From: an uncultured Chloroflexia bacterium
GTDB lineage: Bacteria > Chloroflexota > Dehalococcoidia > SM23-28-2 > RBG-16-64-32
DNA length: 64,000 bases
NCBI GenBank assembly: GCA_963738925.1
Contig: CAVTYE010000001.1
Location: forward strand, 770,159 to 834,158
Direction of reading: 5' to 3'
Part shown: positions 1 through 64,000 of the stretch, piece by piece
How the letters are laid out: every line of letters begins with the position of its first letter
How positions within the stretch are numbered: the stretch's first letter is position 1
The notes under the pieces: generated by a model
What the model saw: only the letters and a program-made list of their open reading frames with translations
Told to the model about the DNA's origin: nothing
Databases searched by the model: none
Translations under genes and position numbers: made by a program

Positions 1-1
1 C

Positions 2-1111
2 GTGCTGACGGCTGACCCTGACGAGGCGCTCTCAACCGACTGCGACATCGTCATCGAGATCATCGGCGGCGAGGAGCCGGCGCACGGCTTCATCAAGCGC
101 GCGCTGGAGCAACGCCGCTATGTGGTGACCGGCAACAAGGAAGTGATGGCCAAGCACGGGCCGCAGCTCCTGGCGATGGCCACCGGCGCCGGCGTCGACA
201 TTCTCTACGAGGCCAGCGTCGGCGGCGGCATCCCGATCATCTCGCCGCTCAAGCGCGACCTCTCCGCCAACGAGCTGACCAGCCTCCGCGCGATCATCAA
301 CGGGACGACGAACTACATCCTTACCAAGATGAGCCGCGAGGGCGCAGACTTCGCCGAGGCGCTGCGCGGGGCCCAGGAGCTGGGCTACGCAGAAGCCGAC
401 CCGACCAACGACGTAGAGGCCCACGACGCCGTCTACAAGCTAGCGATCCTGGCCAGCCTGGCCTTCCACACCACCGTGCGGCCGGAGGACATCCATCGCG
501 AGGGGATCACCAGCCTGACCCCGCGCGACTTCCGCTACGCAGCGGAGCTGGGCTACGCGATCAAGCTCCTGGCCGTGGCGCGGCGCGACCCCGCAGGCGT
601 GGAGGCCCGGGTGCAGCCAACGTTCATCGCCCGCGACGAGTTGCTGGCCAACGTCGACGGAGTGCTCAACGCGGTGCAGGTGGAGGGCGATCTGATCGGC
701 CGGGTGCTCTTCCAGGGCGCAGGCGCAGGCTCCCTGCCCACGACATCGGCCGTGATGGCGGATGTGCTGGACGCTGCGCGCTCGATCGTGCTGGGCGGCA
801 AGCCTTCCCCCTGGCGGTATACTGCCGACATGGCCGTCGTCCCCATCTCCGGCCTCGTGAGCCGGCACTACATCCGCCTGGAAGTCGCTGACCAGCCCGG
901 CGTGCTAGCTGTGATCGCCCGCGCCTTCGGCGACCACGGCGTCAGCATCGCCTCCGTCATCCAGAAAGAGACCGATGACGCCGTCTCCACGGCCGAGCTC
1001 GTGATCATGACCCACGCCGCGCCGGAGTCGGCCGTGAGCGCCAGCCTGGACCAGATCGCCGGCGTCAAGGAAGTGACCCAGGTCGGCAGCGTCTTGCGGG
1101 TGGAGGAGTAG
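2..1111 (+). CDS. hom: homoserine dehydrogenase (5' end outside window)
   Basis: ORF translation has the Hom catalytic core and a C-terminal ACT domain. The frame is open at the window start. Confidence 0.9.
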   Translation: MLTADPDEALSTDCDIVIEIIGGEEPAHGFIKRALEQRRYVVTGNKEVMAKHGPQLLAMATGAGVDILYEASVGGGIPIISPLKRDLSANELTSLRAIINGTTNYILTKMSREGADFAEALRGAQELGYAEADPTNDVEAHDAVYKLAILASLAFHTTVRPEDIHREGITSLTPRDFRYAAELGYAIKLLAVARRDPAGVEARVQPTFIARDELLANVDGVLNAVQVEGDLIGRVLFQGAGAGSLPTTSAVMADVLDAARSIVLGGKPSPWRYTADMAVVPISGLVSRHYIRLEVADQPGVLAVIARAFGDHGVSIASVIQKETDDAVSTAELVIMTHAAPESAVSASLDQIAGVKEVTQVGSVLRVEE

Positions 1112-1113
1112 AG

Positions 1114-2133
1114 ATGGTCGCCAAATCCCGCGGCAAGTCTGGCTCCGGCGATAGCAGCGCCCCGGCAGAGTGGATCGAGACTGAGCTGCGCGAGACGAAG
1201 GGCCGCCTGCACAAGGTGGAGAGCGAATTGGCCCAGGCACTGAAGCAGACCTACGGCCTGGAAGCAGAGATGCGCAAGCTGATGGAGTCGCTAGCAGTAT
1301 CCGGCTCCGTCGAGGCGGCGCTGGGGTCTTTCCGCGAGGAAGTCCGGCAGCTGCGGGAGATGGCGAGCAGGCTCCAGGACCGCCAGGCCGCGGTGACTAC
1401 TCGCCTGGAGCAGGTCGCGAGCCAGCGGCAATCGGACAGCGGCCGCGACCGCCAGGAGATAGCACTCGCCGTCAAGCAGGTCGAAACCCTCAACCGGGTG
1501 ATCGAGCAGAACGACGGGCGCATGAAGACGCTGGAAGAGGCGGCGCGCCACCTGGAAGAGGAAGTCGCCGGCGCCCGCCTGGCGGACCAGTCCCTGGAGC
1601 GGACGCTGGAAGAGATCAACACGCGCACCGCCCGCCTCAACGAAGCGACCCTACGGCTCGATCACGAGTCCGGACGCGCCTCCGGCGAGCTGGCCCGGCT
1701 GGAGCAGACAAACGAGGCGCTGACCGACCGTCTCGGCGCTTTCCTGGAACAGCTGCGGCGGGCGCTGGAGCGCATGGACAAGCTGGAAACGCTCAGCACC
1801 TTCGCCGACGAGACACGCGAAGGCATGCAACGGGCTGCCGCAGAGCGCGACTCCATCGTGCAGAAGGTCGCGCACATGGAGCACCTGTGCAGCCAGCTAG
1901 CCGAGGCCAGCGCCGAGTTCGGGCAGACCCTGGCCAAGCTGGAGCAGCGGAGCCAGGCCCAGGGCGCCGAGATTCTGGCGCAGGCCGGCGGCCTCCAGGA
2001 CCTGACCGACCAGACCAAGGCCAGCATCAAAAAGATCTACACCACGCTCCTGCGCCAGGGCCGACGCCGCTCCGAGGCGCTGAACAACGAGATCAAGGAC
2101 CTGACCCAGGGTGAAGTCCACGCCAACGACTGA
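1114..2133 (+). CDS. coiled-coil protein of unknown function
   Basis: 339-aa ORF with heptad-like E/L/R/Q/A-rich composition. The ATG lies 3 nt after the hom stop and the 3' end overlaps the thrC start by 23 nt, consistent with translational coupling. Confidence 0.55.
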   Translation: MVAKSRGKSGSGDSSAPAEWIETELRETKGRLHKVESELAQALKQTYGLEAEMRKLMESLAVSGSVEAALGSFREEVRQLREMASRLQDRQAAVTTRLEQVASQRQSDSGRDRQEIALAVKQVETLNRVIEQNDGRMKTLEEAARHLEEEVAGARLADQSLERTLEEINTRTARLNEATLRLDHESGRASGELARLEQTNEALTDRLGAFLEQLRRALERMDKLETLSTFADETREGMQRAAAERDSIVQKVAHMEHLCSQLAEASAEFGQTLAKLEQRSQAQGAEILAQAGGLQDLTDQTKASIKKIYTTLLRQGRRRSEALNNEIKDLTQGEVHAND

Positions 2134-3187
2134 GCCAACCCGGCGCGGCGTCCTGCACCACTACCGCGAACGCCTGCCGGTAACCGACAAGACGCCGATG
2201 ATCTCGCTCGGCGAAGGGGACACGCCGCTTGTCCTCTCCCGGCGGCTGGTAGAACGCGTCGGTTGCCGCGAGCTCTGGTTCAAGCTGGAGCTGTGCAACC
2301 CCACCGGCTCCTTCAAGGACCGCGGCATGGTCGTCGCCGTCGCCAAGGCGGCAGAGGCCGGCGCCGAAAAAGTCCTCTGCGCCTCCACCGGCAACACCAG
2401 CGCCTCCGCCGCCGCCTACGCGGCCCACCTGGGAATCGAGGCCTATGTGCTGGTCCCCCACGGCCGCATCGCCCAGGGCAAGCTGGCCCAGGCGATCGCG
2501 CACGGAGCGCGGGTGATCGGCGTGCGCGGCAACTTCGACGAGGCGCTGAAGGTGGCGCGGCTGATCAGCGAGAGCCACCCGGTGGCGCTGGTCAACTCGA
2601 TCAACCCCAACCGCATCGAAGGCCAGAAGACCGCCGCCTTCGAGATCGCCGACGCGATGGGCGACGCGCCGGACGCCGTGTTCATCCCGGTCGGCAACGC
2701 GGGCAACATCACGGCCTACTGGCGCGGCTTCGTCGAGTACTACCAGGCCGAGATATCGACGAAAAAGCCGCGGATGATGGGCTGGCAGGCCGCGGGCGCC
2801 GCGCCGATCGTGCTGGGCCATCCAGTGGAGGACCCGCAGACCGTCGCCTCGGCGATCCGCATCGGCAACCCGGCCAGCTGGCGCTTCGCGGAGGCCGCCC
2901 GCGACGAGTCCGGTGGCGCGATCAACTCCGTGACTGACGAAGAGATCCTGGAGGCGTACCGCCTGCTGGCCCAGGAAGAGGGCATCTTCTGCGAGCCGGC
3001 GTCCGCCGCGTCGCTCGCCGGGCTAATCAAGCACGCCGCCACGAACAGCGTCGCCGACCAGCGCATCGTCTGCATCATCACCGGCCACGGTCTCAAGGAC
3101 CCGGAGACGGCGATGAAGATCGAAGCGAAGACATCCGAAGTTGACGCGGACCTCGCCGCCGTCGAAGCGGCAATGGGACTGGGCTAA
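2111..3187 (+). CDS. thrC: threonine synthase
   Basis: Colinear with short-form ThrC: HxYxExLPVTD N-terminus, PLP-lysine motif SFKDRG and GNTSAS motif. Confidence 0.9.
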   Translation: MKSTPTTEPTRRGVLHHYRERLPVTDKTPMISLGEGDTPLVLSRRLVERVGCRELWFKLELCNPTGSFKDRGMVVAVAKAAEAGAEKVLCASTGNTSASAAAYAAHLGIEAYVLVPHGRIAQGKLAQAIAHGARVIGVRGNFDEALKVARLISESHPVALVNSINPNRIEGQKTAAFEIADAMGDAPDAVFIPVGNAGNITAYWRGFVEYYQAEISTKKPRMMGWQAAGAAPIVLGHPVEDPQTVASAIRIGNPASWRFAEAARDESGGAINSVTDEEILEAYRLLAQEEGIFCEPASAASLAGLIKHAATNSVADQRIVCIITGHGLKDPETAMKIEAKTSEVDADLAAVEAAMGLG

Positions 3188-3188
3188 G

Positions 3189-3584
3189 CTAGTTCGCCGG
3201 CTGCGGAGTGAGGAGCTTGGCCACCGCCGCCAGCAGCTGTTCCGGATCGAACGGCTTGGCGAGCACGGCGAAGTTGGCTACTGGCTCTATCTCTGCGAAG
3301 CGCCGCTGAATCTGCATCGGATCCGCTGTACAGAGCAGGACCGGGATGTGCCTGGTCGCATCGTCCAGTCTTAGCGTCTGGAGGAGCGTCCAGCCCACGT
3401 CCTGCACCTCCAGCCAGGTGTCGATCATGATCACGTCCGGCTGTTCCCGGGCTATGATGTCGTGCGCTGCCGTACCGGAGGGGCAGAGGATTGGCGTGTA
3501 ATCGTTGCTCCTGAAGATCCGGTCGATCAGCCGCAGGAACACGGCGTCGTGGTTGACTACTGCAATGCGAACAGAACTCGCCAT
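3189..3584 (-). CDS. stand-alone response-regulator receiver domain protein (CheY-like)
   Basis: 131 aa with a receiver-fold pattern and conserved Asp in VIMIDTWL. No output domain. Confidence 0.7.
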   Translation of the reverse strand: MASSVRIAVVNHDAVFLRLIDRIFRSNDYTPILCPSGTAAHDIIAREQPDVIMIDTWLEVQDVGWTLLQTLRLDDATRHIPVLLCTADPMQIQRRFAEIEPVANFAVLAKPFDPEQLLAAVAKLLTPQPAN

Positions 3585-3793
3585 TGTCGAGAATCCTCTC
3601 CGACAAAGGCGGCACCCGTTCTGCGAGAAATCTCGGCTGGGGCCTCTGCCCTATGAACTGTTGCTTCCACTGTACGCCTCTTTTCACAGGGCCATTCGCA
3701 TTTCGATAGAGCCATGTGGCCAAATCGGCGGAATCTTTGCTCTGCTACAATTACGTTCCGTAAGCGCCGCCCCACGAGCGCGAGCCCCTCACT

Positions 3794-4369
3794 ATGCAGA
3801 CTACAGTTGGAATCGACCAGGCGCGCATCGCCCGCGCCGTCAGCGAGATCATCGCTGCCATTGGCGAGGACCCGCGCCGCGAAGGCCTGCTGGAGACGCC
3901 GGAGCGCATCGGCCGCCTCTACGCGGAGCTCTTCTCCGGCCTGACCCAGGACCCGCTGGACGTCCTCCGCCGCGGATTCGAGGAGCAGCACAAGGAGATG
4001 GTGATCCTGAAGGACATTCCCTTCTACTCCCTCTGCGAACACCACTTCCTGCCGTTCCACGGCGCGGCGCATGTCGGTTACGTGCCGGAAGGGCGCATCG
4101 TCGGCGTCAGCAAGCTGGCTCGCGTCGTCGATATACTGGCGCGGCGGCCGCAGCTGCAGGAGCGCCTGACAAGCCAGGTCGCCGACGCGATCATGGAAGG
4201 CCTGCACCCGGACGGCGTCGCCGTCGTGATCGAGGCGGAGCACCTTTGCATGACGATGCGCGGTGTCCAGAAGCCAGGCGCTCGCATGATCACCTCCGCC
4301 ATTCGCGGCGGCTTCCGCAGGCGGGGCGTGACGCGATCAGAGTTCCTCTCGCTCGTCCACGGGAAGTGA
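3794..4369 (+). CDS. folE: GTP cyclohydrolase I
   Basis: Motifs CEHHFLPF and GYVP. Typical 191-aa FolE. Confidence 0.9.
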
Positions 4370-4485
4370 CGACGATAGTGGCCGCAGATTGTCGCGGGGC
4401 ACTCAGATTATTTGGGCCACAGATGAGCACAGATGAGACACAGATCACTTTTCTTTCGGTGTTCGGGTTCTAGCCTGACACGCAC

Positions 4486-5469
4486 ATGACCCTGACAGTC
4501 GCGCGGGAAGAGCTGGCGGCGCTGGAACCGGAGTGGCGGGAGATCCTGCCGCGCTCCAGCTATGCGCCGGTGTTTCTCTCGCCAACGTGGCTGCGCACGT
4601 GGTGGGGCGAATTCGGCGCAGGCCGCGAGCTGCTGCTGCTCTCCCTGCGAGACGACGACGGGCGCCTGGCCGGCGTTGTGCCGCTGATGCGCGAAGGACG
4701 AAGCCTCTCTTTCGCCGGCGACACCGAGGTCTGCGATTACATGGACTTCCCCTGCGCCGCCGGCCGCGAGACGGAGGTGCTGGCCGCGCTCTTCCGTTCC
4801 CTGGGCGAGGAGCCGTGGGATGAGCTGCGCATGTGGGCGATGCGGGAAGACTCTCCGTTGTTGGCGGCGCTGCCCGGCGTCTGCGCGGAGTTCGGGCTGA
4901 CCTTCGCCAGCGAAGCGGAGGACGTCTGCCCGCAGATCGCCCTGCCCGGGGACTTCGAAGAGTACGTGTCCGGCCTCGACAAGAAGGACCGCCACGAGCT
5001 GCGCCGAAAGCTGCGCAAGCTCCCACAGGCCGGCGAGGTTGAGCTGGAAGTGCTGGAATCGCCGGCGGAGGTCGAGGCGGCGCTCGACGACTTCCTCTGG
5101 ATGCACCGGGAGTCGCGATCGGACAAGGCGGCGTTCATGACCGAGCAGATGGAGTCGTTCTTCCGCCGTCTGGTGCTGAACCTGGCTGCCGAGTCGCTGA
5201 TCGAAATGATCTTCCTCAAGCTCGGCGGCAAGCGCACTGCCTGTGTTCTCTGCTTCCGCGGCGAAGGCGAGACCCTGCTCTACAACAGCGGCTACGACCC
5301 GGCCTACGCGCCGTTTTCAGTCGGGCTGCTGTCCAAGGCGCTGGCCCTCCAGCGCGCGATCGGGGCCGGCCAGAAGCGCTTCGATTTCCTGCGCGGCCAC
5401 GAACGATACAAGTACGAGCTGGGCGCGAAGGACCTGAACGTCTACAAGGTGGAGATACGCCGGGCCTGA
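4486..5469 (+). CDS. GNAT-superfamily acetyltransferase (CelD/FemAB-like, Acetyltransf_6 type)
   Basis: 327 aa with a C-terminal FLRGxERYKYELGA motif typical of the CelD/BioF2-like family. Functional assignment is tentative. Confidence 0.5.
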   Translation: MTLTVAREELAALEPEWREILPRSSYAPVFLSPTWLRTWWGEFGAGRELLLLSLRDDDGRLAGVVPLMREGRSLSFAGDTEVCDYMDFPCAAGRETEVLAALFRSLGEEPWDELRMWAMREDSPLLAALPGVCAEFGLTFASEAEDVCPQIALPGDFEEYVSGLDKKDRHELRRKLRKLPQAGEVELEVLESPAEVEAALDDFLWMHRESRSDKAAFMTEQMESFFRRLVLNLAAESLIEMIFLKLGGKRTACVLCFRGEGETLLYNSGYDPAYAPFSVGLLSKALALQRAIGAGQKRFDFLRGHERYKYELGAKDLNVYKVEIRRA

Positions 5470-5481
5470 CCTGCCGTATTA

Positions 5482-6738
5482 TTGGAAGTACGCCCCATGT
5501 GCAAGATAGCCGTAATCTCAGTACACACATCGCCCCTGGCCAGGCCGGGTACCCGCGACAGCGGCGGCCTGAACGTCTACGTTCGTGAGCTGAGCCGGGA
5601 GATGGCGAAGCGCGGCCACACGATGGACATCTTCACCCGCCGCACGGACCCCGCCACGCCAGAAGTCACCCGCATCGACGAAGGCACACGCGTCATCCAG
5701 GTGGCCGCCGGGCCGCTGGACGCCGACAAGGCCGCGCAGCGCCGCTACCTGGAGACGTTCCGCAAGGGCGCGATGGCGTTCGCTGAACGCCAGGGCTGGG
5801 GCGGTGGGCCGCACTACGACCTGGTACACAGCCACTACTGGATGTCCGGCTGGGTCGGGCAGACCCTGGCCGACTGCTGGAGCGCCCCGCACGTGGTCAT
5901 GTTCCACACGCTCGCCGAGGCCAAGAACCGCCACCACATGAGCGAGCGTGAGCCCCGCTACCGCATCGCCGGGGAGCGCGTCGTCGCCCGCGGAGCGGAC
6001 CGCATCATCTGCGGCAGCGAGAGCGAGCGTGAGACGCTGATCGACGAGTACAACGTCTCGCCGACGCGGCTGTCCGTCGTGCCCTGCGGCGTCGACGTCG
6101 AACGCTTCCGGCCGCTGGACGCGGTCGAGTCGCGGCTCTCGCTGGGCCTCGACCCGGACGTGCCGGTGCTGCTCTTCATCGGCCGCATCGAGCCGCTGAA
6201 AGGGATCGACGTGCTGATCCGCGCGGCTTCCCAGCTGGACGGCAAGTTCCAGCTGCTGGTCGTCGGCGGCGACGAGAAGGACGCCATGCGCACCCACGAG
6301 CTGCACGTGCTGGCCGAGGAGATGGGCGTTGAGGGGAAAGTCGTCTTCGGTGACGCCGTTCCCCACGACGAGCTGCCGCGCTACTACAGCGCGGCGAGCA
6401 TCTGCGTCGTGCCTTCCTACTACGAAAGCTTCGGGCTGGTGGCGCTGGAGGCGATGGCCTGCGGCGTGCCGGTGATCGCCTCGCGCGTCGGCGGGCTGAA
6501 GGAGACGGTGCAGGACGGCCGCACAGGCTACCTGATCCCCTGGCGCTGCCCGGAGCCGTTTGCCGAGCGGCTGGACCTGCTGCTGACCAACGAGCCGCTC
6601 CGCCGCAGCCTGGGCGAAGAAGCCCGCGAAGTGGCGCAGGGCTACGCCTGGCCGCTGATCGCCGAGCAGGTGGAGAGCGTCTACCACGACCTGGTGTCCC
6701 GCTACCGCGGCGTCGCTGTTGGCGCGCACGTGGCGTAG
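5482..6738 (+). CDS. GT4 glycosyltransferase, MshA-like (D-inositol-3-phosphate GlcNAc transferase family)
   Basis: N-terminal HTSPLARPGTRDSGGLNVYV closely resembles the MshA signature HTSPLQQPGTGDSGGMNVY. The C-terminal half is a GT4 E-x7-E region. Confidence 0.75.
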   Translation: MEVRPMCKIAVISVHTSPLARPGTRDSGGLNVYVRELSREMAKRGHTMDIFTRRTDPATPEVTRIDEGTRVIQVAAGPLDADKAAQRRYLETFRKGAMAFAERQGWGGGPHYDLVHSHYWMSGWVGQTLADCWSAPHVVMFHTLAEAKNRHHMSEREPRYRIAGERVVARGADRIICGSESERETLIDEYNVSPTRLSVVPCGVDVERFRPLDAVESRLSLGLDPDVPVLLFIGRIEPLKGIDVLIRAASQLDGKFQLLVVGGDEKDAMRTHELHVLAEEMGVEGKVVFGDAVPHDELPRYYSAASICVVPSYYESFGLVALEAMACGVPVIASRVGGLKETVQDGRTGYLIPWRCPEPFAERLDLLLTNEPLRRSLGEEAREVAQGYAWPLIAEQVESVYHDLVSRYRGVAVGAHVA

Positions 6739-6794
6739 CCGATGGCCGGCGTTTGATGCTGCCTGTTCGATATTTGTAGACTGTAGTCCCGTGG

Positions 6795-6851
6795 GTCAGG
6801 GCCCCAGCCCTGACCGTTTGCGGCCAATCCGGCCGAGGCTGGGGCCTCGGC
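6795..6851. other. two tandem GC-rich perfect hairpins (8-bp stems) downstream of the GT4 gene
   Basis: GTCAGGGC-CCCA-GCCCTGAC followed by GCCGAGGC-TGGG-GCCTCGGC. There is no T-run. Possible T-run-independent terminator or REP-like element. Confidence 0.3.
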
Positions 6852-6869
6852 TCTACGAGTGACTCACAC

Positions 6870-7583
6870 ATGACCCACGTAGACAAGAAGCAGAAGCACC
6901 CCAAGACGGCGATGGTGATCGTCGCCCACCCGGACGACGCCGAGTTCCTCTGCGGCGGCACGGTCGCCAAGCTCGTGCAGAGCGGCTGGAAGGTCTACTA
7001 CATGCTGACCACCAGCGGCGACATGGGCAGCAAGGACCCCGAGATGACCCGCGAGAAGCTCGGCAAGCTGCGGGAAGAGGAGCAGAGCGCCGCCTGCGAC
7101 GTCCTTGGCGTCAAGGAAGTGATCTACCTGCGCTACCCGGACGGCTTCGTCGAAGACACGGCGGAGATGCGCGGCCGCATCGTGCGGGAGCTGCGGCGCC
7201 TGAAGCCGCACACCGTGATCACCTGGAACCCCTTCCGCACATCGTTCACCCACCGCGATCACCGGCTCACCGGCCAGGCCGCCGTCGACGCCGTCTTCCC
7301 GCTGGCCCGCGACCCGCTGGCCTACCCGGAGCACATCGCTGAAGGGCTGAAGGAGCACCGGGTGATGGAGCTGCTCCTGGCCGGGGACAATCCGGACTAC
7401 TGGGTGGAGATCCCCGAAGAGGCTTTCAAGGTCAAGATGGCGGCGCTGCGCAAGCATACGAGCCAGATCGGCTCGGCGCCGATCCCGGAGCTGAAGAAGC
7501 GGCTGCGGGCGCGAATGAAGGAAGCCGGCAAAGAGAACGGCTACAAGCTGGCGGAGGGCTTCCGCCGCATGGCCTGGAGCTGA
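6870..7583 (+). CDS. PIG-L/LmbE family N-acetylglucosaminyl deacetylase (MshB/BshB-like)
   Basis: N-terminal VIVAHPDDAEFLCGGT motif, the PIG-L family signature. Confidence 0.75.
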   Translation: MTHVDKKQKHPKTAMVIVAHPDDAEFLCGGTVAKLVQSGWKVYYMLTTSGDMGSKDPEMTREKLGKLREEEQSAACDVLGVKEVIYLRYPDGFVEDTAEMRGRIVRELRRLKPHTVITWNPFRTSFTHRDHRLTGQAAVDAVFPLARDPLAYPEHIAEGLKEHRVMELLLAGDNPDYWVEIPEEAFKVKMAALRKHTSQIGSAPIPELKKRLRARMKEAGKENGYKLAEGFRRMAWS

Positions 7584-7585
7584 GC

Positions 7586-8509
7586 TTGGAGTCGGTCTCC
7601 ACCGCCTGCGTCTACATCGCCCTGGGCACCACCGGCCTGGCCTGCGCGCTCTACTGGGCCCACCTGCTGGGACTGCGGCTGGTGATGCGGCGGATGGCGA
7701 CCGACCTGGGCGGCGGCCCCGGCCTCGTCACGATCGAGCGGGGGGACACCAACGGGTGGGCCGAGTCCGTTGGCACGGCGGCGACCGGCGCGACCTGGGT
7801 CTCGCTGGCGATTCTCATCGGCGCCCTCGCTGCCCGCTGGGACGCCGTGGGTCACGCGCCGTGGTCCAACATGTACGAGTTCACCACTGCCTTCGCCACG
7901 GCTATCCTCGGCTTCTACGCCGTCTTCGAGCGGATCTACGTGCGGCCGCACAGCCCGCGCTCGTTGCGGGCGCTGGGCGGGCTGGCGCTGCCGGTCGTCT
8001 TCGTAATGCTGGCGGTCAGCGTGATCTTCTTCCCCTCCGATGTGCATGCGCTGGTGCCGGCGCTGCAGAACAGCGATCTGCTGGCGATCCACGTGGCGGC
8101 GATGATCATCGCCTACTCGGCGCTGAGCGTCTCCTTCGTCGCCGGGGCGCTCTACATCGTGCAGGGGGGCGACAAGAACCGCTACGCCCGGCTGCCGAAG
8201 TCCCGGACGCTGGACGAGATCGCCTACAAGTCGGTGATGATCGGCTTCCCGGTGCTGGCGGCGGGCATCGCCCTGGGCGCCTACTGGGCCAACCACGCCT
8301 GGGGCCGCTACTGGGGCTGGGACCCCAAGGAGACCTCGGCGCTGGTCACCTGGCTGATCTACGGCGTCTACCTGCACATGCGCGGCCTGCGCAAGTGGGC
8401 GGGAATGCGCTCGGCGTACATCCTGGTGGTGGGCTTCGGGGCCGTGATGTTCACCTACTTCGTCGTCAACCTCTGGGTCTCCGGCCTGCACAGCTACGCC
8501 GGCGTTTAA
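7586..8509 (+). CDS. ccsA: cytochrome c biogenesis protein CcsA/ResC (system II heme handling)
   Basis: Polytopic membrane protein with the WGxYWGWDPKE tryptophan-rich WWD motif. Confidence 0.8.
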   Translation: MESVSTACVYIALGTTGLACALYWAHLLGLRLVMRRMATDLGGGPGLVTIERGDTNGWAESVGTAATGATWVSLAILIGALAARWDAVGHAPWSNMYEFTTAFATAILGFYAVFERIYVRPHSPRSLRALGGLALPVVFVMLAVSVIFFPSDVHALVPALQNSDLLAIHVAAMIIAYSALSVSFVAGALYIVQGGDKNRYARLPKSRTLDEIAYKSVMIGFPVLAAGIALGAYWANHAWGRYWGWDPKETSALVTWLIYGVYLHMRGLRKWAGMRSAYILVVGFGAVMFTYFVVNLWVSGLHSYAGV

Positions 8510-8585
8510 CCTTCCGCATCTTGCGGGCTCAGCGGCGGCAGGTCATAATCCATCCGCAAAACAGCTAGCAGAAGGAGATCGAACC

Positions 8586-9104
8586 TTGGACGCCGTAACC
8601 CTGCTCAACCAGTCGATCGAGACAGCTCATTGGGTCGCCGAAGGAACTTTGAACGGCGTTGACGACGCGCTGTGCCACAAGCTCCCGGGCGGCCAGGCCC
8701 ACCCGATCAGCGCTCTCTACGCGCACATGGTCGGCGGCGAGGACTTCCTGGTCCAGACGATGCTCGCGGGCAAGCCACCGCTGGCCGCCGGCGAATGGGC
8801 CGGCAAGACCGGAATCAGCGAGCCGCCGCCCGGACCGGAGGGCGATGCCCTGGCCTGGGCACAGAGGGTCAAGGTTGACCTGGACCAGACCCGCAAATAC
8901 GCCGCCGCCGTCTACGAAAACACCAAGAAGTACGTGGCCTCGCTAAGCAGCGACGACCTGGCCGGGGAGGTCGAGCTGCCGGGGTTCGGGAAGAACACGC
9001 GGTCATACTTCCTCAACGTTATCTGCGTGGTCCACGTCTCCACCCATTGCGGCGAGATCTCGGCGCTCAAGGGTATCAACGGCCTCCAGGGCTACCCCTT
9101 CTAG
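8586..9104 (+). CDS. DinB/YfiT-like (DinB_2) family protein
   Basis: 172 aa with four-helix-bundle DinB-like His pattern. TTG start 10 nt after AAGGAG. Confidence 0.5.
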   Translation: MDAVTLLNQSIETAHWVAEGTLNGVDDALCHKLPGGQAHPISALYAHMVGGEDFLVQTMLAGKPPLAAGEWAGKTGISEPPPGPEGDALAWAQRVKVDLDQTRKYAAAVYENTKKYVASLSSDDLAGEVELPGFGKNTRSYFLNVICVVHVSTHCGEISALKGINGLQGYPF

Positions 9105-9119
9105 GTCGACGGACCGGCG

Positions 9120-10061
9120 TTAGCCCGCCTCCGTGAGCTTGTCGACTTCGGCCATCTCTTCTGGCGTGAGCTTCCACTCGGCGGCCCTGGCGTTGGCCTC
9201 CACCTGCTCCGGCCTGGTGGCCCCGGCGATCACGCTGGGCACGTAGTTGTGGCCGGCCAGCCAGCTGAAGGCCAGGTCCAGCAGCGTCTTGCCGCGCTCT
9301 TTGACGAACGCCTCCAGCTTTTCGACGATGTCGAAGTTCCGGTCGCTCAGCATCTTTTCGCCGCGCGGACCCCAGGCCGCGATGCGGGAATCCTCCGGCG
9401 GCTTCTCGCCGCGCTGGTACTTGCCGGTGAGCAGGCCGCTGGCCAGCGGGAAGTACGGCAGCAGCCCGATCCCGTAGCGCTTGCAGGCCGGCACCACCTC
9501 CTTCTCCACGTCGCGGTTGAGCAGGCTGTATTCGTTCTGGGCGCTGACGAACGGCGTCAGGTGGTGGCTGCGCGCTGTCCAGTCGTCATCGGCGACCATC
9601 CAGCCGGTGACGTTTGAGGAGCCGATGTAGCGCACCTTGCCGGCGTGCACCAGGTCGTTCAGTGCGTCCAGCGTCTCCTCGACGGGCGTCTTGGGATCGC
9701 GGAAGTGGTACTGGTAGAGGTCGATGTAGTCGGTCTGCAGGCGGCGAAGGCTGTCCTCGCAGGCGCGGATGACGTGCCGCCGGGAGCCGCCGCCGTTGAG
9801 GGGGCCCTGGCCGATGGTGACGCCGAACTTGGTGGCGAGGACGATCTCCTTGCGGCGGTCTCCCAGCGCCTTGCCGAGAAACTCCTCCGATCTCGTCCCG
9901 CCGTAGATGTTGGCGGTGTCGAAGAGCGTGACGCCGAGCTCGATCGCCTTGTCGACGACGGCCTTGGTCTGTGCTTCGTCGATCCGCATCCCGAAGTTGT
10001 TGCAGCCGAGTCCGGTGACGGACACCTGCAGTCCTGACTTGCCGAGTGTCTTGTACTCCAT
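9120..10061 (-). CDS. aldo/keto reductase
   Basis: AKR family pattern with LFDTANIYGG near the N-terminus. 313 aa. Confidence 0.85.
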   Translation of the reverse strand: MEYKTLGKSGLQVSVTGLGCNNFGMRIDEAQTKAVVDKAIELGVTLFDTANIYGGTRSEEFLGKALGDRRKEIVLATKFGVTIGQGPLNGGGSRRHVIRACEDSLRRLQTDYIDLYQYHFRDPKTPVEETLDALNDLVHAGKVRYIGSSNVTGWMVADDDWTARSHHLTPFVSAQNEYSLLNRDVEKEVVPACKRYGIGLLPYFPLASGLLTGKYQRGEKPPEDSRIAAWGPRGEKMLSDRNFDIVEKLEAFVKERGKTLLDLAFSWLAGHNYVPSVIAGATRPEQVEANARAAEWKLTPEEMAEVDKLTEAG

Positions 10062-10071
10062 GGGGCTCCTT

Positions 10072-10620
10072 CTACTCTTGCTTGCGTTTCAGCCAATCTA
10101 TTAGCGCCCAGCGCGTCGTTTCGTAGGCCAGATCATCCCACGGGATATCCTCCGGGCGAAACCAGCGCGTCTCCAGCGCCTCGCGCCCGGCCGCCGGGCG
10201 ACCCGCACCGACGGTCCCACGATAAACGATGGAGACGACGCCGGGGCCTGGCTCCGGCCCGGGCCGCGAGTAGACCCCGACCAGCTCGCGAACCCTGACC
10301 TCGATGCCGACTTCTTCGTGCGCTTCGCGGGCGGCGCACTCCTCCGTCGTCTCGTCGATCTCCATGAAGCCGCCTGGATACGTCCAGAAACCGAGCCGCG
10401 GCTCGATCGCCCGGCGCAGCAACAGCACCCGCCCGCGCCGCTCCGGGATCACGCCGACGACCAGCTTGGGGTTCACGTAGAGGATGTGGCCGCGGTCGCA
10501 CATCAGGCGCGGCCGGTCCTCCGTCTCGATCAGGCGGATGACGAGCGGCGCCCCGCAGCGCGGGCAGTAGGCGAGGTCTTCGCCTCCGACGTGTACCAAA
10601 GTCTCATCGAGCATCGACAC
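10072..10620 (-). CDS. NUDIX hydrolase with N-terminal zinc ribbon
   Basis: CPRCG...C zinc ribbon followed by a Nudix box GGFMEIDETTEECAAREAHEEVG. Confidence 0.8.
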   Translation of the reverse strand: MSMLDETLVHVGGEDLAYCPRCGAPLVIRLIETEDRPRLMCDRGHILYVNPKLVVGVIPERRGRVLLLRRAIEPRLGFWTYPGGFMEIDETTEECAAREAHEEVGIEVRVRELVGVYSRPGPEPGPGVVSIVYRGTVGAGRPAAGREALETRWFRPEDIPWDDLAYETTRWALIDWLKRKQE

Positions 10621-10667
10621 GAACTTGATTGTAGCGGCTATGATTGTCGCCGAAAGGAGCTGCCCAA

Positions 10668-11126
10668 ATGTCAGAACTGAAAGTTGGCGATCCCGCCCCC
10701 GAATTCACGCTCCCCGACGAGACCGGCAAGCCCGTCTCCCTCTCCGACTTCAAAGGCAAGCGCGTGGTGCTGTTCTTCTACCCCCGGGACAACACTCCTG
10801 GCTGCACGGAGCAGGCCTGCGGCTTTCGCGACGAGTTCGGCGTGATCCAGGACAAGAACGCAGTCGTGCTCGGAGTGAGCGGCCAGGGCGCCAAGAGCCA
10901 CCAGGGGTTCAAGGCGAAGAACTCGCTGCCCTTTCCGCTCCTCTCCGATGAGGACCACGCCGTGTCGATCAAGTATGGCGTCTGGGGAGAGAAGCGGTTC
11001 ATGGGCTTTCTCATCACCAACCGCAGCCACTTCGTGATCGGGCCGGACGGCAAGCTGGAAGACATCCAGATCGGCGTCAGCCCCAAAGACAGCGTGCTGC
11101 GGGCGATGGAGAAGGTTACGGGGTAG
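10668..11126 (+). CDS. bcp: thioredoxin-dependent thiol peroxidase (peroxiredoxin Bcp)
   Basis: [11 protein letters not shown] peroxidatic Cys motif. ATG at 10668 preceded by AAAGGAG at spacing 8. Confidence 0.85.
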
Positions 11127-11170
11127 TCAAATTCGGGTAGAATGGCGCCACCAACGCCAAGGGAGGCCCC

Positions 11171-11656
11171 ATGACCGACACGATCTCCGCCCCGAGCAAG
11201 GACGCCATCAAGCAAGAGATGGAGGCGACAAGAGCCGCCTTCCACGAGCTGGTGGCATCGCTTTCCGCCGATGACTTCAAGAAGAAGGGCGGTACCTGGT
11301 CCAACGGCCAGCTGCTCTGGCACGTGGCCTGGGGCGCCGAGTTCGTCCCGGACGGCGTCAGGCGCTGCCGCACCGGCAAGAACCTGCCGCTGCCCCGCGG
11401 TCTCTTCGACGTGCTCAACCCCTGGGTGACCCGCTGGGGCTCCCGGGGCGCCACGCCGGAATCGGTGACCAAGAAACTCGACGCGGCGTTGGACAAGGCG
11501 CTCGAAGTTCTGGCGACGGTGAAAGACGACGAATGGACGAAGGGCGCGAAGATCGCGGGCACCGACGAGACGGTCGAGCACGTCCTGCACCAGCCTACGG
11601 TCCACTTCGCCGAGCACAAGGCGGACATCCTGAAGGCGCTGGGGCGATCCGGGTAG
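11171..11656 (+). CDS. DinB-family protein (MDMPI-like)
   Basis: 161 aa. HxxWGAEF-type metal-binding pattern of the DinB_2 / mycothiol-dependent maleylpyruvate-isomerase-like superfamily. Confidence 0.5.
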   Translation: MTDTISAPSKDAIKQEMEATRAAFHELVASLSADDFKKKGGTWSNGQLLWHVAWGAEFVPDGVRRCRTGKNLPLPRGLFDVLNPWVTRWGSRGATPESVTKKLDAALDKALEVLATVKDDEWTKGAKIAGTDETVEHVLHQPTVHFAEHKADILKALGRSG

Positions 11657-11765
11657 TCCGAATACGCGAACGACCGTAGGGGCGCAGCGCCCCCGATTCT
11701 GATATCGCCGCTGTCCAGGTGGTGTTCCGCCAAAGTATGGGTTCGCCGGCAGGGCCGCTACGCCT

Positions 11766-12443
11766 CTACGCTGGGTTCGGGTGTTCTCCTTCGATCCACT
11801 CTTCGCCGCCTTCGAAGACTTCCTTCTTCCAGACCGGTACGCGCTCCTTCAGGCTGTCGACGTAGGCGTGGCAGGCTTCGAACGCTTCGGCCCGGTGCGC
11901 TGACGATACGGCCACGAGCAGCGACGTCTCGCCGATCTCCAGCCGTCCCGTCCGGTGCTGGACGGCGATCCCGGCCAGCGGCCACTTTGAGCGCACCTCC
12001 TCGGCGATCTCTCGCATCACCTTGACCGCCATCTGCGGGTAGGCATCGTACTCCAGGTGCAGGACGCGCCGGCCGAGGTTGTTGTCCCGCACGATCCCGT
12101 AGAACAGGGCGACGGCGCCGGCATCGTCGCGGCGCACAGCCTCGACGACTCGTGCCGGGTCGAGCGGATCCGCTGTCACCTCGAACAGATCATTGCCGCC
12201 GCTCACCGGCGGTATCAGCGCCAGCTCGTCGCCGGGGGAGAGCGCAGTCTCGGCCGGGACGTACTCCTGGTTCCGCGCGAACATCACGCTGTCTGCCAGC
12301 CCCGCGATCTCCGGATGCCGCCGCGAAAGCAGCGTGAGCGCGTCGCCCGCAGTCAGCCCCTCGCCCACCTCCAGCGTTGTCTCACGGACACCTGCCAGCT
12401 CGGCCAGGCGGGCGAAGAGGCGCACGGTGATCGTGTTCGGCAT
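11766..12443 (-). CDS. moaDE: molybdopterin synthase MoaD-MoaE fusion protein
   Basis: N-terminal ~85 aa MoaD-like ending in PPVSGG, then a MoaE domain in the same ORF. Confidence 0.8.
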   Translation of the reverse strand: MPNTITVRLFARLAELAGVRETTLEVGEGLTAGDALTLLSRRHPEIAGLADSVMFARNQEYVPAETALSPGDELALIPPVSGGNDLFEVTADPLDPARVVEAVRRDDAGAVALFYGIVRDNNLGRRVLHLEYDAYPQMAVKVMREIAEEVRSKWPLAGIAVQHRTGRLEIGETSLLVAVSSAHRAEAFEACHAYVDSLKERVPVWKKEVFEGGEEWIEGEHPNPA

Positions 12444-12596
12444 GGCGGGTACAGTTTAGCGCGGCGGTTGCTGTCAACGAATGGCCTTCGGCGGACCGAA
12501 TTAGCGAATGCCAGAGGGCCGTGTCAGATTGATTCGGTAATTCGTTCCCAATTCGGTGACAGTGCGCTACGATGGCACACCCAGAGGAGGCAGCCG

Positions 12597-13934
12597 ATGC
12601 AGCTACCAACGTCAGGCAAGTCACGTGAAGATCTGCGCGCCGAGATGGCCGAGGCCCACACCCGCGACGCCGACTGGCGCGGCGGCAAGATCTGGAGCCT
12701 GGTCTACTACGCCGGCGATGACGCGGCCGAGGTGCTGCGGGAGGCCTACAGCGCCTCGATCTTCTCCAACGGGCTGGGGCCGGGCGCCTTCAAGAGCCTG
12801 CGCAAGTTCGAGTCGGAGGTGATCGCCATGACGGCCGGCCTGCTCAGCGAGCCGGACGCCGCGGGGAACATGACCTCCGGCGGCACCGAGAGCATCATGA
12901 TGGCCGTGAAGACGGCGCGGGACTGGGCGCGGGCGGAGAAGGGAATTGCGGCGCCGGAGATGGTGATGCCTTCAACAGCGCACCCAGCCTTCGACAAGGC
13001 GGCGCAGTACCTGGGCGTGAAGACGACGTCCACCGGCCTCAACGCAGACTTGCGCGCCGATGTGGATAAGATGCGCGCCGCGATCACGCCGAACACGGTG
13101 CTGGTCGTCGGCTCGGCGCCGGCGTATCCGTTCGGCACGATCGATCCGATCCCGGAGATCGCAGCGCTGGCGTTGGAGCACGGCATCCCCTGTCACGTCG
13201 ACGCCTGTCTCGGCGCTTTCGTGCTGCCGTTCCTGGAGCGGCTGGGCTACGAGGTGCCGCCGTGGGACTTCCGGGTGCCCGGCGTCGCCTCGATCTCGGC
13301 GGACCAGCACAAGTACGGCTTCGCGGCGCGCGGTGCATCATCGATCATCTACCGCGACCCGGCCTATCGGCGGCACCAGTTCTTCACGAAGACCGACTGG
13401 CCGGGCGGACTTTACGGCTCCCCGACGATGGCCGGCAGCCGCCCCGGCGGCGCGGTCGCCGCGGCCTGGGCGATCATGAACTACCTGGGCGAAGACGGCT
13501 ACAAGCGCCTCGTCTCCATTTCGATCAAGACGGCGCACGCGCTGATCGACGGGATCAACGCCATCGAAGGCGTGCGCGTGCTGGGCCGGCCGGCGATGAC
13601 GGTCTTCGCGGCCGGCTCCGACACGCTGGACATCCACACCGTCGGCGACGCGCTAGACGGCCTCGGCTGGCACCCGGACCGGCAGCCCGGACTCGGTGGG
13701 CTGCCGGCCTCTCTGCACTTCATGGTGACACCGGTCCACGAGACGATCGTCGAGACGTTCCTCGCCGATCTGCGGGAAGCCGTGCGCAAGGTCGTTGCCG
13801 GCGAGCAGACGCCGGGGCGCGGCGCGGCGATCTACGGGGCGCTGGACAAGATGCCAGACCATGGCCCTGTCCGCGAGGCCGTAATCGGCACGCTGGAGAA
13901 GATCACCACCCTGGAGGGAAAGCGGCGAAGGTGA
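12597..13934 (+). CDS. PLP-dependent group II decarboxylase, sphingosine-1-phosphate lyase-like
   Basis: SADQHKYGF PLP-lysine motif closely resembles the SPL signature SADTHKYG. ATG at 12597 lies 7 nt after GAGGAGG. Confidence 0.7.
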   Translation: MQLPTSGKSREDLRAEMAEAHTRDADWRGGKIWSLVYYAGDDAAEVLREAYSASIFSNGLGPGAFKSLRKFESEVIAMTAGLLSEPDAAGNMTSGGTESIMMAVKTARDWARAEKGIAAPEMVMPSTAHPAFDKAAQYLGVKTTSTGLNADLRADVDKMRAAITPNTVLVVGSAPAYPFGTIDPIPEIAALALEHGIPCHVDACLGAFVLPFLERLGYEVPPWDFRVPGVASISADQHKYGFAARGASSIIYRDPAYRRHQFFTKTDWPGGLYGSPTMAGSRPGGAVAAAWAIMNYLGEDGYKRLVSISIKTAHALIDGINAIEGVRVLGRPAMTVFAAGSDTLDIHTVGDALDGLGWHPDRQPGLGGLPASLHFMVTPVHETIVETFLADLREAVRKVVAGEQTPGRGAAIYGALDKMPDHGPVREAVIGTLEKITTLEGKRRR

Positions 13935-14626
13935 GCGTGACCCTCGGCAGCGTCTGGTCTAAGACGCTGGACGTCCTCTTCCCGCCGCGCTGCGTCGGCT
14001 GCGGCGATTTCGGCGCGTTCCTCTGCCAGAAGTGCCTGGCCGGGGCGCCGTACGCCATCGGCCCGCGCTGCGCGCGCTGCTGGAAAGCCTGGTACGGCGA
14101 CTCCTGTTCGCACTGTGCCAGGCATCGCTCGGCCGTCCTTGCCCAGCGCGCGGCGTTCGCCTACGACGGCGTGGCCAGGGAGGCCGTCATCGCGCTCAAG
14201 TTCCAGGGCGTGTCGGCGCTGGCCCAGCCGATGGCCCGTCAGATGGCCAGGACGCTGGCCGATTGGGCGCCGCCGGTGGACGTCGTCGTGCCGGTGCCGC
14301 TGGGCTGGCTGAGGAGCCGGACTCGCGGCTACAACCAGGCAGCCCTGCTGGCAAGCGAGGTTTGCCGGTCGTCGGGGTTCCGGCTGGAGACGCGTGCCCT
14401 CCGGCGCGTGCGCCAGACCCCGCCGCAGTCACAGCAACCGGACGAAGATGCACGCCTGGCCAACGTACGTACGGCGTTTGCGCTCGGCCCGCGGCCGGTG
14501 GCCGGCTCCGTACTCCTGATCGACGACGTGGCGACCACAGGCGCAACGCTGGACGCCTGCGCCCGCGTCTTGCTGGACGGCGGCGCCGAAAGCGTCTACG
14601 CACTGACGTTCGCGCGGGAGGACTGA
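13931..14626 (+). CDS. comF: ComF family protein (phosphoribosyltransferase domain)
   Basis: N-terminal Cys4 zinc finger (CVGCG...CQKC), C-terminal PRTase motif LLIDDVATTGAT. The GTG start overlaps the upstream stop (GTGA). Confidence 0.75.
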   Translation: MSVTLGSVWSKTLDVLFPPRCVGCGDFGAFLCQKCLAGAPYAIGPRCARCWKAWYGDSCSHCARHRSAVLAQRAAFAYDGVAREAVIALKFQGVSALAQPMARQMARTLADWAPPVDVVVPVPLGWLRSRTRGYNQAALLASEVCRSSGFRLETRALRRVRQTPPQSQQPDEDARLANVRTAFALGPRPVAGSVLLIDDVATTGATLDACARVLLDGGAESVYALTFARED

Positions 14627-14705
14627 AGAATCTCCACAGTCATGGAATGTGCATAACAGCAGTTAGAAATGGATGCCGGGGCGGTCAGTAGCCTACTCTT
14701 GAACC

Positions 14706-15278
14706 ATGGACATAACCTTTCGCGGACAGCACCTAAACATCGGCGACGACTTCCGCACGCAGGCGGCGGCGCACCTTCAGAAGCTGGAGCGGCACCTGCC
14801 GATGGCGGACCACGCCGTTGTCGACGTGCGCCGCGACGGCAAAAGCGAGGGCCGCTTCGTCGTGCAGGTCACGGTCAGCGCCCACGGCAAGTTCCTGCGG
14901 GCCGAGGAGCGCAACGCCAGCCTGCTGACAGCGATTGAGGCGGCGACCGCCACCCTGGACCGCCAGGCCAAGCGCTTCAAGGAGCGCAAGGTGCTGCGGA
15001 GCGAGCGGCGTGTCGCCAAGGAGCACCGGGTCCCTGCCGAGGCTACGGAGGGCGAACCAGACGAATCCTGGCCGCCTGATGCCGAGCTGATCGACGGCCG
15101 CGTCGTGCGGGTGAAGCGCTTCGACATGAAACCGATGACGGAAGCTGAGGCGATAGACCAGATGGAGATGCTGGGCCACGTCTTCTTCCTCTTCCGCGAC
15201 GCCGACCGCGACGAGCTGGCGCTGATCTATCGCCGCGGCGACGGCGACTACGGCATGATCCTCCAGGAAACGCCATGA
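14706..15278 (+). CDS. hpf: ribosome hibernation promoting factor (long form)
   Basis: N-terminal RaiA/HPF domain plus the C-terminal dimerization domain. comF-hpf adjacency is as in Firmicutes. Confidence 0.9.
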   Translation: MDITFRGQHLNIGDDFRTQAAAHLQKLERHLPMADHAVVDVRRDGKSEGRFVVQVTVSAHGKFLRAEERNASLLTAIEAATATLDRQAKRFKERKVLRSERRVAKEHRVPAEATEGEPDESWPPDAELIDGRVVRVKRFDMKPMTEAEAIDQMEMLGHVFFLFRDADRDELALIYRRGDGDYGMILQETP

Positions 15279-16228
15279 TCATCACCGTCACCCTCAACCC
15301 GGCGATCGACCAGACACTGGTCGTTCCCAGGTTCGTAGCCGGTGACACAATTCGGGTGCAGTCCAGCCGCTTCGATCCGGGCGGCAAGGGGATCAACGTC
15401 TCGCGCGTGATCCGGGAGCTGGGCGGCCAGAGCGTCGCCATGGGCTTCGCGCCGGGCGGGCTCGGCCGTTACATCGAACAGACCCTGGAGGGCCAGGGCA
15501 TTGACACTGACTTCGTGCACACCACCGGCGAGACGCGCACGAACATCACGATCCTGGATGAGACCCGCCATATGCACACGATCCTCAGCGACCCCGGCCC
15601 GAAGATCGACCGCGAGTCCGTGAACACGTTGCGCCGGCGGTTGAAGCGGCGGATGAAAGCGGGCGACTGGCTGGTCCTGGCCGGGAGCATCCCGCCGCCG
15701 CTGACCGGCGAGATCTACGCCGAGCTGATCCACCAGGCCGCCGAGATGGGCGTGCACACGGTGCTTGACGCCGACGGAGTTGCGCTGCAGATCGGGGCCG
15801 AGGCGCTTCCGGACATCTTGAAGGGCAACCGGCGCGAGCTGGAGCGCCTCTTGGGCCGCCACCTGGACGACGAGCCTTCGACCCTGGCCGCCGCCAAAGA
15901 GGTGCGCAAGACGGGCGTGCACACCGTCGTCGTCACGCGCGGCCGTGAAGGCGCGGTGGCGCTGAGCGACGAAGGCGGCCTGCGCGGTGTCGCGCCCCGC
16001 GTCCGCGCGGTCAGCGCCGTCGGCTCCGGCGATGCCTTGCTGGCCGGCGTGGTCCTGACCTTGAGCCGCGGCCGGTCTATGGAAGAGGCGATGCGCCTGG
16101 GGATCGCCGCCGGCACGGCGACGGTCCTGGCGCTGGGCACGGAGCTCTGCCGCCGCCGCGAAGTCGATATCCTGCTGCCGCGCGTGAAGGTACAGGAGAT
16201 CGCCGGGCGGGTTGGCTCGCGCGCCTGA
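15275..16228 (+). CDS. PfkB-family sugar kinase (1-phosphofructokinase / tagatose-6-P kinase type)
   Basis: N-terminal TVTLNPAIDQT and C-terminal GAGDALLAG motifs of the FruK/LacC subfamily. Confidence 0.8.
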   Translation: MIITVTLNPAIDQTLVVPRFVAGDTIRVQSSRFDPGGKGINVSRVIRELGGQSVAMGFAPGGLGRYIEQTLEGQGIDTDFVHTTGETRTNITILDETRHMHTILSDPGPKIDRESVNTLRRRLKRRMKAGDWLVLAGSIPPPLTGEIYAELIHQAAEMGVHTVLDADGVALQIGAEALPDILKGNRRELERLLGRHLDDEPSTLAAAKEVRKTGVHTVVVTRGREGAVALSDEGGLRGVAPRVRAVSAVGSGDALLAGVVLTLSRGRSMEEAMRLGIAAGTATVLALGTELCRRREVDILLPRVKVQEIAGRVGSRA

Positions 16229-16229
16229 C

Positions 16230-17339
16230 ATGCCGCCGGCCCTCGTCGTCTTTCTCGGCGGCTTCGGCACGTCCGAGATCGAGCGCCTTGTTGACGGAGC
16301 CCGCACCGCCGCCTCCTTCGACGCGATCCAGTCGTTCCGGGCGGCCGGGCCCGATCTGCGCGCGCTCCTCGTCACGGACGATCCTTCGCTCGACTGTGAC
16401 ATCGCCGGCGTGGCAATCGACTGCGACGGCGGCGACTTCCACTTCGGCCGCCGCCTGGCGCAGGTCGTCCGCGAGCACGCGATCGAGGCGGCGGTCTACA
16501 TCGGCGGCGGCAGCGTCCCGCTCTTCGGCGCGGCGGAGTTCGCGGACGTTGTCTCGCGGCTCGCGACCGGTGGCGCGGTCACAAACAACCTCTACTCCTC
16601 TGACCTCGTGGCGTTCCCGGTGACCGAGCGCGTGCTCGCCGTTGTTGAGCAGGTCGAGCGCGACAACTCGCTGGCGAGGGCGCTCAAGGAGAAGGCCGGT
16701 CTGGCGATGCAGGCGCTGGACCGCACCGTGGCCACGCAGTTCGACATCGACACGCCGACTGACCTCTGCGTGCTCGCGCTGACCGGCGAGGGCGGCCCGC
16801 GGCTGCAGGCGCACCTGGCCTCGCTGGAGCTGGACCTGGGCCGCTATCGCGCCGTCCTGCCGCTGTTCTTGGACCAGGCCAAGCAGATCGTCGTCGCCGG
16901 GCGGGTCGGCACGCACGCCTGGGCTTACCTGGAGCGAGAGACCGCCTGCCGCGTGCGCCTCTTCGCCGAGGAGCGCGGCATGGAGGCAGACGGGCGCGCC
17001 GCCGGCGGACGTGCTCGCTCACTACTGGGCTATCACTTGGAAGCCGTCGGCCTGGAGCGTCTCTTCGCGACACTGGCCGAGCTCGGCGACGCCGCATTCA
17101 TCGACACGCGCGTCCTTCTCGCCCACCGCCTCATCGGGGCCGGCCGCGCCGACCGCTTTCTCTCCGACCTCGGGCGCTGGCAGGAGATCGGCGAGCCCTT
17201 CCTGCGCGACTTCACCGCCGCTGCCGTCGCCGCGCCGCTGCCGGTGCTGCTCGGTGGCCACTCTCTCATGTCCGGCGGCCTGATGGCGTTGAACGAGTAC
17301 GCCTGGCGTACGCTCAAAGCGGACTCTGAGGGCGGATAG
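16230..17339 (+). CDS. hypothetical protein
   Basis: ~370-aa ORF with good codon usage and no motif I can assign confidently. Confidence 0.4.
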   Translation: MPPALVVFLGGFGTSEIERLVDGARTAASFDAIQSFRAAGPDLRALLVTDDPSLDCDIAGVAIDCDGGDFHFGRRLAQVVREHAIEAAVYIGGGSVPLFGAAEFADVVSRLATGGAVTNNLYSSDLVAFPVTERVLAVVEQVERDNSLARALKEKAGLAMQALDRTVATQFDIDTPTDLCVLALTGEGGPRLQAHLASLELDLGRYRAVLPLFLDQAKQIVVAGRVGTHAWAYLERETACRVRLFAEERGMEADGRAAGGRARSLLGYHLEAVGLERLFATLAELGDAAFIDTRVLLAHRLIGAGRADRFLSDLGRWQEIGEPFLRDFTAAAVAAPLPVLLGGHSLMSGGLMALNEYAWRTLKADSEGG

Positions 17340-17419
17340 ACGGATCGCCCGAACCGTCGAAGGCAATCTGTCTCCTCGCCCCTTCCCTCTTCCACCTTCG
17401 GCCACGTACGCTGTCCCTC

Positions 17420-18862
17420 GTGACTGACGCTTTCGCTCAGATCGACGCGATCCTCAAGCCGCGCTCCGTGGCCGTGGTCGGCGCCTCCGCCAACCCGGAC
17501 ACGCCGGGGTACGACTACGTGCGCTCCATGCAGGAGTTCGGGTTCAAGGGCGCGATCTACCCCGTGAACCCCAAGGGCGGCGAGATCGCTGGGCTGCCGG
17601 CCTACGCCTCGCTCAAGGAGATCCCCGGCGACGTCGACTACGTGATCTCCTGCATCCCTTCGGACACTATTCTCCAGCTGGTCAAGGACGCCGCGGCGCG
17701 CCACGCCAGGGCGATCCAGCTGTTCACCGGCCGTTTTTCGGAGACCGGCCGGCCGGAGGGCGCGGAGCTGGAGCGGCAGCTCCTGGAAGAGACGCGCCGG
17801 GCCGGGGTCCGGCTGATCGGGCCCAACTGTATGGGTGTCCTCTACCCCGCCCACGGCCTCTCCTTCCGCCGCGACATGTCCCACCGCCCGGGCGCCGCCG
17901 GGTTTCTTTCGCAGAGCGGCAACCTGCTGTTCGAGATCACGCACTTCGGGGAGCCGCGCGGGCTGCACTTTTCGAAGGCGATCAGCTACGGCAACGGCCT
18001 GGACCTGGACGAGAGCGACTTCCTCGACTACTTCGCCGAAGACCCGGAGACGAAGGTCGTCGGCGCCTACGTGGAGGGCGTGCGAGACGGCCGGCGCTTC
18101 CTCGCCGCGCTCAAGCGCGCCTCGGCGAGTAAGCCGGTCGTCGTGCTTAAGGGCGGCCGGACCGGCGCCGGCGGCCGGGCCGCGGCCTCGCACACGGCGG
18201 CTCTGGCGGGCACAAACCGGGTCTGGGAGGCGGCGCTGGCGCAGTCAGGAGCGCTGGCTGTCGGCACGGTGGAAGACCTGATCGACATGTTGATCGCTTT
18301 CTCGTATATGAAACCGGGCGGGCAAACGGACGGAAAGGCGCGGCTGGGGATGGTGGGTGCGGGTGGCGGGCGCTCCGTGCTAACCGCCGACCTCTGCGAA
18401 GAGCTGGGGCTCGCCGTGCCGCCGCTGCCATCGGACGTCGACGCGAAGGTGGCCGAGCGCGCGCCGGACCTCGCCGGCTGGGTGACGAACCCGGTCGACC
18501 AGTCGATCCTGGCAGGCAGCGGCCTCGGCGGCGGTCAGATCCTGGAGTGGCTGGACGAGAGCCCGGAGATCGACCTGCTGCTGGGCAACATGAACGAGGC
18601 CTGGGCCTTCGGCCGCCCCAACGCCGCCGATGTCCTGACCCGCGTCGCCGAGCGCTTCATCAAGGTCGCGGGCAAGACGAAGAAGCCGTTCGCCGTGGCC
18701 CTCGGCTCCTCCGACTACTCCGACGAGGCGCGATGGCGGCTCGTCTCGGAGGCGCGGGACCGGCTGGTGGGCGCGGGTGTTGCCGTTTTTCCCAGCGTGG
18801 AGCGGGCCGTGAGGGCGCTGGCCGCCTTCTCTGGCTACTGGTCGCGCCGGGCCGCGGGCTGA
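17420..18862 (+). CDS. CoA-binding domain protein (NDP-forming acyl-CoA synthetase alpha-like)
   Basis: N-terminal CoA-binding Rossmann (VAVVGASANP), central succinyl-CoA-ligase-like flavodoxin domain, no ATP-grasp domain. Confidence 0.6.
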   Translation: MTDAFAQIDAILKPRSVAVVGASANPDTPGYDYVRSMQEFGFKGAIYPVNPKGGEIAGLPAYASLKEIPGDVDYVISCIPSDTILQLVKDAAARHARAIQLFTGRFSETGRPEGAELERQLLEETRRAGVRLIGPNCMGVLYPAHGLSFRRDMSHRPGAAGFLSQSGNLLFEITHFGEPRGLHFSKAISYGNGLDLDESDFLDYFAEDPETKVVGAYVEGVRDGRRFLAALKRASASKPVVVLKGGRTGAGGRAAASHTAALAGTNRVWEAALAQSGALAVGTVEDLIDMLIAFSYMKPGGQTDGKARLGMVGAGGGRSVLTADLCEELGLAVPPLPSDVDAKVAERAPDLAGWVTNPVDQSILAGSGLGGGQILEWLDESPEIDLLLGNMNEAWAFGRPNAADVLTRVAERFIKVAGKTKKPFAVALGSSDYSDEARWRLVSEARDRLVGAGVAVFPSVERAVRALAAFSGYWSRRAAG

Positions 18863-19341
18863 GCGCTCGCCAGCGCACGCATCGCGGCTTCGTCCATGGA
18901 GTAGCGCATCCACTCCGTGTTGTGGACCCCGCCGACCCGGCTGTAGAAGCGCTGGGCCACGACGTTCCAGTCCAGGCACTCCCATTCGATGGCGTGGCAA
19001 TCGCGGCGGAACGCCTCTTCGACGAGCGCGCGGACCAGCGCGAAGCCGGCGCCGGTGGAGCGGTGGCCGGGGAGCACGAACAGGTCCTCCATGTACAGCT
19101 TCTTGCGGACGAGGAACGTGGAGTAGATCTCGAAGTAGGCCGTGTAGCCGATGGGGACGCCGTCCAGCTCGGCGATCAGGGCCCCGAAGCGCGGCGGGTC
19201 CATCGCCAGGTCCTCCAGCAGCCGCTGCTTGCCGGCGGTGTCCGGCGGCGTCAGCTTTTCGAAATCGGCCAGGCCGTCGATCAGCGTAAGCAGGGTCTCG
19301 CCGTCCGCGACCGACGCGGGGCGAACGGTGACTTGGGACAC
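18835..19341 (-). CDS. GNAT family N-acetyltransferase
   Basis: 168 aa with GNAT motif A (HRSTGAGFALV). Converges on and overlaps the 3' end of the CoA-binding protein gene. Confidence 0.8.
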   Translation of the reverse strand: MSQVTVRPASVADGETLLTLIDGLADFEKLTPPDTAGKQRLLEDLAMDPPRFGALIAELDGVPIGYTAYFEIYSTFLVRKKLYMEDLFVLPGHRSTGAGFALVRALVEEAFRRDCHAIEWECLDWNVVAQRFYSRVGGVHNTEWMRYSMDEAAMRALASAQPAARRDQ

Positions 19342-19347
19342 GGGCGC

Positions 19348-20266
19348 CTAGACCGCGACGCCGTGCTTGCCGGCGGGAAGCGTGAGGTCGATCTGCTGTG
19401 AGCCGACCTCAGCCATGATCGCCCGGGCGGCGGCATCGTCCGGTTCGCAGAGCGGAAGGCGGAAGCCGCCGACGCGGAAGCCCAGCTGGTTGAGCGCGAA
19501 CTTGACGCCGCCGGGGTTGCCCCAGGCCGTCATCAGGACGGTGAAGAGCGGCAGCAGGCGGCGGTGGAGCTCGGCGGCCTCTTCGTGTGAGCCTTCGAGG
19601 TGTGCGGCGATGCAACGTCGCATCTGCGCGCCGACGAGGTGGGAGGCGACGCCGATGGCGCCGTAGCCGCCGACGGACATGATCGGCAGCGTCATCCCGT
19701 CGTCGCCGCTCCAGACCCGGTACGTCGCCGGTGCGGCCTCGATGATCTGCGCGATCTGCAGCAGGTCACCGGACGCCTCCTTGACTCCGGCCATGTTCGG
19801 GATCTCGGCGAGGCGAAGCTGCGTGGCGACCGTGACGTTGACGGCGGTGCGGCCCGGGATGTTGTAGACGATGCAGGGCAGCGAGGTGGCCCCGGCGATG
19901 GCCGCGAAGTGGCGGTACAGGCCTTCCTGCGGCGGCTTGCTGTAGTACGGCGTGGTCAGCAGCACAGCGTCGGCGCCGGCTTGCTCGGCCGGCGGTCGTC
20001 AGCTCGATGCTTTCGGCGGTGTCGTAAGTGCCGGTGCCGGCGACGACTGCCCCGCGATTGCCGACGGCGGCCTTGACCTCGCTGAAGAGGCGGACTTTCT
20101 CGTCGTGGCCCAGCGTCGGCGACTCGCCGGTTGTGCCTGCCACCACCAGCCCGTCGCTGCCGCTGTCCAGGAGAGCCAGGGCGAGACGCTTGGCCTGCTC
20201 ATAGTCGACCTTCCCTTCGCTGTCGAAGGGCGTGACCATGGCGGTGAGCAGGCGTCCGATCTCCAT
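19348..20266 (-). pseudogene. dapA: 4-hydroxy-tetrahydrodipicolinate synthase, interrupted by a single +1 frameshift near 19990 in this sequence
   Basis: N-terminal half (MEIGRLLTAMVTPFD...ESIELT) and C-terminal half (LLTTPYYSKP...) lie in different frames. One extra g in gccggccgagc restores TAAEQAGADAVLL. ATG at 20266 follows GGAGG. Confidence 0.8.
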
Positions 20267-20318
20267 TGGGGAACCTCCGTTTGGCTGTTCGGATTGCGGC
20301 AATGATACCATAGCGCTC

Positions 20319-21539
20319 GTGTCTGAACAGATCGCGCCCGATCCCGCCTCAGACATACCTGACTCCTTCGTTCCCGGCGTCAAGCGCCCGGTCTTCTTCC
20401 TCGGCATCGTCTCCTTTTTCACCGACGTCTCGAGCGAGATGATCTACCCTCTCGTCCCGCTCTTCCTGACCTCCATCGTCGGGGCGCCGGTCGCCGCCAT
20501 CGGCCTGATTGAAGGCGTGGCGGAGAGCACGGCGTCTGTTGGCAGGCTGGCGTCCGGCTGGCTTTCTGACCGGCTGCAGGTCCGCAAGCCGCTGGTCGTG
20601 CTGGGCTACTCGCTGTCCGCCATCGCCAAGCCGCTGCTGGCGCTGGCCCACGCCTGGCCGGTGGCGCTGGGGGCGCGCTTCACAGATCGCCTGGGCAAAG
20701 GTGTCCGCACAGCACCGCGAGACGCCTTGATGGCCGACGTGACGCCGAAGGACACGCGCGGCCGCTCCTTCGGGTTCCACCGGGCCACGGATAGCGCCGG
20801 CGCGGTGCTGGGCCCGGCCATCGGCCTCGGCCTCTTCGAGGCGCTGGACCACGACTACCGCCTCGTCTTCGTAATCGCCTTCTTCCCGGCACTCCTTGGC
20901 GTCCTGGCCCTGGTGTTTGTGCGGGAGCAGAAGCCGCTGGCGCCGCCCCGGGGAGCCTCGCGGCCGATTCGCCAGCTGGGGCACCGGTACTACGTCTTCC
21001 TCGGGATCAGCCTGCTCTTCGCGCTCGGCAACTCCAGTGACGCCTTCCTCATCCTGCGCTCGCAGAACCTGGGGCTGACGGCGGCCGAGACGGTCTCCGC
21101 CTACATCCTCTACAACTTTGTATACACCGTCGTCTCGCTTCCGGCGGGCGTCGCGTCAGACCGCTTTGGACGGCGGAACATCATTGTGCCCGGGTTCGCC
21201 ATCTTCGCGTTGGTCTACATCGGCTTTGGCGCTGCCGATCACGGGTACTACGTCTGGCCGCTCTTCGCCGTCTACGGGCTCTACATCGCGATGACCGACG
21301 CCGTCGGCCGGGCCTTCGTCGTCGACTTCGCGCCGGCCGATGCCCGCGGCACCGCGATCGGCGTCTACACCGGCGCCGTCGGGGCCATGGTGCTGGTCTC
21401 CAGCATTCTTGCCGGCGAGCTCTGGGACCACGTCGACCCGTCCGCTCCGTTCCTGCTGGGCGCGGCCACCGCGGCGGCTTCGGCGGTGCTGGTCTTCGTG
21501 ATGCTGCGGACGCCGGTGGGGCAGCGGGCCGCAGCCTAG
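20319..21539 (+). CDS. MFS transporter
   Basis: 12-TM MFS pattern with the D-R-x-G-R-R loop motif (SDRFGRRN). The start is uncertain: GTG 20319 or an upstream ATG at 20232 that would overlap the dapA start. Confidence 0.7.
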   Translation: MSEQIAPDPASDIPDSFVPGVKRPVFFLGIVSFFTDVSSEMIYPLVPLFLTSIVGAPVAAIGLIEGVAESTASVGRLASGWLSDRLQVRKPLVVLGYSLSAIAKPLLALAHAWPVALGARFTDRLGKGVRTAPRDALMADVTPKDTRGRSFGFHRATDSAGAVLGPAIGLGLFEALDHDYRLVFVIAFFPALLGVLALVFVREQKPLAPPRGASRPIRQLGHRYYVFLGISLLFALGNSSDAFLILRSQNLGLTAAETVSAYILYNFVYTVVSLPAGVASDRFGRRNIIVPGFAIFALVYIGFGAADHGYYVWPLFAVYGLYIAMTDAVGRAFVVDFAPADARGTAIGVYTGAVGAMVLVSSILAGELWDHVDPSAPFLLGAATAAASAVLVFVMLRTPVGQRAAA

Positions 21540-21565
21540 CGCCGCCCGGCGGCTAATATAGGACC

Positions 21566-22072
21566 ATGCTCGATCGCTTTCGCCGCAAGCCGGAGCCGTA
21601 TCCTGACCAGCCGGACGTGACTCTGCAGCCGATCGGCTACGTGCGCAGCCCCGTCAAGGAGACGAGGCCGGACGGCTGGGCCGACGTCGAATGCCGCATC
21701 GTGATCCGGCCGGAGCTCGAGCCGATGCTGCTGAACATCGGCGACTACTCGCACGTCATCGTCGTCTTCTGGCCCCACCTGGTCCCCGAGGACGTGCGCG
21801 GGTCCAAGCCGCAGCTCCACCCCCGCGACGACGACCAGCACCCGCTGATGGGCGTCCTGGCCACCCGCAGCCAGATCCGGCCGAACCCGATTCTCACCTC
21901 GCCGGTGCGGTTGCTGGAGGCGAAAGGCAACGTCCTCCGCGTCCGCGGCCTCGACGCGATCGACGGCACGCCGGTGCTGGACGTTAAGCCTTACCTACCG
22001 CACTACGACTCGATACCGGACGCCCGTGTCCCCGGCTGGGTCGCCGACGCGCAGTCCTGGCGCGACCGCTAG
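21566..22072 (+). CDS. tsaA: tRNA (adenine37-N6)-methyltransferase TrmO/TsaA (YaeB family)
   Basis: YaeB-like beta-barrel with GLDAIDGTPVLDVKPY. Confidence 0.8.
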   Translation: MLDRFRRKPEPYPDQPDVTLQPIGYVRSPVKETRPDGWADVECRIVIRPELEPMLLNIGDYSHVIVVFWPHLVPEDVRGSKPQLHPRDDDQHPLMGVLATRSQIRPNPILTSPVRLLEAKGNVLRVRGLDAIDGTPVLDVKPYLPHYDSIPDARVPGWVADAQSWRDR

Positions 22073-22133
22073 CGGCCCGGCGAGGCGATCTGTCGTAAAC
22101 TAGCGGCGCATTCCAAGAAGGAGGCTCCGAAAC

Positions 22134-22499
22134 ATGATCAAGGGACTGAGCACGGCCGGGATCTGGAGCGAAGACCTGCAAAAGAACCTCCTGCCGTTCT
22201 ACCGGGACGTCCTGGGCATGACAGTTACCTTGGACACGCCGGAGTTTGTCGTCTTCGGCGCCGGCCCCGGCGATCCGGCGGTGACCCTCGGCACGCACAG
22301 CCAGGTGAAGGGCAAGAACGCCGATCCAGCCCGCCACATGGTCGGCCTCTCCGTCGACGACGTGCGGGCGGAGTACGAGCGGCTGAAGGCGAAGGGTGTC
22401 GAGTTCGTCGATGAGCCGACGGAGTTCCCCCAGGTGACCGTCTGCACGTTGAAGGACCCGGAAGGCAACTACGTCCAGCTCCTGCAGTTCGCCCAGTAG
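22134..22499 (+). CDS. VOC (glyoxalase/bleomycin-resistance) family protein
   Basis: 121-aa paired beta-alpha-beta-beta-beta module. Confidence 0.7.
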   Translation: MIKGLSTAGIWSEDLQKNLLPFYRDVLGMTVTLDTPEFVVFGAGPGDPAVTLGTHSQVKGKNADPARHMVGLSVDDVRAEYERLKAKGVEFVDEPTEFPQVTVCTLKDPEGNYVQLLQFAQ

Positions 22500-22601
22500 G
22501 GAACACCTCGGGAAGCGTAGCGGAGCGCCTTCAGGCCTCCAGCGCTTCTCAGCTCGCAGTTGCCGCGTGGAAGGCTAAAGCCGTTCCGCTACGCGGCGCC
22601 G

Positions 22602-23246
22602 TCAGCTCATCAGGTAGCCGGCGACGAGCGTGTAGTGGAGGACGCTGCCGCCGATCACGAGCACATGGAACACTTCGTGGTAGCCGAAGACGCGCGGGTA
22701 CGGGTTGGGCCGGCGCAGCATGTAGATCACCGCTCCGGCTGAATATAAGACGCCGCCGCCGACCAGCAGCAGCGCCGGGACCAGTGCGAACCAGCTCGCG
22801 AGTTGTCCGGCGGCTACCAGCGCCAGCCATCCCGTGGCCAGGTAGAGGCTGACGCCCAGCCAGCGCGGCGCATCCGGGCGGACCACCTTGAGCGCGATGC
22901 CGGCCGCCGCCAGTGACCAGACGACCGCGAGGAGACTGACTCCCCAGGCGCCGGGCAGCACGATCAGGCAGAACGGCGTGTATCCGCCGGCGATCATGAC
23001 GAAGATCATCGAGTGGTCCAGCCGCTTGAGGACGCCGCTCATCCGCCGCCCCCAGCGCACCACGTGGTAAGTGGCGCTGACGGAGTAGAGCAGGAGCAGG
23101 CTCAGCGCGAAGACAGCGCCGCCGACATACTCCCGCGGCGTCTCTGCCAGCAGCAGGATGGCGACCAGCCCGAAGGCTGCGGCGATGGCAGCGCCCAGGT
23201 GGAGGTAGCCGCGCAGCAGGGGCCGCGGCTCGCCTGTGGAGTTCAC
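22602..23246 (-). CDS. hemolysin III / PAQR family membrane protein
   Basis: 7-TM protein with conserved His motifs of the HlyIII family. Confidence 0.8.
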   Translation of the reverse strand: MNSTGEPRPLLRGYLHLGAAIAAAFGLVAILLLAETPREYVGGAVFALSLLLLYSVSATYHVVRWGRRMSGVLKRLDHSMIFVMIAGGYTPFCLIVLPGAWGVSLLAVVWSLAAAGIALKVVRPDAPRWLGVSLYLATGWLALVAAGQLASWFALVPALLLVGGGVLYSAGAVIYMLRRPNPYPRVFGYHEVFHVLVIGGSVLHYTLVAGYLMS

Positions 23247-24163
23247 GCAGCGGCCTCAGCCCGGCGCAGGAAGTCGCGCAAGGTCGCGGCGTAGAGCTCG
23301 GCCTCCTCGGCGTGAGCGGAGTGGGCGCTGTTTTCGAAGATGACGAGCTCGGAGCCGGCGATGTGCCTGTGCATGTCCTCCGATATCGCCGGGACGATCT
23401 CGTCGTAGCGGCCGACCGTGATCAGAGTCGGGACCTTGATCTCGCTCATCACGGCGGAGCGGTCCCAGCCGGAGAGCGTACCGGTCAGCGTGAACTCGCT
23501 CGGCCCCCACATGTGGTGGTAGACCGGCGTCTTTTCGATGTTCACCCCCGTGCGCAGCATCGACTCCGGCCAGGGCTGCATCCGGCAGAGGTGCTTCTGG
23601 TAAAAGGCGAAGGTCGCCACCATGTACTCCGGCGAGTCCGTCGTGCCCTCGGCCTCGCAGCGTGCGATCGTGTCCTGCACGTCCTGCGGCAGGCCGGCCA
23701 GGAGCGCCGGAATGCCATCGAGGAACGCCTGGACGCTGGCGGAGGTGCTGGCCAGCGTCAGGCTGATGACCCCCTTCGGCTTGCCGGCCAGGTACTCGAA
23801 GGCGAGCCAGCCGCCCCACGACTGCCCCAGCAGGTGGATGCGGTCCAGGCCCAGGCCATCGCGCACAGCCTGGACCTCGCGGGCGAAGCGTTCCGGCGTC
23901 CAGAGCGAGGTGTCGTCCGGGATGTCGGACTTGCCACAACCGAGCTGGTCGTAGAAGACAACCGGTCGCTCGTCGCCCAGCACACCGAGCGGCTCAAGGT
24001 AGTCGTGGCCGGCGCCGGGGCCGCCGTGGAGCAGCAAAAGCGGCACTCCGGGCCCATCACCGACGATCCGATACCAGACGCGTCCGCGGGGAAGATCCAG
24101 AAGGCCTTCGCGCTCTTTGGTCTGTGACATCTGGCGACCTCCGTTTGCAGATAGTGCGGACAC
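23243..24163 (-). CDS. proline iminopeptidase-type alpha/beta hydrolase (S33)
   Basis: HGGPG oxyanion motif and GQSWGG nucleophile elbow. Confidence 0.75.
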   Translation of the reverse strand: MSALSANGGRQMSQTKEREGLLDLPRGRVWYRIVGDGPGVPLLLLHGGPGAGHDYLEPLGVLGDERPVVFYDQLGCGKSDIPDDTSLWTPERFAREVQAVRDGLGLDRIHLLGQSWGGWLAFEYLAGKPKGVISLTLASTSASVQAFLDGIPALLAGLPQDVQDTIARCEAEGTTDSPEYMVATFAFYQKHLCRMQPWPESMLRTGVNIEKTPVYHHMWGPSEFTLTGTLSGWDRSAVMSEIKVPTLITVGRYDEIVPAISEDMHRHIAGSELVIFENSAHSAHAEEAELYAATLRDFLRRAEAAA

Positions 24164-24320
24164 ATCATAGCGTGGAAATTTGAGAGAACGCTTGGTTAAG
24201 CCGTCACATCTGTGTAACGCCGGTCAAGTAGAGGTCGTCTATGGTATTGGTCCCAAACCCTCCCTTTTGGGCTCGTCACAGGAAGTCTCCGGCAAGATTT
24301 CCTGTGATGCTTTAAATCGA

Positions 24321-24356
24321 AACCGCTCCGTCGCAAGGCGGAGCGGTTCGTTTTTG
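24321..24356. terminator. intrinsic terminator-like hairpin, possibly bidirectional, after the P450 gene
   Basis: AACCGCTCCG-TCGCAAGG-CGGAGCGGTT with TTTTT on the plus side and TTTCGATTTAAA on the minus side. Confidence 0.5.
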
Positions 24357-24389
24357 GGTTTCAGCTGTGCGTGGTGAGGAGCGACTTCT

Positions 24390-25601
24390 CTACCAGCTGA
24401 GCGGCAGGTGCTTGACGCCGCGGATGATGAAGGTGCCGCCCCATTCGGGCGATTCGTTCTCCAGGCGCAGGTTGGGGAAGCGGCGGACGAGGCTGCCGAT
24501 GGCGATCTGGGCCTCGGCCCGGGCCAGGGGCGCGCCCAGGCAGAAGTGGATGCCATCGCCCAGGCCGACGTGGTCGGCGGCGTTGCGGGTGATGTCAAGC
24601 TTGTCGGCGGCGTCACCCCACTTGGCCGGGTCGTGGTTGGCCGCGCCCAGCAGCGTGAAAGCGACCTGCCCCTGTTTCATCTCCTGCCCGGCGATCACCA
24701 TGTCCTCCTTGAGCACGCGGCCCGTCGCCTGCACCGGCCCGATGAACCGCAGCAGCTCTTCGGTGGCCGTGGCGATCAGCGACGGGTCGTCGCGCAATCT
24801 CTGGAGCTGGTCGGGGTTCTTCAGCAGGGCGTAGGTGCCGTTGTCGATGAGGTGGGTCGTCGTCTCGTTGCCGGCGACCAGCAGAAGGATCGTGGTCGTG
24901 AAGATCTCGTCCTCGCTCAGCATGCCGCCTTCGTCCTTGGCGGCGACCAGAGCGCTGATCAAGTCCTCCCGCGGGTGCGTGCGGCGGTCCTGGATGATCG
25001 GGATCAGGTACTCGGCCATCGCCTCGAGCGACAGCCGCGCCGTCTCCAGCACGTCCGGGGCGATGAAGGGGCCGCCCAGCGTGGCGACGACATCGTCCGA
25101 CCACTTCTTGAACCGGGCGCGGTCCTCGGCCGGCACGCCGAGCATCTCGGCGATGACGATGACCGGCACCGGGTAGCCCAGCGTTGTCACGAGGTCCATC
25201 TGGCCGTCCGCTTCGACTTCATCGAGCAGGCTGTCGACGATCTCCTGGATGCGCGGCCGCAGCTTTTCGACGGCGCGAGGGGTGAAGGCTTTGCTGACCA
25301 GGCGGCGCAGGCGTGTGTGCACCGGCGGGTCGCTGTTCAGCATCGATGGGGCGCGGTTGAAGGGGCCGAAGCTCTCCTGCTGGGCGCGCTGCATCTCAGC
25401 GAAGCGGTTCTTCGCGTTCTGGCGGTCGGCGGACATCGCCGGGTGGGTGAGCACGAAATCGACGTCGGCGTAGCGTGTGAGCACCCACATGTCCATCATC
25501 TCGCTCCAGGAGACGGGGTTGTGCTGGAGCAGGGCGCGGTACATGGGGTAGGGGTCTTGCAGGACGCCTGGGGCGAGCGGGTTGAACTCTGCGGTAACCA
25601 T
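24390..25601 (-). CDS. cytochrome P450
   Basis: Heme-binding FGDGIHFCLGAPLA and ExxR motifs. The ATG at 25601 is chosen over the upstream ATG at 25628 because a GAGGAGG Shine-Dalgarno sits 6-8 nt upstream of it. Confidence 0.85.
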   Translation of the reverse strand: MVTAEFNPLAPGVLQDPYPMYRALLQHNPVSWSEMMDMWVLTRYADVDFVLTHPAMSADRQNAKNRFAEMQRAQQESFGPFNRAPSMLNSDPPVHTRLRRLVSKAFTPRAVEKLRPRIQEIVDSLLDEVEADGQMDLVTTLGYPVPVIVIAEMLGVPAEDRARFKKWSDDVVATLGGPFIAPDVLETARLSLEAMAEYLIPIIQDRRTHPREDLISALVAAKDEGGMLSEDEIFTTTILLLVAGNETTTHLIDNGTYALLKNPDQLQRLRDDPSLIATATEELLRFIGPVQATGRVLKEDMVIAGQEMKQGQVAFTLLGAANHDPAKWGDAADKLDITRNAADHVGLGDGIHFCLGAPLARAEAQIAIGSLVRRFPNLRLENESPEWGGTFIIRGVKHLPLSW

Positions 25602-25628
25602 GGGCGCCTCCTCGGGTGGCGGTGACAT

Positions 25629-25642
25629 ACTGACTGGTCAGT
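25629..25642. promoter_or_regulatory. perfect palindrome ACTGAC-TG-GTCAGT in the P450/ychF divergent promoter region
   Basis: 6-bp arms. Lies ~30 bp upstream of the P450 start. Confidence 0.3.
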
Positions 25643-25792
25643 CATACTTTCAGGGATGGCGGCGGCGCTGTCAACGCTGTCCCGCAGCGGGGCGCCGCTG
25701 AGCGAGTGCAACTCGCCCCTACCCTCGCACCTCGCACCTCACAGCTCGCTCCCCCTTCCCTCCAGCCCCTCCCGCCCCGTACGCTGGCCGCA

Positions 25793-26876
25793 ATGGACAT
25801 CGCGATCGTCGGGCTGCTCCAGTCCGGCAAGACCACGACCTTCCAGGCGCTGACGGCCGGGCACGGCAGCGCTTCGGCGGAGGCGCGCGGCGAGATGGTC
25901 GGCGTCGTCAAGATCCCGGATGAGCGGCTGTACAAGCTGGCGGAGCTCGTGAAGGCGAAGAAGATCACGCCGATCGAGGTGTTCCTGCACGACCTGCCGC
26001 CGCTCTTCCAGCGCGGTGCGGCCCCGTCCGGCTCCGCCGCCGAGACGCTGGCCCGCGCCGACGCCCTCCTGCACGTCGTGCACGTCTTCGAGCGGCCAGA
26101 CGTGCCGCACCCACTGGAGAGCATCGACCCGGCGCGCGACATCAAGAACTTCGATGCCGAGCTGATGCTGTTCGACCTAGGAATCGTGGAGCGGCGGATC
26201 GAAAAACTGGAGGCCGCAGCGCGCTCCGGCAAGGTCGCCGAGAAAGAGGCCAACGAGCGCGAGAAGGCGCTGCTCCAGAAGGTGCAGAAGCTGCTGGAAG
26301 CCGACACGCCGCTGCGCGACCAGGTGACGGACCCGGCCGACGTGCGCGCGCTGGCCAACTTCGGGCTGCTCTCTCTGAAGCCGATGCTGCTGCTCCTGAA
26401 CATCGGCGAGGACAGGGTCGCTGAGCAGGCCAAAATCGCCGGGGAGTTCCAGGCCAGCCACGGCGGACACCGCACGCGCGCCACGGCGATGTGCTGCAAG
26501 CTCGAGGCTGAATTGACGGAGCTGACGCCGGAAGAGGCCGTGGAGTTCCGCACCGACCTGGGCGCTCCTGCGGGCGGCACCGAAGCTGTGCTGGAGCAGG
26601 CCCGCGAGCTGCTGGGGCTCGCTCACCTTCTTCACCGCCGGCGAGCAGGACACCCGCGCCTGGAGGCTGCCCGAAGGCGGGACGGCGCTGGAGGCGGCAG
26701 GCCGCATTCACACCGACATCGCGCGCGGGTTCATCCGAGCGGAGGTGATCCGCTGGGACACGCTGCTGGAGTTCGGATCGCACAACGAGGCGCGCAAGAA
26801 GGGACAGCTGCGGCAGGAAGGCAAGACCTACGTAGTGCAGGACGGCGACGTGATCAACGTCCTGTTCAACGTCTGA
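25793..26876 (+). pseudogene. ychF: redox-regulated ATPase YchF (Obg-family), single frameshift near 26615 in this sequence
   Basis: P-loop GLLQSGKTT. The C-terminal TGS/YchF_C segment (TFFTAGEQDTRAW...VINVLFNV) is in another frame. Confidence 0.75.
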
Positions 26877-26888
26877 GGGAGGCGAGAG

Positions 26889-27272
26889 ATGACCGTCGTC
26901 GGGTTGCAGCACGTGCAGGTCAACGTCCCGCTGATTTGCGAGGAGGAGGCGCACCGCTTCTACGGCGAGATCGTCGGCATGGAGGCGATGCCGCGGCCGC
27001 AGTCGCTTTCGGACGCCGGCCGGCGCGGGGCCTGGTTCCGCTGTGGCGAGCAGGAGCTCCACGTCTACTCCAACCCCACCGCCGGCTTCGACCCGTCCAC
27101 CAGCAGCCAGCACCCCGCGCTGCTCGTCGATGACCTCGAGGCGCTGCGGGGACGGCTCACCGCCGCCGGCTACGAGATCGAAGAGGCGATCCCGATCGAG
27201 GGCCGCGAGCGCTTCTTCGCGCGCGACCCCGGCGGCAACCGCGTGGAGTTCCTCTCCTTCACGAGGAGCTGA
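26889..27272 (+). CDS. VOC (glyoxalase) family protein
   Basis: 127-aa VOC fold. Confidence 0.7.
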   Translation: MTVVGLQHVQVNVPLICEEEAHRFYGEIVGMEAMPRPQSLSDAGRRGAWFRCGEQELHVYSNPTAGFDPSTSSQHPALLVDDLEALRGRLTAAGYEIEEAIPIEGRERFFARDPGGNRVEFLSFTRS

Positions 27273-28055
27273 TGGCCGCACCGCCGTCTGCCGAGATCGC
27301 CGCGGAGGTGGTCCGCGCGCTCGAAGGTGGCCCGCGGGTGCTGGTGGCCACGGTGATCGCCGCGCCGGACGCTGAAGTGGTCGGCGCCAAGATGCTCGTA
27401 CGGGCGGACGGCTCGACCCTCGGCTCGCTCGGGCCGGCGCTGGACGCGGCGGTGTTGCGGGAGGCGCAGGACACGGTCCGGCCCCACGGCGTCTCCACGC
27501 TGTACGTCAACGCAGGCGGCGAGCCTGTCACGCGGCAGGAAGCGGCGGGGGCTTACGAGCTGATGATGGAGGTCCACGAGCGGCCGGCGCGGCTGCATCG
27601 TCGTCGGCGGCGGACACGTCGGCAAGGCCTGCTCCGTCATCGGGCAGATGTGCGGCTTCCGGGTGACCGTGATCGACGACCGGCCGGAGTACGCCAACGC
27701 CGAACGCTTTCCCGAGGCCGAAGAGGTGATCCGCGGCCGCTTCGACGAGGTTATGACGGACTACCCGATCGACGGGACGGCGTACGTCATCTGCGTGACC
27801 CGGGGCCACCGTCACGATGAGACGAGCCTGCGCTGTGTGATCGGACGGGGCGCTGCCTACGTCGGGATGATCGGCTCCCGGCGCCGGGCGGCCGCTGTGC
27901 TGCAGCACCTGCGAGACGAAGGCGCGGACCCGGAGGCCGTGGCCGCCGTGCGGACCCCGATCGGCATCGATATCGGGGCGGAGACGCCGGAAGAGATCGC
28001 GGTCGCCATCATGGCCGAGATCATCGCCGTGCGCAGGGGCGCGAAGAAGCGATAA
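27272..28055 (+). pseudogene. xdhC: XdhC/CoxI family molybdoenzyme maturation factor, +1 frameshift near 27593 in this sequence
   Basis: N-terminal XdhC_CoxI domain, then an XdhC Rossmann domain in another frame. Removing the c in ctgCatcgtc restores RLIVVGGGHVGKA. Confidence 0.7.
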
Positions 28056-28062
28056 TGGGCCA

Positions 28063-28440
28063 ATGACGATCTTTGCGGTGGCAGTCGGCGGCGCGCTTGG
28101 AGCCGTGACGCGCTACCTGGTGGCGGTCAAGCTCTACGGCAACCTCGGCATCGCCTTTCCCTGGGGCACGTTCGCCGTCAACATCGCCGGGAGCCTTCTG
28201 CTGGGCATCATCCTGGCGCTGGTGGAGGAGCGCGGCACCTTCTCGCCGGAGGTGCGGACCGGGATCACGGTCGGCTTCCTGGGCGGGCTGACGACTTTTT
28301 CGACGTTCATCTACGAAGACTGGCAGTTCTTCCGGGACGGCGACATTGTCCGGGCCTGCTTCTACCTGGGGATCAGCCTGGTGCTCGGGCTGGCGGCGTT
28401 CAGTATCGGCCACGCCAGTGTCGTGGCGCTGGAGGGTTAG
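28063..28440 (+). CDS. crcB: fluoride exporter CrcB/FluC
   Basis: 125-aa 4-TM protein with the GxLGGLTTFSTF motif. Confidence 0.85.
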   Translation: MTIFAVAVGGALGAVTRYLVAVKLYGNLGIAFPWGTFAVNIAGSLLLGIILALVEERGTFSPEVRTGITVGFLGGLTTFSTFIYEDWQFFRDGDIVRACFYLGISLVLGLAAFSIGHASVVALEG

Positions 28441-28442
28441 CG

Positions 28443-28784
28443 ATGGAACCTGGTACGGAAGCGGTCCTGCTGCGCATCTTCATCGGCGAGAGCGATCACT
28501 GGCACGGCCGCCCGCTCCATGTCGCGCTGGTCGAAGAGGCGCGCAAGCAGGGGCTGGCCGGGGCCACCGTCACCCGCGGGATGTCCGGTTTCGGCGCCAA
28601 CAGCGTGATCCACACGGCGCGCCTGCTGGAGCTGTCCTCCGATTTGCCGATGCTGGTGGAGATCGTGGACACGCAGGAGAAGATCGATGCGTTCCTGCCA
28701 CAACTCCACGAGATGGTGGGCGATGGGCTGGCCACGATGGAGCGGGTGCGCGTCCTCTTCTACCGCCACCGCGAGGGCGACTAG
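28443..28784 (+). CDS. DUF190 protein (P-II-like, CrcB-associated)
   Basis: 113 aa. The crcB-DUF190 pairing is widespread. Confidence 0.7.
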   Translation: MEPGTEAVLLRIFIGESDHWHGRPLHVALVEEARKQGLAGATVTRGMSGFGANSVIHTARLLELSSDLPMLVEIVDTQEKIDAFLPQLHEMVGDGLATMERVRVLFYRHREGD

Positions 28785-29515
28785 GGGCCGGGGTCGAAGA
28801 TCGCCGGGTCATGCTCCTGCGGGATCATGACGTAGGCGAAGAGCCCCGCGGCGATCGTCGCGCCGATTAGCGGGCCGGCCCAGTAGACCCAGGCGTCCGT
28901 CCAGGTGCCGTCAACCAGCGCCGGGCCGAACGACCGAGCCGGGTTCATCGCCGCGCCGGTGACCGGGCCCATGGCGAAGATGTCCATCGTGATCGTAAGG
29001 CCGATCGCCAGCGGGGCGATCATCGCCGGGCCGCGCTTGTCGATGGCGACGCCGTAGATCACGTACATCAGGAAGAACGTGAGGATGATCTCCAGCCCAA
29101 CACCCTGGGTGGCGGTGATCTTGTCGCTCAAAAGCGGCGTGCCCAGGCTGACGGCGTCGCGGGCGTCGGCCGGCAAAAGGATGTGCAGGCAAAGCGCCGC
29201 AACCGTGGCCCCCAGCAGCTGCACCGCGACGTACATGGCGCCCTTGATCGGCGGCAGCTTTTGGCCGAGGACCAGGCCCCAGGTGACGGCCGGGTTGAAG
29301 GCGCCGCCGGAGATGTGGCCGGCCGCCGCGATGTTGAGCCCGATGGCCAGGCCGTGCGCGAAGGCGATAGCGACCAGGTCGTTGCCGCCGGTCACGATGA
29401 TCGACCCGGCGCCCATGAAGATCAGCGCGAAGGTGCCGATAAACTCGGCGATCGCGGGGCGCACCGTGTCGTTCATCGTCGCTTCCGGGAAGGGCATTGT
29501 GACCTTGATGCTCAA
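28781..29515 (-). CDS. aqpZ: aquaporin Z (MIP family)
   Basis: Two NPA boxes (GGAFNPAVT, GAAMNPARS). An internal ATG at 29476 may be the real start. Confidence 0.85.
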   Translation of the reverse strand: MSIKVTMPFPEATMNDTVRPAIAEFIGTFALIFMGAGSIIVTGGNDLVAIAFAHGLAIGLNIAAAGHISGGAFNPAVTWGLVLGQKLPPIKGAMYVAVQLLGATVAALCLHILLPADARDAVSLGTPLLSDKITATQGVGLEIILTFFLMYVIYGVAIDKRGPAMIAPLAIGLTITMDIFAMGPVTGAAMNPARSFGPALVDGTWTDAWVYWAGPLIGATIAAGLFAYVMIPQEHDPAIFDPGP

Positions 29516-29749
29516 GCGCGCGCCTCTCTGATAGGGACTCGTTGGTCGCAGACAATATAGGTGCAGCCACTCCGCGGTTCAAGCGCGTCCGGCCCGTCAA
29601 TGTGAACAAGTGATGGGCGCCGTCCGGCCATTGCGGCAGCGAATAGCGCTCCTGGCGGCCCGTGGGGTGCTCGTTACCCGTAACAAGCCTATCTGCACGC
29701 CGTCTCTACTAGTGGATTGCTGCGCCTCGTTCGCGGCGACTGAGACTAT

Positions 29750-32700
29750 ATGTATTCACGAGTAGAGATGCCCGAGATCCCGCGGCCTGTCCCGCCGAAG
29801 GCCGCCGAGGTGCTGCGCGATGTCTACGCGCTGCGCCGCAAGGTCTATCTGGCCGTCTACAGCGCCATCACGCTGGACCTGCCGCTCTACTTCGTGACCG
29901 GTTACACGCTGACCCAGGTGGTCATTCTGGCCGTCGTCGGCTGGCTGATCGCCGGCGCCTCCATCCACTTCACCTTCCAGCAGATCATCCGGCTGCGGCG
30001 CCGAAACCTGTATCCAGGCCTGCTCGTCGTCAACGTCGGCGCAACCGCCGGGCCGCCGGAGGCCGCCGCCGAGGCGCTCTTCACGCTGGAAGGCCTGTTG
30101 GAGACGCAGACGTCGTTCGTTGTCATGAACACTGAGTTGGGCCCCAAAGTACTGGCCGCGCGCGGCATGACGGGCGCGGACGCCAACTGGGTGATGGAGA
30201 CGTACGCCTCGCAGCTTGAAGCGGCGATCGAAAACCGCTATCCGATGGACGTCTTGCCGGAGGGGCAGGACCGGCGCGCTGTCTTCGTGCCGATCCAGGC
30301 CCTCAAACAATCCATCGGCGTGCTCTACCTGGCGGCCTCGCCCGGCAAGTTCCTGGCCGACCGCAACCTTCTCGCCGATATCGGCAGCGCCCTCGGCCTC
30401 TCACTGGACAACCTGCGCCAGAAAGAGCAGCTCTTGCAGAAGGAGTCGCGGCTGCGCAGCGTCGTCATGGGCGCGCCGATCGTGCTCTTTTCGATAGACA
30501 CCACCGGTGGCATCACCTTCATCCAGGGGCAGGGCATCGCCGCGCTGGGGCTGGAGCCGGACACGATCATCGGCATGCCGGTCTGGGAGATCTGGGCCGA
30601 GTATCCGGAGATCCTGCAGAGCTTCCGGCGCGCCTTCGCGGGCGATTCGGTGACCTCGCTCGCGGCGATCACGCTGGCCGGGCAGGCCCGGGTCTTCGAG
30701 TACCGGCTGGCCCCGGAACGGGACGAACACGGTCTGGTGACCGGCGTCATCTGTATCGCCACGGACATCACCCAGCGCAAGCGCGCCGAGGACGCCCTGC
30801 GCGAGAATGAACGCGCGTTGGCCACACTGCTCAGCAACCTGCCCGGGTTCGCCTACCGGACAAAGTACGACACCCACTGGACGACGGAGTACGTCAGCGA
30901 CGGCATCTACGACATCACAGGCTACACGGCCGCCGAGTTCGTCGCCGGCAGCGTCGTCGCCGAAGAGATCATCCATGCCGACGACCGGGCTTCAACGCGG
31001 GAGGCCATCACGTCCGCCGTCTCCCGGCGCGAACCCTACACGGTGGAGTACCGCGTCATCACCCGGCGGGGCGAAACGAAGTGGGTCTGGGAACAGGGCG
31101 AAGGCATCGCCGACGAGAATGATGTTGTCATCGCCCTCGAAGGGTTCATCAGCGACGTCACGGAGCGCAAGCGCGCTGAACAGGCTCTGGGAGAGAGCGA
31201 GGAGCGCTTCCGCGACCTGTTCGAGAACGCGCGAGACGCGATGTTCTCCTACGACCTGCGCGGGCGCATGCTCTCCGCCAACCAGCGCGCCGCCGAGATC
31301 AGCGGATACGCGATCGATGAGCTGCTGTCTTTGAACATCAGCGAGATCGTGGCCAAGGACTTCCACGTCATCGGCGCCGAGGCCCTGAAGCGCACCTTCA
31401 ACGGCGACAACGCACCGTACGAACTGGAGATCGTGGCCAAGGCCGGCCACCGCATCCCGATCGAGATCACCTCGCGGATCATCCTCGGCCGGCGCGGTGA
31501 GCCAAGGACCGTGCAGGCGATCGGCCGCGACGTCACCGACCGCAAGCTGGCGGAGGAGACGATCCGCCGCCTGGCTTACCACGACGCCCTGACCGACCTG
31601 CCGAACCGTGCGCTCTTCGAAGACCGCCTGCAGGTCGCGCTGGCCCAGGCCCGCCGCCAGAACGAGCAGCTCGCCGTGATGTTCCTTGACCTTGACAGCT
31701 TCAAAGTCGTCAACGACACGCTTGGGCATGGCGCCGGCGACAAGCTACTGCAGTGCGTCGGCCGCGACCTGGCCTCGATGGTGCGCGACGGTGACACCGT
31801 GGCGCGGGTCGGCGGCGACGAATTCACCTTGCTCCTGGCCGGCATCGAGGGCCCAGACGACGCCATCGACGTGGCCAAGCGCATTCTCGAATGCCTGCGC
31901 CAGTCCCGAGTCATCAACGGCACGGAGTTCCGGACGACAGGCAGCGTTGGCATCACGACCTACCCGGCCGACGGCGACGACGGCGAGACGCTTCTGCGCA
32001 ACGCCGACACGGCGATGTACCGGGCCAAGGAGCGCGGCCGCGACCGCTATCAGCTCTACACGGCGGCGATGAACGTCACGATGATGGAGCGCCTGGCGGT
32101 GGAGCAGGACCTGCGCCATGCCCTTGTCCGCAACGAGCTAAGGCTGTTCTACCAGCCCATCGTCTCCGTGGAGACCGGGCTGGTCACGGGCGCCGAGGCC
32201 TTGATCCGCTGGCGACACCCGGAGCGCGGCCTGGTGCTCCCGGACGACTTCATCCCGCTGGCCGAAGAGACCGGCCTGATCCTGGAGATCGGCGAATGGG
32301 TACTGCGGGAGGCCTGCCGCCAGATCGTGGACTGGCGCAAGCAGGGCCTGGGAGTGGAACTTGTCGCGGTCAACCTTTCGGCGCGGCAGCTGCAACAGGA
32401 GGACCTGGTCGCGCGCGTCGGCGGCATCATCCGCGAAAGCGGGGTCTTGCCGTCCCTGATCCAGCTGGAGATCACGGAAGGAGCGGTGCTGAAGAACGTC
32501 GACTACGCCATCACCATGCTGCAGCAGCTGGGCGAGATGGGTTTCGAGATAGCGCTGGACGACTTCGGTACCGGCTACTCATCGCTGACCTACCTCAAAC
32601 GCTTCCCGATCGATGGGGTCAAGATCGACCGCTCCTTCGTACGCGACCTGGAGCACGACGCCAGCGACGCAACGATCGTCTCGACGGTGATTGCGATGGC

Positions 32701-32878
32701 GGACAACCTGCACCTCAACGTGATCGCCGAAGGAGTCGAGACCGAGCAGCAGTTGGAGTTCCTTCGCCAGCGCGGCTGCAGCGAGTACCAGGGCTACCTG
32801 TTCTCGCGTCCGGTGCCGCCGGAGGAGTTTGCGGCGCTACTGCGGAAGGCGACGGCGCCGGTTCCAGACGCCGCCTAG
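29750..32878 (+). CDS. membrane-anchored PAS/PAC multi-sensor diguanylate cyclase/phosphodiesterase (GGDEF-EAL)
   Basis: N-terminal TM segments, at least 3 PAS/PAC repeats, GGDEF (RVGGDEFTLL) and EAL (EALIRW...DDFGTGYSS) domains. Confidence 0.85.
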   Translation: MYSRVEMPEIPRPVPPKAAEVLRDVYALRRKVYLAVYSAITLDLPLYFVTGYTLTQVVILAVVGWLIAGASIHFTFQQIIRLRRRNLYPGLLVVNVGATAGPPEAAAEALFTLEGLLETQTSFVVMNTELGPKVLAARGMTGADANWVMETYASQLEAAIENRYPMDVLPEGQDRRAVFVPIQALKQSIGVLYLAASPGKFLADRNLLADIGSALGLSLDNLRQKEQLLQKESRLRSVVMGAPIVLFSIDTTGGITFIQGQGIAALGLEPDTIIGMPVWEIWAEYPEILQSFRRAFAGDSVTSLAAITLAGQARVFEYRLAPERDEHGLVTGVICIATDITQRKRAEDALRENERALATLLSNLPGFAYRTKYDTHWTTEYVSDGIYDITGYTAAEFVAGSVVAEEIIHADDRASTREAITSAVSRREPYTVEYRVITRRGETKWVWEQGEGIADENDVVIALEGFISDVTERKRAEQALGESEERFRDLFENARDAMFSYDLRGRMLSANQRAAEISGYAIDELLSLNISEIVAKDFHVIGAEALKRTFNGDNAPYELEIVAKAGHRIPIEITSRIILGRRGEPRTVQAIGRDVTDRKLAEETIRRLAYHDALTDLPNRALFEDRLQVALAQARRQNEQLAVMFLDLDSFKVVNDTLGHGAGDKLLQCVGRDLASMVRDGDTVARVGGDEFTLLLAGIEGPDDAIDVAKRILECLRQSRVINGTEFRTTGSVGITTYPADGDDGETLLRNADTAMYRAKERGRDRYQLYTAAMNVTMMERLAVEQDLRHALVRNELRLFYQPIVSVETGLVTGAEALIRWRHPERGLVLPDDFIPLAEETGLILEIGEWVLREACRQIVDWRKQGLGVELVAVNLSARQLQQEDLVARVGGIIRESGVLPSLIQLEITEGAVLKNVDYAITMLQQLGEMGFEIALDDFGTGYSSLTYLKRFPIDGVKIDRSFVRDLEHDASDATIVSTVIAMADNLHLNVIAEGVETEQQLEFLRQRGCSEYQGYLFSRPVPPEEFAALLRKATAPVPDAA

Positions 32879-32918
32879 GCGCCCTCCGCAACCGGCGGCG
32901 GATGATACCATTAGCTTG

Positions 32919-33230
32919 ATGGACGAGGTCTTTCGCGAGCTCGAAAAATCGCTGGCCAGCGGCGAGCCGGCCGTCGTCGCCACCGTGGCCGGGACCCGCG
33001 GATCGACGCCGCGGCGCGCCGGCGCCAGAATGCTCGTCCGCGCCGACGGCAGCTTTTGCGGGACGATCGGCGGCGGCTGCGGCGAGGCCGAGGTGCTGAC
33101 CGAAGCCATGGCCGCTCACGCAGACGGCCGCCCGCGCCTCGTCTTCGTCGACCTGACCAACCCGATCGACGGCGACGACAAGATCTGCGGCGGCGTCATG
33201 GAAGTCTTCGTCGAGCGCGTCGCCCCTTAG
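32919..33230 (+). CDS. stand-alone XdhC_CoxI N-terminal domain protein
   Basis: ~103 aa matching the first domain of XdhC (AVVATVAGTRGSTPRRAGARMLV...GTIGGGCGE). No Rossmann half. Confidence 0.55.
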   Translation: MDEVFRELEKSLASGEPAVVATVAGTRGSTPRRAGARMLVRADGSFCGTIGGGCGEAEVLTEAMAAHADGRPRLVFVDLTNPIDGDDKICGGVMEVFVERVAP

Positions 33231-33298
33231 CTTGCCCGCTTTCGCCCCGACACGTATCCTCAACACTCGCAACGCGCCCCAAGATTGCGGAGGTCCCC

Positions 33299-34339
33299 AT
33301 GAAAGCTGTCACATTCCACGGCCCGTTCGATCTCAAGGTCGAGGACGTTCCCGACCCGACGATCCAGCAGCCCAAAGACGTCATCATCAAGGTCACCGCT
33401 GCCGGCATCTGCGGCTCCGACATGCACGCCTACGACGGCCGGATGACGCTGCCGCCGAGCGGCTGGGTGATGGGACACGAGTACCTCGGCGAAGTCGTGG
33501 AGACAGGGCCGGAGGTCACGAACTTCAAGAAGGGCGACCGTGTCGTCGGCGCTTTCACCTCTTCCTGCGGCGAGTGCTACTACTGCAAGAGCGGCTGGAC
33601 CAGCGTCTGCGCCAGCCAGGTGACCTTCGGGTTCGTGACGTTGCCGGGCGCGCAGGCCCAGTACCTGCGTGTGCCCAACGGCCACTTCACGCTGGAGAAG
33701 GTGCCGGACAGCCTGAGCGACGAGAAGGCGATCTTTGTCGGGGACATCTTCTCTACCGGCTACTTCTGCGCTGACCGCGGCGAGATCAAGCCGGGCGATG
33801 TCGTCGCCGTCGTCGGGTCCGGGCCGGTTGGGCTCTTCACTCAGATGGCGGCGCTGACCTTCAACCCGAAGATGGTGCTGGCGATCGACCAGATGCCGGA
33901 GCGGCTGGCGATGTCCAAGAAGATCGGCGCGGTGCCGGTGGACATGTCCAAGGAAGACGCCGTGGAGGTCGTGAAGAGCCACACCGAGGGCCGCGGCGCA
34001 GACGTTGTCCTGGAAGCCGTCGGGATCGAGGCCTCGCTCAAGTCCTGTTTCCGCTACGTGCGCCCGGCCGGTACGATCAGCGCCGTCGGCATGTACACGG
34101 AGATGGAGTTCCCCTTCCCGATGTTCATGTCGTTCCTGCGCGACATCACCTTCAAGATCGGTGTGGCGCCGGTGCGCCGCTACATGGCCCAGATGCTGAA
34201 GCTGATCGAGGACGGCAAGGCTGACCCCTCAGCGATCATCACCCACACGATGTCTCTGGACGAAGCGCCCCGCGGCTACGAGATCTTCACGAAGCGCGAG
34301 GACAACTGCATCAAGGTGCTGCTCAAGCCCAACGGGTAG
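33299..34339 (+). CDS. zinc-dependent alcohol dehydrogenase (MDR family)
   Basis: Catalytic-Zn GHE, structural-Zn Cys cluster (CGECYYC) and NAD motif VVGSGPVG. ATG follows GGAGG. Confidence 0.85.
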   Translation: MKAVTFHGPFDLKVEDVPDPTIQQPKDVIIKVTAAGICGSDMHAYDGRMTLPPSGWVMGHEYLGEVVETGPEVTNFKKGDRVVGAFTSSCGECYYCKSGWTSVCASQVTFGFVTLPGAQAQYLRVPNGHFTLEKVPDSLSDEKAIFVGDIFSTGYFCADRGEIKPGDVVAVVGSGPVGLFTQMAALTFNPKMVLAIDQMPERLAMSKKIGAVPVDMSKEDAVEVVKSHTEGRGADVVLEAVGIEASLKSCFRYVRPAGTISAVGMYTEMEFPFPMFMSFLRDITFKIGVAPVRRYMAQMLKLIEDGKADPSAIITHTMSLDEAPRGYEIFTKREDNCIKVLLKPNG

Positions 34340-34354
34340 CCCCCAATCCCGAGC

Positions 34355-35104
34355 TTACTGCTGCTGGGCGATGATCACGGCCTGCAGCGTGCCGTGGTCC
34401 TGGACCGAGACGAAGCCGCCGATGTTGGGAGGCGAGATCCCGTAGTCCGCGAAGTTGAAGTCCAGCGTGGCGATGGCGCTGATCACGTTCGACTGGCGGG
34501 TCGCCTTCACCGTCCACGTCATTTCCTTCTGCACGCCGTGGAGGTCCAGCGTCCCGTTGAGATCGAACGTTACCTCTGCGCCGTCGGCGATCGAGGCCGT
34601 GTCCAGGCCGGAGATGCTGGAGGCGGTGAACGTCGCGGTCGGGAACTCGGTAGTGTTCAGCGCGTCCTGGGCGCGGGAGTCGCGCCGCGACTGGTCGCTG
34701 CGCAGCGTCGTCAGGTCAACGGTGAACTGTGAGGTCTGGGAGGTGTCCAGCGCGGCGCCGTCGGCGGTGAGATAGAAGGTGCCGCTGATGTCCTGTGTCT
34801 TGCCGTTAGCGGTGGAGGGCACGCCGAGCGAGGCCAGCGTCTCGCCGACGTAGTAGTCGGCCTCTGACTGGCCGGCGAGGATCGTGAAGACCTGGCCGTC
34901 GGAGGCCGCCGGCGTGGACGTGTCATCGCTCGCGCCGCCGGTGGGCGTTGCCGTGTTCACCAGGGAGGGATCGATCGCCAGGGGCTCGGTCAGGGGGCTG
35001 GCGTCGCTGCGGATCAGGAAGTACCAGGCCGCACCCGCGACTACGAGGACTAGGATCGCCAGTACGGGAACTGTGAGCCCGAGTCTGCGTATCGTCATGG
35101 CCAC
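34355..35104 (-). CDS. YceI-like family protein (secreted or lipid-binding)
   Basis: N-terminal TM or signal segment plus a YceI beta-barrel pattern. Confidence 0.7.
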
Positions 35105-35310
35105 GATTATCTGAGAAACACATTAGTTGTGGGTTAAAGAGCGATGACTGGTTATTAACGCCAGGACCAGCATTCACCAGTTCTGCTGAGAATCTTTCCG
35201 GCTCACCGGCTCTGCCCCGGCGGAGCACGGGTTGTATGATTCAAGTATCGAAAAGCATAGATTCTGGCACGATAAACCCGCCGCTGGCTTCAGTCTCTTC
35301 GGAGGAAATC

Positions 35311-36564
35311 ATGAAGATAGCGTCTTTCGTACCATCCAGCACGAACTCATCCAGGGCGATCCTGATCATCGAGGTGGCCCTGGTCATCGCAGCGGCGGCC
35401 ATCTGGTGGACCTTCGGCAGCGCCGCCGCCCAGACCAACAGCCTGGGAGTTGACCACAACGGCGGCTCGCCGGACATCAACGCCGGCCCGGCGCTGGTGG
35501 CCCAGGGCGCTTTGACAACCGTCTCGATAGTCGCCGATCCGCCGGTACCCGGCCTCGGCGGCTGGACAGTGAACGTCTTCTACGACCCGGCGGTGGTCAC
35601 CCCCACAGGCTGCGCCACGGCCGGGGATAGCTCCTCCTGCAACACGGCGTTCCTGAGCAACGCGGTGCGATTTTCCGGGCTGAAGGTCGCCGGGCTGTTC
35701 AACCCGACGGACATCGCAGACATCACGTTCCAGGGGGTCGGCTCCGCCGGTCAGTGCAGCGACCTGCAGCCGGAGGCGGTGAGCTGGAACGACCCATCGG
35801 CTGTCAACCTGATCCGGCCGACGGTATCGCTGGGCCAGGTGTGCGTGACCTCTGCGCCGACGCCGACCGCGTCGCCGACCGCCTCACCAACAGCCTCTCC
35901 GACAGCTTCGCCGACCGCCTCTCCGACTGCCTCACCAACCGCCTCTCCGACCGCTTCGCCGACGCCGACTGCCTCGCCAACCGCCTCTCCGACAGCTTCG
36001 CCGACGCCAACTGCATCCCCCACTCCGACAGCCTCTCCAACGCCATCTCCAACGCCCACCGCCTCGCCGACACCTTCACCAACGCCGACAGCCTCGCCGA
36101 CGGCATCGCCAACGCCGACCGCCTCGCCCACGGCCTCTCCGACGCCGACGCCAACTCCGACGGTCAAAGAGACGCCGTCGCCGACCGACAAGCCGACGCC
36201 CACACCAACTCCCACGAAGACGCCCGCCGGCGAGTGCGACGGGCGGCCCGCCACGATCGTCGGCACCGAGAGGAGCGACTGGATCTGGGGCACGCGCGGC
36301 GATGACGTGATCCTGGCGCTCGGCGGCAACGACCTCGTCTTCGGCAACGGCGGCGACGACGTCATCTGCCTGGGTCCCGGCCACGACGCCGCCATCGGAG
36401 GCCGCGGCGACGATCGCATCTTTGGTGAGGAAGGCAACGACGTGCTCTGGGGCGGTGGCGGCTCGGACTACCTTGACGGCGGTCCCGGCTTCGACCTCTG
36501 CTTCGGCGGCTGGGGCCACGACACAAAGGTGAACTGCGGCTTCTACTTCCGCTGGTTCCGCTAG
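35311..36564 (+). CDS. secreted protein with cohesin-like domain, (T/P)ASP linker and RTX-type Ca-binding repeats
   Basis: Signal or TM anchor, then a beta-rich cohesin-like domain, ~100 aa of [10 protein letters not shown] repeats and GGxGxD repeats ([15 protein letters not shown]...[13 protein letters not shown]). ATG follows GGAGG. Confidence 0.6.
35870..36160 (+). repeat. in-frame tandem 12/18-bp repeat encoding the (T/P)ASP linker
   Basis: Near-identical units: gcctc(g/t)cc(g/a)ac(a/c)gcc, etc. Confidence 0.7.
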
Positions 36565-36583
36565 GCCAGGTCCGGACGACTGG

Positions 36584-36620
36584 AAGCGCCCGTCTGACCG
36601 GCGGGCGCTTCTCTTTGTGC
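36584..36620 (+). terminator. intrinsic terminator downstream of the repeat-protein gene
   Basis: Perfect 10-bp stem GAAGCGCCCG / CGGGCGCTTC with a 9-nt loop, followed by TCTCTTTGTG. Confidence 0.55.
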
Positions 36621-36661
36621 GCGCGGTTGCAGAAATCTAGCAAAGTGTTATGCTTGGCTTG

Positions 36662-36681
36662 AACCCCCACCGGGGGGGTAA
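36662..36681. promoter_or_regulatory. G/C-tract pseudo-palindrome AACCCCCACCGGGGGGGTAA, candidate CsoR operator
   Basis: Lies 23-42 bp upstream of the csoR ATG. The C5-ACC-G7 architecture resembles known CsoR/RicR operators. Confidence 0.45.
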
Positions 36682-36703
36682 GGGTAACGAAAGCAGGAAC
36701 ACT

Positions 36704-36970
36704 ATGCAAGCTGAAAAGAAGACCGCCGTCCTCAAGCGCCTGGCGTTCATCGAAGGGCACCTCCAGGGGATCCGCCGCATGGTGGAGGGGGACAAGTACT
36801 GCGTCGATGTCCTGAAGCAGACCTTCGCCGTCCGCCGCGCCATCGAAAAGATGGAGGCGCTGATGCTGGACAACCACCTGCACACCTGCGTCCTCGAAGG
36901 CGTCCGCGAAGGCCGCGACGAGCAGGTGATCGGCGAGCTGCTGGACCTCTACGAGCTGGCCGGCCGCTGA
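36704..36970 (+). CDS. csoR: CsoR-family metal-sensing transcriptional repressor
   Basis: 88 aa with the family motif around Cys45 (YCVDVLKQ) and His/Cys at HTC. Directly upstream of copA. Confidence 0.8.
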
Positions 36971-36984
36971 CCGGAGACGCGAAC

Positions 36985-39523
<2,539 letters not shown>

Positions 39524-39538
39524 CGCTGCCGCTGCAGA

Positions 39539-39564
39539 ATCCGGATAGTCTTTGGCATCCGGAT
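39539..39564. promoter_or_regulatory. two copies of the palindromic octamer ATCCGGAT spaced 18 bp apart
   Basis: Immediately downstream of copA and upstream of the PEP-mutase-family gene. Confidence 0.25.
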
Positions 39565-39593
39565 GTCTGTAAAGTGCCGGTTGGAGGTGACCG

Positions 39594-40451
39594 ATGACGA
39601 ACATTCCGCCCGCAACCGTGGCCGCCGCCAACGAGAAGAGCCGCCGGCTGAAGGAGCTACTGCTGGCGCCGGAGATCCTGATCATCCCCGGCGCCTTCAA
39701 CGTGCTCAGCGCGCTGCTCTACCAGCATCTGGGTTTCCCGGCGATCCAGGGCAGCAGCTCCGGCTTCGCCAACGCCATGGGCCGCCCCGACCTGGCGATC
39801 GGCCGCGAGGCGACGGTCCAGGTCAGCGGGACGGTCGCCGCCGCTGTCTCGGTGCCGGTCAACGCCGACGGCGAGGACGGTTTCGGTGGCCCGGCCGAAG
39901 TTGCCGAGACGGTGCGGGAGATGGTCGCGGCGGGCCTGGCCGGGATGAACATGGAGGACGGCGACCGCGCGAACCCCGGCCAGCTCCTGAGCGCCGAGTT
40001 TCAGCTGGAGAAGATCGCCGCGTTTATCGAGGCGCGTAAGGCGATCGGCAGCGAGTTCTTGCTCAACGCCCGGGTCGATACTTTCATGACGATGGGCGAC
40101 GATCCGGCGAAGGCGCTGGCCGAAGGCGTACGTCGCGGCCAGGCCTACGCCGAAGCCGGCGGCGATTCGATCTTCTTCTTCCGGGTGAAGGACCCCGCGG
40201 CGATCAGCACCCTGGTCAAGGAGATCCCGGCGCCGGTCAGCATCCTCGCCGGGCCGGGAGTCCCCAGCGCCGGTGAGCTGCAGGAGATCGGCGTGGCCCG
40301 GGTCAGCTACGGCAGCCAGTTCCTGCTCGTGGCCGCCGGGGCCGTCAAGCGCGCCGCCCGGGAAGTGCTGGAGAAACGCACCCACGAGCTGATGTCGGAA
40401 GGCCTGCCGTCAGCGGAGATGCGGGAGATCCTGAAGAGCCGCCTGGACTAG
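39594..40451 (+). CDS. isocitrate lyase / PEP mutase superfamily protein (2-methylisocitrate lyase or carboxy-PEP mutase-like)
   Basis: TIM-barrel ICL/PEPM pattern with the typical N-terminal LLxxxxxLxxPGAFNxLSA. Confidence 0.7.
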   Translation: MTNIPPATVAAANEKSRRLKELLLAPEILIIPGAFNVLSALLYQHLGFPAIQGSSSGFANAMGRPDLAIGREATVQVSGTVAAAVSVPVNADGEDGFGGPAEVAETVREMVAAGLAGMNMEDGDRANPGQLLSAEFQLEKIAAFIEARKAIGSEFLLNARVDTFMTMGDDPAKALAEGVRRGQAYAEAGGDSIFFFRVKDPAAISTLVKEIPAPVSILAGPGVPSAGELQEIGVARVSYGSQFLLVAAGAVKRAAREVLEKRTHELMSEGLPSAEMREILKSRLD

Positions 40452-40496
40452 CGATTCGTTCAATTCGTTGCGCGGCGGGCCGTTCGTTGGCAGCAG

Positions 40497-41729
40497 CTAG
40501 TAGTAGTCCGGCGAATACGGTGCGTCGTTGACCGCGAAAATCTGCGCCATCTCCTCCACGGCGGCCGGGCGCGTGACCTGCACAAAGCCGGTCTGCGCGG
40601 CGACGCGCGGCTTCAAGTAGCCGGTGAAGAGCGAAGCCAGCACGTTCACGCTGAGCGACACGTCGGCGGGCGCCTCTGTGCGTTCGGCGTGGAGCTTGCC
40701 GTTGCTGGACTCGATCCGGAAAGTGGCGTTGTTCCAGGCCAGGTTGCGGTCGTCGATCTGCGCGGTGAAAGCCGCCGTGCCGCTGCCGAGGTACGGCCGC
40801 TGCGCGATCGCCGCCTCGACATCGACGATACGGAGCATCGCGCCGTCTTCCACCGTTACCTTCACCTTGTGCGGCTCGTCGACGAGGTTGGCGAACGGGT
40901 CGTCGGGATGCGTCTCGAAGATGATCTTCTCGGCCAGGTCGTGGGTCAGGATGTGCTGCCAGAGGCCCAGGTAAGCGTCCGAGGTGAGCGCCTGGAGGTC
41001 GCGGATAAAGATCGCCTGCGGGGTCCAGTTTCCGGAGGGAGGCAGGTTGCGGTTGGCGTAGGTGGCGTAGCCTTGCTCCCGGCCGTCGCTGTCCACCCAG
41101 ATCACAGCGTCGCTTTCCGCCATCTTGCCGGCGCCGTCCCAGTGCTTGAGGACGGCCTCTCGCCACCAGATCTCGTTGCGGACGAAGGGGCCGTTGGCCT
41201 CGCCGGTCTTTGCGCGGAAGATGCGGTCCAGCCGCTGCCAGTCGTCGGGCGTGACGGGCTCGGTCATGCCGCCGGTGCCGCGAAAGCGCAGGTGCACATC
41301 CTTCGGTGCGAACTCGTAGCCCTTCTTGAACTCGGCCCGCTCCCAGCCGTACCGCTGGTACAGAGCGTCGTGCGGCGTGTAGAGCCCGGACAGCACCTGG
41401 CCGCGCTCCCGCATCCGCTCCATCGCCAGGACGAGCAGCCGCGCGACGAAGCCACGCCGCCGGTAAGCCGCCTGGCAGGTGACGGGCCCCACCGCGCCAA
41501 AAGCCATCGTCGCGCCGTGCAGCCGCCGCACCATCGGCACGGTGCGCACGTCGGCGACGAGCTTGCCGTCCAGGAACGCGCCAACTGTCCAGTCCGGCGG
41601 GAAGAACTGCTTGAGCCGCTCCACGTACCCCGGGTCCGGGGCGTTGTAGAACGCCTTCGGCTCCAACGCCGCCGCTTGCTCATAGTCGTCAACTGTCAGG
41701 TCGCGGTATTCGATATTCACGACGGCCAT
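40497..41729 (-). CDS. Eis-like GNAT acetyltransferase (GNAT plus SCP2-like C-terminus)
   Basis: ~410 aa with an N-terminal GNAT motif (QAAYRRRGFVARLL). Overall architecture is like mycobacterial Eis. Start set at ATG 41729. Confidence 0.65.
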   Translation of the reverse strand: MAVVNIEYRDLTVDDYEQAAALEPKAFYNAPDPGYVERLKQFFPPDWTVGAFLDGKLVADVRTVPMVRRLHGATMAFGAVGPVTCQAAYRRRGFVARLLVLAMERMRERGQVLSGLYTPHDALYQRYGWERAEFKKGYEFAPKDVHLRFRGTGGMTEPVTPDDWQRLDRIFRAKTGEANGPFVRNEIWWREAVLKHWDGAGKMAESDAVIWVDSDGREQGYATYANRNLPPSGNWTPQAIFIRDLQALTSDAYLGLWQHILTHDLAEKIIFETHPDDPFANLVDEPHKVKVTVEDGAMLRIVDVEAAIAQRPYLGSGTAAFTAQIDDRNLAWNNATFRIESSNGKLHAERTEAPADVSLSVNVLASLFTGYLKPRVAAQTGFVQVTRPAAVEEMAQIFAVNDAPYSPDYY

Positions 41730-41787
41730 TGTACGGCAGGCCGGAGCCGGAGCGAGCATCGGCAACCGTTCCTCTACAATCGAGGGT

Positions 41788-43173
41788 GTGAGACGCACCG
41801 CCGCAGTCGTCGCCGCCAAGACCGCCGCCGAGCTCAGCCGCCGCCTGCGCGTGGGTGGCGGCACGGCGCTGCCGGGCCTTGTCGCAGAGCGGCTGGACCC
41901 GGAGTTCGTCGTCGGGCTGGCCGGGCGGCTGGGGCTGGGCAGCGTCATCGTCACCGGCACCAACGGCAAGACGACCACCGCCCAGCTCGTGCGCAACATC
42001 TTCGCCGGGGCCGGGATGCGCCCGGTCGCCAACCGCGCCGGCTCCAACATGATGCGCGGCGTCGCCGCGGCCCTGGCCGAAGCGGCCGACTGGGACGGGC
42101 GCATGCGCTCCCGCAAGAAGCGGATCGGCGTCTTCGAGGTGGACGAGGCGACGATGCCCAAAGTTGCCGCCGCCGTGCGCCCCCGCGCCGTCGCCTTCAC
42201 GAACCTCTTCCGCGACCAGCTCGACCGCTACGGCGAAGTCGAGACCGTGGCCGCGATCTGGCGGGAGGCCGTCGCCTCTTTTCCGGACGACGTCACGCTG
42301 GTCCTCAACGCCGACGACCCGACCGTGGCCTCGCTGAGAGACTGCGCCCGCGGCCCGGTCGTGCTCTTCGGCATCGAGGATGCTTCGCAGGCCACCAGCG
42401 AGATCGACCACGCCGCCGACGCCCGCTGGTGTCCCCGCTGCGGAGTTGAACTGGAGTACACGGCCGTCTTTTACGGACACCTCGGTCACTGGTCCTGTCC
42501 GTCCTGTGGCAACTCCCGGCCCGCGCCGGACATCGCCTGCACGGGCATCGCGCCGGGCGAGGGCGGGCTCGCGCTGACGATCCGCGTCCCGGCCGGCTCG
42601 CTGGATGTCCAGACGAACTTCGCTGGCACTTATAACGTCTACAACGCGCTGGCCGCGGCGGCGCTGGCGGGTGCGGTGGGAGTCGCTCCGGCGGTCATCG
42701 GCGAAGGGATCGCGGCCTCGGCGGCGGTCTTCGGGCGCCAGGAAGTCTTCACCATCGACGGGCGCCGGGTTCAGTTGACGCTGGCCAAGAACCCGGCCGG
42801 CCTCAACCAGGTGCTGCGCCTGCTGCCGGGCGCCGATCTGGACCTGGCCGTGTTCCTGAACGACGACATCGCCGACGGGCGCGACATCTCCTGGATCTGG
42901 GACGCCGACTTCGAGCTGCTGGCCGGGCGCGTGCGCTCGCTCACCGTCTCCGGCCGCCGCGCGTGGGACATGGCGCTGCGCCTGAAGTACGCCGGAATCG
43001 AGGCCAGGCCCAACGTTGAGCCGGACACGGCGCTGGCGCTGCGGGAGGCCGTGCGCAGCGTCCCGGAAGGTGGCGCGCTGTACGTGATCCCCACCTATAC
43101 GGCGATGCTGGAGGTGCGGAACATCCTGGGCAAGTGGGCCGGGCGCGGCCGCTTCTGGGAGGGCCAGCGATGA
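41788..43173 (+). CDS. murT: lipid II isoglutaminyl synthase, ligase subunit MurT
   Basis: Mur-ligase central domain (TGTNGKTTT), a Cys4 zinc ribbon (CPRCG...CPSCG) and a DUF1727 C-terminus. Confidence 0.8.
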   Translation: MRRTAAVVAAKTAAELSRRLRVGGGTALPGLVAERLDPEFVVGLAGRLGLGSVIVTGTNGKTTTAQLVRNIFAGAGMRPVANRAGSNMMRGVAAALAEAADWDGRMRSRKKRIGVFEVDEATMPKVAAAVRPRAVAFTNLFRDQLDRYGEVETVAAIWREAVASFPDDVTLVLNADDPTVASLRDCARGPVVLFGIEDASQATSEIDHAADARWCPRCGVELEYTAVFYGHLGHWSCPSCGNSRPAPDIACTGIAPGEGGLALTIRVPAGSLDVQTNFAGTYNVYNALAAAALAGAVGVAPAVIGEGIAASAAVFGRQEVFTIDGRRVQLTLAKNPAGLNQVLRLLPGADLDLAVFLNDDIADGRDISWIWDADFELLAGRVRSLTVSGRRAWDMALRLKYAGIEARPNVEPDTALALREAVRSVPEGGALYVIPTYTAMLEVRNILGKWAGRGRFWEGQR

Positions 43174-43913
43174 AGCTGCGGCTGGCGCACCTCTACCCGA
43201 AGCTGATGAACATCTACGGCGACCGCGGCAACATCATCTGCCTGCGCCGCCGCTGCGAGGCCCGCGGCATCGAGTTCGAGGTGACGGATCTCGACGCCGG
43301 CGCTCCGTTCGACACGGCCGCCTACGACATGGCTTTCGTCGGCGGCGCGCAGGACCGCGAACAGGCCCGCGTCGCCGCTGACCTGCGCGACCTCAAGGGC
43401 GCGGCGATCAGGGCTGCTGTCGAAAAGGGGCTCGTCGTACTCGCGGTCTGCGGCGGCTACCAGATGGCCGGCCACTTCTACCGCGGCGCAGACGGCCACG
43501 AGCTCCCGGGGATCGGCATACTGGACCTGCACACTGTGCATCCGGGCCCGGTGGCGAAGCGCTTCATCGGCAACGTCGTCGTGGAGTGGAACGACGGGAC
43601 GCTGGTCGGCTTCGAGAACCACGGCGGCCGCACCTACCTGGGCCCGGACGCGAAGCCGCTGGGCAAGGTTGTCACCGGCTTCGGGAACAACGGCGCCGAT
43701 GGCTTCGAGGGCGCGGTTAGCGGGCGCGTCTTCGGCACCTACCTCCACGGCTCGCTCCTGCCGAAGAACCCCGCCTTCGCCGATCACCTGATCTCACTGG
43801 CGCTGGGCGGCGTATCACTCTCGCCGCTGGACGACACGATCGAAGCCATGGCCCACGCCGAAGCGGTGCGGCTGGCCACCCGGCGAAGTATCATGCGCAT
43901 CGGAGGGCGATAA
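43170..43913 (+). CDS. gatD: lipid II isoglutaminyl synthase, glutaminase subunit GatD (CobB/CobQ-type GATase)
   Basis: Catalytic Cys in AVCGGYQM. The start overlaps the murT stop (ATGA). Confidence 0.8.
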   Translation: MKLRLAHLYPKLMNIYGDRGNIICLRRRCEARGIEFEVTDLDAGAPFDTAAYDMAFVGGAQDREQARVAADLRDLKGAAIRAAVEKGLVVLAVCGGYQMAGHFYRGADGHELPGIGILDLHTVHPGPVAKRFIGNVVVEWNDGTLVGFENHGGRTYLGPDAKPLGKVVTGFGNNGADGFEGAVSGRVFGTYLHGSLLPKNPAFADHLISLALGGVSLSPLDDTIEAMAHAEAVRLATRRSIMRIGGR

Positions 43914-43914
43914 C

Positions 43915-44124
43915 GTGGAAACTGCAGCGCTTGAAGCGCCGGACATATCCTGCGACCACTGCATCCAGACGATCCGCTCTGCCGTGGAGAAGGTGCCCGG
44001 CGTGCGGTTCGTCTCCGGCGATCCGGAGTGCAAGATCGTGAAGATTGAGTACGACCCTGCGGTAGCGCACCTGGCCGCGGTTGAGAAGGCGATGGATGAA
44101 GAGGGCTACCCGGTCAAGAAGTAG
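43915..44124 (+). CDS. heavy-metal-associated (CopZ-like) metallochaperone
   Basis: 69 aa with a CxxC motif (SCDHC) in an HMA fold. GTG start 1 nt after the gatD stop. Confidence 0.6.
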   Translation: METAALEAPDISCDHCIQTIRSAVEKVPGVRFVSGDPECKIVKIEYDPAVAHLAAVEKAMDEEGYPVKK

Positions 44125-45100
44125 CGGCCCGGTCCGTGCTGTCGCGGCAATGGCGGTCCTCGCGGCCGCCCTTTTGCTGTTTGGCGCCTGTGGTGGCGGC
44201 TCGCTGGCGCTCTACGCCACGCCGACTCCGCCCAACACGATCGGTGCGGCGGCGGTGACCCCGCAGCCCACGCCGACGGCGACCCCGCTCCCATCGCTCG
44301 TGGAGTTGCTGTATACCGTGCAGTCCGGCGAGACGCTGAGCGGCATCGCCGACCAGTTCGGCGTTTCGCTAGACGATCTGGTCAGCTCCAACGGCCTCGC
44401 GGACGCAGGCGACATTACTGTCGGACAGGTGCTGACGATCCCGGGCGTCCTCGTGACGCCGGTGCCCAGCCGGACGCCGCCGCCGGTCACCACCTCTGCG
44501 GACAGCCCGATCGGCATCCACATGGCGATGCCGGTCGCCGGCGCCTGCCTGACGCCCGACGACGACCAGATGCCCAACGCCGTCCGCGACTACCGCGCCG
44601 GCATCCACGAAGGTGTCGACTTCTTCACCTCCTACGCCTGCGTCGACGTGGCCAAGGACTCGCCGGCGCTGGCCGCCGCCGATGGTGTCGTGATCCGCGC
44701 TGACCACGACTACCGGGCGCTGACCCAGCAGGAGATCGAAGATTTGGAGGCGCAGTCGGCGTCGCAGGGCTTCACATCCGAAGGCACGCTGGACAAGTTC
44801 CGGGGCCGCCAGGTCTGGATCGATCACGGCAACGGCATCGTGACCCGCTACTGCCACCTGGACGGGGTCCCCGCCGCGGTCCAGCCGGGCACGCACGTCG
44901 GCCAGGGCGACGTGATCGGGTTCATCGGCGACACCGGCACGCCGGAATCGGCCAGCAACCCGGACTTCGAGATCCACCTGCACTTCGAGATCAGGGTCGA
45001 CAAGTCCTACCTGGGCGCCGGCCTGGACCCGCTGGCCACCCGCAACCTCTACGAGCAGGTGTTCGGGCTGCCGCTGACCACGGCTGCGCCCGCTCCTTAA
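44081..45100 (+). CDS. LysM domain-containing M23 family metallopeptidase
   Basis: Signal/lipobox-like GACGGG, a LysM (YTVQSGETLSGIA), and M23 motifs HEGVDF and HLHFE. The 5' end overlaps the CopZ-like gene, so the true start may be an internal ATG. Confidence 0.7.
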   Translation: MRRRWMKRATRSRSSGPVRAVAAMAVLAAALLLFGACGGGSLALYATPTPPNTIGAAAVTPQPTPTATPLPSLVELLYTVQSGETLSGIADQFGVSLDDLVSSNGLADAGDITVGQVLTIPGVLVTPVPSRTPPPVTTSADSPIGIHMAMPVAGACLTPDDDQMPNAVRDYRAGIHEGVDFFTSYACVDVAKDSPALAAADGVVIRADHDYRALTQQEIEDLEAQSASQGFTSEGTLDKFRGRQVWIDHGNGIVTRYCHLDGVPAAVQPGTHVGQGDVIGFIGDTGTPESASNPDFEIHLHFEIRVDKSYLGAGLDPLATRNLYEQVFGLPLTTAAPAP

Positions 45101-45133
45101 TCCCCGTAGCGGCCGCTCAGCGTATCCTAAGCA

Positions 45134-45892
45134 GTGCTCATGAGTGAGGACACTAACGCAACGCCATCGCCGCAGCGCGGGGGACGCACCTTCGTGCGGC
45201 GTTTCATCTATCCCGCCGCGGTGATCCTGGCGATCGCCGGCGTCATCTTCCTGATCGAGCGCAGCAACGGCAACGCCACCGACTCCAACGGCCAGACCTA
45301 CGGCCTGCGGGACCTGGACTCGCACCTTGTCCCGGAGGGCGGACACGTGGCCGCTGAAGTTGGCGGCGTCGCGCCGGACTTCGAGCTGGAGCAGGTCTCG
45401 GTTCCGGTCGCCGGCGGCAGCCCCACCGCCAGCTCGACGACGAACGGCGAGGCCTGGCTGAGCGACTTCCGCGGACACCCGGTGGTGCTCAACTTCTGGG
45501 CAACCTGGTGCCGCCCCTGCCGCTCTGAGATGCCGCAGTTCGTCAACGCCTACGACAAGTACCGGGACAAGGGCCTCGTGGTCATCGGCCTAAACCTCCA
45601 GGAGGGGCCGTCGCTGATCCAGCCCTTCGCCCAGGAGTTCGGGATCGACTATCCGATCCTCGTCGACCGTACGGGGCAGGTCGGTGACAAGTACCGGCTG
45701 CTGGGCCTGCCGACGACGGTCTTCATCGACGCCAACGGCGTTATCCAGAGCATCTACAGCGGCCCACTCCAGGACACCCAGAACGACACCGACGTGCAGG
45801 GAGCGATCGACCAGTCGCAGCTTGAAGCCGGCATCGCTCAGATCATGGCGATCGCCACGCCGTCGCCGGGAGCCAGCAGTGGAAGCCCGTAA
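45134..45892 (+). CDS. resA: TlpA/ResA-like thiol-disulfide oxidoreductase (cytochrome c maturation)
   Basis: TM anchor plus a thioredoxin fold with WCRPC. Confidence 0.75.
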   Translation: MLMSEDTNATPSPQRGGRTFVRRFIYPAAVILAIAGVIFLIERSNGNATDSNGQTYGLRDLDSHLVPEGGHVAAEVGGVAPDFELEQVSVPVAGGSPTASSTTNGEAWLSDFRGHPVVLNFWATWCRPCRSEMPQFVNAYDKYRDKGLVVIGLNLQEGPSLIQPFAQEFGIDYPILVDRTGQVGDKYRLLGLPTTVFIDANGVIQSIYSGPLQDTQNDTDVQGAIDQSQLEAGIAQIMAIATPSPGASSGSP

Positions 45893-47642
45893 GACCGTCG
45901 GCGAGCCGGCTGCCTCGCGCTCGGGCTGGACCCGCACGATCAACCTGGTCAACCCGTTCCGCGCCGTCTGGTGGCTCGTCACCAACGTCCGCTTCGCCAT
46001 CGTGCTGCTGGTGGTGATGGCCGGGATCAGCCTGCTGGGCGTCGTCATTCCGCAGATGCCGGTCAACGTGCGCGGCGACGCTACCTCGGAGGCCGATTGG
46101 CTGAGCGTTCAGCACGGCCGGTTCGGCTTCCTGACGCCGTCCATGAACGACGCCGGCATCTTCGATATCTTCCACCAGAAGTGGTTCGGGCTGCTGCTGG
46201 CGATCACCGTGATCTCCGCCGGCGCCTACGTCGTCAGCCGATTTCCCGGCATCTGGACCAGCATCCGCCGCCCCCGCAAGCGCGTGCCGGACCGCTACCT
46301 GGAGATGGCGCCGCACCGGCTCAGCCTGGACGCGACGATGGACGCCGACCGCCTGGAGGCGCTGCTGCGGTCCAAGCGTTACAAGGTCGAGCGCACTGAA
46401 GACGCGGGCGCGACTTACATCTTCGCCGACCGCTTCCAGATCGCGCAGCTCGGCACGCTCCTGACCCACGCGGCGATCATCGTTTTCGTCCTCTCCGCCG
46501 TCGTCCGCCGTGTCGATGCCTACAGCGCGCCGCTCTTTCTGGCCGAAGGCGGCACCCTGCCCGTCTTCGCCGTGAGCAACCCGAACCAGATACAGGTCCA
46601 GCTGACGAACTCCTACGCCAGGTTCGATGACCTTGGCGCACCGCTGGACTACCGCGCCGACCTCTCGATCTACGACCGCGGCGAGCTGGCGCTGACCTGC
46701 TCTTCGACGGTCAACTCGCCCTGCACCTACAAGGGGTTCAAGTTCTACGAAGAGGCCTACTTCGGCTACGGCGCCGGCGTCACGGTCCGCGATACGGCGA
46801 CCGGCAACGTCGTCTACAACGAGACGCTGGCGCTGGCTGCCGAGACGCCGTCCCCGCGCGTGCAGATCAGCGGCAGCGACGGCGGCGTCCTCTTCGACAA
46901 GACGATCGTCATGGCCGATACCGTCGACGCGCCGGACGGATCGACCTACCAGGCCGGGCTCGTCACGCTGGGCGACAACCGCCCGCTCACGTTCTGGCTG
47001 CCGAAGGACGCCGGGGACTCCGACAAGCTGGTCGTCTTCGAGCCGGGTGGCGGCGCCGACTCCGTGCGGGCCACCCTGGCGATCGGCGACTCGGCGGACA
47101 CCGGCGGCCTGCAGGTGAAGTACACAGGACTGGAGCCGGTGCCCTCCCAGGTGATCGACGGCTTCCCGCTGCCCGCCGACCTGGGCGAAGGGGCCACCGG
47201 GCCGGCCCTGCTGGAGCTGAGCAACGTCGTCCTCGGTACGGGGCAGACCTCGTCCGGGACCTACGTCAGCGCCGGCGGCGCGCCCGGAGTGCCGACGCTG
47301 ACCGTCATCGGCCTGCAGGCACAGGCGGTGACGCTGACGCCAGGCCAGAGCGCCACCATCGGCGGGCTGCAGTACACGTTCAACGGCCAGAAGGAGTTCG
47401 CCGGGATAGAGGCGCGGCGCGACCGCAGCGACCTGCTGGTCTGGATCGGCGCGGCCGCGATCGTGCTGGGCCTGGCGATAACGTTCTGGGTGCCCAGACG
47501 CAGGCTTTGGGCTAAGATATCCCCTGCCCGAACGGCCATAGCCGGACAGGCGCCAAGTCACGCCAACTTCTCGCGGGAGCTACGCTCGCTGGCGCGGCAA
47601 GCCGGCGCACCGATACCGAAGGATGCTGACGACGATGATTAA
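45879..47642 (+). CDS. resB: cytochrome c biogenesis protein ResB/Ccs1
   Basis: Typical ResB topology: N-terminal TM, large extracytoplasmic domain, C-terminal TM. GTG start overlaps the resA 3' end. Confidence 0.7.
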   Translation: MEARKTVGEPAASRSGWTRTINLVNPFRAVWWLVTNVRFAIVLLVVMAGISLLGVVIPQMPVNVRGDATSEADWLSVQHGRFGFLTPSMNDAGIFDIFHQKWFGLLLAITVISAGAYVVSRFPGIWTSIRRPRKRVPDRYLEMAPHRLSLDATMDADRLEALLRSKRYKVERTEDAGATYIFADRFQIAQLGTLLTHAAIIVFVLSAVVRRVDAYSAPLFLAEGGTLPVFAVSNPNQIQVQLTNSYARFDDLGAPLDYRADLSIYDRGELALTCSSTVNSPCTYKGFKFYEEAYFGYGAGVTVRDTATGNVVYNETLALAAETPSPRVQISGSDGGVLFDKTIVMADTVDAPDGSTYQAGLVTLGDNRPLTFWLPKDAGDSDKLVVFEPGGGADSVRATLAIGDSADTGGLQVKYTGLEPVPSQVIDGFPLPADLGEGATGPALLELSNVVLGTGQTSSGTYVSAGGAPGVPTLTVIGLQAQAVTLTPGQSATIGGLQYTFNGQKEFAGIEARRDRSDLLVWIGAAAIVLGLAITFWVPRRRLWAKISPARTAIAGQAPSHANFSRELRSLARQAGAPIPKDADDDD

Positions 47643-48540
47643 CGTTCTCCTGTCCATCAAGATCGGCCTCGACCCGACGATCGTGAAGTTCGCCGGGCTG
47701 GACGTCACCTGGCACGGGCTCTTCACCGCCGCCGGGGTGATCGTCGGTGTCGCCGTCGCCGCCTACCTGGCGCGGCGGATGAACTACCCGGAGGACATGA
47801 TCTACAACGTCGCCCTGGCGGCTGTCATCGGCGGCATCATCGGCGCCCGCGGCCTCTACGTGATCGAGCACTGGAGCCTTTTCAAAGACGACCTCGGCCA
47901 GATCTTCGCGATCAACACCGGTGGCATCTCCATCTACGGCGCGCTGCTCGGCGGGACGGTCGGCGCCTGGAGCTTCGCCATGCTCACGAAAGTGCCGAAC
48001 ATCCCCCGCGGCGCTGACATCGCCGGCATCGGCGCCATCATCGGCATGGCGATCGGCCGCATCGGCGACATCATCAACGGGGAGCACTTCGCCAAGACCA
48101 CGGACCTGCCCTGGGGCGTGCTTTACACAAACGTCAACAGCCCTAGCTACGGGCTGGCTGCCCAGCACCCCGCCGTGGCCTACGAGATGTTCGGGGACTT
48201 CGCCATCTTCGCGGCGCTCCTCTACATCTACGTGAAGGTGCCGCGCGCCGGCGTCACCTTCATGTCCTACGCGATCCTCTACGGACTGATGCGCATCGCC
48301 GTCAGCTTCCTGCGGCTGGACACCGAAGTCTTCCTGGGGCTTCGCACGGCCCAGCTGATCGGCATCGTCACGGTGCCGATAGCCCTGGCCGGACTGATCT
48401 ATCTTCTGCGCACCCCGCCCGCTTCCGAACGCGTTCCGGGCAGTCGACGCCAGGTCCTGCCAGAAGACGAGACGCCGCCGCCATCCGCCGATGCTCCTGA
48501 AGATGCACCGGCGCCGACCGAGGAGCCTTCCGCCGGCTAA
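47623..48540 (+). CDS. lgt: prolipoprotein diacylglyceryl transferase
   Basis: Lgt signature GRIGDIINGEH, polytopic. Confidence 0.85.
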   Translation: MLTTMINVLLSIKIGLDPTIVKFAGLDVTWHGLFTAAGVIVGVAVAAYLARRMNYPEDMIYNVALAAVIGGIIGARGLYVIEHWSLFKDDLGQIFAINTGGISIYGALLGGTVGAWSFAMLTKVPNIPRGADIAGIGAIIGMAIGRIGDIINGEHFAKTTDLPWGVLYTNVNSPSYGLAAQHPAVAYEMFGDFAIFAALLYIYVKVPRAGVTFMSYAILYGLMRIAVSFLRLDTEVFLGLRTAQLIGIVTVPIALAGLIYLLRTPPASERVPGSRRQVLPEDETPPPSADAPEDAPAPTEEPSAG

Positions 48541-48582
48541 CGTCCTTCTTCCGGGATGGTTGCCTGGGGCTGTGGGTGAGCG

Positions 48583-48837
48583 ATGAAGGTCACGCTTTAC
48601 ACGAAAGACGACTGCGGACTTTGCCGCGAGGCCGAGGCGATGCTGCGCCGGATCGGTGGTAAAATCCAGTTCGAGCTGGAACTCGTAAACATCGATGTAA
48701 GCGATGTGGACTATCGACGGTACCGCGAGAGGATCCCGGTCATCGCGGTGAACGGCGAGGAGGTGGCGGAGGCGCCGCTGGACGAAAAGCGGCTGGCCTC
48801 GCTCTTGAAAAGACGGGGCGCGAAAAACCTGCACTGA
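48583..48837 (+). CDS. glutaredoxin-like protein
   Basis: 84 aa. CGLC active-site motif in a thioredoxin fold. Confidence 0.6.
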   Translation: MKVTLYTKDDCGLCREAEAMLRRIGGKIQFELELVNIDVSDVDYRRYRERIPVIAVNGEEVAEAPLDEKRLASLLKRRGAKNLH

Positions 48838-48957
48838 TGTAATACAAAGTGCATCGCACTGTTTGTAACAGTGAGGCAACAAAATCCCGTACAATAGCAG
48901 TATGCCATTACGGATATTCCACAACGGGAATCCTAATTCCAGAGGAACACCGACAAA

Positions 48958-49296
48958 GTGACTGTCAGCAGCAGCGGAAACCACATCGCCAATCACTGGT
49001 ATCTCGTCTCGAGCCACGGCTCGGTGCTGTTCTTCATCGCCGTGCACCCGGACTGCACGATCCGCGAGATCGCTGACGAGATGGCCCTGACCCAGCGCAC
49101 AGTCTGGGGCCTGATCGGGGACCTCCGCCGCGCCGATATGCTGGACGTCCGCCGCGAAGGCCGGCGCCACCACTACACGGTGAACCTGGAAGCCACCTTC
49201 AAGCATCCGACGCTGAAGAACCTGCCCCTGCGGATGATCATGGGCGAGCTGGTGCAGAAGCACGGCCGCCGCGACCGCGACACCAGCTACGCCTAG
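48958..49296 (+). CDS. winged-helix transcriptional regulator
   Basis: 112 aa with an HTH segment IREIADEMALTQRTVWGLIGDL. GTG start. An AT-rich palindromic region lies upstream. Confidence 0.5.
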   Translation: MTVSSSGNHIANHWYLVSSHGSVLFFIAVHPDCTIREIADEMALTQRTVWGLIGDLRRADMLDVRREGRRHHYTVNLEATFKHPTLKNLPLRMIMGELVQKHGRRDRDTSYA

Positions 49297-49363
49297 GCCG
49301 CCGCGCCGCCGTCACCTTGACCCCTTTTTCCCTATCTGATAGCATCCTGTTCAACTGAATACG

Positions 49364-49482
49364 GACCCTTATCCAGAGAGGTGGAGGGCGACGGCCCTGT
49401 GAAGCCCGGCAACCGGTCCAGTTTTACGAAATGGGACACGGTGCCAATGCCGTCCCCCGCAGCGCGGGGGGACGATAAGGCA
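49364..49482 (+). ncRNA. SAM-I (S-box) riboswitch
   Basis: P1 CCCTTATC...GATAAGG. Conserved core AGAGAGGTGGAGGGCGACGGCCCTGTGAAGCCCGGCAACC. P3/P4 segments GGTGCCAATGCCGTCCCCCGCAGCGCGGGGGGAC. Confidence 0.8.
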
Positions 49483-49490
49483 AAACGCAT

Positions 49491-49523
49491 CCTCTTCTGG
49501 CAAATTCGGAAGAGGCTTTTTTT
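49491..49523 (+). terminator. riboswitch expression-platform terminator
   Basis: CCTCTTC-N11-GAAGAGG followed by TTTTTTT. Confidence 0.75.
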
Positions 49524-49629
49524 ATGCCACAACTCAACCAGGCAAGAATGGCGATGGCACGGGCCTCCGCTCGCAAGGGCGGGAGGCCCCGCCAGCAGCT
49601 CTGATTTCAACAACCGGAGGTAAGCCATC

Positions 49630-50910
49630 GTGCCTGTCCTTAGTCCAGACGAAAGATCGTTCGCCAAGCACCTCAGATGCAGGGAGTGCGGCCGCACCTA
49701 CGAGCTGACGCCCTCCAACGTCTGCGAGTACTGCTTCGGCCCGCTGGAAGTCTTCTACGACTACGAAGCGCTGAAGGGCCACCTGACGCGGAGGCGCATC
49801 GAAGGCGGCCCGCCGACGATGTGGCGCTACGCCCCGCTATTGCCCGTCGATGCCGCCACGGCAGTCGACATCGGCACCGGCTACACGCCGCTCTTGCGGG
49901 CGCCGAACCTGGGCCGGGCGCTTGGGCTGAGCCGCCTGTACATCAAGAACGACTGCCAGAACCCCACCTGGTCGTTCAAAGACCGCGTCGTTTCCGTGGC
50001 CAGCAGCGTCGCCCGCGCCTTCGAGTTCGATACGCTGGCCTGCGCCTCCACAGGCAATCTGGCCAACAGCGTCGCCGCCCACGCCGCCCGCGCCGGCATG
50101 CGCGCCTGCGTCTTCATCCCCTCTGACCTGGAGCAGGGCAAGATCATCGGCTCAGCGGTCTATAACCCGACGCTGGTCGCCGTCGACGGCAGCTACGACG
50201 ACGTCAACCGCCTCTGCAGCGAACTCGGCGACAAGTACCCCTGGGCCTTCGTCAACATCAACGTCCGCCCCTACTACGCCGAGGGCAGCAAGACCCTGGC
50301 CTACGAGGTCTGCGAGCAACTGGGCTGGCGCGCCCCGGACCACTGCATAGCGCCGATGGCCAGCGGATCGCTCTTCACCAAGATCTACAAGGGGATCAAG
50401 GAGCTGTCCTGGCTGGGCCTGATCGATTGGAACGGGACGCGGATGAGCGGAGCCCAGGCGCTGGGCTGCTCGCCGATCGCCGAGGCCTGGGGCCGCGGCA
50501 GCATGAACATCCGGCCGCAGAAGCCGAAGACGATCGCCAAGTCTCTGGCCATCGGCAACCCGGCCGACGGATACTACGCTCTGAAGATCATGAACGAGAC
50601 GAACGGAGCCGCCGCCGCCGTCACCGACGACGAGGTGATCGAAGGGATCAAGCTCCTGGCCGAGACCGAGGGCATCTTCGCTGAGACAGCGGGCGGCGTC
50701 GTCATCTCCGGGCTGCGGCAGCTGATCCGCGAAGGCAAAGTCGGCGCTGACGAAGTCGTCGTCGCCTTCATCACCGGCGCCGGACTAAAGACGCAGGAGG
50801 CCGTGGCGCCCGCGCTGCAACCGCCGCTGCAGGTCCAGGCCACCATCGAATCGTTCGAGCACGAGCTGGAAGAGCGCGAAGGCGGCCTTCCGCTGGCGAA
50901 GGCGGTGTAG
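49630..50910 (+). CDS. threonine-synthase-like PLP enzyme with N-terminal zinc ribbon (MetM-like homocysteine synthase candidate)
   Basis: CxxC-x13-CxxC ribbon, then a ThrC-fold with PLP lysine WSFKDR. A second thrC paralog in the window. GTG start 9 nt after GGAGG. Confidence 0.7.
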   Translation: MPVLSPDERSFAKHLRCRECGRTYELTPSNVCEYCFGPLEVFYDYEALKGHLTRRRIEGGPPTMWRYAPLLPVDAATAVDIGTGYTPLLRAPNLGRALGLSRLYIKNDCQNPTWSFKDRVVSVASSVARAFEFDTLACASTGNLANSVAAHAARAGMRACVFIPSDLEQGKIIGSAVYNPTLVAVDGSYDDVNRLCSELGDKYPWAFVNINVRPYYAEGSKTLAYEVCEQLGWRAPDHCIAPMASGSLFTKIYKGIKELSWLGLIDWNGTRMSGAQALGCSPIAEAWGRGSMNIRPQKPKTIAKSLAIGNPADGYYALKIMNETNGAAAAVTDDEVIEGIKLLAETEGIFAETAGGVVISGLRQLIREGKVGADEVVVAFITGAGLKTQEAVAPALQPPLQVQATIESFEHELEEREGGLPLAKAV

Positions 50911-50911
50911 C

Positions 50912-51154
50912 ATGGAGAGCCTGCGCGTAAAGTTCACATTCGTCGAAGATCTGATCAAGGAGCCGATCATCTGGAAGCTGGCCAAGGAGTTCGACGTCGT
51001 CACCAACATCCGCCGCGCCGACGTCACCGACGAACGCGGCTGGGTGGTCCTGGAGCTGGACGGTGACCGCGAAGAGATCGAACGCGGTTTGGAGTGGGTG
51101 CGCCAGAACGGCGTCCGCGTCGACCCGGTATACGAAGACATCGTGGAAGGTTAG
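50912..51154 (+). CDS. stand-alone NIL-domain protein
   Basis: 80 aa alignable to the MetN C-terminal NIL domain, including the N-I-x-x-A core (VVTNIRRA), a G-x-hydrophobic-ELDG segment and C-terminal V+V. Confidence 0.5.
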   Translation: MESLRVKFTFVEDLIKEPIIWKLAKEFDVVTNIRRADVTDERGWVVLELDGDREEIERGLEWVRQNGVRVDPVYEDIVEG

Positions 51155-51157
51155 GTC

Positions 51158-51433
51158 ATGGCCATAAACGTACGCATCCCGACGCCGCTGCGGAAGCTGA
51201 CCAGGGAAAAGGACATCGTTCAGGGCAGCGGCGATACCCTCGGCGAAGTGATCGAGACGCTGGAGGCGGAGTTTCCCGGCCTCAAGGACCGCCTCTGTGA
51301 CGAAACTGGCGAGCTGCGCCGCTTCGTCAACGTCTACGTGAACGGCGAAGACGTGCGGTTCCAGGACGGCCTCTCCACGCGCCTCACCGGCAACGACGAG
51401 GTCAGCATCGTCCCGGCCGTCGCCGGGGGCTAG
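51158..51433 (+). CDS. CysO/MoaD/ThiS-family sulfur carrier protein (MetO-like)
   Basis: 91 aa ending VPAVAGG. Core RFVNVYVNGEDVRF is like M. tuberculosis CysO. Confidence 0.75.
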   Translation: MAINVRIPTPLRKLTREKDIVQGSGDTLGEVIETLEAEFPGLKDRLCDETGELRRFVNVYVNGEDVRFQDGLSTRLTGNDEVSIVPAVAGG

Positions 51434-51435
51434 CG

Positions 51436-51942
51436 ATGGAAGAGCGGCTCAAGCACTGGAGACTCGCCCCCGGGGGTTACCACGCGCTCCTCGGCGTTGA
51501 CCGCTACGTCTACGACAGCGGCCTCGAACACTCGCTGCTGGAGCTGGTCAAGCTGCGCGCTTCACAGATCAACGGCTGCGCCTACTGCATCGACATGCAC
51601 TGGAAGGACGCCCGCGCCGGCGGGGAGACAGAGCAGCGCCTCTACTCGCTCAACGCCTGGCGGGAAGCGCCGTTCTACACGGACCGTGAGCGCGCCGCCC
51701 TGGACTGGACGGAGGCGCTGACCCTGATCTCGGAGACCCACGCCCCGGACGAGACGTACGCCGCGGTCCGGGCCCAGTTCAGCGAGAAGGAGACCGTCGA
51801 TCTCTCGCTGGCCATCGCCATGATCAACGCCTGGAACCGGATGAGCATCTCCATGCGCGCCCCTGAGGCCGGCATCTACGACCCCAGCCGCCGCAAGCAG
51901 GCCCCATCAGCGGCCCCGGCAAAGGCGTTGGGTGGCGACTGA
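51436..51942 (+). CDS. carboxymuconolactone decarboxylase (AhpD-like) family protein
   Basis: CxxC-H motif GCAYCIDMH. Confidence 0.75.
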   Translation: MEERLKHWRLAPGGYHALLGVDRYVYDSGLEHSLLELVKLRASQINGCAYCIDMHWKDARAGGETEQRLYSLNAWREAPFYTDRERAALDWTEALTLISETHAPDETYAAVRAQFSEKETVDLSLAIAMINAWNRMSISMRAPEAGIYDPSRRKQAPSAAPAKALGGD

Positions 51943-52063
51943 CTTCGGACTGACCCGGCCGCTATCCGCACACTCTTGACGCGACCGCGCCAGCCGCATA
52001 ATTTGGGGCTGCCATCCACAGCCACATCCCCGTCCTTGATGCCGCAGACCGGAGACAAGCCCA

Positions 52064-52312
52064 ATGCAAGACCCGGCGCTGGCCTTCATCCTTGAAGAGG
52101 CCCTGGCGCTGCTCGACGCCGGCGAAGCACCGGAGTCGATCATCGAACGCTTCCCGGAGGCGGCGGCGAAACTGAGGCCACTGCTCGATCTCGCCGGCAC
52201 CCTCAAGGAGACCGCCGAAGACGCGATCGAGGTGCCCATGGAAGCGCTGGAGGAGATCGGGGACTTTCTCCAGGAGCACTTTGACGAAGTGCTCGAACAT
52301 CGCACAGACTAG
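52064..52312 (+). CDS. small acidic hypothetical protein
   Basis: 82-aa ORF, codon usage consistent with the surrounding genes. No motif. Confidence 0.3.
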   Translation: MQDPALAFILEEALALLDAGEAPESIIERFPEAAAKLRPLLDLAGTLKETAEDAIEVPMEALEEIGDFLQEHFDEVLEHRTD

Positions 52313-52317
52313 GCGGC

Positions 52318-52812
52318 ATGGACCGCGTCGCAATCCAGGACCTCTACGACTATAACGGCTTCGCCTGGGAGCAGATCGCCGGAACCATCGCCGAAGCAGG
52401 CGAAGAGATCCTCGCCAGGAAAGTCCGGGGCTCCGGCTGGCCCGCCCTGGGTGATTGCCTGGCCCACATGGGTTTCGCCTACGACGTCTGGGTGACGAGG
52501 CTCAACGGCGCCGAGATGCTGGAGTTTCCCAAAGACCCCTCGTGGCCCCAGATCCAGGCCTACTGGCAGACCGTGCGTGAGCGCTTCAAGTCATACCTGG
52601 ACAGCTTGAGCGACGAACAGCTCCACACCGTGCGCGACATCGATGCTTTCGGCGGCACGCTGCGCTATCCGCCGGCCGACATCCTGGCCAACGTCGTCAC
52701 GCACGACGTTGCGCACCTGGGCGACGTGTCCACGCTTCTCTACCAGATGGGGCTGGAGATGCCTTCCGTGGCGTATCGGTTTTACACGGAGGCCAAATAT
52801 GAGTATTCTTGA
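52318..52812 (+). CDS. DinB-family (DUF664-like) protein
   Basis: 164 aa with DinB_2-type conserved His residues. Confidence 0.5.
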   Translation: MDRVAIQDLYDYNGFAWEQIAGTIAEAGEEILARKVRGSGWPALGDCLAHMGFAYDVWVTRLNGAEMLEFPKDPSWPQIQAYWQTVRERFKSYLDSLSDEQLHTVRDIDAFGGTLRYPPADILANVVTHDVAHLGDVSTLLYQMGLEMPSVAYRFYTEAKYEYS

Positions 52813-52838
52813 CGCGAAGCGGCTTATCAACATACAAT
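52809..52838 (+). promoter_or_regulatory. sigma70-like promoter TTGACG-N18-TACAAT upstream of the sulfite reductase gene
   Basis: A near-consensus -35/-10 pair in an otherwise high-GC genome, 43 bp upstream of the sir ATG. Confidence 0.35.
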
Positions 52839-52880
52839 TCTGACTAATCGGACTGACAAAGTCGACTTCAAAGGCGCGCT

Positions 52881-54704
52881 ATGACTGTTCAAGAGAAACC
52901 CTTCACCTTCGACGCTCACCCCAAGGTACCGGTGGACCTGCGGCCCGGCCGCATCTTCGTCACCCTTGACGAAGAGATCGACAACTACGAGATCGAAGCG
53001 GACCGCTACCGCGCCAACCGCGAAGAGCTGGAGGGCGAGTTCACCCCGTTCCGCCTGCGCATGGGCACCTACGGCCAGCGCCAGATGGACCAGCAGATGA
53101 TGCGGATCAAGCTCCCCTACGGCGGCATCGACGCCGACCAGATGGACGTTATGGCCGAGATCGCCGAGAAGTACTCCGGCCTCCGCCGCGGCCACATCAC
53201 CACCAGGGAGAACATCCAGTTTCACTTTGTCGACCTGATCAAGGCCGGCGACGTCATGCGCCTGCTCACCGGCGTTGGCCTGACCACGCGCGAGGCCTGC
53301 GGGCACACCGTCCGCAACGTCACGGCCTGCCCCTACGCCGGCGTCTCCGACCACGAGCTGTTCGACGTGACGCCGTACCTGGCGGCCTACGCCCGCAACA
53401 TGCTGCGCAACCCGATCTGCCAGAACATGCCGCGCAAGTGGAAGACCTCGTTCTCCTGTGGCCCGGTGGACTGCGCCGGCAGCCTCTTCCACGACATGGG
53501 CTTCGTCGCCGCCGTCAAGACCGAGGGCGGCAAGGAAGTCCGCGGCTTCAAGATGGTGGTTGGCGGCGGCACCTCCACGATGGCGCGCAAGGCTGAGACC
53601 CTCTACGAATTCGTAACCGCCGACGACGGACGCTACATCCGCGTCGCCGAAGCCGCACTCAAGGTGTTCGACAAGGAGGGTGGCTTCCCGCAGCTCCTGC
53701 GCAAAAACATGAACAAGGCGCGCGTCAAGTTCCTGGTCCAGAAGATCGGCATCGAAGAGTTCCGCCGCCAGGTCGAAGAAGAGCTGGCCGAGCCCTGGGC
53801 CGACGAGCCCCTGGACATGCACGCCCTGATGCAGCTGGCCCCGGAAGGCCCCACCCCCGGCGAAGCGCCCAACGGCATCCGCCCGGGCCCCGACTTCGAC
53901 CGCTGGGTCAAGACGAACGTCATCAAGCAGCGCCAGCCCGGCTACGTCGCCGTCACGATCACGGTGCCGATGGGCAACCTCTCCCCGGAGCAGTTCCGCG
54001 GTCTCGCCACGCTGATGCGGCGCTTCGCCGGCGGCAACGCCCGGACCCAGCAGAACCAGAACCTGGTCCTCCGCTGGGTGCGAGAAGAGGGGCTGCCTGC
54101 GCTCCACGCCGGCCTCAAGGAGCAGGGCCTCGGCGCGGCCGACGCCGGCTTCATCGCCGATACTGTCGCCTGCCCGGGCACAGACTCCTGCAAGATGGGC
54201 ATCACCTCCTCCCAGGGAGTCGGCTACGCGATCCGCGAGGCCGTCGAAACCTGGGGCTACGACGACGACCAGCTCGTCCAGAACATCAACATCAAGGCCA
54301 GCGGCTGCCCCAACGGCTGCGCCCAGCACCACCTGGCGGCGATCGGCCTGCAGGGCTCATCGTTCACCGCCAACGGCACCTCGATCCCCTGCTTCGATAT
54401 CTCGCTGGGCGGCGGCAACTACAACACGGAGGGCGGCGGCAAGTTCGGCGTCCGCGTCGCCCGCGTCCCTTCCAAGCGCGCACCGCTGGCGATCAAGAAG
54501 CTGATCGATCACTACGTAGCCAACCGCGAAAACGGCGAAGAGTTCGTGGCTTTCGTGGACCGCGTCGGCGCCAAGACGCTCGACCCGCTACTGGACGAGT
54601 TCAAGGAAGTCGGCCCGATCCACGAGGACATCCAGATGTACATGGACTGGGGCAAGGAAGAGCTCTTCGAGGTGGTCCGCGGCGAAGGCGAGTGCTCGGT
54701 CTAA
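52881..54704 (+). CDS. sir: assimilatory sulfite reductase (ferredoxin-dependent, siroheme/4Fe-4S hemoprotein)
   Basis: 607-aa monomeric NiR/SiR-type protein with a Cys cluster (CGHT...C...C). Confidence 0.85.
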   Translation: MTVQEKPFTFDAHPKVPVDLRPGRIFVTLDEEIDNYEIEADRYRANREELEGEFTPFRLRMGTYGQRQMDQQMMRIKLPYGGIDADQMDVMAEIAEKYSGLRRGHITTRENIQFHFVDLIKAGDVMRLLTGVGLTTREACGHTVRNVTACPYAGVSDHELFDVTPYLAAYARNMLRNPICQNMPRKWKTSFSCGPVDCAGSLFHDMGFVAAVKTEGGKEVRGFKMVVGGGTSTMARKAETLYEFVTADDGRYIRVAEAALKVFDKEGGFPQLLRKNMNKARVKFLVQKIGIEEFRRQVEEELAEPWADEPLDMHALMQLAPEGPTPGEAPNGIRPGPDFDRWVKTNVIKQRQPGYVAVTITVPMGNLSPEQFRGLATLMRRFAGGNARTQQNQNLVLRWVREEGLPALHAGLKEQGLGAADAGFIADTVACPGTDSCKMGITSSQGVGYAIREAVETWGYDDDQLVQNINIKASGCPNGCAQHHLAAIGLQGSSFTANGTSIPCFDISLGGGNYNTEGGGKFGVRVARVPSKRAPLAIKKLIDHYVANRENGEEFVAFVDRVGAKTLDPLLDEFKEVGPIHEDIQMYMDWGKEELFEVVRGEGECSV

Positions 54705-54793
54705 ATATGAGATGCGAGGTGTGAAAGCCCCGCGCCGCCCTGCGATGACCGGCGACCAAACAAGCAATAAATATCGGGAGGACAAACAAGGAA

Positions 54794-55516
54794 ATGAAGG
54801 AAGCAGTTAAGTACACGGCTGCGGACGTCGATGCGCTGAACGCTGAGCTGGGCGGCAAGTCGGCCGAAGAGATCGTCCGCTGGGCCGGGCAGGCTTTCGG
54901 GTCAGACATCAAGTTCGCCAACAGCTTCGGGGCGGAAGACGTCGTGATGATGGACATCATCGCGCGCATCTCCCCGAACATCCGCGTCTTCACCCTGGAC
55001 ACCGGCCGCCTCAACGACGAGACCTACGAGGTGATGGAGGCGACGCGGTTCAAGTACCCGGACATCAAGATCGAAGTCATGTTCCCGGACGCCGCCAAGG
55101 TCGAAGGGCTGACCCGCGAGAAGGGCTTCTTCTCCTTCCGCGACAGCGTTGAGTTGCGCAAGGAGTGCTGCGCCATCCGCAAGGTGCAACCGCTAAAGCG
55201 CGCCCTGTCCGACGCCAGCTCCTGGATGACCGGCCTGCGGCGAGATCAGTCCGTCACCCGCACCGACACCCCGGCCATCGAGTGGGACGAGGGCAACGGC
55301 ATGGTGAAGGTGAACCCGATCATCGAGTGGTCCAACGACGACGTCTGGGCCTACATCAAGACGAACAAGATCCCCTACAACAAGCTGCACGACAAGGGCT
55401 TCCCCAGCATCGGCTGCGCACCCTGCACCCGCGCCATCAAGCCCGGCGAGGACATCCGCGCCGGGCGCTGGTGGTGGGAGAACCCAGAGTTCAAGGAGTG
55501 CGGTCTGCACGAGTAG
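54794..55516 (+). CDS. cysH: adenylyl-sulfate (APS) reductase, Fe-S type CysH
   Basis: PAPS-reductase fold with CC...CxxC cluster ligands ([13 protein letters not shown]), indicating an APS-utilising enzyme. Confidence 0.85.
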
Positions 55517-55595
55517 CCCAAGCGTTTCAAGTCAACGAACGCATGTAGAGACGCCCCCCGGGGCGTCTCTATGGCGTAACTGGAATGGACAACAC

Positions 55596-56783
55596 ATGAC
55601 ACCCGGTGAAACAAATCCTGCCCACGGCGGGCGCCTGATCGACCTGGTGGCCGGCGGCAGCGAGGCGCAGGCCCTGCGCGAGCAGACGGCGAAGATGCCC
55701 GCCGTCACGCTCAACTCGCGGACGCTGTCAGACCTGGAGCTCCTGGCCGTCGGCGGCTACAGCCCGCTGGAAGGCTTCATGACCCAGGCCGACTACCGCG
55801 CCGTCGTCGATGGCATGCACCTGGCGGACGGGCTGCCCTGGTCGATGCCGATCACCCTCGCCGTCAGCGACGAAGAGGCGCAGTCGATCAGCGAGGGCGA
55901 CGACATCGCCCTAGCCGATGAGACCGGCCGCATCCTGGCCTCGATGCACGTGCGTGAGAAGTTCGGCTACGACAAGCGAGTCGAGGCGGAGAACGTCTAC
56001 CGCACCGAAGACGAAAAGCACCCCGGCGTGGCCGCCCTCTACGCGCAGGGCGACGTCCTGCTCGGCGGGCCGGTGCGGGTGCTGGAAGTCCCGGGGCACG
56101 ACGACTTCCCGGAATACCGGCTGACCCCGGCGCAGACCCGGGCCGCCTTCGCTGAGCGCGGCTGGCGCACGATCGTCGGCTTCCAGACGCGGAACCCCGT
56201 GCACCGCGCCCACGAGTACATCCAGAAGGCGGCGATGGAGATCGTCGACGGCCTGCTGCTGCACCCGCTGGTCGGCGACACCAAGTCCGACGACATCCCC
56301 GCCGACGTGCGGATGCGCTGCTACGAGGTCCTGATCGAGAACTACTACCCGGCCGGCCGCGTCGTCCTCTCCGTGAACCCGGCGGCGATGCGCTACGCCG
56401 GCCCACGCGAGGCGATCTTCCACGCGCTGGTGCGCAAGAACTTCGGCTGCACCCACTTCATCGTTGGCCGTGACCACGCCGGCGTCGGCAACTACTACGG
56501 GACCTTCGATGCCCAGCTCATCTTCAACGAGTTCGATTCCCAGGCGCTGGGCATCGTGCCGCTGATGTTCGAGCACTCCTTCTACTGCAAGAAATGCGAC
56601 GGGCTGGCCAGCGTCAAGACCTGCCCCCACGACGCCGAGTCCCGCGTCAGCCTCTCCGGCACCCAGGTGCGCGACATGCTGAAAGGCGGGATCGCGCCGC
56701 CGCCGGAGTTCTCGCGCCCGGAAGTAGCCGAAGTGCTGATCAAGGCGATGCAGGACCACGCGACGCCGCACCATGCGATCTGA
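55596..56783 (+). CDS. sat: sulfate adenylyltransferase (ATP sulfurylase)
   Basis: QTRN and GRDHAG motifs. Confidence 0.9.
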
Positions 56784-56792
56784 TGGGCGCAC

Positions 56793-56809
56793 ATACCCCA
56801 CCGGGGTAT
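56793..56809. promoter_or_regulatory. perfect palindrome ATACCCC-ACC-GGGGTAT overlapping a TACAAT -10-like element, upstream of rrf2
   Basis: 7-bp arms. Shares the 11-mer CCCCACCGGGG with the site upstream of csoR. TACAAT at 56813-56818. Confidence 0.4.
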
Positions 56810-56843
56810 GCTACAATGTTGACGGAGATTATCGGGAATAGGG

Positions 56844-57287
56844 ATGAAAGTATCGACAAAGGGTGACTACGGCATCCGCGCTCTGATTGAGCTGGCGCAC
56901 CACTACGGTGAGGTCCGGCCGACTCAGAGCAGCGAGATCGCTGCGCGCCAGAAAGTGCCGGAATCGTACCTGGAGCAGCTGCTGACGACGCTGCGCCGGG
57001 CCGGCTTCATTCGCAGCGTGCGCGGCCCCCAGGGCGGCCACGCCCTGGTCCGCGACCCGCGTGACCTGCGTGTCTCCGAGGTGATCGAGGCGCTGGAGGG
57101 GCCGATCATGCCCAGCGATTGCCTGGACGACGGCGGCGCCTGCGCCAAGGGGGGCGGCTGCGCCCAATCGGACATGTGGGCCTCCGTCCGCGAAGCGATC
57201 CTCGGCGTCCTGGACACGACAACCATCGCCGACCTGGCAGCACTGGACCGGGCGGCCCAACCAGTCGGCGCCCGGTACAACATTTAG
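56844..57287 (+). CDS. Rrf2-family transcriptional regulator (IscR/CymR-like, three-Cys type)
   Basis: N-terminal HTH (KGDYGIRALIELA...) and a C-terminal C-x6-C-x5-C cluster. Confidence 0.8.
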   Translation: MKVSTKGDYGIRALIELAHHYGEVRPTQSSEIAARQKVPESYLEQLLTTLRRAGFIRSVRGPQGGHALVRDPRDLRVSEVIEALEGPIMPSDCLDDGGACAKGGGCAQSDMWASVREAILGVLDTTTIADLAALDRAAQPVGARYNI

Positions 57288-57296
57288 GAGCAAAGA

Positions 57297-58220
57297 ATGG
57301 GCCAGAAGATAGCAGACAGCGTCCTCGACCTCGTCGGCAAGACGCCGATGGTCCGCCTCAGGCGGATCGTCCCGGCCGGATCGGCGGAAGTCCTGGGCAA
57401 GATGGAGTCGTTGAACCCGGCGGGCAGCGTCAAGGACCGCATCGCCCTCAACATGATCGAAGCGGCGGAGCGCGAAGGAAAGCTGAAGCCCGGCGACACG
57501 ATCATTGAGCCGACCAGCGGCAACACCGGCATCGGCCTGGCCATGGTCGCCGCCGTTAAAGGCTACAAGCTGGTCGTGACGATGCCGGAAGACATGAGCC
57601 TGGCCCGGCGCGACCTCCTGGCCCGCTACGGCGCCGAAGTCGTCCTGACGCCGGCGATCGAAGGCATGACCGGCGCCGTCTACGCAGCGCAGGAGCTGAT
57701 CGCCAAGAACAGCCAGCTACTTCATGTGCCAGCAGTTCGAAAACGCCGCCAACCCGGATATCCACCGACGCACAACCGCGCTCGGAGATCCTGGAGGCGA
57801 CCGAGGGCCGCCTCGACGCGTTCGTCGCCGGCGTCGGCACCGGCGGCACGATCACCGGCGTCGGCGAGGTGCTGCGCGAAAAGCTCGGCGCCGCGCTGCT
57901 GATCGTCGCGGTGGAGCCCTCGCGTTCGCCGGTCCTGGAAGGCGGCCGCGCCGGGGTCCACGCGATCCAGGGCATCGGCGCCAGCTTCGTGCCGGGCGTG
58001 CTGAACCGCGAGGTCTACAACGAGATCATCGCCGTCACCGACGAGGACGCGATCGAGATTTCGCGCCGGCTCTGTCGAGAGGAGGGGATGCTGGTCGGCA
58101 TCTCCGCCGGGGCCAACGTCTGGGCGGCCGATCAAAGTGGCCAAGCGCCTGGGCGCCGGCAAGCGCGTCGTGACTGTGCTTCGCGATACCGGTGAGCGAT
58201 ACTTGCAGATGGAGTCCTAA
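57297..58220 (+). pseudogene. cysK: cysteine synthase A (O-acetylserine sulfhydrylase), three +1 frameshifts in this sequence
   Basis: PLP lysine SVKDR, then in three further frames [24 protein letters not shown] and IKVAKRLGAGKRVVTVLRDTGERYLQMES. Each shift is a single inserted base. Confidence 0.8.
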
Positions 58221-58253
58221 AGTGCTGTCTGGATACAAAGATGAAAGTTAGCT

Positions 58254-59350
58254 GTGTACATCCCGACACCCTTCCGCCGCTTCGCGGGCAACCAGACCCG
58301 CGTCCACACGGAGGGCAACACCGTCGGCGAAGTGCTGGACCGGCTGGGCCAGGACTACCCTTCGCTGCGCAACATGATCTACGACGAGAAAGACGAGATC
58401 CCGGGCCACATCAACATCTACCTCAACAACACCGAGATCCACACGCTCCAGGGCAAGGCCACCATCGTCCACGACGGCGACGAGATGGCCGTGATCCCGG
58501 CCATCGCCGGCGGCGCCACGGCCCTGACCCCCGACCAGGTGGAGCGCTACTCGCGGCACATCATCATGCCGCAGGTCGGCCCTTCCGGGCAGCGCAAGCT
58601 GATGGAGGCGAAGGTGCTGATCGTCGGCGCGGGCGGCCTCGGCGGGCCGGCGGCGCTGTACCTGGCGCTGGCCGGCGTCGGCACCATCGGCATCGTCGAC
58701 TTCGACACCGTCGACCTCTCCAACCTGCAGCGGCAGGTGCTGCACCAGACCGCCGACGTCGGCAAGTCCAAGGCTCAGTCGGCCAAGGAGACCCTGAACG
58801 CCTACAACCCGGACGTCAAGGTGGTGCTGCACGAGACGCCGCTCACCTCCGACAACGCGATGGAGATCATCCCCCAGTACGACATCGTCGTGAACGGCGC
58901 CGACAACTTCACCACCCGCTACCTGGTCAACGACGCCGCGTACTTCGCCGGCAAGACGCTGGTGGACGGCAGCATCCTCCTCTTCGACGGGCAGGCCACG
59001 GTGTTCATGCCCGGCAAGGGCTGCTACCGCTGCCTCTTCCCCGCGCCGCCGCCGCCCGGCCTGGTGCCGAGCTGCGCCGAGGCCGGCGTCCTCGGCGCTC
59101 TGACCGGCATCATGGGCTCGATCCAGGCGACCGAGGCGATCAAGCATGATCCTGGAGATCGGCGAGCCGCTGGTCGGCCGCCTGCTCCTGGTCGATGCGC
59201 TGACGATGGAGTTCCGCGTCGTCAAGCTGCGGCGCGACCCGAAGTGCCCGCTCTGCGGCGACGACCCCGACGATCGAAGAGCTGATCGACTACGAAGGCT
59301 TCTGCGGTTCCCCGTTTCCCGGCGGCCACGAGGAACGGAGCCCAGCAGTC
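58254..59350 (+). pseudogene. moeZ: CysO/MoaD-like sulfur carrier fused to MoeB/MoeZ-type E1 adenylyltransferase, at least one frameshift near 59145. 3' end uncertain.
   Basis: N-terminal 87 aa ending AIAGG with HINIYLN. Continuous with RYSRHIIMPQVG and GAGGLGGP, then the CxxC...CPLCGDDP zinc motif in the next frame. No rhodanese domain. Confidence 0.6.
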
Positions 59351-59626
59351 ATGAGCATCAAAGTCAGCGTCACCGGCAGCATGCAGAAGGCGATCGGCGG
59401 CCAGAAGTCCGATCGAGGCGGAGGGCAGCACTGTCGCTCGCCGTCCTCGACGACGTCGATGCCAGGCATCCCGGCTTCAAGGACCTGGTGATGACGGAGG
59501 GCCGGCATCCATCGCTTCGTCAACATCTACCTGAACGATGAGGACGTCCGCTTCCTGGGCCAGCTCGACACCAAGCTGAAGGACGGCGACGTCCTCTCCG
59601 TCCTGCCCGCGCTCGCCGGCGGCTAG
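59351..59626 (+). pseudogene. cysO: sulfur carrier protein CysO, three +1 frameshifts in this sequence
   Basis: Conceptual repair gives MSIKVSVTGSMQKAIGGQKSIEAEGSTV-LAVLDDVDARHPGFKDLVMTEGR-IHRFVNIYLNDEDVRFLGQLDTKLKDGDVLSVLPALAGG, near-colinear with M. tuberculosis CysO. GGAGGAACGGAG RBS upstream. Confidence 0.7.
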
Positions 59627-59635
59627 CGAGACCCG

Positions 59636-60576
59636 ATGCTCGCTGAATCCATCCTCGATACGATCGGCAATACGCCGCTCGTCAAGCTGGCCAAGTTCAG
59701 CCCCAAGCCCGAGCGTCAACATCTACGCCAAGCTCGAGGGGCAGAACCCCACCGGCAGCGTCAAGGACCGCATCGCTGCTCTACATGATCCGCACGGCCG
59801 AGGCCAGCGGCGAGCTGACGCCCGACAAGACGGTGCTCGAGCCAACCAGCGGCAATACCGGCATCAGCCTGGCGATGGTCTGCCGGGCCAAGGGCTACCG
59901 GCTGGTCTGCGTCCTCCCAGACAACGTCACTGCCGAGCGCGAGTCGCTGTTGCGGGCCTTCGGCGCAGAGGTCGTCTACGCGGAGAACGCCACCAGCACC
60001 AACGACGCCGTCTTCAAGGCGCAGCGGATGCTGGCGGAGGACCCCGGCGCCTACTTCATGCCCTACCAGTACGGCAACGAGAACAACCCCCGCGCCCACT
60101 ACGAGACGACCGGCCCCGAGATCCTGCGCGACCTGCCGGAGATCGACATCTTCGTGGCCGGCCTGGGCACAGGTGGCACTTTGACCGGATGCGGCCACTT
60201 CCTGAAGGACAACCGGCCCGGCGTCAAGATCATCGCGGCGGTGCCCCACCCGGGCGACCTCGTGAGGGGCTGCGCGCTGTCGAGGAAGGGTTCATCCCGC
60301 CGGTGCTCGACGAGTCTGTGCTGGACGGCCGCATCGTCGTCGATTCGCTGGCGGCGTTTCGCGATGGCCAAAGAAGTGATGGAGAAAGAAGCGGTCTTCA
60401 CCGGCATCTCCGCCGGCGCGGTGCTGACCGTCGCCGTCCGCGCCGCCGAACGGCTGGAGCGCGGCAACGTCGTGGCGCTGCTGGCCGACGGCGGCTGGAA
60501 GTACCTCTCTACGGGTCTCTGGAGCCGCGACTACGGCGAGTCCCCGGAAGAGACGCAGGGCAAGATCTGGTGGTGA
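59636..60576 (+). pseudogene. cysM: CysM-type cysteine synthase (O-phosphoserine/CysO-thiocarboxylate dependent), about four indels in this sequence
   Basis: Segments [41 protein letters not shown]...EPTSGNTG and GLGTGGTLTG lie in alternating frames. Confidence 0.75.
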
Positions 60577-60602
60577 AAGGCTTCCGTTTTGGCCGGGCGC
60601 TG

Positions 60603-60980
60603 ATGTACGCGACGCTGGGCGCGCTGCTCGCCTTCGTCCTGGCGTCCTACCTCCTGATCGAAAACGGCGGCGCTACGATGCGCACGGTCCAGGAGCTGAG
60701 CCTCCACGACCTGACCAGCTCGCCCCAGAGCTACGACGGGCAGACGGTCATCACCAGCGGCACGCTTGTTCACAATGACGAGCTCGGCGTGTACGAGGTC
60801 GTCGATCCGGACGCCAACTTCCCGCTGGAGATCCGCAAGTTCGGCGAAGGCCTGCTTTCGGCCATGACCGGGAAGTCGGTCCGCGTCTCCGGCAAGTTTG
60901 GCAACAACGGCGGCATCCATATCGACGCGGACGACGTGCGCCTGGTCAGCGCCGGGACGCCCGGCCCGGACGGCGGCTAA
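60603..60980 (+). CDS. hypothetical small membrane-anchored protein
   Basis: One N-terminal TM helix, then a ~100-aa beta-rich domain. Sits between cysM and the JAMM protease gene. Confidence 0.4.
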   Translation: MYATLGALLAFVLASYLLIENGGATMRTVQELSLHDLTSSPQSYDGQTVITSGTLVHNDELGVYEVVDPDANFPLEIRKFGEGLLSAMTGKSVRVSGKFGNNGGIHIDADDVRLVSAGTPGPDGG

Positions 60981-60982
60981 CG

Positions 60983-61375
60983 ATGCGCCTGCCCCAGGAC
61001 TTCGTCGACGAGATGGTGGCCCACGCCGTGGAGGACGCCCCCAACGAGTGCTGCGGCATCATCGCCGGCAAGGACGGCGCGGCGACCAAGCTCTACCGCG
61101 CGCGCAACTCGGAGGCCAGCCCCTACCGCTACAGCGTCGACCCCAAGGACCTGCTCCGCATCTTCCACGAGTGTGAGGACAACGACTGGTCGTTCCTGGC
61201 GATCTACCACTCCCACACCGCCAGCGAAGCCTACCCCTCCGGCACCGACGTCCGCCTGGCGTTCTGGCCGGAGGCCCGCTACGTCCTGGTCTCGCTGGCC
61301 CAGGAGAAGCCGGTTGTGCGCGCCTTCCGCATCGAAGAAGGCACCGTCACCGAAGAACCGATCGAGACGGCGTAG
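60983..61375 (+). CDS. mec: JAMM/MPN+ metalloprotease (Mec+-like CysO-cysteine peptidase)
   Basis: JAMM motif E...HSHTASEAYPSGTD plus the CCGII pattern. Confidence 0.8.
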   Translation: MRLPQDFVDEMVAHAVEDAPNECCGIIAGKDGAATKLYRARNSEASPYRYSVDPKDLLRIFHECEDNDWSFLAIYHSHTASEAYPSGTDVRLAFWPEARYVLVSLAQEKPVVRAFRIEEGTVTEEPIETA

Positions 61376-61503
61376 GCACCGGCCCGCCTCAGTAGGGCGA
61401 GGCAACCACCGGCGCCGATTGGCATGGCCGCGCAGAGATCCTAATGGTCGCCGAAAGGTGATGCGGCGTTCCTGGATGCCTCGCCCCTCAGCAGACGCCT
61501 TGC

Positions 61504-62049
61504 CTAGACCGCCGGGCCGCGGCCGAGGACGCCGCGTTGCTCTCGCCCAGCCACGCCGTCCCAGCCCGTCTCGGCGATTCGGCGGACTCCTGCGCTCCCG
61601 GCATTGGTCGCCAGTTCGGCGATCGTTTGGCCGAGGGTGGGATGGGTCACGCCGCCGGCGATCTCCGATAGCGGCACGAGCACGAAGGCGCGCTCGGCGA
61701 GGCGTGGGTGCGGCAGCGTCAGCGTCGGGCCCTCCAGCGTGACGTCGCCGTAGAGCAGGATGTCGATGTCGATCGGGCGGGGCCCCTGGTGGCCGGCGCC
61801 CGGCCGGCGCCCCACTTCCTCCTCGATGCCCTGCAAAAAGCGCAGCAGCGGCAGCGGGTCCAGCCCGGCCTCGATCTCGGCGGCGGCGTTGTAGAACGGC
61901 GGCTGCGCCGTATCGCCGACGGGGTCAGTCTCGTAGAGCGCGGAGACGACTGTCACGCGCACCATTCGCGTCATCGCGCTCAGGGCCATCCGCAGGTTGG
62001 CCTGGCGGTTGCCGAGGTTGGCTCCGAGGCCCAGGTAGACCGCCGTCAC
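61504..62049 (-). CDS. folK: 2-amino-4-hydroxy-6-hydroxymethyldihydropteridine pyrophosphokinase
   Basis: HPPK motifs GLGANLG, RPIDIDIL and HPR. Confidence 0.85.
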   Translation of the reverse strand: MTAVYLGLGANLGNRQANLRMALSAMTRMVRVTVVSALYETDPVGDTAQPPFYNAAAEIEAGLDPLPLLRFLQGIEEEVGRRPGAGHQGPRPIDIDILLYGDVTLEGPTLTLPHPRLAERAFVLVPLSEIAGGVTHPTLGQTIAELATNAGSAGVRRIAETGWDGVAGREQRGVLGRGPAV

Positions 62050-62462
62050 GGCCGCGGCCCGGTGTTAGGTATGGCGAAGGTCAGGCGCGCCTTCGCCAGC
62101 AGCTCGTTGTCGCCGCGGCGGTGTGTCTCCACCTCGCCGAACGCCACGCCCTCGCCGATGCGGGTGACCTTCCCCTCGAAGACGAGCTCGTCGCCGGGCG
62201 TGGCGTAGCCGAAGAAGCTGGTGCTCATGTCGATCGTCGCGTGCGGTCCCTCCTCCTGCCGCGCCGCATCTCCGCGCAGCCTGCCGAGCCCGATTCCGAC
62301 GACTGAGTCCATCACCGCAGTCAGCACGCCGGCGTGAACGCGGCCGGCGCTGTCGGCGTGGTGCGGGTAAGTCACCAGCGAGAGGCGAACGTAGCCTTCG
62401 CTGACCTGCTCGGCCACCGCGCCGATGAAGGCGGTGAACGGCGCGCGGACCGGTTCAGGCAC
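62046..62462 (-). CDS. PaaI/4HBT hotdog-fold thioesterase family protein
   Basis: Hotdog core with HAGV...DS..G. GTG start. Confidence 0.6.
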   Translation of the reverse strand: MPEPVRAPFTAFIGAVAEQVSEGYVRLSLVTYPHHADSAGRVHAGVLTAVMDSVVGIGLGRLRGDAARQEEGPHATIDMSTSFFGYATPGDELVFEGKVTRIGEGVAFGEVETHRRGDNELLAKARLTFAIPNTGPRP

Positions 62463-62883
62463 TGCGCGGCACCGGGATCGCAAACGTGAAGCGCCCCTTG
62501 GCGATAAGGTCGTTGCTGCCGCGCTTGCGCACCTCCGCTTCGCCGAAAGCGATCGAGCGGCCGACCCTGAGCGAGCTCCCTTCGACGATGATCTCATCGC
62601 CGGGGCGCGCCGCCGAAAGGAAGCTGACGTTCATCTCCACCGTTGCCGGCGGCGCGGCTCTCATCGCTTCCATGCCGCGAATGCCGGCCAGGACGGCCCC
62701 CGCCGTCTCATCCATCAGCGTCGTCAGGACTCCGCCGTGCATCACGCCGCCCGGGTTCAGGTGCTTCTCTTCGATCAGGAGCGCCATTCGTGCGTAGCCC
62801 TCCCGCTGCTCCTCCAGCCGCGCGCCGATCGCCTGCACGAACGCCGAAGGCAGGTCTGTCTGTGGTGTGGTCATCTGGTCCAT
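62455..62883 (-). CDS. PaaI/4HBT hotdog-fold thioesterase family protein (paralog)
   Basis: VMHGGVLTTLMDETAG signature. Confidence 0.7.
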   Translation of the reverse strand: MDQMTTPQTDLPSAFVQAIGARLEEQREGYARMALLIEEKHLNPGGVMHGGVLTTLMDETAGAVLAGIRGMEAMRAAPPATVEMNVSFLSAARPGDEIIVEGSSLRVGRSIAFGEAEVRKRGSNDLIAKGRFTFAIPVPRSA

Positions 62884-63723
62884 CCTCTCGCGACGGCGTC
62901 GGCCATCTTGGCCACGCGCGCCATCTGTTTCACGTCGTGCACGCGGATGATGTCCGCGCCGTTGGCGATGGCGATAGCCATCGTCGCGCCGGTGCCTTCG
63001 ATGCGGTCTTCCACCGGCAGGCCCAGCACGTTGCCGATCGTCGACTTGCGCGAGGTGCCGATCAGGACCGGCCGCCCGAGCACCCGCAGCTCACCCAGGC
63101 GGCGGAGCATCTCCAGCGCCTGGTCGTCCGTCCAGCCGAAGTTGAAGCCGGGGTCGACGATGATCTGCTCGTCCGGCAGCCCGTGCTCCCGCGCCACCGC
63201 CAGGCTCTCCAGGAGCCCTTCGACGACGTTGCCGATCGTGTCCTTGAACACGTGGCCGCGGTGGTAGTACATCGCGATCGCGGGCACACCGGCCCGGGCG
63301 GCTACGCTCGCGATCTCCGGCTCGCGCAGGAACCCGTGCACGTCGTTGACGAGCGCCGCGCCGGCTTCGATGGCTGCCTTGGCGACTCGCGGCCTTGTAG
63401 GTGTCGATGCTGACCGGGATGTCCAGCTCTCGCGCCAGCCGTTCAACCACCGGGACCGTACGACGCAGCTCTTCGTCCTCCTCCACCTCGGCGAAGCCGG
63501 GCCGCGTCGACTCGCCGCCGACGTCGATGATGTCGGCGCCGTCCTCCCGCATCTGGACGGCCTGTCGCAGCGCCGCCTCGACGTCGCCGCTGAGCCCGTC
63601 GCCGGAGAACGAGTCCGGCGTCACGTTGACGACGCCCATCACGTACGTCCGCGAGCCCCAGGCGAACTCCCGCCCGCCGATCCTGATCGGCGCCGGGGCG
63701 CGGGCCGCGATCTCGCTGGGCAT
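62871..63723 (-). pseudogene. folP: dihydropteroate synthase, +1 frameshift near 63395 in this sequence
   Basis: N-terminal GVVNVTPDSFSGDG and DIIDVGGESTRPG, and C-terminal LIGTSRKS...GADIIRVHDV, lie in two frames. Removing one g in tacaagGccg restores the reading frame. Confidence 0.8.
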
Positions 63724-63792
63724 ATCAGGCCTAATGATGGCAGATACTCCGCGTGATTGAAAACGCCGCCTCCGTGCACTATCGTTTGCGCC

Positions 63793-64000
63793 ATGAGCGA
63801 CTACCCGAACCCAGGCATCCTGGCCGAGACGGACTGGCTCGCCGAGCACATGGGCGACCCAAACCTGCGAATCGTGGACTGCGACGAGCTACCGGCCTAC
63901 CTGCGCGTCCACATCGACGGCGCGGTCGGCCTGCGCGTGCACCATTACCTGAAGAGCGAGGGCGATTCGGCATCCGGCCCCGGCATCGGCGTGAACCTGA
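63793..64000 (+). CDS. rhodanese-domain sulfurtransferase (N-terminal part; 3' end outside window)
   Basis: Open frame from ATG 63793: MSDYPNPGILAETDWLAEHMGDPNLRIVDCDELPAYLRVHIDGAV, a typical thiosulfate/3-mercaptopyruvate sulfurtransferase N-terminus. Confidence 0.5.
   Translation, partial: MSDYPNPGILAETDWLAEHMGDPNLRIVDCDELPAYLRVHIDGAVGLRVHHYLKSEGDSASGPGIGVNL

Follow-up and report, generated by a model that had tools for sequence, protein, structure and literature searches.

The region from 49364 to 51942 on the plus strand of the 64-kb stretch of DNA analysed here (the window) contains a SAM-I aptamer with its terminator, followed by four packed genes for a ThrC-like enzyme, a NIL-domain protein, a sulfur carrier and an AhpD-like protein. 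We interpret this operon as a new version of the known MetM/MetO pathway, with NIL added. Its assignment to carrier-thiocarboxylate homocysteine synthesis of the MetM/MetO type is made with good confidence. Somewhat more cautiously, we consider it probable that the whole is a SAM-repressed metM-nil-metO-ahpD-like operon, which would convert O-phosphohomoserine to homocysteine with sulfur from a protein thiocarboxylate and with NIL as a regulator or adaptor. All five elements described by the first-pass annotation were recovered in place by profile and covariance-model searches. The gaps between the genes are 1, 3 and 2 nt, indicating a single transcription unit.

The SAM-I riboswitch and its expression platform

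The aptamer (49366-49481, plus strand) matched the Rfam model RF00162 from position 1 to 108, the full model, and so spans all four helices; it scored 79.9 bits, where 44.4 is the gathering threshold (E = 3.4e-17). The SAM-I identification therefore held. Upstream, on the same strand, lies a promoter-like site (49317-49345) with TTGACC, 17 nt, TAGCAT and a TG, which is a pattern match only, from a consensus scan.

Just 3' of the aptamer, an intrinsic terminator (49491-49525, plus strand) with a 10-bp stem and then CTTTTTTTAT forms the expression platform. The 10-bp hairpin itself spans 49491-49515 and is followed by the T-run CTTTTTTT, in line with the earlier statement that the aptamer has its own terminator. 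In structure prediction, when the 3' half of the terminator was left out, its 5' half paired with the aptamer bases CCAGAGAGG. As modeled, terminator and antiterminator are mutually exclusive, the classic antiterminator alternative. According to the predicted structures, the SAM-bound aptamer would retain the partner of the terminator 5' half, so that the terminator would form and transcription would stop. RNAfold of 49531-49632 further predicted a GC-rich hairpin (49561-49589, plus strand) between the terminator and the ribosome-binding site (RBS).

SAM riboswitches govern methionine and SAM genes. Among the related loci, 18 have the riboswitch and 55 do not, so it is confined to certain lineages.

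The enzyme, the carrier and the neighbouring sulfur genes

The first gene (49630-50910, plus strand), which starts with GTG behind the RBS GGAGG (49616-49620), encodes a MetM-type ThrC-like PLP enzyme of 426 aa that scored 230 bits with PF00291 and 275 bits with TIGR00260. A Cys4 motif, C17xxC20...C32xxC35, was found in its N-terminal segment of ~60 aa; solved threonine synthases are without this segment and align only from residue ~61. The catalytic-lysine motif SFKDR is present in the window's enzyme and in 74 of 75 relatives. The window also encodes an ordinary threonine synthase of 358 aa (2111-3187, plus strand; TIGR00260, 316 bits), located two genes downstream of a homoserine dehydrogenase (2-1111). 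This protein has no Cys motif and is 33% identical to the ThrC-like enzyme, which confirms the latter as a second, distinct ThrC paralog with an N-terminal Cys4 motif.

Carrier-linked homologs from Nonomuraea, Limnocylindrales, Thermodesulfobacteriota and other contigs share 52-61% identity with the enzyme. These homologs all have CREC...CxxC and are 33-38% identical to the window's true ThrC. The carrier-linked enzymes match profile NF006050 from position 3-7, the true ThrC only from 53. By these sequence comparisons, the window's enzyme belongs to a coherent clade of Cys4 ThrC-like proteins beside CysO-type carriers, and we predict that it is a carrier-thiocarboxylate-dependent homocysteine synthase using O-phosphohomoserine.

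The third gene (51158-51433, plus strand) encodes a MetO/CysO-type sulfur carrier of 91 aa (PF02597, 69 bits); among solved structures, it matches CysO of M. tuberculosis (3dwg_C, 6e-24) best. It ends in ...PAVAGG, with the stop codon directly after the free Gly-Gly, in agreement with its initial description as a CysO/MoaD-type carrier ending in GG. The carriers of many relatives bear short C-terminal extensions that need trimming.

The closest precedent is MetM/MetO of Streptomyces albulus, reported by Hasebe et al. in 2024, where, according to later summaries, a riboswitch, a ThrC-homologous enzyme and a carrier occur in that layout (PMC12172450; 10.1101/2024.10.14.618325). As summarised there, that system shares with the window a ThrC-homologous PLP enzyme, a GG carrier, an upstream SAM riboswitch, and auxiliary E1 (MoeZ-like) and JAB (Mec-like) functions. 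In the window, by contrast, an 80-aa NIL separates the enzyme from the carrier, an AhpD-like gene comes after the carrier, the E1 is a ThiS-ThiF fusion in which no rhodanese domain was detected, and the operon lies inside a sulfate-reduction island. As a proxy for S. albulus MetM we used a Nonomuraea locus, in which a SAM-I riboswitch is followed by an enzyme homolog with the same Cys4 motif and then by a 91-aa GG-ended carrier. The enzymes are 53% and the carriers 51% identical between window and Nonomuraea, which upholds the earlier proposal of a SAM-controlled protein-thiocarboxylate route of the MetM/MetO kind. The Nonomuraea locus has no NIL; the actinomycete system apparently works without it, so NIL is not required for the core chemistry.

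Downstream of the operon, a sulfate assimilation block (52881-56783) comprises sulfite reductase (52881-54704), APS/PAPS reductase (54794-55516) and ATP sulfurylase (55596-56783), all on the plus strand. The block is kept downstream of the operon in closer relatives and is the likely source of sulfide for carrier thiocarboxylation. On the same strand follow an Rrf2/CymR-like regulator (56844-57287), a CysK-type cysteine synthase (57297-58195), a ThiS-ThiF (carrier-E1) fusion (58254-59285; PF02597 and PF00899, MoeB/MoeZ models), a second, frame-disrupted CysO-like carrier (about 59351-59623), a CysM-type PALP that is frame-shifted close to the 5' end (about 59640-60576) and a JAB/JAMM (Mec-/desampylase-like) protease (60983-61375; PF14464, 86 bits; NF041370). 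Thus a short way 3' of the operon are found the E1, the JAB protease, the second CysO/CysM module and a complete set of sulfate-reduction genes, none of which the first-pass annotation had mentioned. In this assembly the cysteine synthase is spread over at least 3 reading frames and the C-terminal ~45 aa of ThiS-ThiF are out of frame; in two related loci, L009 and L045, the former is intact and the fusion genuine. We regard the ThiS-ThiF fusion as a candidate adenylating enzyme for the carriers, and the protease as a candidate for freeing the amino acid from the carrier or for trimming carriers. The frame disruption of the E1 gene and of the second CysO/CysM module counts against the pathway reading, as does the failure to identify a homoserine kinase within the 64-kb window.

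Other protein-thiocarboxylate systems offer further comparisons. CysO-CysM-Mec+ of M. tuberculosis likewise combines a ubiquitin-like carrier ending in GG with an E1 adenylase and a JAMM protease. The Wolinella HcyS-HcyF-HcyD-MetY system, reportedly described by Krishnamoorthy and Begley in 2011, is said to be a protein-thiocarboxylate system with a GG carrier, an E1 and a JAMM protease as well. Both systems, like the window, are clustered with sulfite reductase. Neither is known to contain a NIL protein, and their condensing enzymes are CysM and MetY, unlike the ThrC-fold enzyme found here.

The ThrC-like protein might instead be a genuine, possibly moonlighting, threonine synthase/deaminase, in which case the operon would be no homocysteine route. 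It clears the curated TIGR00260 threonine-synthase cut-off, with 275 vs 167 bits. Biochemistry for the clade of the window's enzyme is confined to Streptomyces, and a cyanobacterial homolog from Microcystis, 51.6% identical to MetM and beside a metO-like gene, points against the pathway reading, since it acted in vitro as a threonine synthase and as a deaminase (PMC12172450). We nevertheless find this reading very improbable: the window has a separate canonical ThrC near homoserine dehydrogenase, the enzyme always comes with a sulfur carrier ending in GG, and, according to GapMind, MetM is routinely misannotated as threonine synthase (10.1101/2024.10.14.618325). Further, the SAM riboswitch is present here, in the 18 related loci and in Nonomuraea; together with the separate ThrC, this supports the original view that SAM control points to methionine rather than threonine. 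We give next to no credence to the idea that the module makes some other sulfur compound, such as cysteine from O-phosphoserine or a thio-cofactor. The carrier is closest to CysO, the carrier of cysteine synthesis, and the island is otherwise given to cysteine and sulfate assimilation, but the downstream genes already include a separate CysO/CysM/CysK module, the type of riboswitch fits methionine and SAM genes, and the enzyme has the ThrC fold, with O-phosphohomoserine as known substrate, and is not of the CysM type.

Fold, conservation and fusions of the NIL protein

The second gene (50912-51154, plus strand) encodes a stand-alone protein of 80 aa without Cys. An HMM search gave 61 bits with PF09383 against a cut-off of 24, so its suggested NIL identity proved correct. 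No cysteine is conserved in the family alignment, which implies that NIL is not itself a sulfur handler. The AF2 model (pLDDT 82.6) has an ACT-like beta-alpha-beta-beta-alpha-beta fold, and in a fold comparison with the PDB the first 11 places all went to MetN C2/NIL domains (MetN C2, TM 0.71-0.80), with ACT domains ranking lower. Residues N32 and A36 align with MetN N295 and A299; N295 contacts methionine in MetN and its substitution in N295A abolishes L-Met binding, while the dimer-strand residue A299 pairs from one C2 domain to the other (PMC6233128). In alignments A2, A3 and A4, N32 (the Asn in N-I-[LIR]) does not vary, but a minority of sequences in the most diverse set, A1, differ at this position; across the stand-alone and fused forms in A2, A3 and A4, the equivalents of both residues are invariant. 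Tandem NIL-NIL proteins occur, as would be expected if NIL works as a dimer. The stand-alone NIL has an acidic, conserved tail, ...[VI]EG, with E79 invariant, and its residues 76-80 (pLDDT < 50) are disordered.

NIL domains are known from two other settings. One is the C2 domain of MetN in the MetNI methionine ABC importer, which is of the same Pfam family as the window's NIL, has a matching predicted fold (TM up to 0.80) and shares the Asn and Ala equivalent to N295 and A299 (PMC6233128). Unlike MetN, NIL here is free-standing, or carrier- or JAB-fused in relatives, and the two are only ~20% identical in sequence. A NIL of the MetN type, that is, an ABC ATPase C-terminal domain, was rejected on the grounds that the ORF is free-standing and scored 19 bits with TIGR02314 against a cut-off of 500. 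The other is L-ASST (DUF39/COG1900 plus NIL-ferredoxin, MA1821/MA1822; archaeal/Desulfovibrio), where NIL is also tied to homocysteine formation (PMC5764234, PMC12068725) and has been proposed, in archaea, to mediate methionine inhibition (PMC12068725). A NIL-ferredoxin of the MA1822 type was likewise rejected for this 80-aa protein, which has no ferredoxin domain and no cysteine. The operon encodes no DUF39 protein, and none of the DUF39/COG1900 family was found among the ~50 window ORFs scanned. The substrates predicted here are O-phosphohomoserine and a protein thiocarboxylate; those of L-ASST are aspartate semialdehyde and sulfide.

Close relatives of NIL occur in at least 600 species genomes. 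Synteny was examined in the best 80 of these at least 600 relatives, all from Chloroflexota and picked by similarity to the window's NIL; since the loci were selected in this way, the presence of TNIRRA in 80/80 is circular. A ThrC-like gene lies directly 5' of NIL in 75/75 testable loci and a carrier 3' of it in 76/80, with median gaps of 25 nt between enzyme and NIL and 70 nt between NIL and carrier, and the other neighbours vary. The order ThrC-like-NIL-carrier is thus kept in essentially all Chloroflexota loci examined, and the expected co-occurrence of the three genes was borne out. It is highly probable that NIL is a dedicated functional partner and not a chance neighbour.

Outside the stand-alone form, NIL is fused behind the Gly-Gly of a carrier in at least 119 clusters; the Gly-Gly at the junction is invariant in the alignment, and the AGG motif was found by regex in 114/119. 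Such fusions follow a MetM-type gene, immediately so in L083 and L085/L086 and at a distance of two genes in L084, and JAB, ThiF or rhodanese genes are close to the fusion loci. Short-ThiS-NIL fusions are directly upstream of a MetM-type gene, and two clusters are JAB-NIL fusions. The carrier and JAB fusions, found in Thermodesulfobacteriota and Limnocylindrales, are usually beside the same MetM-type enzyme. In the AF2 model of a carrier-NIL fusion, two confident domains are joined by a stretch with pLDDT < 50 exactly at 88-91 (IAGG); with a pTM of only 0.52, this suggests a flexible, exposed junction.

We found no description of NIL as a MetM/MetO partner in the accessible literature, consistent with the first-pass statement that a free NIL between synthase and carrier falls outside described systems. 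The GapMind component list for the pathway names MetO, Mec, MoeZ and MetM, with no NIL and no AhpD-like protein (10.1101/2024.10.14.618325).

Proposed mechanism and the roles of NIL and the AhpD-like protein

We propose that sulfide would come from three enzymes of the downstream block: ATP sulfurylase, APS reductase and sulfite reductase. The ThiF-type E1 would adenylate the carrier Gly-Gly, and sulfide would then turn this end into a thiocarboxylate. The MetM-type PLP enzyme would eliminate phosphate from O-phosphohomoserine and add the carrier thiocarboxylate to the gamma carbon, and homocysteine would be freed, possibly aided by the JAB protease. NIL, with its ACT-like MetN C2 fold, would probably be a dimeric small subunit binding methionine (or homocysteine), and may either exert fast feedback on the carrier-enzyme step or serve it as an adaptor, as a complement to the slower transcriptional control by SAM. 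In lineages with carrier-GG-NIL, the JAB protease would have to cut NIL off before carrier activation.

NIL is most likely a methionine-sensing regulatory or adaptor subunit; the specific role in methionine sensing is plausible, though we put it at slightly less than even. More tentatively, NIL may represent a class of small subunits, gated by methionine and so far unrecognised, that serves ubiquitin-like sulfur-carrier pathways; in many bacteria it would be a removable, JAB-released carrier cap whose ligand state (methionine or homocysteine) would control carrier maturation and/or the MetM step. The carrier-GG-NIL precursors resemble eukaryotic ubiquitin-fusion precursors in having a removable C-terminal cap. 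It is also conceivable, if rather unlikely, that NIL is a structural adaptor or chaperone of the carrier and no ligand sensor, docking the carrier or the thiocarboxylate tail on the enzyme and/or JAB, with fused NIL capping the carrier C-terminus until processing. The direct fusions to carriers and JAB proteases and the conserved but disordered acidic tail with its invariant E79 speak for such an adaptor. So does one JAB-NIL locus that has a carrier and a CysK/M-type enzyme and no ThrC-like gene within 7 kb; NIL there tracks the carrier/JAB machinery, an arrangement no less compatible with an adaptor than with a methionine sensor. However, the residues equivalent to MetN N295 and A299 are invariant in NIL, and the actinomycete system apparently runs without NIL. 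To our knowledge, all settings in which NIL has been characterised have a link to methionine or homocysteine, which also argues against a purely structural role.

If the methionine-gated cap is real, it would provide protein-level feedback on thiocarboxylate-dependent homocysteine synthesis, with the window as the 'split' form. If NIL is a methionine sensor, one domain would feed back on MetNI import and on two unrelated homocysteine routes, L-ASST and MetM/MetO. The operon gives NIL a concrete setting outside ABC transporters, and the carrier-NIL precursor family implies protease-dependent maturation of a prokaryotic ubiquitin-like protein. The three-component form of enzyme, NIL and carrier is standard in a large part of Chloroflexota, and this affects predictions of methionine prototrophy for abundant but uncultured bacteria of soil, groundwater and marine habitats. 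The first account of the MetM/MetO route dates only from 2024, and its enzyme is still a 'threonine synthase' in most genome annotations (10.1101/2024.10.14.618325).

The last gene (51436-51942, plus strand) encodes an AhpD/CMD-family protein of 168 aa. The first-pass annotation had called it an AhpD-like CxxCH protein; the family assignment stood (PF02627, 77 bits; TIGR00778, 61 bits), whereas the active-site motif, C48-A-Y-C51-I-D-M-H55, is CxxCxxxH and not literally CxxCH. Among the 80 distinct related loci, the AhpD-like gene is limited to five from the closest relatives of the window, L004, L005, L007, L012 and L013; it is a lineage-specific accessory and not a core part of the operon, and like the riboswitch it is a lineage-specific addition. 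In two relatives, apparently L012 and L013, the AhpD-like protein is fused to the carrier.

The ThrC-like enzyme and its riboswitch

The four ORFs of the operon at window positions 49364-51942 are separated by spacers of 1, 3 and 2 nt. They encode a PALP/ThrC-like protein (start at 49630, 426 aa), a NIL protein (80 aa; PF09383, 61 bits), a ThiS-family protein (91 aa, ending in AVAGG) and a CMD/AhpD protein (168 aa, with a CxxCxxxH motif). All four genes are intact in the assembly. The order ThrC-like, NIL, CysO-like and AhpD-like claimed in the first-pass annotation was present as described, and the NIL assignment of the 80-aa ORF, the Gly-Gly end of the carrier and the AhpD-like assignment were all borne out, the last with the motif read as CxxCxxxH. 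The best solved relative of the carrier is M. tuberculosis CysO (6e-24).

Solved threonine synthases align with the focal enzyme only from residue ~61 on; compared with them, its first ~60 residues are an added segment, which carries C17xxC20...C32xxC35. A canonical ThrC (2111-3187, 358 aa) adjoins a homoserine dehydrogenase elsewhere in the window, lacks the Cys segment and is 33% identical to the focal enzyme, so that the latter is indeed a second paralog with an N-terminal Cys4 motif, as had been proposed. In an 11.85-Mb record of Nonomuraea gerenzanensis, we found a homolog that shares 53% identity and the CRECG...CxxC motif with the focal enzyme; directly upstream of it is a SAM-I riboswitch (68.7 bits), and 25 nt downstream a 91-aa GG-ended carrier, 51% identical. 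According to the accessible literature (PMC12172450), metM/metO of Streptomyces albulus have the same layout with a SAM riboswitch upstream, and MetM is an often misannotated ThrC homolog that forms homocysteine from O-phosphohomoserine and the MetO thiocarboxylate with the helpers MoeZ and Mec. The riboswitch-enzyme-carrier layout is thus shared with S. albulus, while orthology to S. albulus MetM was judged through the Nonomuraea proxy; in these terms, the MetM/MetO-type precedent suggested for the SAM-controlled enzyme stands.

Carrier-linked homologs from Limnocylindrales, Thermodesulfobacteriota and two more contigs share 52-75% identity among themselves and with the window's enzyme, against 33-38% with the window's ThrC, and the Cys4 motif is present in every one of them. 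Carrier-linked enzymes match NF006050 (NCBIfam) from profile position 3-7, true ThrC only from position 53. Judged by pairwise identities and domain architecture, on which our separation of MetM from ThrC is based, the focal enzyme is assigned to the MetM type and not to housekeeping ThrC. A cyanobacterial MetM homolog acts as threonine synthase and deaminase in vitro (PMC12172450).

The only RNA family that Rfam detected in the 64-kb window is a SAM-I aptamer (49366-49481, + strand), which reaches 79.9 bits (gathering score 44.4) over the full model. It is preceded by a promoter-like site (49317-49345) and followed by a 10-bp terminator hairpin (49491-49515) and then CTTTTTTT, in agreement with the earlier call of an aptamer with its own terminator. 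In predicted folding, the terminator 5' half CCUCUUCUGG pairs with aptamer CCAGAGAGG once the hairpin 3' half is left out, and this predicted pairing is the usual S-box terminator/antiterminator competition. The RBS GGAGG (49616-49620) lies ~100 nt past the terminator, upstream of a GTG start at 49630. The leader between terminator and start codon (49531-49632) holds a strong GC hairpin (49561-49589) and a predicted outer helix between 49552-49558 and 49624-49630, the latter overlapping the start codon; the structure so predicted could be a second, translational control layer or an RNA-stability element.

With a profile built from six confirmed aptamers and run upstream of the enzyme in related loci, SAM-I aptamers were found in 18 distinct loci, namely all loci with an enzyme of 79% or higher identity to that of the window, plus three others; the same profile found none in 55 loci with enough upstream sequence. 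Rfam agreed for the 15 loci scanned directly. From this distribution, the riboswitch appears to be a lineage-specific part of the module.

A stand-alone NIL protein between enzyme and carrier

An exact look-up of the window's NIL protein gave no identical record, but a 90%-clustered collection contains 2,759 of its homologs (E <= 1e-3), the best 120 of which are about 80 aa long (one is 140 aa) with at least 78% identity. An exhaustive search of 50%-identity representatives gave 900 matches, mostly about 80 aa, including 224 at E <= 1e-10. When one genome per species was scanned with a motif from a 12-sequence alignment, at least 600 genomes matched, and the best 80 loci, all from Chloroflexota/Dehalococcoidia MAGs, were taken for context.

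In all 75 of these loci that have upstream sequence, NIL is directly preceded by a MetM-type gene of the same orientation, and a CysO-like carrier follows NIL in 76/80; as the loci were picked by NIL similarity, these counts describe the coupling starting from NIL and not from MetM genes. The Cys4 motif and SFKDR are each present in 74 of the 75 upstream genes. Median gaps are 25 nt from the MetM-type gene to NIL and 70 nt from NIL to the carrier. A family census of the same 80 loci returned the MetM-type gene, NIL and the carrier as the only conserved trio; other neighbours vary by lineage and include TGT, AroK/B, a TauE-type permease, FBPase or, in the window's own group, sulfate genes. In Nonomuraea, no NIL lies at the enzyme/carrier locus, and tblastn with NIL gave no match in plasmid records, the 11.85-Mb Nonomuraea record included. 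On gene context, NIL is identified as a conserved partner of the MetM-type enzyme and carrier, and the idea of a free NIL protein between synthase and carrier as a real component was upheld by this co-occurrence.

The AhpD-like gene was found in only 5/80 distinct loci, which are all closely related to the window. In the window it is a separate gene 2 nt after the carrier gene. In two loci from soil Chloroflexota MAGs (L012 and L013), a MetO-type carrier is fused to an AhpD-like domain via GG and an 8-aa linker directly downstream of NIL. Because of this fusion and the 5/80 count, we regard the AhpD-like gene as functionally tied to the carrier but outside the core; its predicted product may plausibly act in thiol-disulfide chemistry (redox repair).

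Three of the parts belong to known kinds, namely the riboswitch, the MetM-type enzyme and the MetO-type carrier. The GapMind component list for the MetM/MetO pathway contains neither a free-standing NIL partner nor the fusion families carrier-NIL and JAB-NIL, and none of these appeared in the accessible papers that mention a NIL domain. Within the same scope, the earlier view that a free NIL protein lies outside any described system held.

NIL fusions and the predicted role of NIL

Among the 50%-identity representatives, we found six carrier-NIL clusters, two JAB-NIL clusters, one NIL-GNAT acetyltransferase fusion (P0204) and one PALP-NIL protein (P0142). The last was rejected as a read-through artefact, as its Arg-rich junction is followed by 'MMASRP...'. 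Tandem NIL-NIL proteins of 142-179 aa also occur (P0121, P0126, P0131 and P0158).

CysO-type carrier-NIL fusions make up a large family, of which the best 120 matches all have both domains, bar one truncated entry; Gly-Gly at the junction is invariant in the alignment, and an AGG motif was found by regex in 114/119 long enough to test. A MetM-type gene precedes three such fusions of different lineages, directly in L083 and L085/L086 and at a distance of two genes in L084, with JAB, ThiF, TusA, rhodanese or Rrf2 genes nearby. Short ThiS-type-NIL fusions lie immediately upstream of a MetM-type gene, in the order JAB, ThiF, CysK/M-type PALP, ThiS-NIL, MetM-type and carrier; L088 and L089 have a further JAB. 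The AF2 model of a carrier-NIL fusion has two confident domains, with pLDDT <50 exactly at the IAGG junction and a pTM of just 0.52, which indicates a flexible, exposed linker in the model. Carrier adenylation requires a free Gly-Gly carboxylate, and cleavage after Gly-Gly is a known activity type of JAB/Mec-like proteases. Since adenylation has this requirement, we infer that carrier-NIL fusions are cleaved after Gly-Gly by an activity of the JAB/Mec-like type. After GG, about 35 of the 76 carriers from Chloroflexota continue for 1-19 residues, and such extensions would be consistent with routine trimming.

In the AF2 model of the stand-alone NIL protein (pLDDT 82.6), the fold is beta-alpha-beta-beta-alpha-beta and the tail is disordered. 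MetN C2/NIL domains take all of the first 11 places among the PDB matches of the model (TM 0.71-0.80), and ligand-binding ACT domains of PGDH and SerB stand lower in the list. In a phmmer alignment to E. coli MetN C2, N32 falls on N295 and A36 on A299. In MetN, the hydrogen bond between N295 and bound methionine spans the C2 dimer, L-methionine binding is lost in N295A, and A299 forms a pair across the sheet of the dimer (PMC6233128). The equivalents of N32 and A36 are invariant in the stand-alone and carrier-fused families; in the most diverse NIL alignment, the Asn is replaced in a minority of sequences. The presence of TNIRRA in 80/80 loci is circular because it was the search pattern. The NIL-NIL tandems fit with a dimer as the functional unit, and in the archaeal homocysteine system a NIL domain has likewise been proposed to mediate methionine inhibition (PMC12068725).

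On the grounds of the MetN-C2-like fold, the conserved N32/A36, the tandems and the archaeal precedent, we favour NIL as a small regulatory subunit that would bind methionine (or homocysteine) and add fast protein-level feedback on top of the slower SAM transcriptional control. The chief alternative is that NIL serves purely as an adaptor or chaperone of the carrier, and the JAB-NIL and carrier-NIL fusions fit that role at least as well as a sensor. So does the one locus without MetM: a metagenome scan with the JAB-NIL fusion returned a single locus (L087, 4374-7710, 41% G+C) with Rrf2, a CysK/M-type synthase, PAPS reductase, a CysO-like carrier (95 aa, ~4 residues after GG) and the JAB-NIL fusion, and no ThrC-like gene within 7 kb. 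An adaptor function would be compatible with the favoured ligand-binding role. The proposal that NIL is itself a sulfur carrier was rejected, as the family has no conserved cysteine to bear a persulfide or thiocarboxylate; its terminal Gly gave no support for a second carrier, the wider family often ending in ...VIE or ...VVE.

Surrounding sulfur genes

Downstream of the operon, we found genes for sulfite reductase, APS/PAPS reductase, ATP sulfurylase, an Rrf2/CymR-like regulator, a CysK-type synthase, a ThiS-ThiF (carrier-E1) fusion, a second CysO-like carrier, a CysM-type synthase and a JAB protease. As annotated, this island would provide the remainder of the pathway. In the ThiS-ThiF fusion (window 58254-59285), ThiS is joined via an internal ...AIAGG to a ThiF/MoeB-type E1. 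Relatives at L009 (about 15650-16240) and L045 (10202-11371) are intact and read straight through ...AIAGG-linker-ThiF, so the fusion is genuine. As its Gly-Gly is internal, proteolytic release would also be needed here, or the carrier would act in cis.

Several genes at 57297-60576 are frame-disrupted: cysK has at least 3 shifts, and the last ~45 aa of ThiS-ThiF, the second cysO-like gene and the start of the cysM-like gene (5' end) are affected as well; L009 and L045 have intact versions. At 36985-39523, a P-type ATPase falls into two ORFs. The pattern suggests assembly indel errors or gene decay.

No homoserine kinase was recognised among the window ORFs scanned. The region 2-3187 encodes homoserine dehydrogenase (with an ACT domain), a 339-aa coiled-coil protein and canonical ThrC. 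The 339-aa ORF (1114-2133) was considered as a non-canonical homoserine kinase (HomK) and rejected, having no Pfam match and weak coiled-coil/SMC-like matches.

The window has 67% G+C, with GC3 of ~0.9 in coding frames, and is densely coded except for three stretches of 650-930 nt without a high-GC3 ORF (13935-14705, 42201-43133 and 35105-35753), in which Rfam gave no match at the gathering threshold. Between the operon and sulfite reductase (52064-52812) lie an 82-aa protein without family match, kept at the same position in closer relatives (39-78% identity), and a DinB-family protein. Just upstream of sulfite reductase is a cluster of promoter-like hexamer pairs (52781-52838; best TTGACG, 18 nt, TACAAT), which suggests that the sulfate-assimilation genes have a transcript of their own, apart from the riboswitch operon.

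Follow-up and report, generated by a model that had tools for sequence, protein, structure and literature searches.

Gene content and conservation of the locus

A sulfur-assimilation block of about 12 kb occupies positions 49364-61375 of the window (the whole 64,000-nucleotide stretch of DNA that was analysed), with every gene on the + strand. It contains a SAM riboswitch followed by metM, NIL, metO, and ahpD genes, the sulfate-reduction genes sir, cysH, and sat, and a cysteine unit with a Rrf2-family regulator, cysK, a carrier::E1 fusion, cysO, cysM, a small membrane protein, and a JAMM peptidase. This content and its colinearity agree with the initial annotation, whose list lacked two genes situated between ahpD and sir:

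52064-52312, + strand: 82-aa acidic helical protein, found upstream of sir in L001-L007 with 38-78% identity
52318-52812, + strand: DinB-family protein, 164 aa, accessory (Pfam DinB, 56.5 bits)

The acidic protein has no match in Pfam or NCBIfam, and the DinB-family protein has its sole counterpart among L001-L009 in L001 (36% identity). These nine loci, from related Dehalococcoidia/Chloroflexota MAGs, formed our comparison set; some of them do not cover the metM end. The gene order is kept in all nine, indicating that the linkage is not due to chance. The homologs are linked rather than scattered in the relatives, in agreement with the initial annotation. The locus is made up of at least four transcription units and is not one operon.

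The proposed methionine-side module

The first module consists of the following features:

49317-49345, + strand: sigma-70-like promoter upstream of the riboswitch, TTGACC-17-TAGCAT with TG (consensus match only)
49366-49481, + strand: SAM-I (S-box) riboswitch aptamer (Rfam RF00162, 79.9 bits vs. a gathering score of 44.4, full model 1-108)
49491-49525, + strand: intrinsic terminator of the riboswitch expression platform, 10-bp stem and U7 (MFE and centroid folds, z = -3.1)
49630-50910, + strand: metM candidate, ThrC-family PLP enzyme, 426 aa, intact (Pfam PALP, 230 bits)
50912-51154, + strand: stand-alone NIL-domain protein, 80 aa (Pfam NIL, 61.2 bits)
51158-51433, + strand: metO candidate, CysO-like carrier, 91 aa, ending in VPAVAGG-stop (Pfam ThiS, 69 bits)
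51436-51942, + strand: AhpD/CMD-family protein with a CxxC motif, 168 aa, accessory (Pfam CMD, 77 bits; TIGR00778)

The terminator hairpin itself spans 49491-49515 and is followed by the U-run; at high SAM, transcription of the methionine unit would terminate at the riboswitch. The metM candidate carries a 4-Cys zinc ribbon at its N-terminus, and its orthologues are found at the equivalent position in relatives with 80-90% identity. The NIL protein aligns with TIGR02314 over positions 269-338, which form the C-terminal regulatory domain of MetN, and its gene separates metM from metO in all relatives covering the region; this stand-alone family has 2759 matches, and nearly all of the 120 that were listed have about 80 aa.

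None of the models used separates the metM candidate from a true threonine synthase, and its designation as a MetM candidate rests on context. If the module were not a methionine route, 49630-50910 would be an ordinary threonine synthase and 51158-51433 a MoaD/SAMP-type protein of another pathway; indeed, the enzyme passes the NCBI thrC equivalog model (TIGR00260, 274.8 vs. a cut-off of 167.1), its best PDB matches are threonine synthases (residues 61-407), and the carrier passes both the SAMP1 (71.3 vs. 60) and the archaeal MoaD (54.2 vs. 49.5) models. We consider this extremely unlikely, given that a riboswitch specific for methionine/SAM lies ahead of the gene, both here and in each of the six relatives covering the region, as is also reported for metM of Streptomyces albulus, and that MetM is reportedly misannotated as threonine synthase on a routine basis. 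Moreover, the carrier is nearer to Mycobacterium tuberculosis CysO (3dwg_C, 86.9 bits) than to any MoaD (51.5 bits for the best), and the domain encoded between both genes, NIL, is elsewhere tied to methionine transport and homocysteine synthesis.

In the preferred reading of the module as a methionine route, MetM would condense O-phosphohomoserine with MetO-COSH to form homocysteine, in parallel to the cysteine unit, from which the methionine unit (metM-NIL-metO with or without ahpD) would borrow the E1 and the JAMM peptidase. The riboswitch-metM-metO part of the module as initially annotated fits the published MetM/MetO route, whereas ahpD was found only in the window and in L001.

In S. albulus (Hasebe et al. 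2024, as cited in bioRxiv 10.1101/2024.10.14.618325 and PMC12172450), a MetM/MetO/Mec/MoeZ route is reported to lead to homocysteine, with a SAM riboswitch upstream of metM. As described there, the two systems share a ThrC-homologous PLP enzyme beside a ThiS/MoaD-fold carrier, the upstream riboswitch, and the reliance on an E1 and a JAMM peptidase (Mec) encoded elsewhere, in the cysteine system. The locus described here differs from the system as reported by the stand-alone NIL protein between metM and metO, by an E1 without a rhodanese domain, by the proximity of the module to sulfate-reduction and CysO/CysM genes, and by a MetO that ends directly in Gly-Gly and so would need no C-terminal trimming. 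A NIL domain is also genetically tied to homocysteine formation in the DUF39/NIL-ferredoxin/COG2122 system of methanogens and Desulfovibrio (PMC5764234); in contrast with that system, the NIL protein here has no ferredoxin domain, its partner enzyme is MetM-like, and the cluster encodes neither a DUF39 nor a COG2122 protein.

The predicted sulfate-reduction unit

52809-52838, + strand: promoter-like site ahead of sir, TTGACG-18-TACAAT (consensus match only)
52881-54704, + strand: sir, monomeric siroheme/[4Fe-4S] sulfite (NirA-type) reductase, 607 aa (Pfam NIR_SIR x2, NIR_SIR_ferr x2)
54794-55516, + strand: cysH, APS-reductase type, 240 aa (TIGR02055 APS_reductase, 260.8 vs. a cut-off of 235.3)
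55546-55571, + strand: perfect hairpin with 12-nt arms in the cysH-sat spacer, also in L002
55596-56783, + strand: sat, ATP sulfurylase, 395 aa (Pfam ATP-sulfurylase and PUA_2; NF003166, 580.7 vs. 387)

The translation of cysH shows CC (KECCAIRK), CxxC (GCAPCT), and ECGLH motifs. For sir, the NCBIfam NirA-family matches are below their cut-offs, and sulfite is assigned as its probable substrate by context. Based on these family assignments, Sat would produce APS, the Fe-S APS reductase would convert it to sulfite, and the siroheme reductase would complete the path to sulfide. No APS kinase is encoded in the cluster.

The predicted cysteine unit

56793-56818, + strand: palindrome ATACCCCACCGGGGTAT followed by TGCTACAAT, conserved in L001-L006
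56844-57287, + strand: Rrf2-family regulator with three clustered Cys, 147 aa (Pfam Rrf2, 130.7 bits)
57297-58220, + strand: cysK, 306 aa once corrected (corrected protein TIGR01139, 430.8 vs. 350.95)
58241-59354, + strand: CysO-like::ThiF/MoeB-type E1 fusion, 369 aa once corrected, without rhodanese (Pfam ThiS 5-91, ThiF 103-336)
59351-59626, + strand: cysO, 90 aa once corrected, ending in LPALAGG-stop (PDB matches are CysO proteins)
59636-60576, + strand: cysM, M. tuberculosis type, 312 aa once corrected (PDB 3dwg_A)
60570-60980, + strand: small membrane-anchored protein, 136 aa from GTG 60570, at the equivalent position in L002-L009
60983-61375, + strand: JAMM/MPN+ metallopeptidase, Mec-like, 130 aa, HSHx7Sx2D motif (Pfam Prok-JAB, 85.8 bits)

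The palindrome ATACCCCACCGGGGTAT has its sole exact copy within the window at this site, and we infer that 56793-56818 may serve the rrf2 unit as operator and promoter. The regulator remains under the cut-offs of both the CymR (122.7 vs. 195) and the IscR (97.9 vs. 207) models. The best PDB matches of CysO are CysO proteins (4n6e_B, 102.7 bits; 3dwg_C, 84.3 bits), vs. at most 33.5 bits for MoaD, and CysM is matched best and over its full length by the M. tuberculosis CysM/O-phosphoserine sulfhydrylase (3dwg_A, 296.9 bits; runner-up, 251). The small membrane protein, predicted to have one N-terminal TM helix and a β-rich domain (AF2 model of low confidence, pLDDT 59), has no Pfam or NCBIfam match and just 6 homologues in a search of 5.8 billion proteins. 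The JAMM peptidase scores below the NCBIfam desampylase cut-off (84.3 vs. 130) and matches 2kks and JAMM1 (5lda) in the PDB.

By homology, CysK would carry out direct sulfhydrylation of O-acetylserine. In the other branch, the E1 would adenylate the C-terminal Gly-Gly of the carrier, sulfide or the persulfide of an unlinked donor would turn the adenylate into a thiocarboxylate, and CysM would join CysO-COSH and O-phosphoserine, after which the JAMM peptidase would free cysteine. As initially proposed, gene sets of the direct (CysK) and thiocarboxylate (CysM/CysO) types are both present in the locus, with a CysM of the M. tuberculosis type and CysO-like carriers.

Frameshifts in the cysteine genes

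The families initially assigned to cysK, the ThiS::ThiF fusion, cysO, and cysM were all confirmed after correction, but none of these genes forms an uninterrupted ORF as given, with 3-4 frame changes in each, unlike the intact ORFs of metM, NIL, metO, ahpD, sir, cysH, sat, and rrf2. They carry 14 single-base indels between 57716 and 60362 (2.65 kb), and become readable only if 13 extra bases are taken out and 1 missing base is put back:

cysK: insertions of 1 base each at about 57716, 57782, and 58128 (frames 0>1>2>0)
E1 fusion: insertions of 1 base each at about 58251, 59147, 59265, and 59332
cysO: insertions of 1 base each at about 59412, 59437, and 59506
cysM: insertions of 1 base each at about 59708, 59779, and 60362; deletion of 1 base at about 60265

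All 14 are specific to the window by comparison with L001, L002, and L004, in which cysK is intact (305-306 aa); intact cysK, E1 fusion, cysO, and cysM are encoded by the related loci (L001-L009).

Were the frameshifts real, the four genes would be young pseudogenes and MetO would be left without an E1. The indels are packed into a single 2.65-kb block of a locus whose flanking genes are intact. In addition, the window cleanly lacks a 1.14-kb transporter gene that each of the nine relatives has between sat and rrf2, an absence that points to some real change at the locus and that this reading explains by deletion. The profile of the indels is also unusual for error, and counts against it: they form a very local burst and are nearly all insertions outside homopolymers. 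There are 14 in 2.65 kb, whereas the 7.7 kb of coding sequence immediately before this block has none net and the remainder of the window has at least 4.

Nevertheless, gene decay is very unlikely. Bacterial gene decay usually favours deletions of mixed size, whereas every event here involves 1 base, with 13 insertions to 1 deletion. No stop codons are left in the corrected cysK, E1, cysO, and cysM. Invariant sites show no excess of amino-acid change, window-specific changes at family-invariant residues amounting to 12 of 700 in the corrected genes vs. 13 of 1195 in the intact ones (metM, NIL, metO, sir, cysH, sat, and rrf2). Third codon positions account for a normal share of the nucleotide differences to L002 (77-81% for cysK, E1, and cysM vs. 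69-81% for the intact neighbours). The pattern in the corrected genes is that of normal purifying selection. Furthermore, sir, cysH, sat, and metM/metO are intact, although they would be pointless without an E1 or cysteine synthase. Finally, the essential genes dapA, folP, and ychF, as well as xdhC, are likewise split elsewhere in the window (folP by a single inserted C), making sequence error the likely cause in the cysteine genes too; the length of the source contig (1.63 Mb) was also counted in favour of error. Most likely, the 14 indels are sequencing or assembly errors and not biology. Taken as a whole, an explanation comprising sulfate reduction, a cysteine unit, a methionine unit, and indels of technical origin is, in our judgement, probable.

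The carrier::E1 fusion and its possible carriers

The initial annotation described the E1 as MoeZ-like. This assignment was rejected, since the protein scores 378 against the MoeZ cut-off of 647 and its alignment covers positions 4-275 of the 392 of that model, implying that the rhodanese part is absent; the E1 is instead MoeB-like and passes the corresponding subfamily model (NF004281, 301 vs. 266). A rhodanese gene had been reported 2.4 kb beyond the block, and a fragment is present at 63793-64000 (69 N-terminal aa, truncated where the window ends; Pfam 23.2 bits vs. a cut-off of 22.2), but it is a partial, unlinked neighbour: of the relatives covering the region, only the closest has it linked to the cluster.

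The three carrier-type sequences fall into three separately conserved orthogroups with 34-40% mutual identity. All have the two solved CysO proteins as best PDB matches, well above any MoaD, which bears out their initial classification as CysO-type rather than MoaD of molybdopterin synthesis. The count of three carriers holds for the sequences; the third, however, is fused to the E1 and would gain a free C-terminus only by cleavage. It forms the N-terminus of the E1, which has it instead of the rhodanese domain of MoeZ. A single E1 may be common to several carriers here, by analogy with MoeZR, which charges both CysO and MoaD; for S. albulus, the MetO sulfur ligase given by GapMind is MoeZ.

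Cleavage of the fused domain to free a carrier is plausible. PAIAGG stands at the junction in 119 of 120 homologues, although the linker ranges from 9 to 24 residues in length. A Bacteroidetes homologue (L079, 53% identical) has IAGG followed by a different, acidic linker of 20 residues, and adjoins cysM and a JAMM gene; the covered portion of its contig encodes no separate carrier. JAMM peptidases, moreover, cleave after Gly-Gly in carrier fusions or extensions (MoaX, SAMP1-MoaE, Mec). Alternatively, the domain might never be released and might act as a permanent docking, regulatory, or pseudo-substrate module, leaving CysO and MetO as the only working carriers. This variant of the explanation given above is a serious possibility, if a somewhat less probable one: only about 2-5 residues separate the Gly-Gly from the first E1 helix in most family members, both PLP enzymes are already served by stand-alone carriers, and a 2006 survey that found Ubl-ThiF fusions alongside stand-alone carriers proposed a different role for the fused domain (PMC1779556).

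Relation to known systems

The locus, conserved in its lineage and situated in a high-GC Chloroflexota (Dehalococcoidia-class) genome, would lead from sulfate to cysteine and methionine via small sulfur carriers. It is assembled from modules already described, namely the SAM-riboswitch-metM/metO module (S. albulus, 2024), CysO/CysM/Mec (M. tuberculosis), and the Ubl/E1/JAB operons linked to sulfate assimilation (2006).

As in the M. tuberculosis CysO/CysM/Mec/MoeZ pathway, a CysO-like carrier ends in Gly-Gly, the CysM is closest to that of M. tuberculosis over its full length, a JAMM peptidase belongs to the cysteine unit, and a single E1 would be expected to act on several carriers, in the manner of MoeZR. 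Unlike in that pathway, the E1 lies within the cluster and has a CysO-like N-terminal domain but no rhodanese, CysK and a Rrf2 regulator share the cysteine unit, and the small membrane protein is encoded between cysM and the JAMM gene.

Iyer, Burroughs and Aravind (2006; PMC1779556) described Ubl/E1/JAB operons, with E1s lacking rhodanese, whose linked genes are either cysteine synthase or the set of sat, PAPS reductase, and sulfite reductase. Their type 4e (including Wolinella succinogenes) resembles the present locus in its ThiS/MoaD-like carrier, JAB peptidase, rhodanese-less E1, and linkage to ATP sulfurylase, (P)APS reductase, and sulfite reductase. It differs in having an O-acetylhomoserine sulfhydrylase where a ThrC-like homocysteine enzyme occurs here, and in always including a SirA-like protein, found in that survey with rhodanese-less E1s, whereas no SirA/TusA-like protein is encoded in our cluster; an APS kinase and the transporter of the relatives are also missing here. 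The Ubl-ThiF fusions of the same survey (Campylobacter jejuni ThiF; Pelobacter propionicus beside cysteine synthase) likewise have a β-grasp carrier-like domain N-terminal to the adenylating domain and co-occur with stand-alone carriers, but here the fused domain is CysO-like, has an invariant Gly-Gly end, and lies in a cysteine/JAMM context. This N-terminal domain of the E1 and the stand-alone NIL protein between metM and metO are the lineage-specific elements of the locus.

Layout and conservation of the cluster

All genes between 49,364 and 61,375 lie on the + strand of the window, which has a G+C content of ~67%. With ResB, Lgt and a MarR-like gene on the left, and folK, two thioesterase genes and folP, on the opposite strand, on the right, the cluster boundaries set by the initial annotation (49,364-61,375) are right; its gene list also holds, and the single operon that it implied is not borne out.

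Features of the cluster (window coordinates, strand)
49,317-49,345, +, promoter-like site ahead of the SAM-I riboswitch
49,366-49,481, +, SAM-I riboswitch aptamer (RF00162; 79.9 bits vs a gathering score of 44.4)
49,491-49,525, +, 10-bp hairpin with U7 tail, after the aptamer
49,630-50,910, +, metM candidate, ThrC-family PLP enzyme of 426 aa with an N-terminal four-Cys ribbon; intact ORF
50,912-51,154, +, NIL protein, 80 aa; intact ORF
51,158-51,433, +, metO candidate, ThiS/MoaD-fold carrier of 91 aa (ThiS 69 bits; ends AGG-stop); intact ORF
51,436-51,942, +, AhpD/CMD protein (ahpD), after metO; intact ORF
between ahpD and the DinB gene, +, acidic protein of 82 aa, cysteine-free, no family match; intact ORF
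52,318-52,812, +, DinB-family protein, between the 82-aa protein and sir; intact ORF
52,881-54,704, +, sir, siroheme NIR_SIR reductase, 607 aa; intact ORF
54,794-55,516, +, cysH, APS-reductase type (TIGR02055 260.8, threshold 235.3; CC, CxxC and ECGLH motifs in the translation); intact ORF
55,596-56,783, +, sat, ATP sulfurylase; intact ORF
56,793-56,818, perfect palindrome ATACCCCACCGGGGTAT followed directly by TGCTACAAT, upstream of rrf2 and overlapping a TGnTAnnAT box
56,844-57,287, +, rrf2, Rrf2 regulator, beside cysK; intact ORF
57,297-58,220, +, cysK
58,241-59,354, +, CysO-like::E1 fusion
59,351-59,626, +, cysO
59,636-60,576, +, cysM
60,570-60,980, +, small membrane-anchored protein without family assignment; its gene lies between those of CysM and the JAMM peptidase
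60,983-61,375, +, JAMM/MPN+ peptidase at the end of the block (Prok-JAB 85.8 bits; HSHx7Sx2D motif intact, HSHTASEAYPSGTD in the translation)

Sat served as the query in a scan of species-representative genomes, which retrieved nine loci (L001-L009), all from Dehalococcoidia/Chloroflexota MAGs, with Sat identities of 75-89%. The synteny of the cluster is borne out by the order that these nine loci share: metM-NIL-metO-...-sir-cysH-sat-[373-aa membrane protein]-rrf2-cysK-fusion-cysO-cysM-membrane protein-JAMM. A counterpart of ahpD was found in L001 only, as was one of the DinB gene, which is weak (36% identity). The gene between sat and rrf2, present in 9 of 9 relatives (~1.14 kb; 7755-8876 in L001, 5552-6670 in L002), encodes a membrane protein of 372-373 aa with a weak match (35 bits) to the Na/Pi-cotransporter family, and this protein may transport sulfate or sulfite. 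The gene is missing cleanly from the window, where the junction spans 56,784-56,792 and the conserved region upstream of rrf2 starts no more than 10 nt past the sat stop codon.

Among the relatives, folate genes and a rhodanese gene adjoin the cluster in L002 only. In the window, a rhodanese-domain protein at 63,793-64,000 (+) is represented by its N-terminal 69 aa, cut by the window end, and its L002 counterpart is 81% identical. The relevance to the cluster that had been ascribed to this gene was not upheld, and we rejected it as a part of the system: it is a window-edge fragment, four opposite-strand genes intervene, and the linkage occurs in L002 only. As in L002, a tandem pair of 4HBT/PaaI-type thioesterase genes (62,073-62,883, -) lies between folK and folP.

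More distant phyla hold partial versions of the cluster, e.g. a Bacteroidetes MAG (L079; JAKAGT010000053.1, 2505-12134) with the order sir-cysH-...-cysM-JAMM-CysO-like::E1. No separate carrier gene was seen there before the contig end, so the E1 fusion may be its only CysO.

The riboswitch and the metM-NIL-metO module

The SAM-I aptamer and the hairpin with its U7 tail form the usual transcription-terminating S-box layout, and a SAM-I riboswitch precedes metM in all 6 relatives' loci that reach that far. The metM candidate matches Pfam PALP (230 bits) and passes the NCBIfam thrC model, and its best PDB matches are ThrC, in a PDB without a MetM structure and with Pfam and NCBIfam lacking a MetM model. 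For Streptomyces albulus, the homocysteine route is given as MetO, Mec, MoeZ and MetM (GapMind 2026), with a warning that MetM gets misannotated as threonine synthase (GapMind 2026), and a SAM riboswitch has been noted upstream of its metM (PMC12172450). The module resembles this MetM/MetO pathway in its ThrC-homologous PLP enzyme, its Gly-Gly carrier of the ThiS/MoaD fold and the SAM riboswitch upstream of metM.

A single gene, encoding the NIL protein, separates metM from metO. Its product aligns with the regulatory domain at the C-terminus of MetN, and its homologues are at least 78% identical among the 120 listed. NIL domains are also needed in the unrelated DUF39 homocysteine route (PMC5764234). 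Our guess is that the protein is a methionine-sensing or sulfur-handling accessory.

The Rrf2 regulator and a candidate operator

The Rrf2 protein scored below threshold with the CymR (122.7 vs 195) and IscR (97.9 vs 207) models and passed the Rrf2 superfamily model alone. Its three clustered cysteines (C-x6-C-x5-C) would liken it to Fe-S-binding members. The palindrome upstream of rrf2 is conserved in L001-L006 (in L003 the central triplet is changed and the arms are kept) and is a candidate Rrf2 operator overlapping a promoter. There is no second copy in the window and a search for further copies found none beyond chance, so that no regulon can be defined.

A separate element, a perfect hairpin (TAGAGACGCCCC/GGGGCGTCTCTA) whose arms are 12 nt long and which lacks a U-tail, occupies the cysH-sat spacer at 55,546-55,571 and is also found in L002. 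It could act in RNA processing, stability or attenuation.

Frameshifts in cysK, the E1 fusion, cysO and cysM

The initial annotation took the block from cysK to cysM as intact, which was contradicted by three-frame translation, alignment to L002 and tblastn. Between rrf2 and the membrane-protein gene, three-frame translation yields good segments of cysK, ThiS::ThiF, cysO and cysM, with the frame jumping repeatedly. The lesions were placed by alignment to L002, the nearest relative with a locus spanning the entire block, and a tblastn search that used the intact L001 and L004 proteins gave an identical frame walk. In total, the coding sequences carry 13 single-base insertions and 1 single-base deletion.

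Lesions relative to L002 (window coordinates)
cysK: insertions at 57,716, 57,782 and 58,128; no deletions
E1 fusion: insertions at 58,251, 59,147, 59,265 and 59,332; no deletions
cysO: insertions at 59,412, 59,437 and 59,506; no deletions
cysM: insertions at 59,708, 59,779 and 60,362; deletion at 60,265

The same genes are uninterrupted in the relatives (cysK 305-306 aa, E1 fusion ~369-374, cysO ~90, cysM 312), and no internal stop is left once the 14 events are removed. Were the 14 indels real, they would reflect a genuine and very recent inactivation. Neutral decay over 14 indels should leave many replacements and mixed indel sizes; the four repaired genes show 12 window-specific replacements among 700 residues invariant across relatives, compared with 13 among 1195 in the intact metM, NIL, metO, sir, cysH, sat and rrf2, and the few replacements together with the uniform indel size give no sign of decay. 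Third codon positions account for 77-81% of the nucleotide differences from L002 in cysK, E1 and cysM, and for 69-81% in the intact genes. We therefore regard inactivation as very improbable, even if it is not explained in detail why the events are so dense locally (14 within 2.65 kb) and why insertions outnumber deletions 13:1.

Across the whole window, a GC3-based frame caller was too noisy for frameshift counts, and Pfam searches on adjacent ORF pairs were used instead. Four of the five adjacent ORF pairs proved to be split genes, and the pairs of a further set were separate genes.

Genes split over two frames elsewhere in the window (Pfam domain halves in different frames)
19,351-20,266, -, dapA
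25,757-26,873, +, ychF
27,260-28,049, +, xdhC
62,889-63,723, -, folP (one inserted C at 63,390 vs L002)

These splits suggest that single-base insertion errors occur throughout the assembly. The sir-cysH-sat block has no net frameshift relative to L002, and the other upstream cluster genes have intact ORFs, which align with their counterparts in the relatives over full or near-full length. In our reading, the assembly is prone to indels and locally poor from cysK to cysM, and the lesions there are artefacts. Since single-base insertions break four cluster genes and, outside the cluster, no fewer than four housekeeping genes of the window, conclusions on gene content from this assembly need frameshift-aware calling.

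Three CysO-like sequences and a rhodanese-less E1

Pairwise identities between MetO, CysO and the E1's N-terminal domain are 34-40%, and each of the three forms a conserved orthogroup of its own. For all three, CysO structures score above any MoaD among the PDB matches listed; they therefore do not group with MoaD and are CysO-like, the fused domain being a candidate third carrier.

PDB scores of the three CysO-like sequences (bits; 3dwg_C is M. tuberculosis CysO, 4n6e_B is CysO)
MetO: 3dwg_C 86.9; 4n6e_B 69.8; best MoaD 51.5
CysO: 3dwg_C 84.3; 4n6e_B 102.7; best MoaD 33.5
Fused domain: 3dwg_C 49.7; 4n6e_B 42.5; no MoaD among the 60 matches listed

The E1 matches ThiF with 281 bits, and the corrected protein has both Zn-binding CxxC pairs (CYRC and CPLC) and the PSCAEAG motif (VPSCAEAGV). 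It gave no rhodanese match and stops ~30 residues past the ThiF domain; against the MoeZ model it aligned over positions 4-275 of 392 and scored 378, below the threshold of 647. The label "MoeZ-like" is thus not sustained: the adenylation domain is common to this E1 and MoeZ/MoeZR, whereas the C-terminal rhodanese occurs only in the latter. The fusion family is abundant, nearly all of the 120 listed clusters being at least 82% identical (one partial match excepted). The 120 listed homologues measure 362-462 aa (median 377), and none of them has a listed rhodanese domain.

The carrier domain ends in PAIAGG in 119 of the 120 listed fusions, with 9-24 residues on to the first E1 helix motif; the Bacteroidetes homologue retains IAGG and has a different linker, acidic and 20 residues long. 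An invariant Gly-Gly, a variable linker and an adjoining JAMM gene would fit proteolytic release of the domain. That the fused domain is instead permanent and never cleaved is a serious alternative.

CysM, the JAMM peptidase and the small membrane protein

The best PDB match of the indel-corrected CysM is the O-phosphoserine sulfhydrylase CysM of M. tuberculosis (296.9 bits along the full length, residues 4-311; next match 251), which by homology places it in the O-phosphoserine/CysO-dependent type. The small membrane protein keeps its position in L002-L009 and has six detectable homologues in a search of 5.8 billion proteins. An AlphaFold2 model built from these six suggests, with low confidence, a transmembrane helix and a small beta-barrel; with a pLDDT of 59 and a pTM of 0.38, it does not suffice for a fold search.

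Proposed pathway

From homology and the cited literature, we infer the following scheme. Sat, the APS reductase and the siroheme reductase would produce sulfide, which CysK could use directly. The E1 would adenylate the Gly-Gly ends of CysO and MetO, and the adenylates would be converted to thiocarboxylates by sulfide or by an unlinked persulfide donor. Cysteine would then be made by CysM with the JAMM peptidase, and the ThrC-like enzyme, as MetM, would form homocysteine from O-phosphohomoserine and MetO-COSH. MoeZR offers a documented precedent for a single E1 that serves several carriers.

A bolder version, which we consider rather unlikely, is that the E1 has swapped the rhodanese of MoeZ for the N-terminal CysO-like domain, either released by the JAMM peptidase at the Gly-Gly or acting as a built-in sulfur relay, giving a self-priming E1 that also charges CysO (for CysM) and MetO (for MetM), and that the NIL protein is a subunit of the MetM/MetO route which has so far gone unrecognised and which senses methionine or handles sulfur.

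Relation to known systems

A 2006 survey (Iyer, PMC1779556) described operons in which cysteine synthase is combined with a ThiS/MoaD-like protein, an E1 and a JAB peptidase. It also described operons that link such genes, here with a rhodanese-less E1, to genes for sulfate transport, PAPS reductase, ATP sulfurylase and sulfite reductase, as well as N-terminal Ubl-ThiF fusions. The present cluster resembles type 4e of that survey in linking a rhodanese-less E1 to sat, (P)APS reductase and sulfite reductase. In type 4e a SirA (CCD1) protein is said to be always present, as a companion of rhodanese-less E1s; no SirA domain was found in any ORF of 49.3-61.4 kb. It further differs from the surveyed operons in that the homocysteine enzyme is of the MetM rather than the MetY type, a stand-alone NIL gene lies inside the metM-metO pair, and both amino-acid branches and the sulfate-reduction genes fall within one 12-kb stretch. 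With the CysO/CysM/Mec pathway it shares a CysO-type carrier, a CysM of the M. tuberculosis type and a JAMM peptidase with intact motif.

The locus would not surprise a specialist. Its use lies in annotation and as a tidy candidate for work on carrier specificity. In these abundant uncultured Chloroflexota, MetM is misnamed as threonine synthase, the NIL protein as methionine-transporter ATPase and the E1 fusion as "ubiquitin-like small modifier protein 1" or MoeB, so that automated reconstructions would get prototrophy for cysteine and methionine wrong. The 12 kb of the locus bring together a single E1, a single JAMM peptidase and three CysO-like paralogues, a compact system for studying the matching of carriers to CysM and MetM and the role of the E1-fused domain.

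Other observations in the window

A gene for CrcB (fluoride channel) is followed by one for a DUF190 protein at 28,102-28,781 (+), where the Rfam scan at gathering thresholds reported no fluoride riboswitch. At 35,350-36,161 (+), two ORF segments of high GC3 overlap in different frames and have no Pfam match; they may represent another frameshifted gene.

Follow-up and report, generated by a model that had tools for sequence, protein, structure and literature searches.

Our findings indicate that a short inverted repeat in the core promoter of the rrf2-cysK operon of an uncultured soil Dehalococcoidia bacterium, here called site A, is probably the operator of a CsoR-family repressor of the copper- or persulfide-sensing kind, a reading to which we give a probability of about 0.7. 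The assignment follows from the exact match of the repeat to a published CsoR operator rule, from its fixed and conserved position in the promoters of related genomes, and from the adjacency of the same motif to CsoR-family genes elsewhere. The element was recognised in a 64,000-nucleotide stretch of DNA (the window, 67% GC) because it shares an 11-base core with a second element, site B, upstream of csoR-copA. The original prediction was that both sites have the architecture of CsoR-family operators, and this was supported; relatives conserve site A, and the motif generally adjoins CsoR-family genes. In the literature consulted we found no account of a site of this kind in Chloroflexota or ahead of an rrf2-cysK operon. 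The coordinates of the features discussed here are collected in Table 1.

Table 1. Regulatory elements and genes of the csoR-copA and rrf2-cysK regions, numbered along the window.
Feature	Position	Strand	Basis or remark
-35-like TTGCAG of the csoR promoter	36627-36632		assigned from the consensus
Extended -10 TGtTATGCT of the csoR promoter	36646-36654	+	assigned from the consensus
Site B, putative csoR-class operator AACCCCCACCGGGGGGGTAAGGGTAA	36662-36687	+	between csoR -10 and ribosome-binding site; consensus kept in 10 lineages
csoR, 88 aa, x-C-H-C Cu(I) fingerprint, helix 1 KRLAFIEGH	36704-36970	+	PF02583, 1.6e-23
copA, P1B-type ATPase, two HMA domains, one frame change near 38930	36985-39523	+	directly after csoR
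sat, ATP sulfurylase	55596-56783	+	upstream of site A
Site A, putative CsoR-family type operator (TAC-X9-GTA)	56793-56809	.	sequence, uniqueness, conservation, PMC3902906 rule, CsoR-family gene adjacency
Extended -10 TGcTACAAT, rrf2 operon promoter	56809-56817	+	assigned from the consensus; TGnTAnnAT in 81/81 aligned promoters
Post -10 box remnant (GTTGACGGAGATTATCGGGAATA), predicted Rrf2 operator, overlaps ribosome-binding site	56818-56840	+	alignment with 80 relatives
rrf2, CymR/IscR-like regulator, 147 aa	56844-57287	+	PF02082, 4.9e-38
cysK, cysteine synthase A, frame broken at least 3 times	57297-58220	+	L002 ortholog passes TIGR01139 cutoff
thiS-thiF fusion (CysO/MoeZ-like sulfur carrier and activating enzyme), 2 frame changes	58248-59335	+	
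Second PLP cysteine synthase (CysM-like), frame changes near start	59636-60573	+	
Prok-JAB (Mec-like) peptidase, last recognisable gene of the cysteine operon	60983-61375	+	PF14464, 2.5e-24

Site A is a 17-base element, ATACCCC-ACC-GGGGTAT (ATACCCCACCGGGGTAT), in which two 7-bp arms, perfectly complementary in inverted order, enclose the non-palindromic 3-bp centre ACC, so that the description of the site as a perfect palindrome has to be amended. It had also been said to overlap the -10-like TACAAT, but it abuts this hexamer (56812-56817), which begins 2 nt past the end of the site, and only the final T of site A is common to both elements, as the T of the extended -10. With TACAAT taken as -12 to -7, the site extends from approximately -31 to -15 of the rrf2 promoter, and the sat stop codon is located 9 nt upstream of it. 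An independent short assembly (L226, a 1.2-kb contig) is identical across site A and the promoter. As had been claimed, the same 11-mer, CCCCACCGGGG, occurs in sites A and B; these are its only two copies in the window, where 0.09 would be expected, and a count of two was never attained in 300 dinucleotide shuffles. The pattern AC4+-N0-6-G4+T likewise matches the window at sites A and B only. The suspicion that the motif recurs by chance in DNA of this composition therefore does not apply to the exact 11-mer, although it holds for the form with one mismatch, which is not enriched in the window (4 copies vs 3.4 expected).

The closest relatives of both the Rrf2 and the CsoR of the window come, in all cases, from uncultured Dehalococcoidia MAGs, and 80 genome loci with Rrf2 orthologs were compared with the window, giving 81 promoters. 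An element of the site A type is present in 22 of these 81 related promoters and absent from 59; it appears as TACCC-N5-GGGTA in 15, and as ATAC-N9-GTAT with an eroded G tract in seven more. The TAC-X9-GTA spacing is retained in 22/22 of these sites, and the core promoter is reached in every one, the element ending 2 nt 5' of TGnTAnnAT in promoters assigned from their consensus. Information is concentrated in the arms, which are invariant, with about 0.1 bit in the three central bases and about 0.2 bit in the upstream flank. It is from the -10 that the site keeps a constant distance, not from the stop codon upstream, and the gene there differs among loci. A search of 727 kb of related DNA placed the strict motif at these rrf2 promoters alone. 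Several variants (ATACCCCCTACCCGTAT) keep the TAC/GTA spacing and have lost the hairpin, which favours recognition by a protein over an RNA structure. The rrf2 promoters of two further loci carry degenerate versions of site A, ATACCCCAGGGGGGGTTGATAC in L027 (~3915-3945), with a G7 run, and ATACACTGAGGGGATAT in L028 (~3945-3965), which may be decaying sites or intermediates of the two operator classes described below.

The architecture of site A agrees with that established for CsoR operators. In Streptomyces lividans, type 2 CsoR operators follow the consensus ATATACCCCTNAGGGGTATAT, and a TAC-X9-GTA dyad flanking G/C tracts is common to the CsoR operators and essential for binding (PMC3902906). 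Site A, written as TAC-CCCACCGGG-GTA, matches this rule exactly, with invariant C4 and G4 tracts as arms and a short free centre, and the operator of the persulfide-sensing CstR of S. mitis, ATACCCTTATGGGGTAT, has an identical architecture (PMC8643695). A metagenome scan with ATACCCCNNNGGGGTAT, in which neighbours within 500 bp were scored, yielded 120 loci. A CsoR-family (PF02583-like) gene was found within this distance in 54 of them and a CsoR-family or CopA-like gene beside the motif in 64, and Rrf2 neighbours were found in 0/120. As a control, tblastn of CsoR against the 80 rrf2 loci (~640 kb) returned no CsoR-family gene.

Site B (AACCCCCACCGGGGGGGTAA, 36662-36681) was correctly positioned in the original prediction, but the gap to the csoR ATG (36704), given there as 23 bp, is 22 nt. 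The csoR promoters of the window and of nine further lineages share the consensus ACCCC-N-ACCGGGGGGGT-NN-GGG(T/A)A in 10/10 cases, amid diverged flanks; no lineage departs from the G7 run or the ACC, all have a second G tract, and the tract lengths of site B (C5 and G7) are seen again in independent short-read assemblies of relatives. Site B does not follow the TAC-X9-GTA rule, since it reads AAC...GTA with about 13 bp in between, and over the 10 lineages the left triplet is AAC, GAC or TAC and the right one GTA, GTT, GTC or GTG. It bears some resemblance to the long CsoR operator of M. tuberculosis, the right half, G7-T-NN-GGGTA, being similar and the left reading GTAGACCCCCACC in some lineages, with poor symmetry. 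The extended -10 of this promoter was not called by a simple promoter scan.

The csoR gene of the window appears to encode a sensor of the Cu(I) type, as judged from its PF02583 fold, its x-C-H-C fingerprint and its operon with copA. The segments YCVDVLKQ and HLHTC are conserved in 120 CsoR orthologs, M. tuberculosis CsoR (2hh7) is the best relative among solved structures, and the csoR-copA arrangement is found in relatives too. Several variations around csoR were recorded. Between csoR and copA, loci L091, L093, L102, L223 and L225 carry a gene for a class I SAM methyltransferase (about 210 aa) that is missing from the window; L223 has in addition an 89-aa ORF and a PEMT-family gene downstream of csoR, and both L223 and L224 have YHS-domain, cupredoxin and ABC-transporter genes upstream of it. 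Tandem 7-base repeats fill the leader right downstream of CsoR-type sites at two unrelated loci, as AGTAGTG/AGTGGTG units before csoR in L223 (~1395-1495) and as GTCGTAA/GTCGTGA units after the ATACCCCAGGGGGGTAT site in L109 (3343-3470). In the window, the gene upstream of csoR (35236-36564) encodes a 442-aa protein whose C-terminal Gly/Asp-rich repeats resemble RTX calcium-binding repeats, and it is followed by a terminator-like hairpin at 36591-36607.

Sites A and B thus represent two operator classes, that of csoR having a dyad spacing about 4 bp longer, a G7 run and a second GGGTA tract. None of the 10 csoR promoters contains TAC-X9-GTA and none of the 22 rrf2 sites combines a G7 run with a GGGTA tract. 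The classes are distinct in 5/5 pairs from the same genome, in which the csoR site is constant: the window (rrf2 centre ACC; csoR site B), DAINDD01 (L002, ACC; L081), DATKKM01 (L003, GGT; L098), DATKDX01 (L022, TTG; L097) and JBBISJ01 (L008, TAT; L223). The shared 11-mer CCCCACCGGGG, real as it is, does not on this comparison qualify as a conserved recognition element, because its ACC centre is free at the rrf2 sites and invariant at the csoR sites.

This separation bears directly on the identity of the protein that would bind site A. One of the two readings in the original prediction was that CsoR also represses the cysteine-synthesis operon, and a CsoR-family operator does appear to lie in the core promoter of that operon; it is the choice of the linked CsoR (36704-36970), encoded 20 kb away, as the binder that the separate site classes lean against. 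That this protein binds both sites, so that Cu(I) directly derepresses the cysteine operon, we consider possible though rather unlikely. It is the sole CsoR-family gene product of the window, and M. tuberculosis provides a known case of a cysteine synthase under copper control by a repressor of the CsoR family. The excess of the common core over expectation points the same way, as do a 12-base core common to sites A and B in the window and again in DAINDD01, and the left halves, (T/A/G)ACCCC-N-ACCGG, which are alike for both classes in several lineages. An ACC/GGT centre is also found in about 10 of the 22 rrf2 sites vs 1 of 122 generic sites, a coincidence that shared ancestry can explain. 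Against these similarities stand the lack of any mixing between the classes, the difference in dyad spacing, and a centre that differs in three of the five same-genome pairs. Furthermore, in characterised CsoR systems the operators of one CsoR all keep the same dyad (PMC3902906), a related repressor lost affinity 10-15 fold on one-base changes in spacing, and the two CsoR-family paralogues of T. thermophilus share no sites (PMC10318464).

Given that the csoR promoters form a separate class in 10 lineages and in the five same-genome pairs, we lean modestly towards an unlinked second paralogue, RicR- or CstR-like, over the linked CsoR as the putative binder of site A. By tblastn, csoR was the sole CsoR-family gene of the 64-kb window, and in the 80 relatives no such gene lay closer to rrf2 than 4 kb; nor was a CstR-like protein, with a Cys pair and without the His, identified in the window. 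A Dehalococcoidia paralogue was also sought among the metagenome motif loci, where the nameable neighbours belonged to Pseudolabrys, Solirubrobacterales and Coriobacteriaceae and the others carried no taxon. We had considered that the RLAF of the window CsoR, in place of an RLXR motif, might prevent it from reading TAC/GTA, an argument that was dropped: a few CsoR-family proteins without the second Arg of RLXR (RLKI type) also adjoin canonical TAC-X9-GTA sites, and hence the RLAF motif does not exclude binding.

Regulators of other families were also considered for site A. The dyad centres of MerR-type sites lie at about -23, and that of site A is located at approximately the same position; besides, a TTGC -35 stands 19-20 bp from the -10 in some relatives, as would suit a MerR-type activator acting on the spacer. 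However, most site-bearing promoters show an 18-bp spacer or no recognisable -35, and the exact match to the CsoR rule together with the co-occurrence with CsoR-family genes argues both against such an activator and against a non-functional chance resemblance, the latter being excluded by arms that are invariant across 22 lineages. We therefore regard a regulator of another family, or mere chance, as quite improbable.

Since site A is located within the rrf2 promoter, it could instead serve Rrf2 itself, either as an autoregulatory operator or as a site for which Rrf2 and CsoR compete. Some Rrf2 operators, those of IscR type 1, start with ATA and finish with TAT, as does site A. Nevertheless, the presence of the site does not track the regulator: 59 of the 81 orthologous promoters are without it although the winged helix-turn-helix is unchanged, residues 26-66 being the same whether taken from the 22 site-bearing loci or from 27 close relatives that lack the site. 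The motif, moreover, associates with CsoR-family genes and not with Rrf2, and a different box following the -10 is kept in 80/80 relatives. A role of Rrf2 at site A is on these grounds very improbable, and it is unlikely that Rrf2 and CsoR compete for related sites, as had been put forward, given that the DNA-reading head of Rrf2 is the same with or without site A and that Rrf2 appears to have a box of its own.

This separate box, of approximately 28 bp and with the consensus ATTGTTGACAGAGTTACTCTACTTTATC, follows the -10 in the rrf2 promoters of all 80 relatives (e.g. L055, ~3935-3965), at 23 to 105 nt from the start codon. Its inner dyad, AGAGT-T-ACTCT, covaries to GGAGT-T-ACTCC in some loci, and we consider the box most likely to be the autoregulatory operator of Rrf2, as predicted from the alignment. 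In the subclade of the window only the left half of the box is kept, the ribosome-binding site replacing the right half, and a matrix scan of the window for the box gave no matches, its own degenerate copy being missed too. With site A and a separate conserved box after the -10, the promoter seems to carry two operators. The only other strong copy of the box outside an rrf2 promoter, AATCTTGACTTAATCACTCGACTTTCTT (score 28.5), was found in L045 at 1494-1521, 2.5 kb upstream of rrf2, and may denote a second member of the regulon. As for the regulator, Cys93, Cys100 and Cys106 of Rrf2 are invariant, and its best NCBIfam match is CymR, under the cutoff; it is also below the IscR cutoff. The three cysteines may hold an Fe-S cluster, a cofactor that B. 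subtilis CymR is not known to carry.

Least probable of all is that the inverted repeat acts as an RNA hairpin terminating or stabilising the sat transcript: the repeat begins 9 nt past the stop codon of sat, and its arms could pair into a 7-bp stem closing a 3-nt loop, but no T run follows (the tail is GCTACAATGTTG), the terminator scan made no call, regional folding is no better than that of shuffles (z = -0.39), and the arms are conserved without compensatory changes. An intrinsic terminator was accordingly rejected, and the position tied to the -10 over varying upstream genes, the variants that are unpaired and still TAC-X9-GTA, the missing T run and the ordinary folding together argue for a protein-binding DNA site.

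The operon governed by this promoter comprises rrf2, cysK, the thiS-thiF fusion, the CysM-like gene and the JAB (Mec-like) gene, and so combines the direct and the thiocarboxylate routes to cysteine. Several reading frames of the window are broken: copA once (38930), cysK at least 3 times (57700-58190), thiS-thiF twice (59147-59267) and cysM 2-3 times (59640-59780), and a folP-like gene is split (62871-63849). Because many genes are affected and their orthologs are intact in relatives, we suspect indel errors from long-read assembly and not true pseudogenes. In relatives, a gene between sat and rrf2 (L002, 2797-3915) encodes a membrane protein of 372 aa that resembles Na/Pi cotransporters (PF02690) and may be a permease for sulfate or thiosulfate; no homolog is present anywhere in the window, where sat directly abuts the rrf2 promoter (56783-56793). 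Further upstream, a long perfect hairpin, GAGACGCCCCCCGGGGCGTCTC, occupies 55544-55573 between cysH and sat and, despite having no T run after it, looks like a terminator or attenuator within the sulfate-assimilation cluster. A free-standing ORF of 91 aa (51158-51430) precedes the sulfite reductase gene; it is ThiS-like, with 35% identity to the ThiS portion of the fusion, and from this similarity would be a second sulfur-carrier protein of the cluster.

Comparison with known systems indicates what is familiar and what is distinctive in this arrangement. Both the operator class and a link between the CsoR family and cysteine synthase are already known, the latter from M. tuberculosis. Site A shares with the CsoR operators of S. 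lividans the TAC-X9-GTA dyad, the C/G-tract arms, the short free centre and the location in the core promoter, but the targets there are csoR or copZA, whereas here they are a regulator and a cysteine-synthesis operon in Chloroflexota (PMC3902906). The operators of CstR have an identical architecture and a tie to sulfur metabolism, as in S. mitis, yet known CstR targets are genes of sulfide oxidation and detoxification and not of cysteine synthesis (PMC8643695). In Thermus thermophilus, CsoR (TTHA1719) and TTHA1953 are paralogues with mutually exclusive operators, one set serving copper export and the other sox, and the TtCsoR site, CCCCACCCCACCTGGGGTGGGG, has a CCCCACC element in common with site B; the TTHA1953 site, unlike site A, is without long G/C tracts, and its targets are sulfur oxidation genes instead of cysteine synthesis (PMC10318464).

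The closest parallel is perhaps offered by M. tuberculosis, where two operator classes likewise exist in one genome, the long G-tract class being located at the operon of csoR and a P-type ATPase. The CsoR of this organism controls the ATPase operon through a long G-tract operator, GTAGCCCACCCC-N4-GGGGTGGGATAC, a pseudo-palindrome whose left half has interrupted C tracts and whose right half has two G tracts. Site B bears some resemblance to it, and the window CsoR has M. tuberculosis CsoR as its best solved relative. The RicR motif belongs to the short palindrome class and is found at a cysteine-synthase operon. The RicR regulon includes lpqS-cysK2, among the most copper-induced loci (PMC3944814; bioRxiv 10.64898/2026.04.16.718964). 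M. tuberculosis differs in possessing a second, RicR-like gene, the counterpart of which was found neither in the window nor within 4 kb of rrf2 in relatives, and the downstream operon here consists of rrf2, cysK, thiS/thiF, cysM and mec. With respect to the box after the -10, autoregulation of the CymR/IscR type is similar in having an Rrf2 gene at the head of a cysteine operon and a conserved dyad box across the region of the transcription start, but the Rrf2 described here falls below the NCBIfam cutoffs of both families and the sequence of the box corresponds to no known motif of CymR or IscR.

CsoR-family repressors are four-helix-bundle tetramers, two of which occupy each site in characterised cases. 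What the comparison shows is the motif, where it lies, how it is conserved and that it generally accompanies CsoR-family genes; repression, the binder and the inducer are our inference and may be envisaged as follows. The apo-repressor on site A would cover the -35/spacer region and touch the extended -10, and this location would exclude RNA polymerase. The inducer, Cu(I) in the case of a CsoR/RicR-type sensor or persulfide in that of a CstR-type one, would free the repressor from the DNA, and its release would increase transcription of rrf2 and of the genes of cysteine synthesis. Rrf2 could provide a second input, modulating expression at the start site through the post -10 box.

As a practical rule, the comparison of sites A and B warns that a common core of two G/C-tract sites does not imply a single regulator, operator classes being defined by the outer dyad, the spacing and the tract lengths. 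If a single Cu-sensing CsoR did recognise the TAC-X9-GTA site of 15 bp as well as the G7 site of 26 bp, it would be a case of one CsoR with two operator architectures, and we know of no description of such a protein. If, on the other hand, the sensor at site A were persulfide-responsive, reactive sulfur would for the first time be seen to control cysteine biosynthesis through a CsoR-family protein. To our knowledge, regulation in Chloroflexota is almost unstudied and the clade is without isolates. We tentatively propose that uncultured Dehalococcoidia may possess a RicR/CstR-like second CsoR-family sensor, with a regulon in which a dual-input promoter, bearing a CsoR-type box over the -35/spacer and a start-site box for an Fe-S Rrf2, gates both the CysK and the CysO-thiocarboxylate/CysM/Mec routes. 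Should site A be the operator of a CsoR-family repressor, the control exerted by this family would reach a cysteine-synthesis operon, beyond metal export and sulfide detoxification, and the parallel with the copper induction of cysK2 via RicR, reported not long ago in M. tuberculosis, suggests a recurrent link between the sensing of copper or reactive sulfur and the supply of thiols.

Follow-up and report, generated by a model that had tools for sequence, protein, structure and literature searches.

The cysteine biosynthesis locus of the window, a 64,000-nt stretch of contig CAVTYE010000001.1 from an uncultured Chloroflexia bacterium, raises the question of whether its broken reading frames reflect gene loss in the organism or errors in the assembled sequence. 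Using frameshift-aware protein-to-DNA alignment and a MAFFT DNA alignment with seven relatives, we found 14 one-base indels between positions 57716 and 60362 (Table 1), 13 insertions and one deletion. An earlier note on this DNA had counted at least 11 single-base indels in this block, nearly all of them inserted bases; the observation is borne out, but the number was understated, and one event is a missing C in cysM. The breaks assigned to cysK (three), cysO (three) and cysM (four) were found as proposed, and the gene called "moeZ", for which at least one break had been given, carries four. The indels are specific to the window. The comparison with orthologous loci that had been suggested as a check showed them missing from all 7–11 relatives aligned, and not one occurs in any of 11 relatives, including two with 92–93% amino-acid identity and identical gene order.

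Taking out 13 bases and adding one yields four full-length reading frames (306, 369, 90 and 312 aa), and their 1,077 codons contain no internal stop. It also recovers an ATGA overlap, in which the TGA stop of the "moeZ" gene overlaps the ATG of cysO. The four repaired proteins are 84–93% identical to their closest orthologues. Corrected CysK scores 429 bits on the TIGR01139 cysK equivalog model, above the cut-off of 351, and is 92% identical to the orthologues on two related contigs, L081 and L082. Corrected CysM reaches 342.5 bits on TIGR01136 (cysKM), slightly below the cut-off of 344.15, and is 91–93% identical to its orthologues on L081, L082 and L002. Corrected CysO obtains 50.0 bits on TIGR01687 (cut-off 49.5). 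The product of the second gene is a MoaD-like domain fused to an E1 adenylyltransferase with its true start at ATG 58241. Both PF02597 and PF00899 occur in all of its best 120 homologues, and its N-terminal 91 aa match SAMP1/MoaD (66 vs 60). The fusion passes the MoeB subfamily model NF004281 (301 bits, cut-off 266). On the MoeZ equivalog NF005902 it obtains 378 bits, well short of the cut-off of 647, the match being confined to profile positions 4–275 of 392, and it lacks a rhodanese domain. This corrects the earlier name moeZ. If the extra base close to the end of this gene is left in place, the fusion reads through into cysO.

Table 1. Genes and one-base indels of the window (positions are those of the window).
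Feature	Position	Strand	Evidence or remark
Isolated +1, dapA (gene about 20266 to 19348)	19987..19993	-	GC3-phase scan, DNA alignment, Pfam
Isolated +1 (G), ychF (25793-26876)	26621	+	DNA alignment to contig L086; Pfam
Isolated +1 (C), xdhC (27272-28055)	27596	+	DNA alignment; Pfam
Isolated +1, copA (36985-39523)	38925..38926	+	DNA alignment, Pfam
Intact upstream control genes	52881..57287	+	sir 52881-54704, cysH 54794-55516, sat 55596-56783, Rrf2/CymR-like regulator 56844-57287
cysK (cysteine synthase A)	57297..58220	+	306 aa after removal of 3 extra bases
Extra base 1 (G or C), cysK	57716..57717	+	Alignments to relatives
Extra base 2, cysK	57781..57785	+	Alignments to relatives; placement ambiguous in CTCGG, about 57782
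Extra base 3 (C or G in GCCG), cysK	58128..58130	+	Alignments to relatives
MoaD/ThiS-like domain fused to MoeB/ThiF-type E1 adenylyltransferase	58241..59354	+	369 aa after removal of 4 extra bases
Extra base 4, E1 fusion	58251..58253	+	DNA alignment; ten bases past the true ATG
Extra base 5 (T or G), E1 fusion	59147..59148	+	Alignments to relatives
Extra base 6 (in CCCCG), E1 fusion	59265..59269	+	Alignments to relatives
Extra base 7 (G), E1 fusion	59330..59333	+	Alignments to relatives, incl. contig L003; 7 codons ahead of the stop
cysO-like MoaD-family sulfur carrier, C-terminal GG	59351..59626	+	90 aa after removal of 3 extra bases
Extra base 8 (A, or adjacent G or C), cysO	59412	+	Alignments to relatives
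Extra base 9, cysO	59436..59439	+	Alignments to relatives
Extra base 10, cysO	59502..59506	+	Alignments to relatives
cysM-like cysteine synthase	59636..60576	+	312 aa; 3 extra bases removed, 1 missing base restored
Extra base 11, cysM	59708..59712	+	Alignments to relatives
Extra base 12 (T or G), cysM	59777..59778	+	Alignments to relatives
Missing base, cysM	60264..60265	+	Alignments; C of a CAG codon found in all relatives; sole deletion
Extra base 13 (C or G), cysM	60362..60363	+	Alignments to relatives
Intact JAB/MPN (desampylase- or Mec-like) protease gene, downstream of the block	60983..61375	+	PF14464 on orthologues; NF041370
Isolated +1, folP (about 63723 to 62871)	63388	-	DNA alignment, Pfam

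Five lone shifts had also been proposed elsewhere in the window, and Pfam frame coverage and DNA alignments bear out all five, each as a +1 insertion. In dapA the DHDPS domain is matched over positions 3–93 in one frame and 92–284 in the other; in folP, Pterin_bind is split in the same way (1–84 and 81–244), as is Hydrolase in copA (2–97 and 98–191). In xdhC the domains XdhC_CoxI and XdhC_C follow in consecutive frames. The C-terminal domain of YchF begins in the shifted frame, and corrected YchF is matched over 100% of its length by 360-aa homologues. Three of these genes, dapA, folP and ychF, are essential or near-essential. A GC3-phase HMM and a Pfam check of odd places revealed no further frameshift in the whole window, with the limit that compensating pairs less than ~60 nt apart could escape the scan outside the region covered by relatives. 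Three candidates were rejected: 4486/5482 represents a GNAT and a GT4 gene that share one frame, the phase excursion at 35848–36217 a PT/RTX repeat protein, and 43902–45892 separate M23 and AhpC/TSA genes.

The indels are strongly clustered. Their density is 5.3 per kb in the block vs 0.08 per kb elsewhere (P = 4e-16 in a binomial test with a fixed 2.65-kb interval), or about one event every 190 bp in the patch and one every 12 kb outside it. The local enrichment described earlier is thus genuine, at about 65-fold rather than 40-fold. All 19 events in the window are one base long, 18 of them insertions and one a deletion (P = 4e-5 under a 1:1 ratio). The gaps between the 14 block events range from 24 to 896 nt and are roughly exponential (CV about 1.2), the inserted bases track base composition, and random insertion accounts for their statistics with respect to codon position and homopolymers. 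As had been stated, the insertions are not a homopolymer phenomenon: four of the 13 in the block could have lengthened a stretch of 2–4 identical bases, where random insertions would give 52%, and the other nine are not of homopolymer type.

Artefact and decay can be told apart without reads by stripping the indels and then comparing dN/dS, dS and replacements at invariant sites with those of intact neighbours. The upstream genes sir, cysH and sat, described earlier as clean, indeed align over their full length without gaps. The NG86 dN/dS of the corrected block genes was 0.10, 0.10 and 0.08, with 0.07–0.16 for the intact neighbours; the value for cysO was 0.33, which is also that of L081 vs L082. 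The dS of the block equals that of its neighbours. Among alignment columns that do not vary across 11 relatives, the window departs from the shared residue in 3 of 597 in the block; for sir, cysH, sat, rrf2 and the metY-like gene the figure is 5 of 1059. Amino-acid branch lengths specific to the window run from 0.052 to 0.083 in the block and from 0.034 to 0.116 in the intact neighbours. Thus, by dN/dS, dS and invariant-site replacements relative to the neighbours, selection on the corrected genes has not relaxed, and purifying selection acts undiminished on the codons that surround the indels. Neither nonsense codons nor a deletion bias were seen in the block. A foreign origin or raised divergence of the block was rejected, as its DNA identity to L081/L082 is 84–85% inside and 83–88% outside.

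The window proteins sit on one 1,631,477-bp contig at NCBI and ENA, and a single MAG contig of 1.63 Mb, as is typical of long-read MAGs, strongly suggests a long-read assembly. Independent sequence is available for part of the locus. Two Logan contigs from run ERR11718635 (L084 and L085) match 51589–55143 and 56307–57532 with 5 SNPs in 4.8 kb and no gaps; four of the five SNPs lie inside sir, sat or rrf2, and none of these four alters the protein. The Logan assembly of this run is fragmented here, a contig ending at 57532, short of the first indel site. Among contigs encoding the flanking genes or the corrected proteins, none from the same strain spans any of the 19 sites. Ten variants of corrected CysK, CysM and E1 were absent from a collection of 15 billion proteins. 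Nor does that collection contain an intact CysK, CysM, E1 or CysO of this strain; its best CysO and E1 homologues are 88% and 93% identical, and therefore it offers no reference from the same species. A related long contig shows similar extra bases: compared with L082, which an independent Logan contig matches at 100% identity, the ENA contig L081 has five extra single bases (two in folK and one each in the JAB, rhodanese and Na/Pi-cotransporter-like genes).

We consider it very probable that all 19 events, the 14 in the block as well as the five isolated insertions, arose through faulty base-calling or consensus building in a long-read metagenome contig and are not mutations of the organism. 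We favour this reading because removal of the indels restores conserved full-length reading frames without relaxed selection; the +1 insertions in dapA, folP and ychF also count for it and against decay of cysteine genes. The earlier preference for residual long-read consensus error over decay is therefore upheld by the restored frames, by selection as in the neighbours, by the 18:1 excess of insertions and by the 1.63-Mb contig. The narrower attribution to PacBio CLR reads goes beyond what the sequence shows. Frameshifts from residual indels are well described for long-read assemblies and become worse at low coverage (PMC9262707; bioRxiv 10.1101/2021.08.23.457338). As in the published cases (IDEEL-type truncated proteins; proovframe, bioRxiv 10.1101/2021.08.23.457338; Sereika et al. 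2022, PMC9262707; Polypolish, PMC8812927, for errors surviving short-read polishing), the events are of one base only, the genes are split over adjacent frames, and the contig is of megabase scale. Two features differ. Published Nanopore residual errors mostly concern homopolymer length, whereas 9 of 13 block insertions are of another type and 18 of 19 window events are insertions; insertions outside homopolymers are not what Nanopore consensus error typically produces, and they count against the artefact reading. Also, the present events are concentrated 65-fold in one 2.7-kb patch. Clustering of this degree is not expected from uniform random error, and an extra local cause is therefore needed. 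We infer both the in silico origin of the indels and the reason for their clustering; the hot-spot would be a roughly 2.7-kb patch with a consensus built from poorer evidence than elsewhere, such as too few reads, reads from mixed strains or a stretch missed by polishing.

Local low coverage, raised in the earlier note, is one of several possible causes. A patch with few long reads, skipped polishing or raw-read bridging, in which insertion-biased errors survive, is a plausible though tentative explanation of the hot-spot. It agrees with the near-exponential spacing, the composition-like inserted bases and the lack of excess substitutions, with the break in the Logan assembly at this place, and with the increase of residual long-read indels at falling coverage (PMC9262707). 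Neither GC content (0.65–0.69) nor repeat content, however, accounts for a local drop in coverage.

A mixture of at least two close strains, separated in this block by numerous SNPs of mainly synonymous effect (as a recombination could leave behind), might produce the same patch if both alleles were written in tandem, giving one-base insertions. We regard this form of artefact as possible, on the doubtful side. Close strains exist, as the gap-free Logan contigs show, and many of the insertions are compatible with a doubling of the third codon position into two synonymous alternatives, mostly ending in G or C (e.g., CT[C/G], GC[C/G], CC[C/G], CG[C/G], GC[T/G]). With the isolated sites read manually, 12 of 18 insertions fit such a reading vs 40% expected (p = 0.02). 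An objective tie test on the block insertions found 7 of 13 in agreement, vs 0.40 expected from 3,000 random insertions generated by simulation (p = 0.24), and 10 of 13 are compatible with the third slot, equal to the random expectation of 0.80. In addition, any insertion beside a differing base formally fits a doubled allele, and the window has no insertion at any of the five known SNP sites. Third-position doubling, though conspicuous on inspection, was thus rejected as an established signature and is kept only as a sub-hypothesis.

Systematic error linked to a motif, such as a methylated motif that disturbs base-calling in a motif-rich block, appears improbable. Ten of the 19 sites have CGAG/CTCG no more than 8 nt away, vs 3.4 expected (p = 6e-4 uncorrected), and in several cases the 4-mer arises only through the inserted base. 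Correction for 97 four-mers, however, brings p to about 0.06, and to higher values over all k tested, and CTC and GAG are common codons here. No other motif was found around the 19 sites, and GATC was not enriched. Furthermore, a genome-wide motif effect would not yield a local cluster of this kind.

Genuine and very recent inactivation of the cysteine genes, with sulfide routed to homocysteine, had been left open as an alternative, and we find it very unlikely. It would explain why the disrupted frames fall in one functional unit, and a second sulfur-carrier module upstream (ThrC-like, NIL and MoaD-like, 49630–51433) could take over the sulfide. The strain has also lost a Na/Pi-cotransporter-like gene of ~1.1 kb that lies between sat and rrf2 in all relatives, and therefore some real change has occurred at the locus. 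Several frameshifts in neighbouring genes of one pathway resemble bacterial pseudogene decay, e.g., in Mycobacterium leprae, recent host-restricted pathogens and symbionts. Unlike in such decay, there are no nonsense codons and no excess of replacements, dN/dS and dS are unchanged, the bias is toward insertion instead of deletion, and essential genes elsewhere are equally affected by the same type of insertion. In bacterial mutation spectra, base substitutions outnumber indels roughly ten-fold, and indels are deletion-biased. Fourteen real indels should therefore bring ~100 or more substitutions in 2.65 kb, where the data allow ~10 at most, as estimated from the 3/597 replacements. That the extra bases are real in some other way, brought in by a burst of mutation confined to insertions in the cysteine operon, or removed again by recoding of the RNA or at the ribosome, in a Dehalococcoidia-related strain and too recently for substitutions to have followed, is similarly hard to credit. 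Programmed recoding in particular (+1 ribosomal frameshifting, transcriptional slippage or RNA editing restoring the frame in vivo) can be practically dismissed: nothing speaks for it beyond the perfect frames obtained on single-base removal, no shared slippery motif was found at the sites, the sites are conserved in 0 of 11 relatives, and we know of no bacterial precedent for fourteen recoding sites in four genes.

If the indels are consensus errors, the four block genes are most likely intact in the living cell. Judging by gene content, they probably form, with the JAB/MPN protease (NF041370, E = 6.6e-24, under the model cut-off), a working sulfur-carrier-dependent cysteine module adjoining sir-cysH-sat. 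The E1 would activate CysO, the CysO-thiocarboxylate would be used by CysM, and the protease would release cysteine, with a conventional CysK alongside. Such thiocarboxylate-dependent cysteine biosynthesis by CysO-CysM-MoeZ-Mec was reportedly described in Mycobacterium tuberculosis by Burns and colleagues in 2005. The likeness, drawn from the genes, lies in a GG-ending MoaD/ThiS-like carrier, a CysM-type PLP enzyme, an E1-type adenylyltransferase and a JAB/MPN protease, here next to sulfate-reduction genes. Unlike M. tuberculosis MoeZ, the E1 has an extra N-terminal MoaD-like domain and no rhodanese domain, and the cluster has an additional conventional cysK.

Taken together, we conclude that the frameshift cluster is almost certainly not a real feature of the organism. 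Its biological weight is slight, and its weight is practical for users of this MAG. Automated annotation will call cysK, cysM, cysO, the E1 gene, dapA, folP, ychF, xdhC and copA pseudogenes or fragments; such calls would lower completeness scores, and this uncultured Chloroflexota lineage could be wrongly predicted to be auxotrophic for cysteine, lysine and folate.

The genes cysK, a moeZ-like gene, cysO and cysM are each spread across several frames in the ORF list for 54-64 kb. In the same list sir, cysH and sat are each one unbroken ORF, as the earlier note had described them. Using Sat as probe we retrieved 80 related loci; in the closest, from Dehalococcoidia/Chloroflexota MAGs, gene order is the same. 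Indels were placed by frameshift-aware protein-to-DNA alignment and by MAFFT DNA alignment of 57260-60600 with seven relatives. The two methods agreed on 14 one-base indels unique to the window, one of them a deletion; the frameshifts that the earlier note had reported are thus present, but its count of at least 11 was too low. The true start of the moeZ-like E1 gene is the ATG at 58241, and its first insertion follows ten bases later. Two in-frame 3-nt gaps relative to relatives differ from these one-base events and are ordinary variation in length as it occurs in nature: the one at ~58514 concerns a codon of the linker that follows the MoaD-like domain of the E1 fusion, the one at ~63021 a Gly codon of folP.

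An HMM with seven states, based on GC content by codon position (GC3 = 0.91, GC2 = 0.42 in this genome), was run over the whole window and checked against the ORF map. Phase jumps without stop codons occurred exactly at the five isolated sites proposed before, in dapA, ychF, xdhC, copA and folP. All five are +1 shifts, and at each of them both frames match successive parts of one Pfam profile. Three other odd places proved ordinary: a same-frame gene pair, a PT/RTX repeat protein and an M23 + AhpC gene pair. In the repeat protein (35236-36564, 442 aa), disordered PT-rich repeats occur together with four calcium-binding RTX repeats; codon-position GC is atypical in the middle (35848-36217) and mimics a frame change there, although one frame is open throughout. 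With 14 indels in 2,647 bp vs 5 in the remaining 61 kb, the local excess noted earlier is 65-fold rather than about 40-fold (P = 4e-16, fixed window). Insertions outnumber deletions 18:1 over all 19 events.

Coordinates of the features in the window, except where contig L081 is named
Feature	Position	Details	Basis
dapA extra base	19987-19993	DHDPS 3-93 in one frame, 92-284 in the other	Reading frames; Pfam
ychF extra G	26621	C-terminal YchF domain starts in shifted frame	DNA alignment to relatives; Pfam
xdhC extra C	27596	XdhC_CoxI then XdhC_C across two frames	DNA alignment to relatives; Pfam
copA extra base	38925-38926	HAD hydrolase 2-97 and 98-191 in two frames	Reading frames; Pfam
folP extra base	63388	Pterin_bind 1-84 and 81-244 in two frames	DNA alignment to relatives; Pfam
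cysK extra bases	~57716, ~57782, ~58128		Both alignments
E1 gene extra bases	58251, 59147, 59265, 59330		Both alignments
cysO extra bases	59412, 59436, 59502		Both alignments
cysM extra bases	59708, 59778, 60362		Both alignments
cysM missing C	60264/60265	Single deletion	Both alignments
Second sulfur-carrier module	49630-51942	ThrC-like PLP enzyme (426 aa), NIL-domain protein, 91-aa MoaD/SAMP1-like protein, CMD-family protein	
sir	52881-54704	Single clean ORF	ORF list
cysH	54794-55516	Single clean ORF	ORF list
sat	55596-56783	Single clean ORF	ORF list
Rrf2 regulator	56844-57287	Single clean ORF	ORF list
JAB/MPN protease	60983-61375	Two genes downstream of E1 fusion	
SNPs, window vs Logan	52180, 53234, 56696, 56991, 57077		ERR11718635 contigs
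L081 extra bases	7926, 13115, 13476, 13484, 15946	Split or alter genes	Comparison with L082

When the 13 extra bases are taken out and the missing one is put back, the four ORFs have 306, 369, 90 and 312 codons with zero internal stops, and the ATGA overlap of the E1 stop and cysO start is brought back. With the corrected E1 protein as query we found closer relatives on two long contigs, L081 and L082 (93% identity, identical synteny). Three comparisons with relatives show no loss of constraint in the block. In the four corrected genes the amino-acid branch specific to the window measures 0.052-0.083, vs 0.034-0.116 in the intact neighbours (metY-like gene, sir, cysH, sat, rrf2). Of the alignment columns that do not vary among 11 relatives, the window deviates at 3/597 in the block, in part owing to the arbitrary choice of base to delete, vs 5/1059 in the neighbours. 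Nei-Gojobori dN/dS against L082 is 0.10, 0.10 and 0.08 in the block and 0.07-0.16 in the neighbours; the cysO value, 0.33, equals that between L081 and L082. dS is alike within (0.43-0.60; cysO 0.28) and outside the block (0.45-0.53). In bacterial mutation spectra substitutions are about ten-fold commoner than indels, and indels are deletion-biased. Because of this ratio, 14 real indels would be accompanied by ~100+ substitutions and several stops in 2.65 kb, whereas we estimate that ~ten substitutions at the very most would be compatible with the data. Evolutionary pseudogene decay is therefore excluded, by too few substitutions and the lack of stops in the corrected ORFs.

At 429 bits, corrected CysK exceeds the cut-off of the cysK equivalog (351), "CysM" scores slightly below the cysKM subfamily cut-off, and CysO is a MoaD-family carrier with a C-terminal GG. 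The name moeZ does not hold: the protein reaches 378 of the 647 bits of the MoeZ equivalog and has no rhodanese domain. It joins a MoaD/SAMP1-like domain to a MoeB/ThiF-type E1, an architecture (PF02597+PF00899) found in 120/120 best homologues. In the corrected fusion (58241-59354) the N-terminal MoaD/ThiS-like domain has an internal ...AIAGG motif followed by a short linker, and the JAB/MPN protease could process the fusion after GG. Together with this protease the block resembles the mycobacterial CysO-CysM-Mec system. Upstream of sir lies a second sulfur-carrier module, intact and kept in L081/L082, which is the MetM/MetO-like homocysteine route of the earlier note.

Exact look-up places the window's proteins on one contig of 1,631,477 bp in NCBI and ENA, a length that is typical of a long-read MAG. 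Long-read assemblies are known to contain residual indels that cause frameshifts, more so at low coverage (PMC9262707; bioRxiv 10.1101/2021.08.23.457338); errors surviving short-read polishing lie where reads map unreliably (PMC8812927). L082 agrees at 100% identity with an independent Logan contig. Relative to L082, five extra single bases lie in the ENA contig L081, in the genes for folK (two), JAB, rhodanese and a Na/Pi-cotransporter-like protein, so insertion-type frameshifts recur among long contigs from this clade. From run ERR11718635, two Logan contigs align without gaps to 51589-55143 and 56307-57532 and differ from the window by 5 SNPs, which indicates that a second, very close strain (~0.1% divergence) is present in public data. 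Read by codon, the four SNPs that fall within sir, sat and rrf2 are all synonymous; the one at 52180 is outside this count. The second of these contigs stops 184 nt short of the first indel, and look-ups of flanking genes and corrected proteins found no independent sequence across any of the 19 sites.

The likeliest explanations of the clustering are locally reduced effective coverage and a strain-variable segment. In a strain mixture both alleles of a SNP could be written down, giving an extra base, and by eye most insertions do resemble a doubled third codon position with two synonymous alternatives. In the block, however, this holds for 7/13 vs 40% in 3,000 simulated random insertions (p = 0.24, not significant); adding the isolated sites gives 12/18 (p = 0.02), which is suggestive only, as the scoring is partly subjective. 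A motif-linked error is borderline: CGAG/CTCG lies within 8 nt of 10/19 sites (3.4 expected; p = 6e-4 uncorrected) and at several is created by the extra base itself, but p is ~0.06 once corrected for multiple tests. Homopolymer-type insertions make up 4/13 in the block, below the 52% expected by chance (longest run 4 bases), in line with the earlier observation that the insertions are not in homopolymers. Block composition and divergence showed nothing unusual. The sat-rrf2 interval of the window is a 60-nt spacer (56783-56844), where all relatives have a ~1.1 kb gene (L081 7425-8625, L082 7423-8625), with a weak or faint Na/Pi-cotransporter Pfam match in L081/L082. The loss of this gene, ~0.9 kb upstream of the indel cluster, is evidently real, because the Logan contig matching 56307-57532 has the window's arrangement.

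Taken together, the stop-free corrected ORFs, unchanged dN/dS and predominance of insertions support the original proposal of long-read consensus error rather than decay, that is, a very probable assembly artefact. A real origin would require an insertion-only burst without substitutions, to which we give a very small residual chance. As an artefact, the indels would have practical importance, yet no biological importance.
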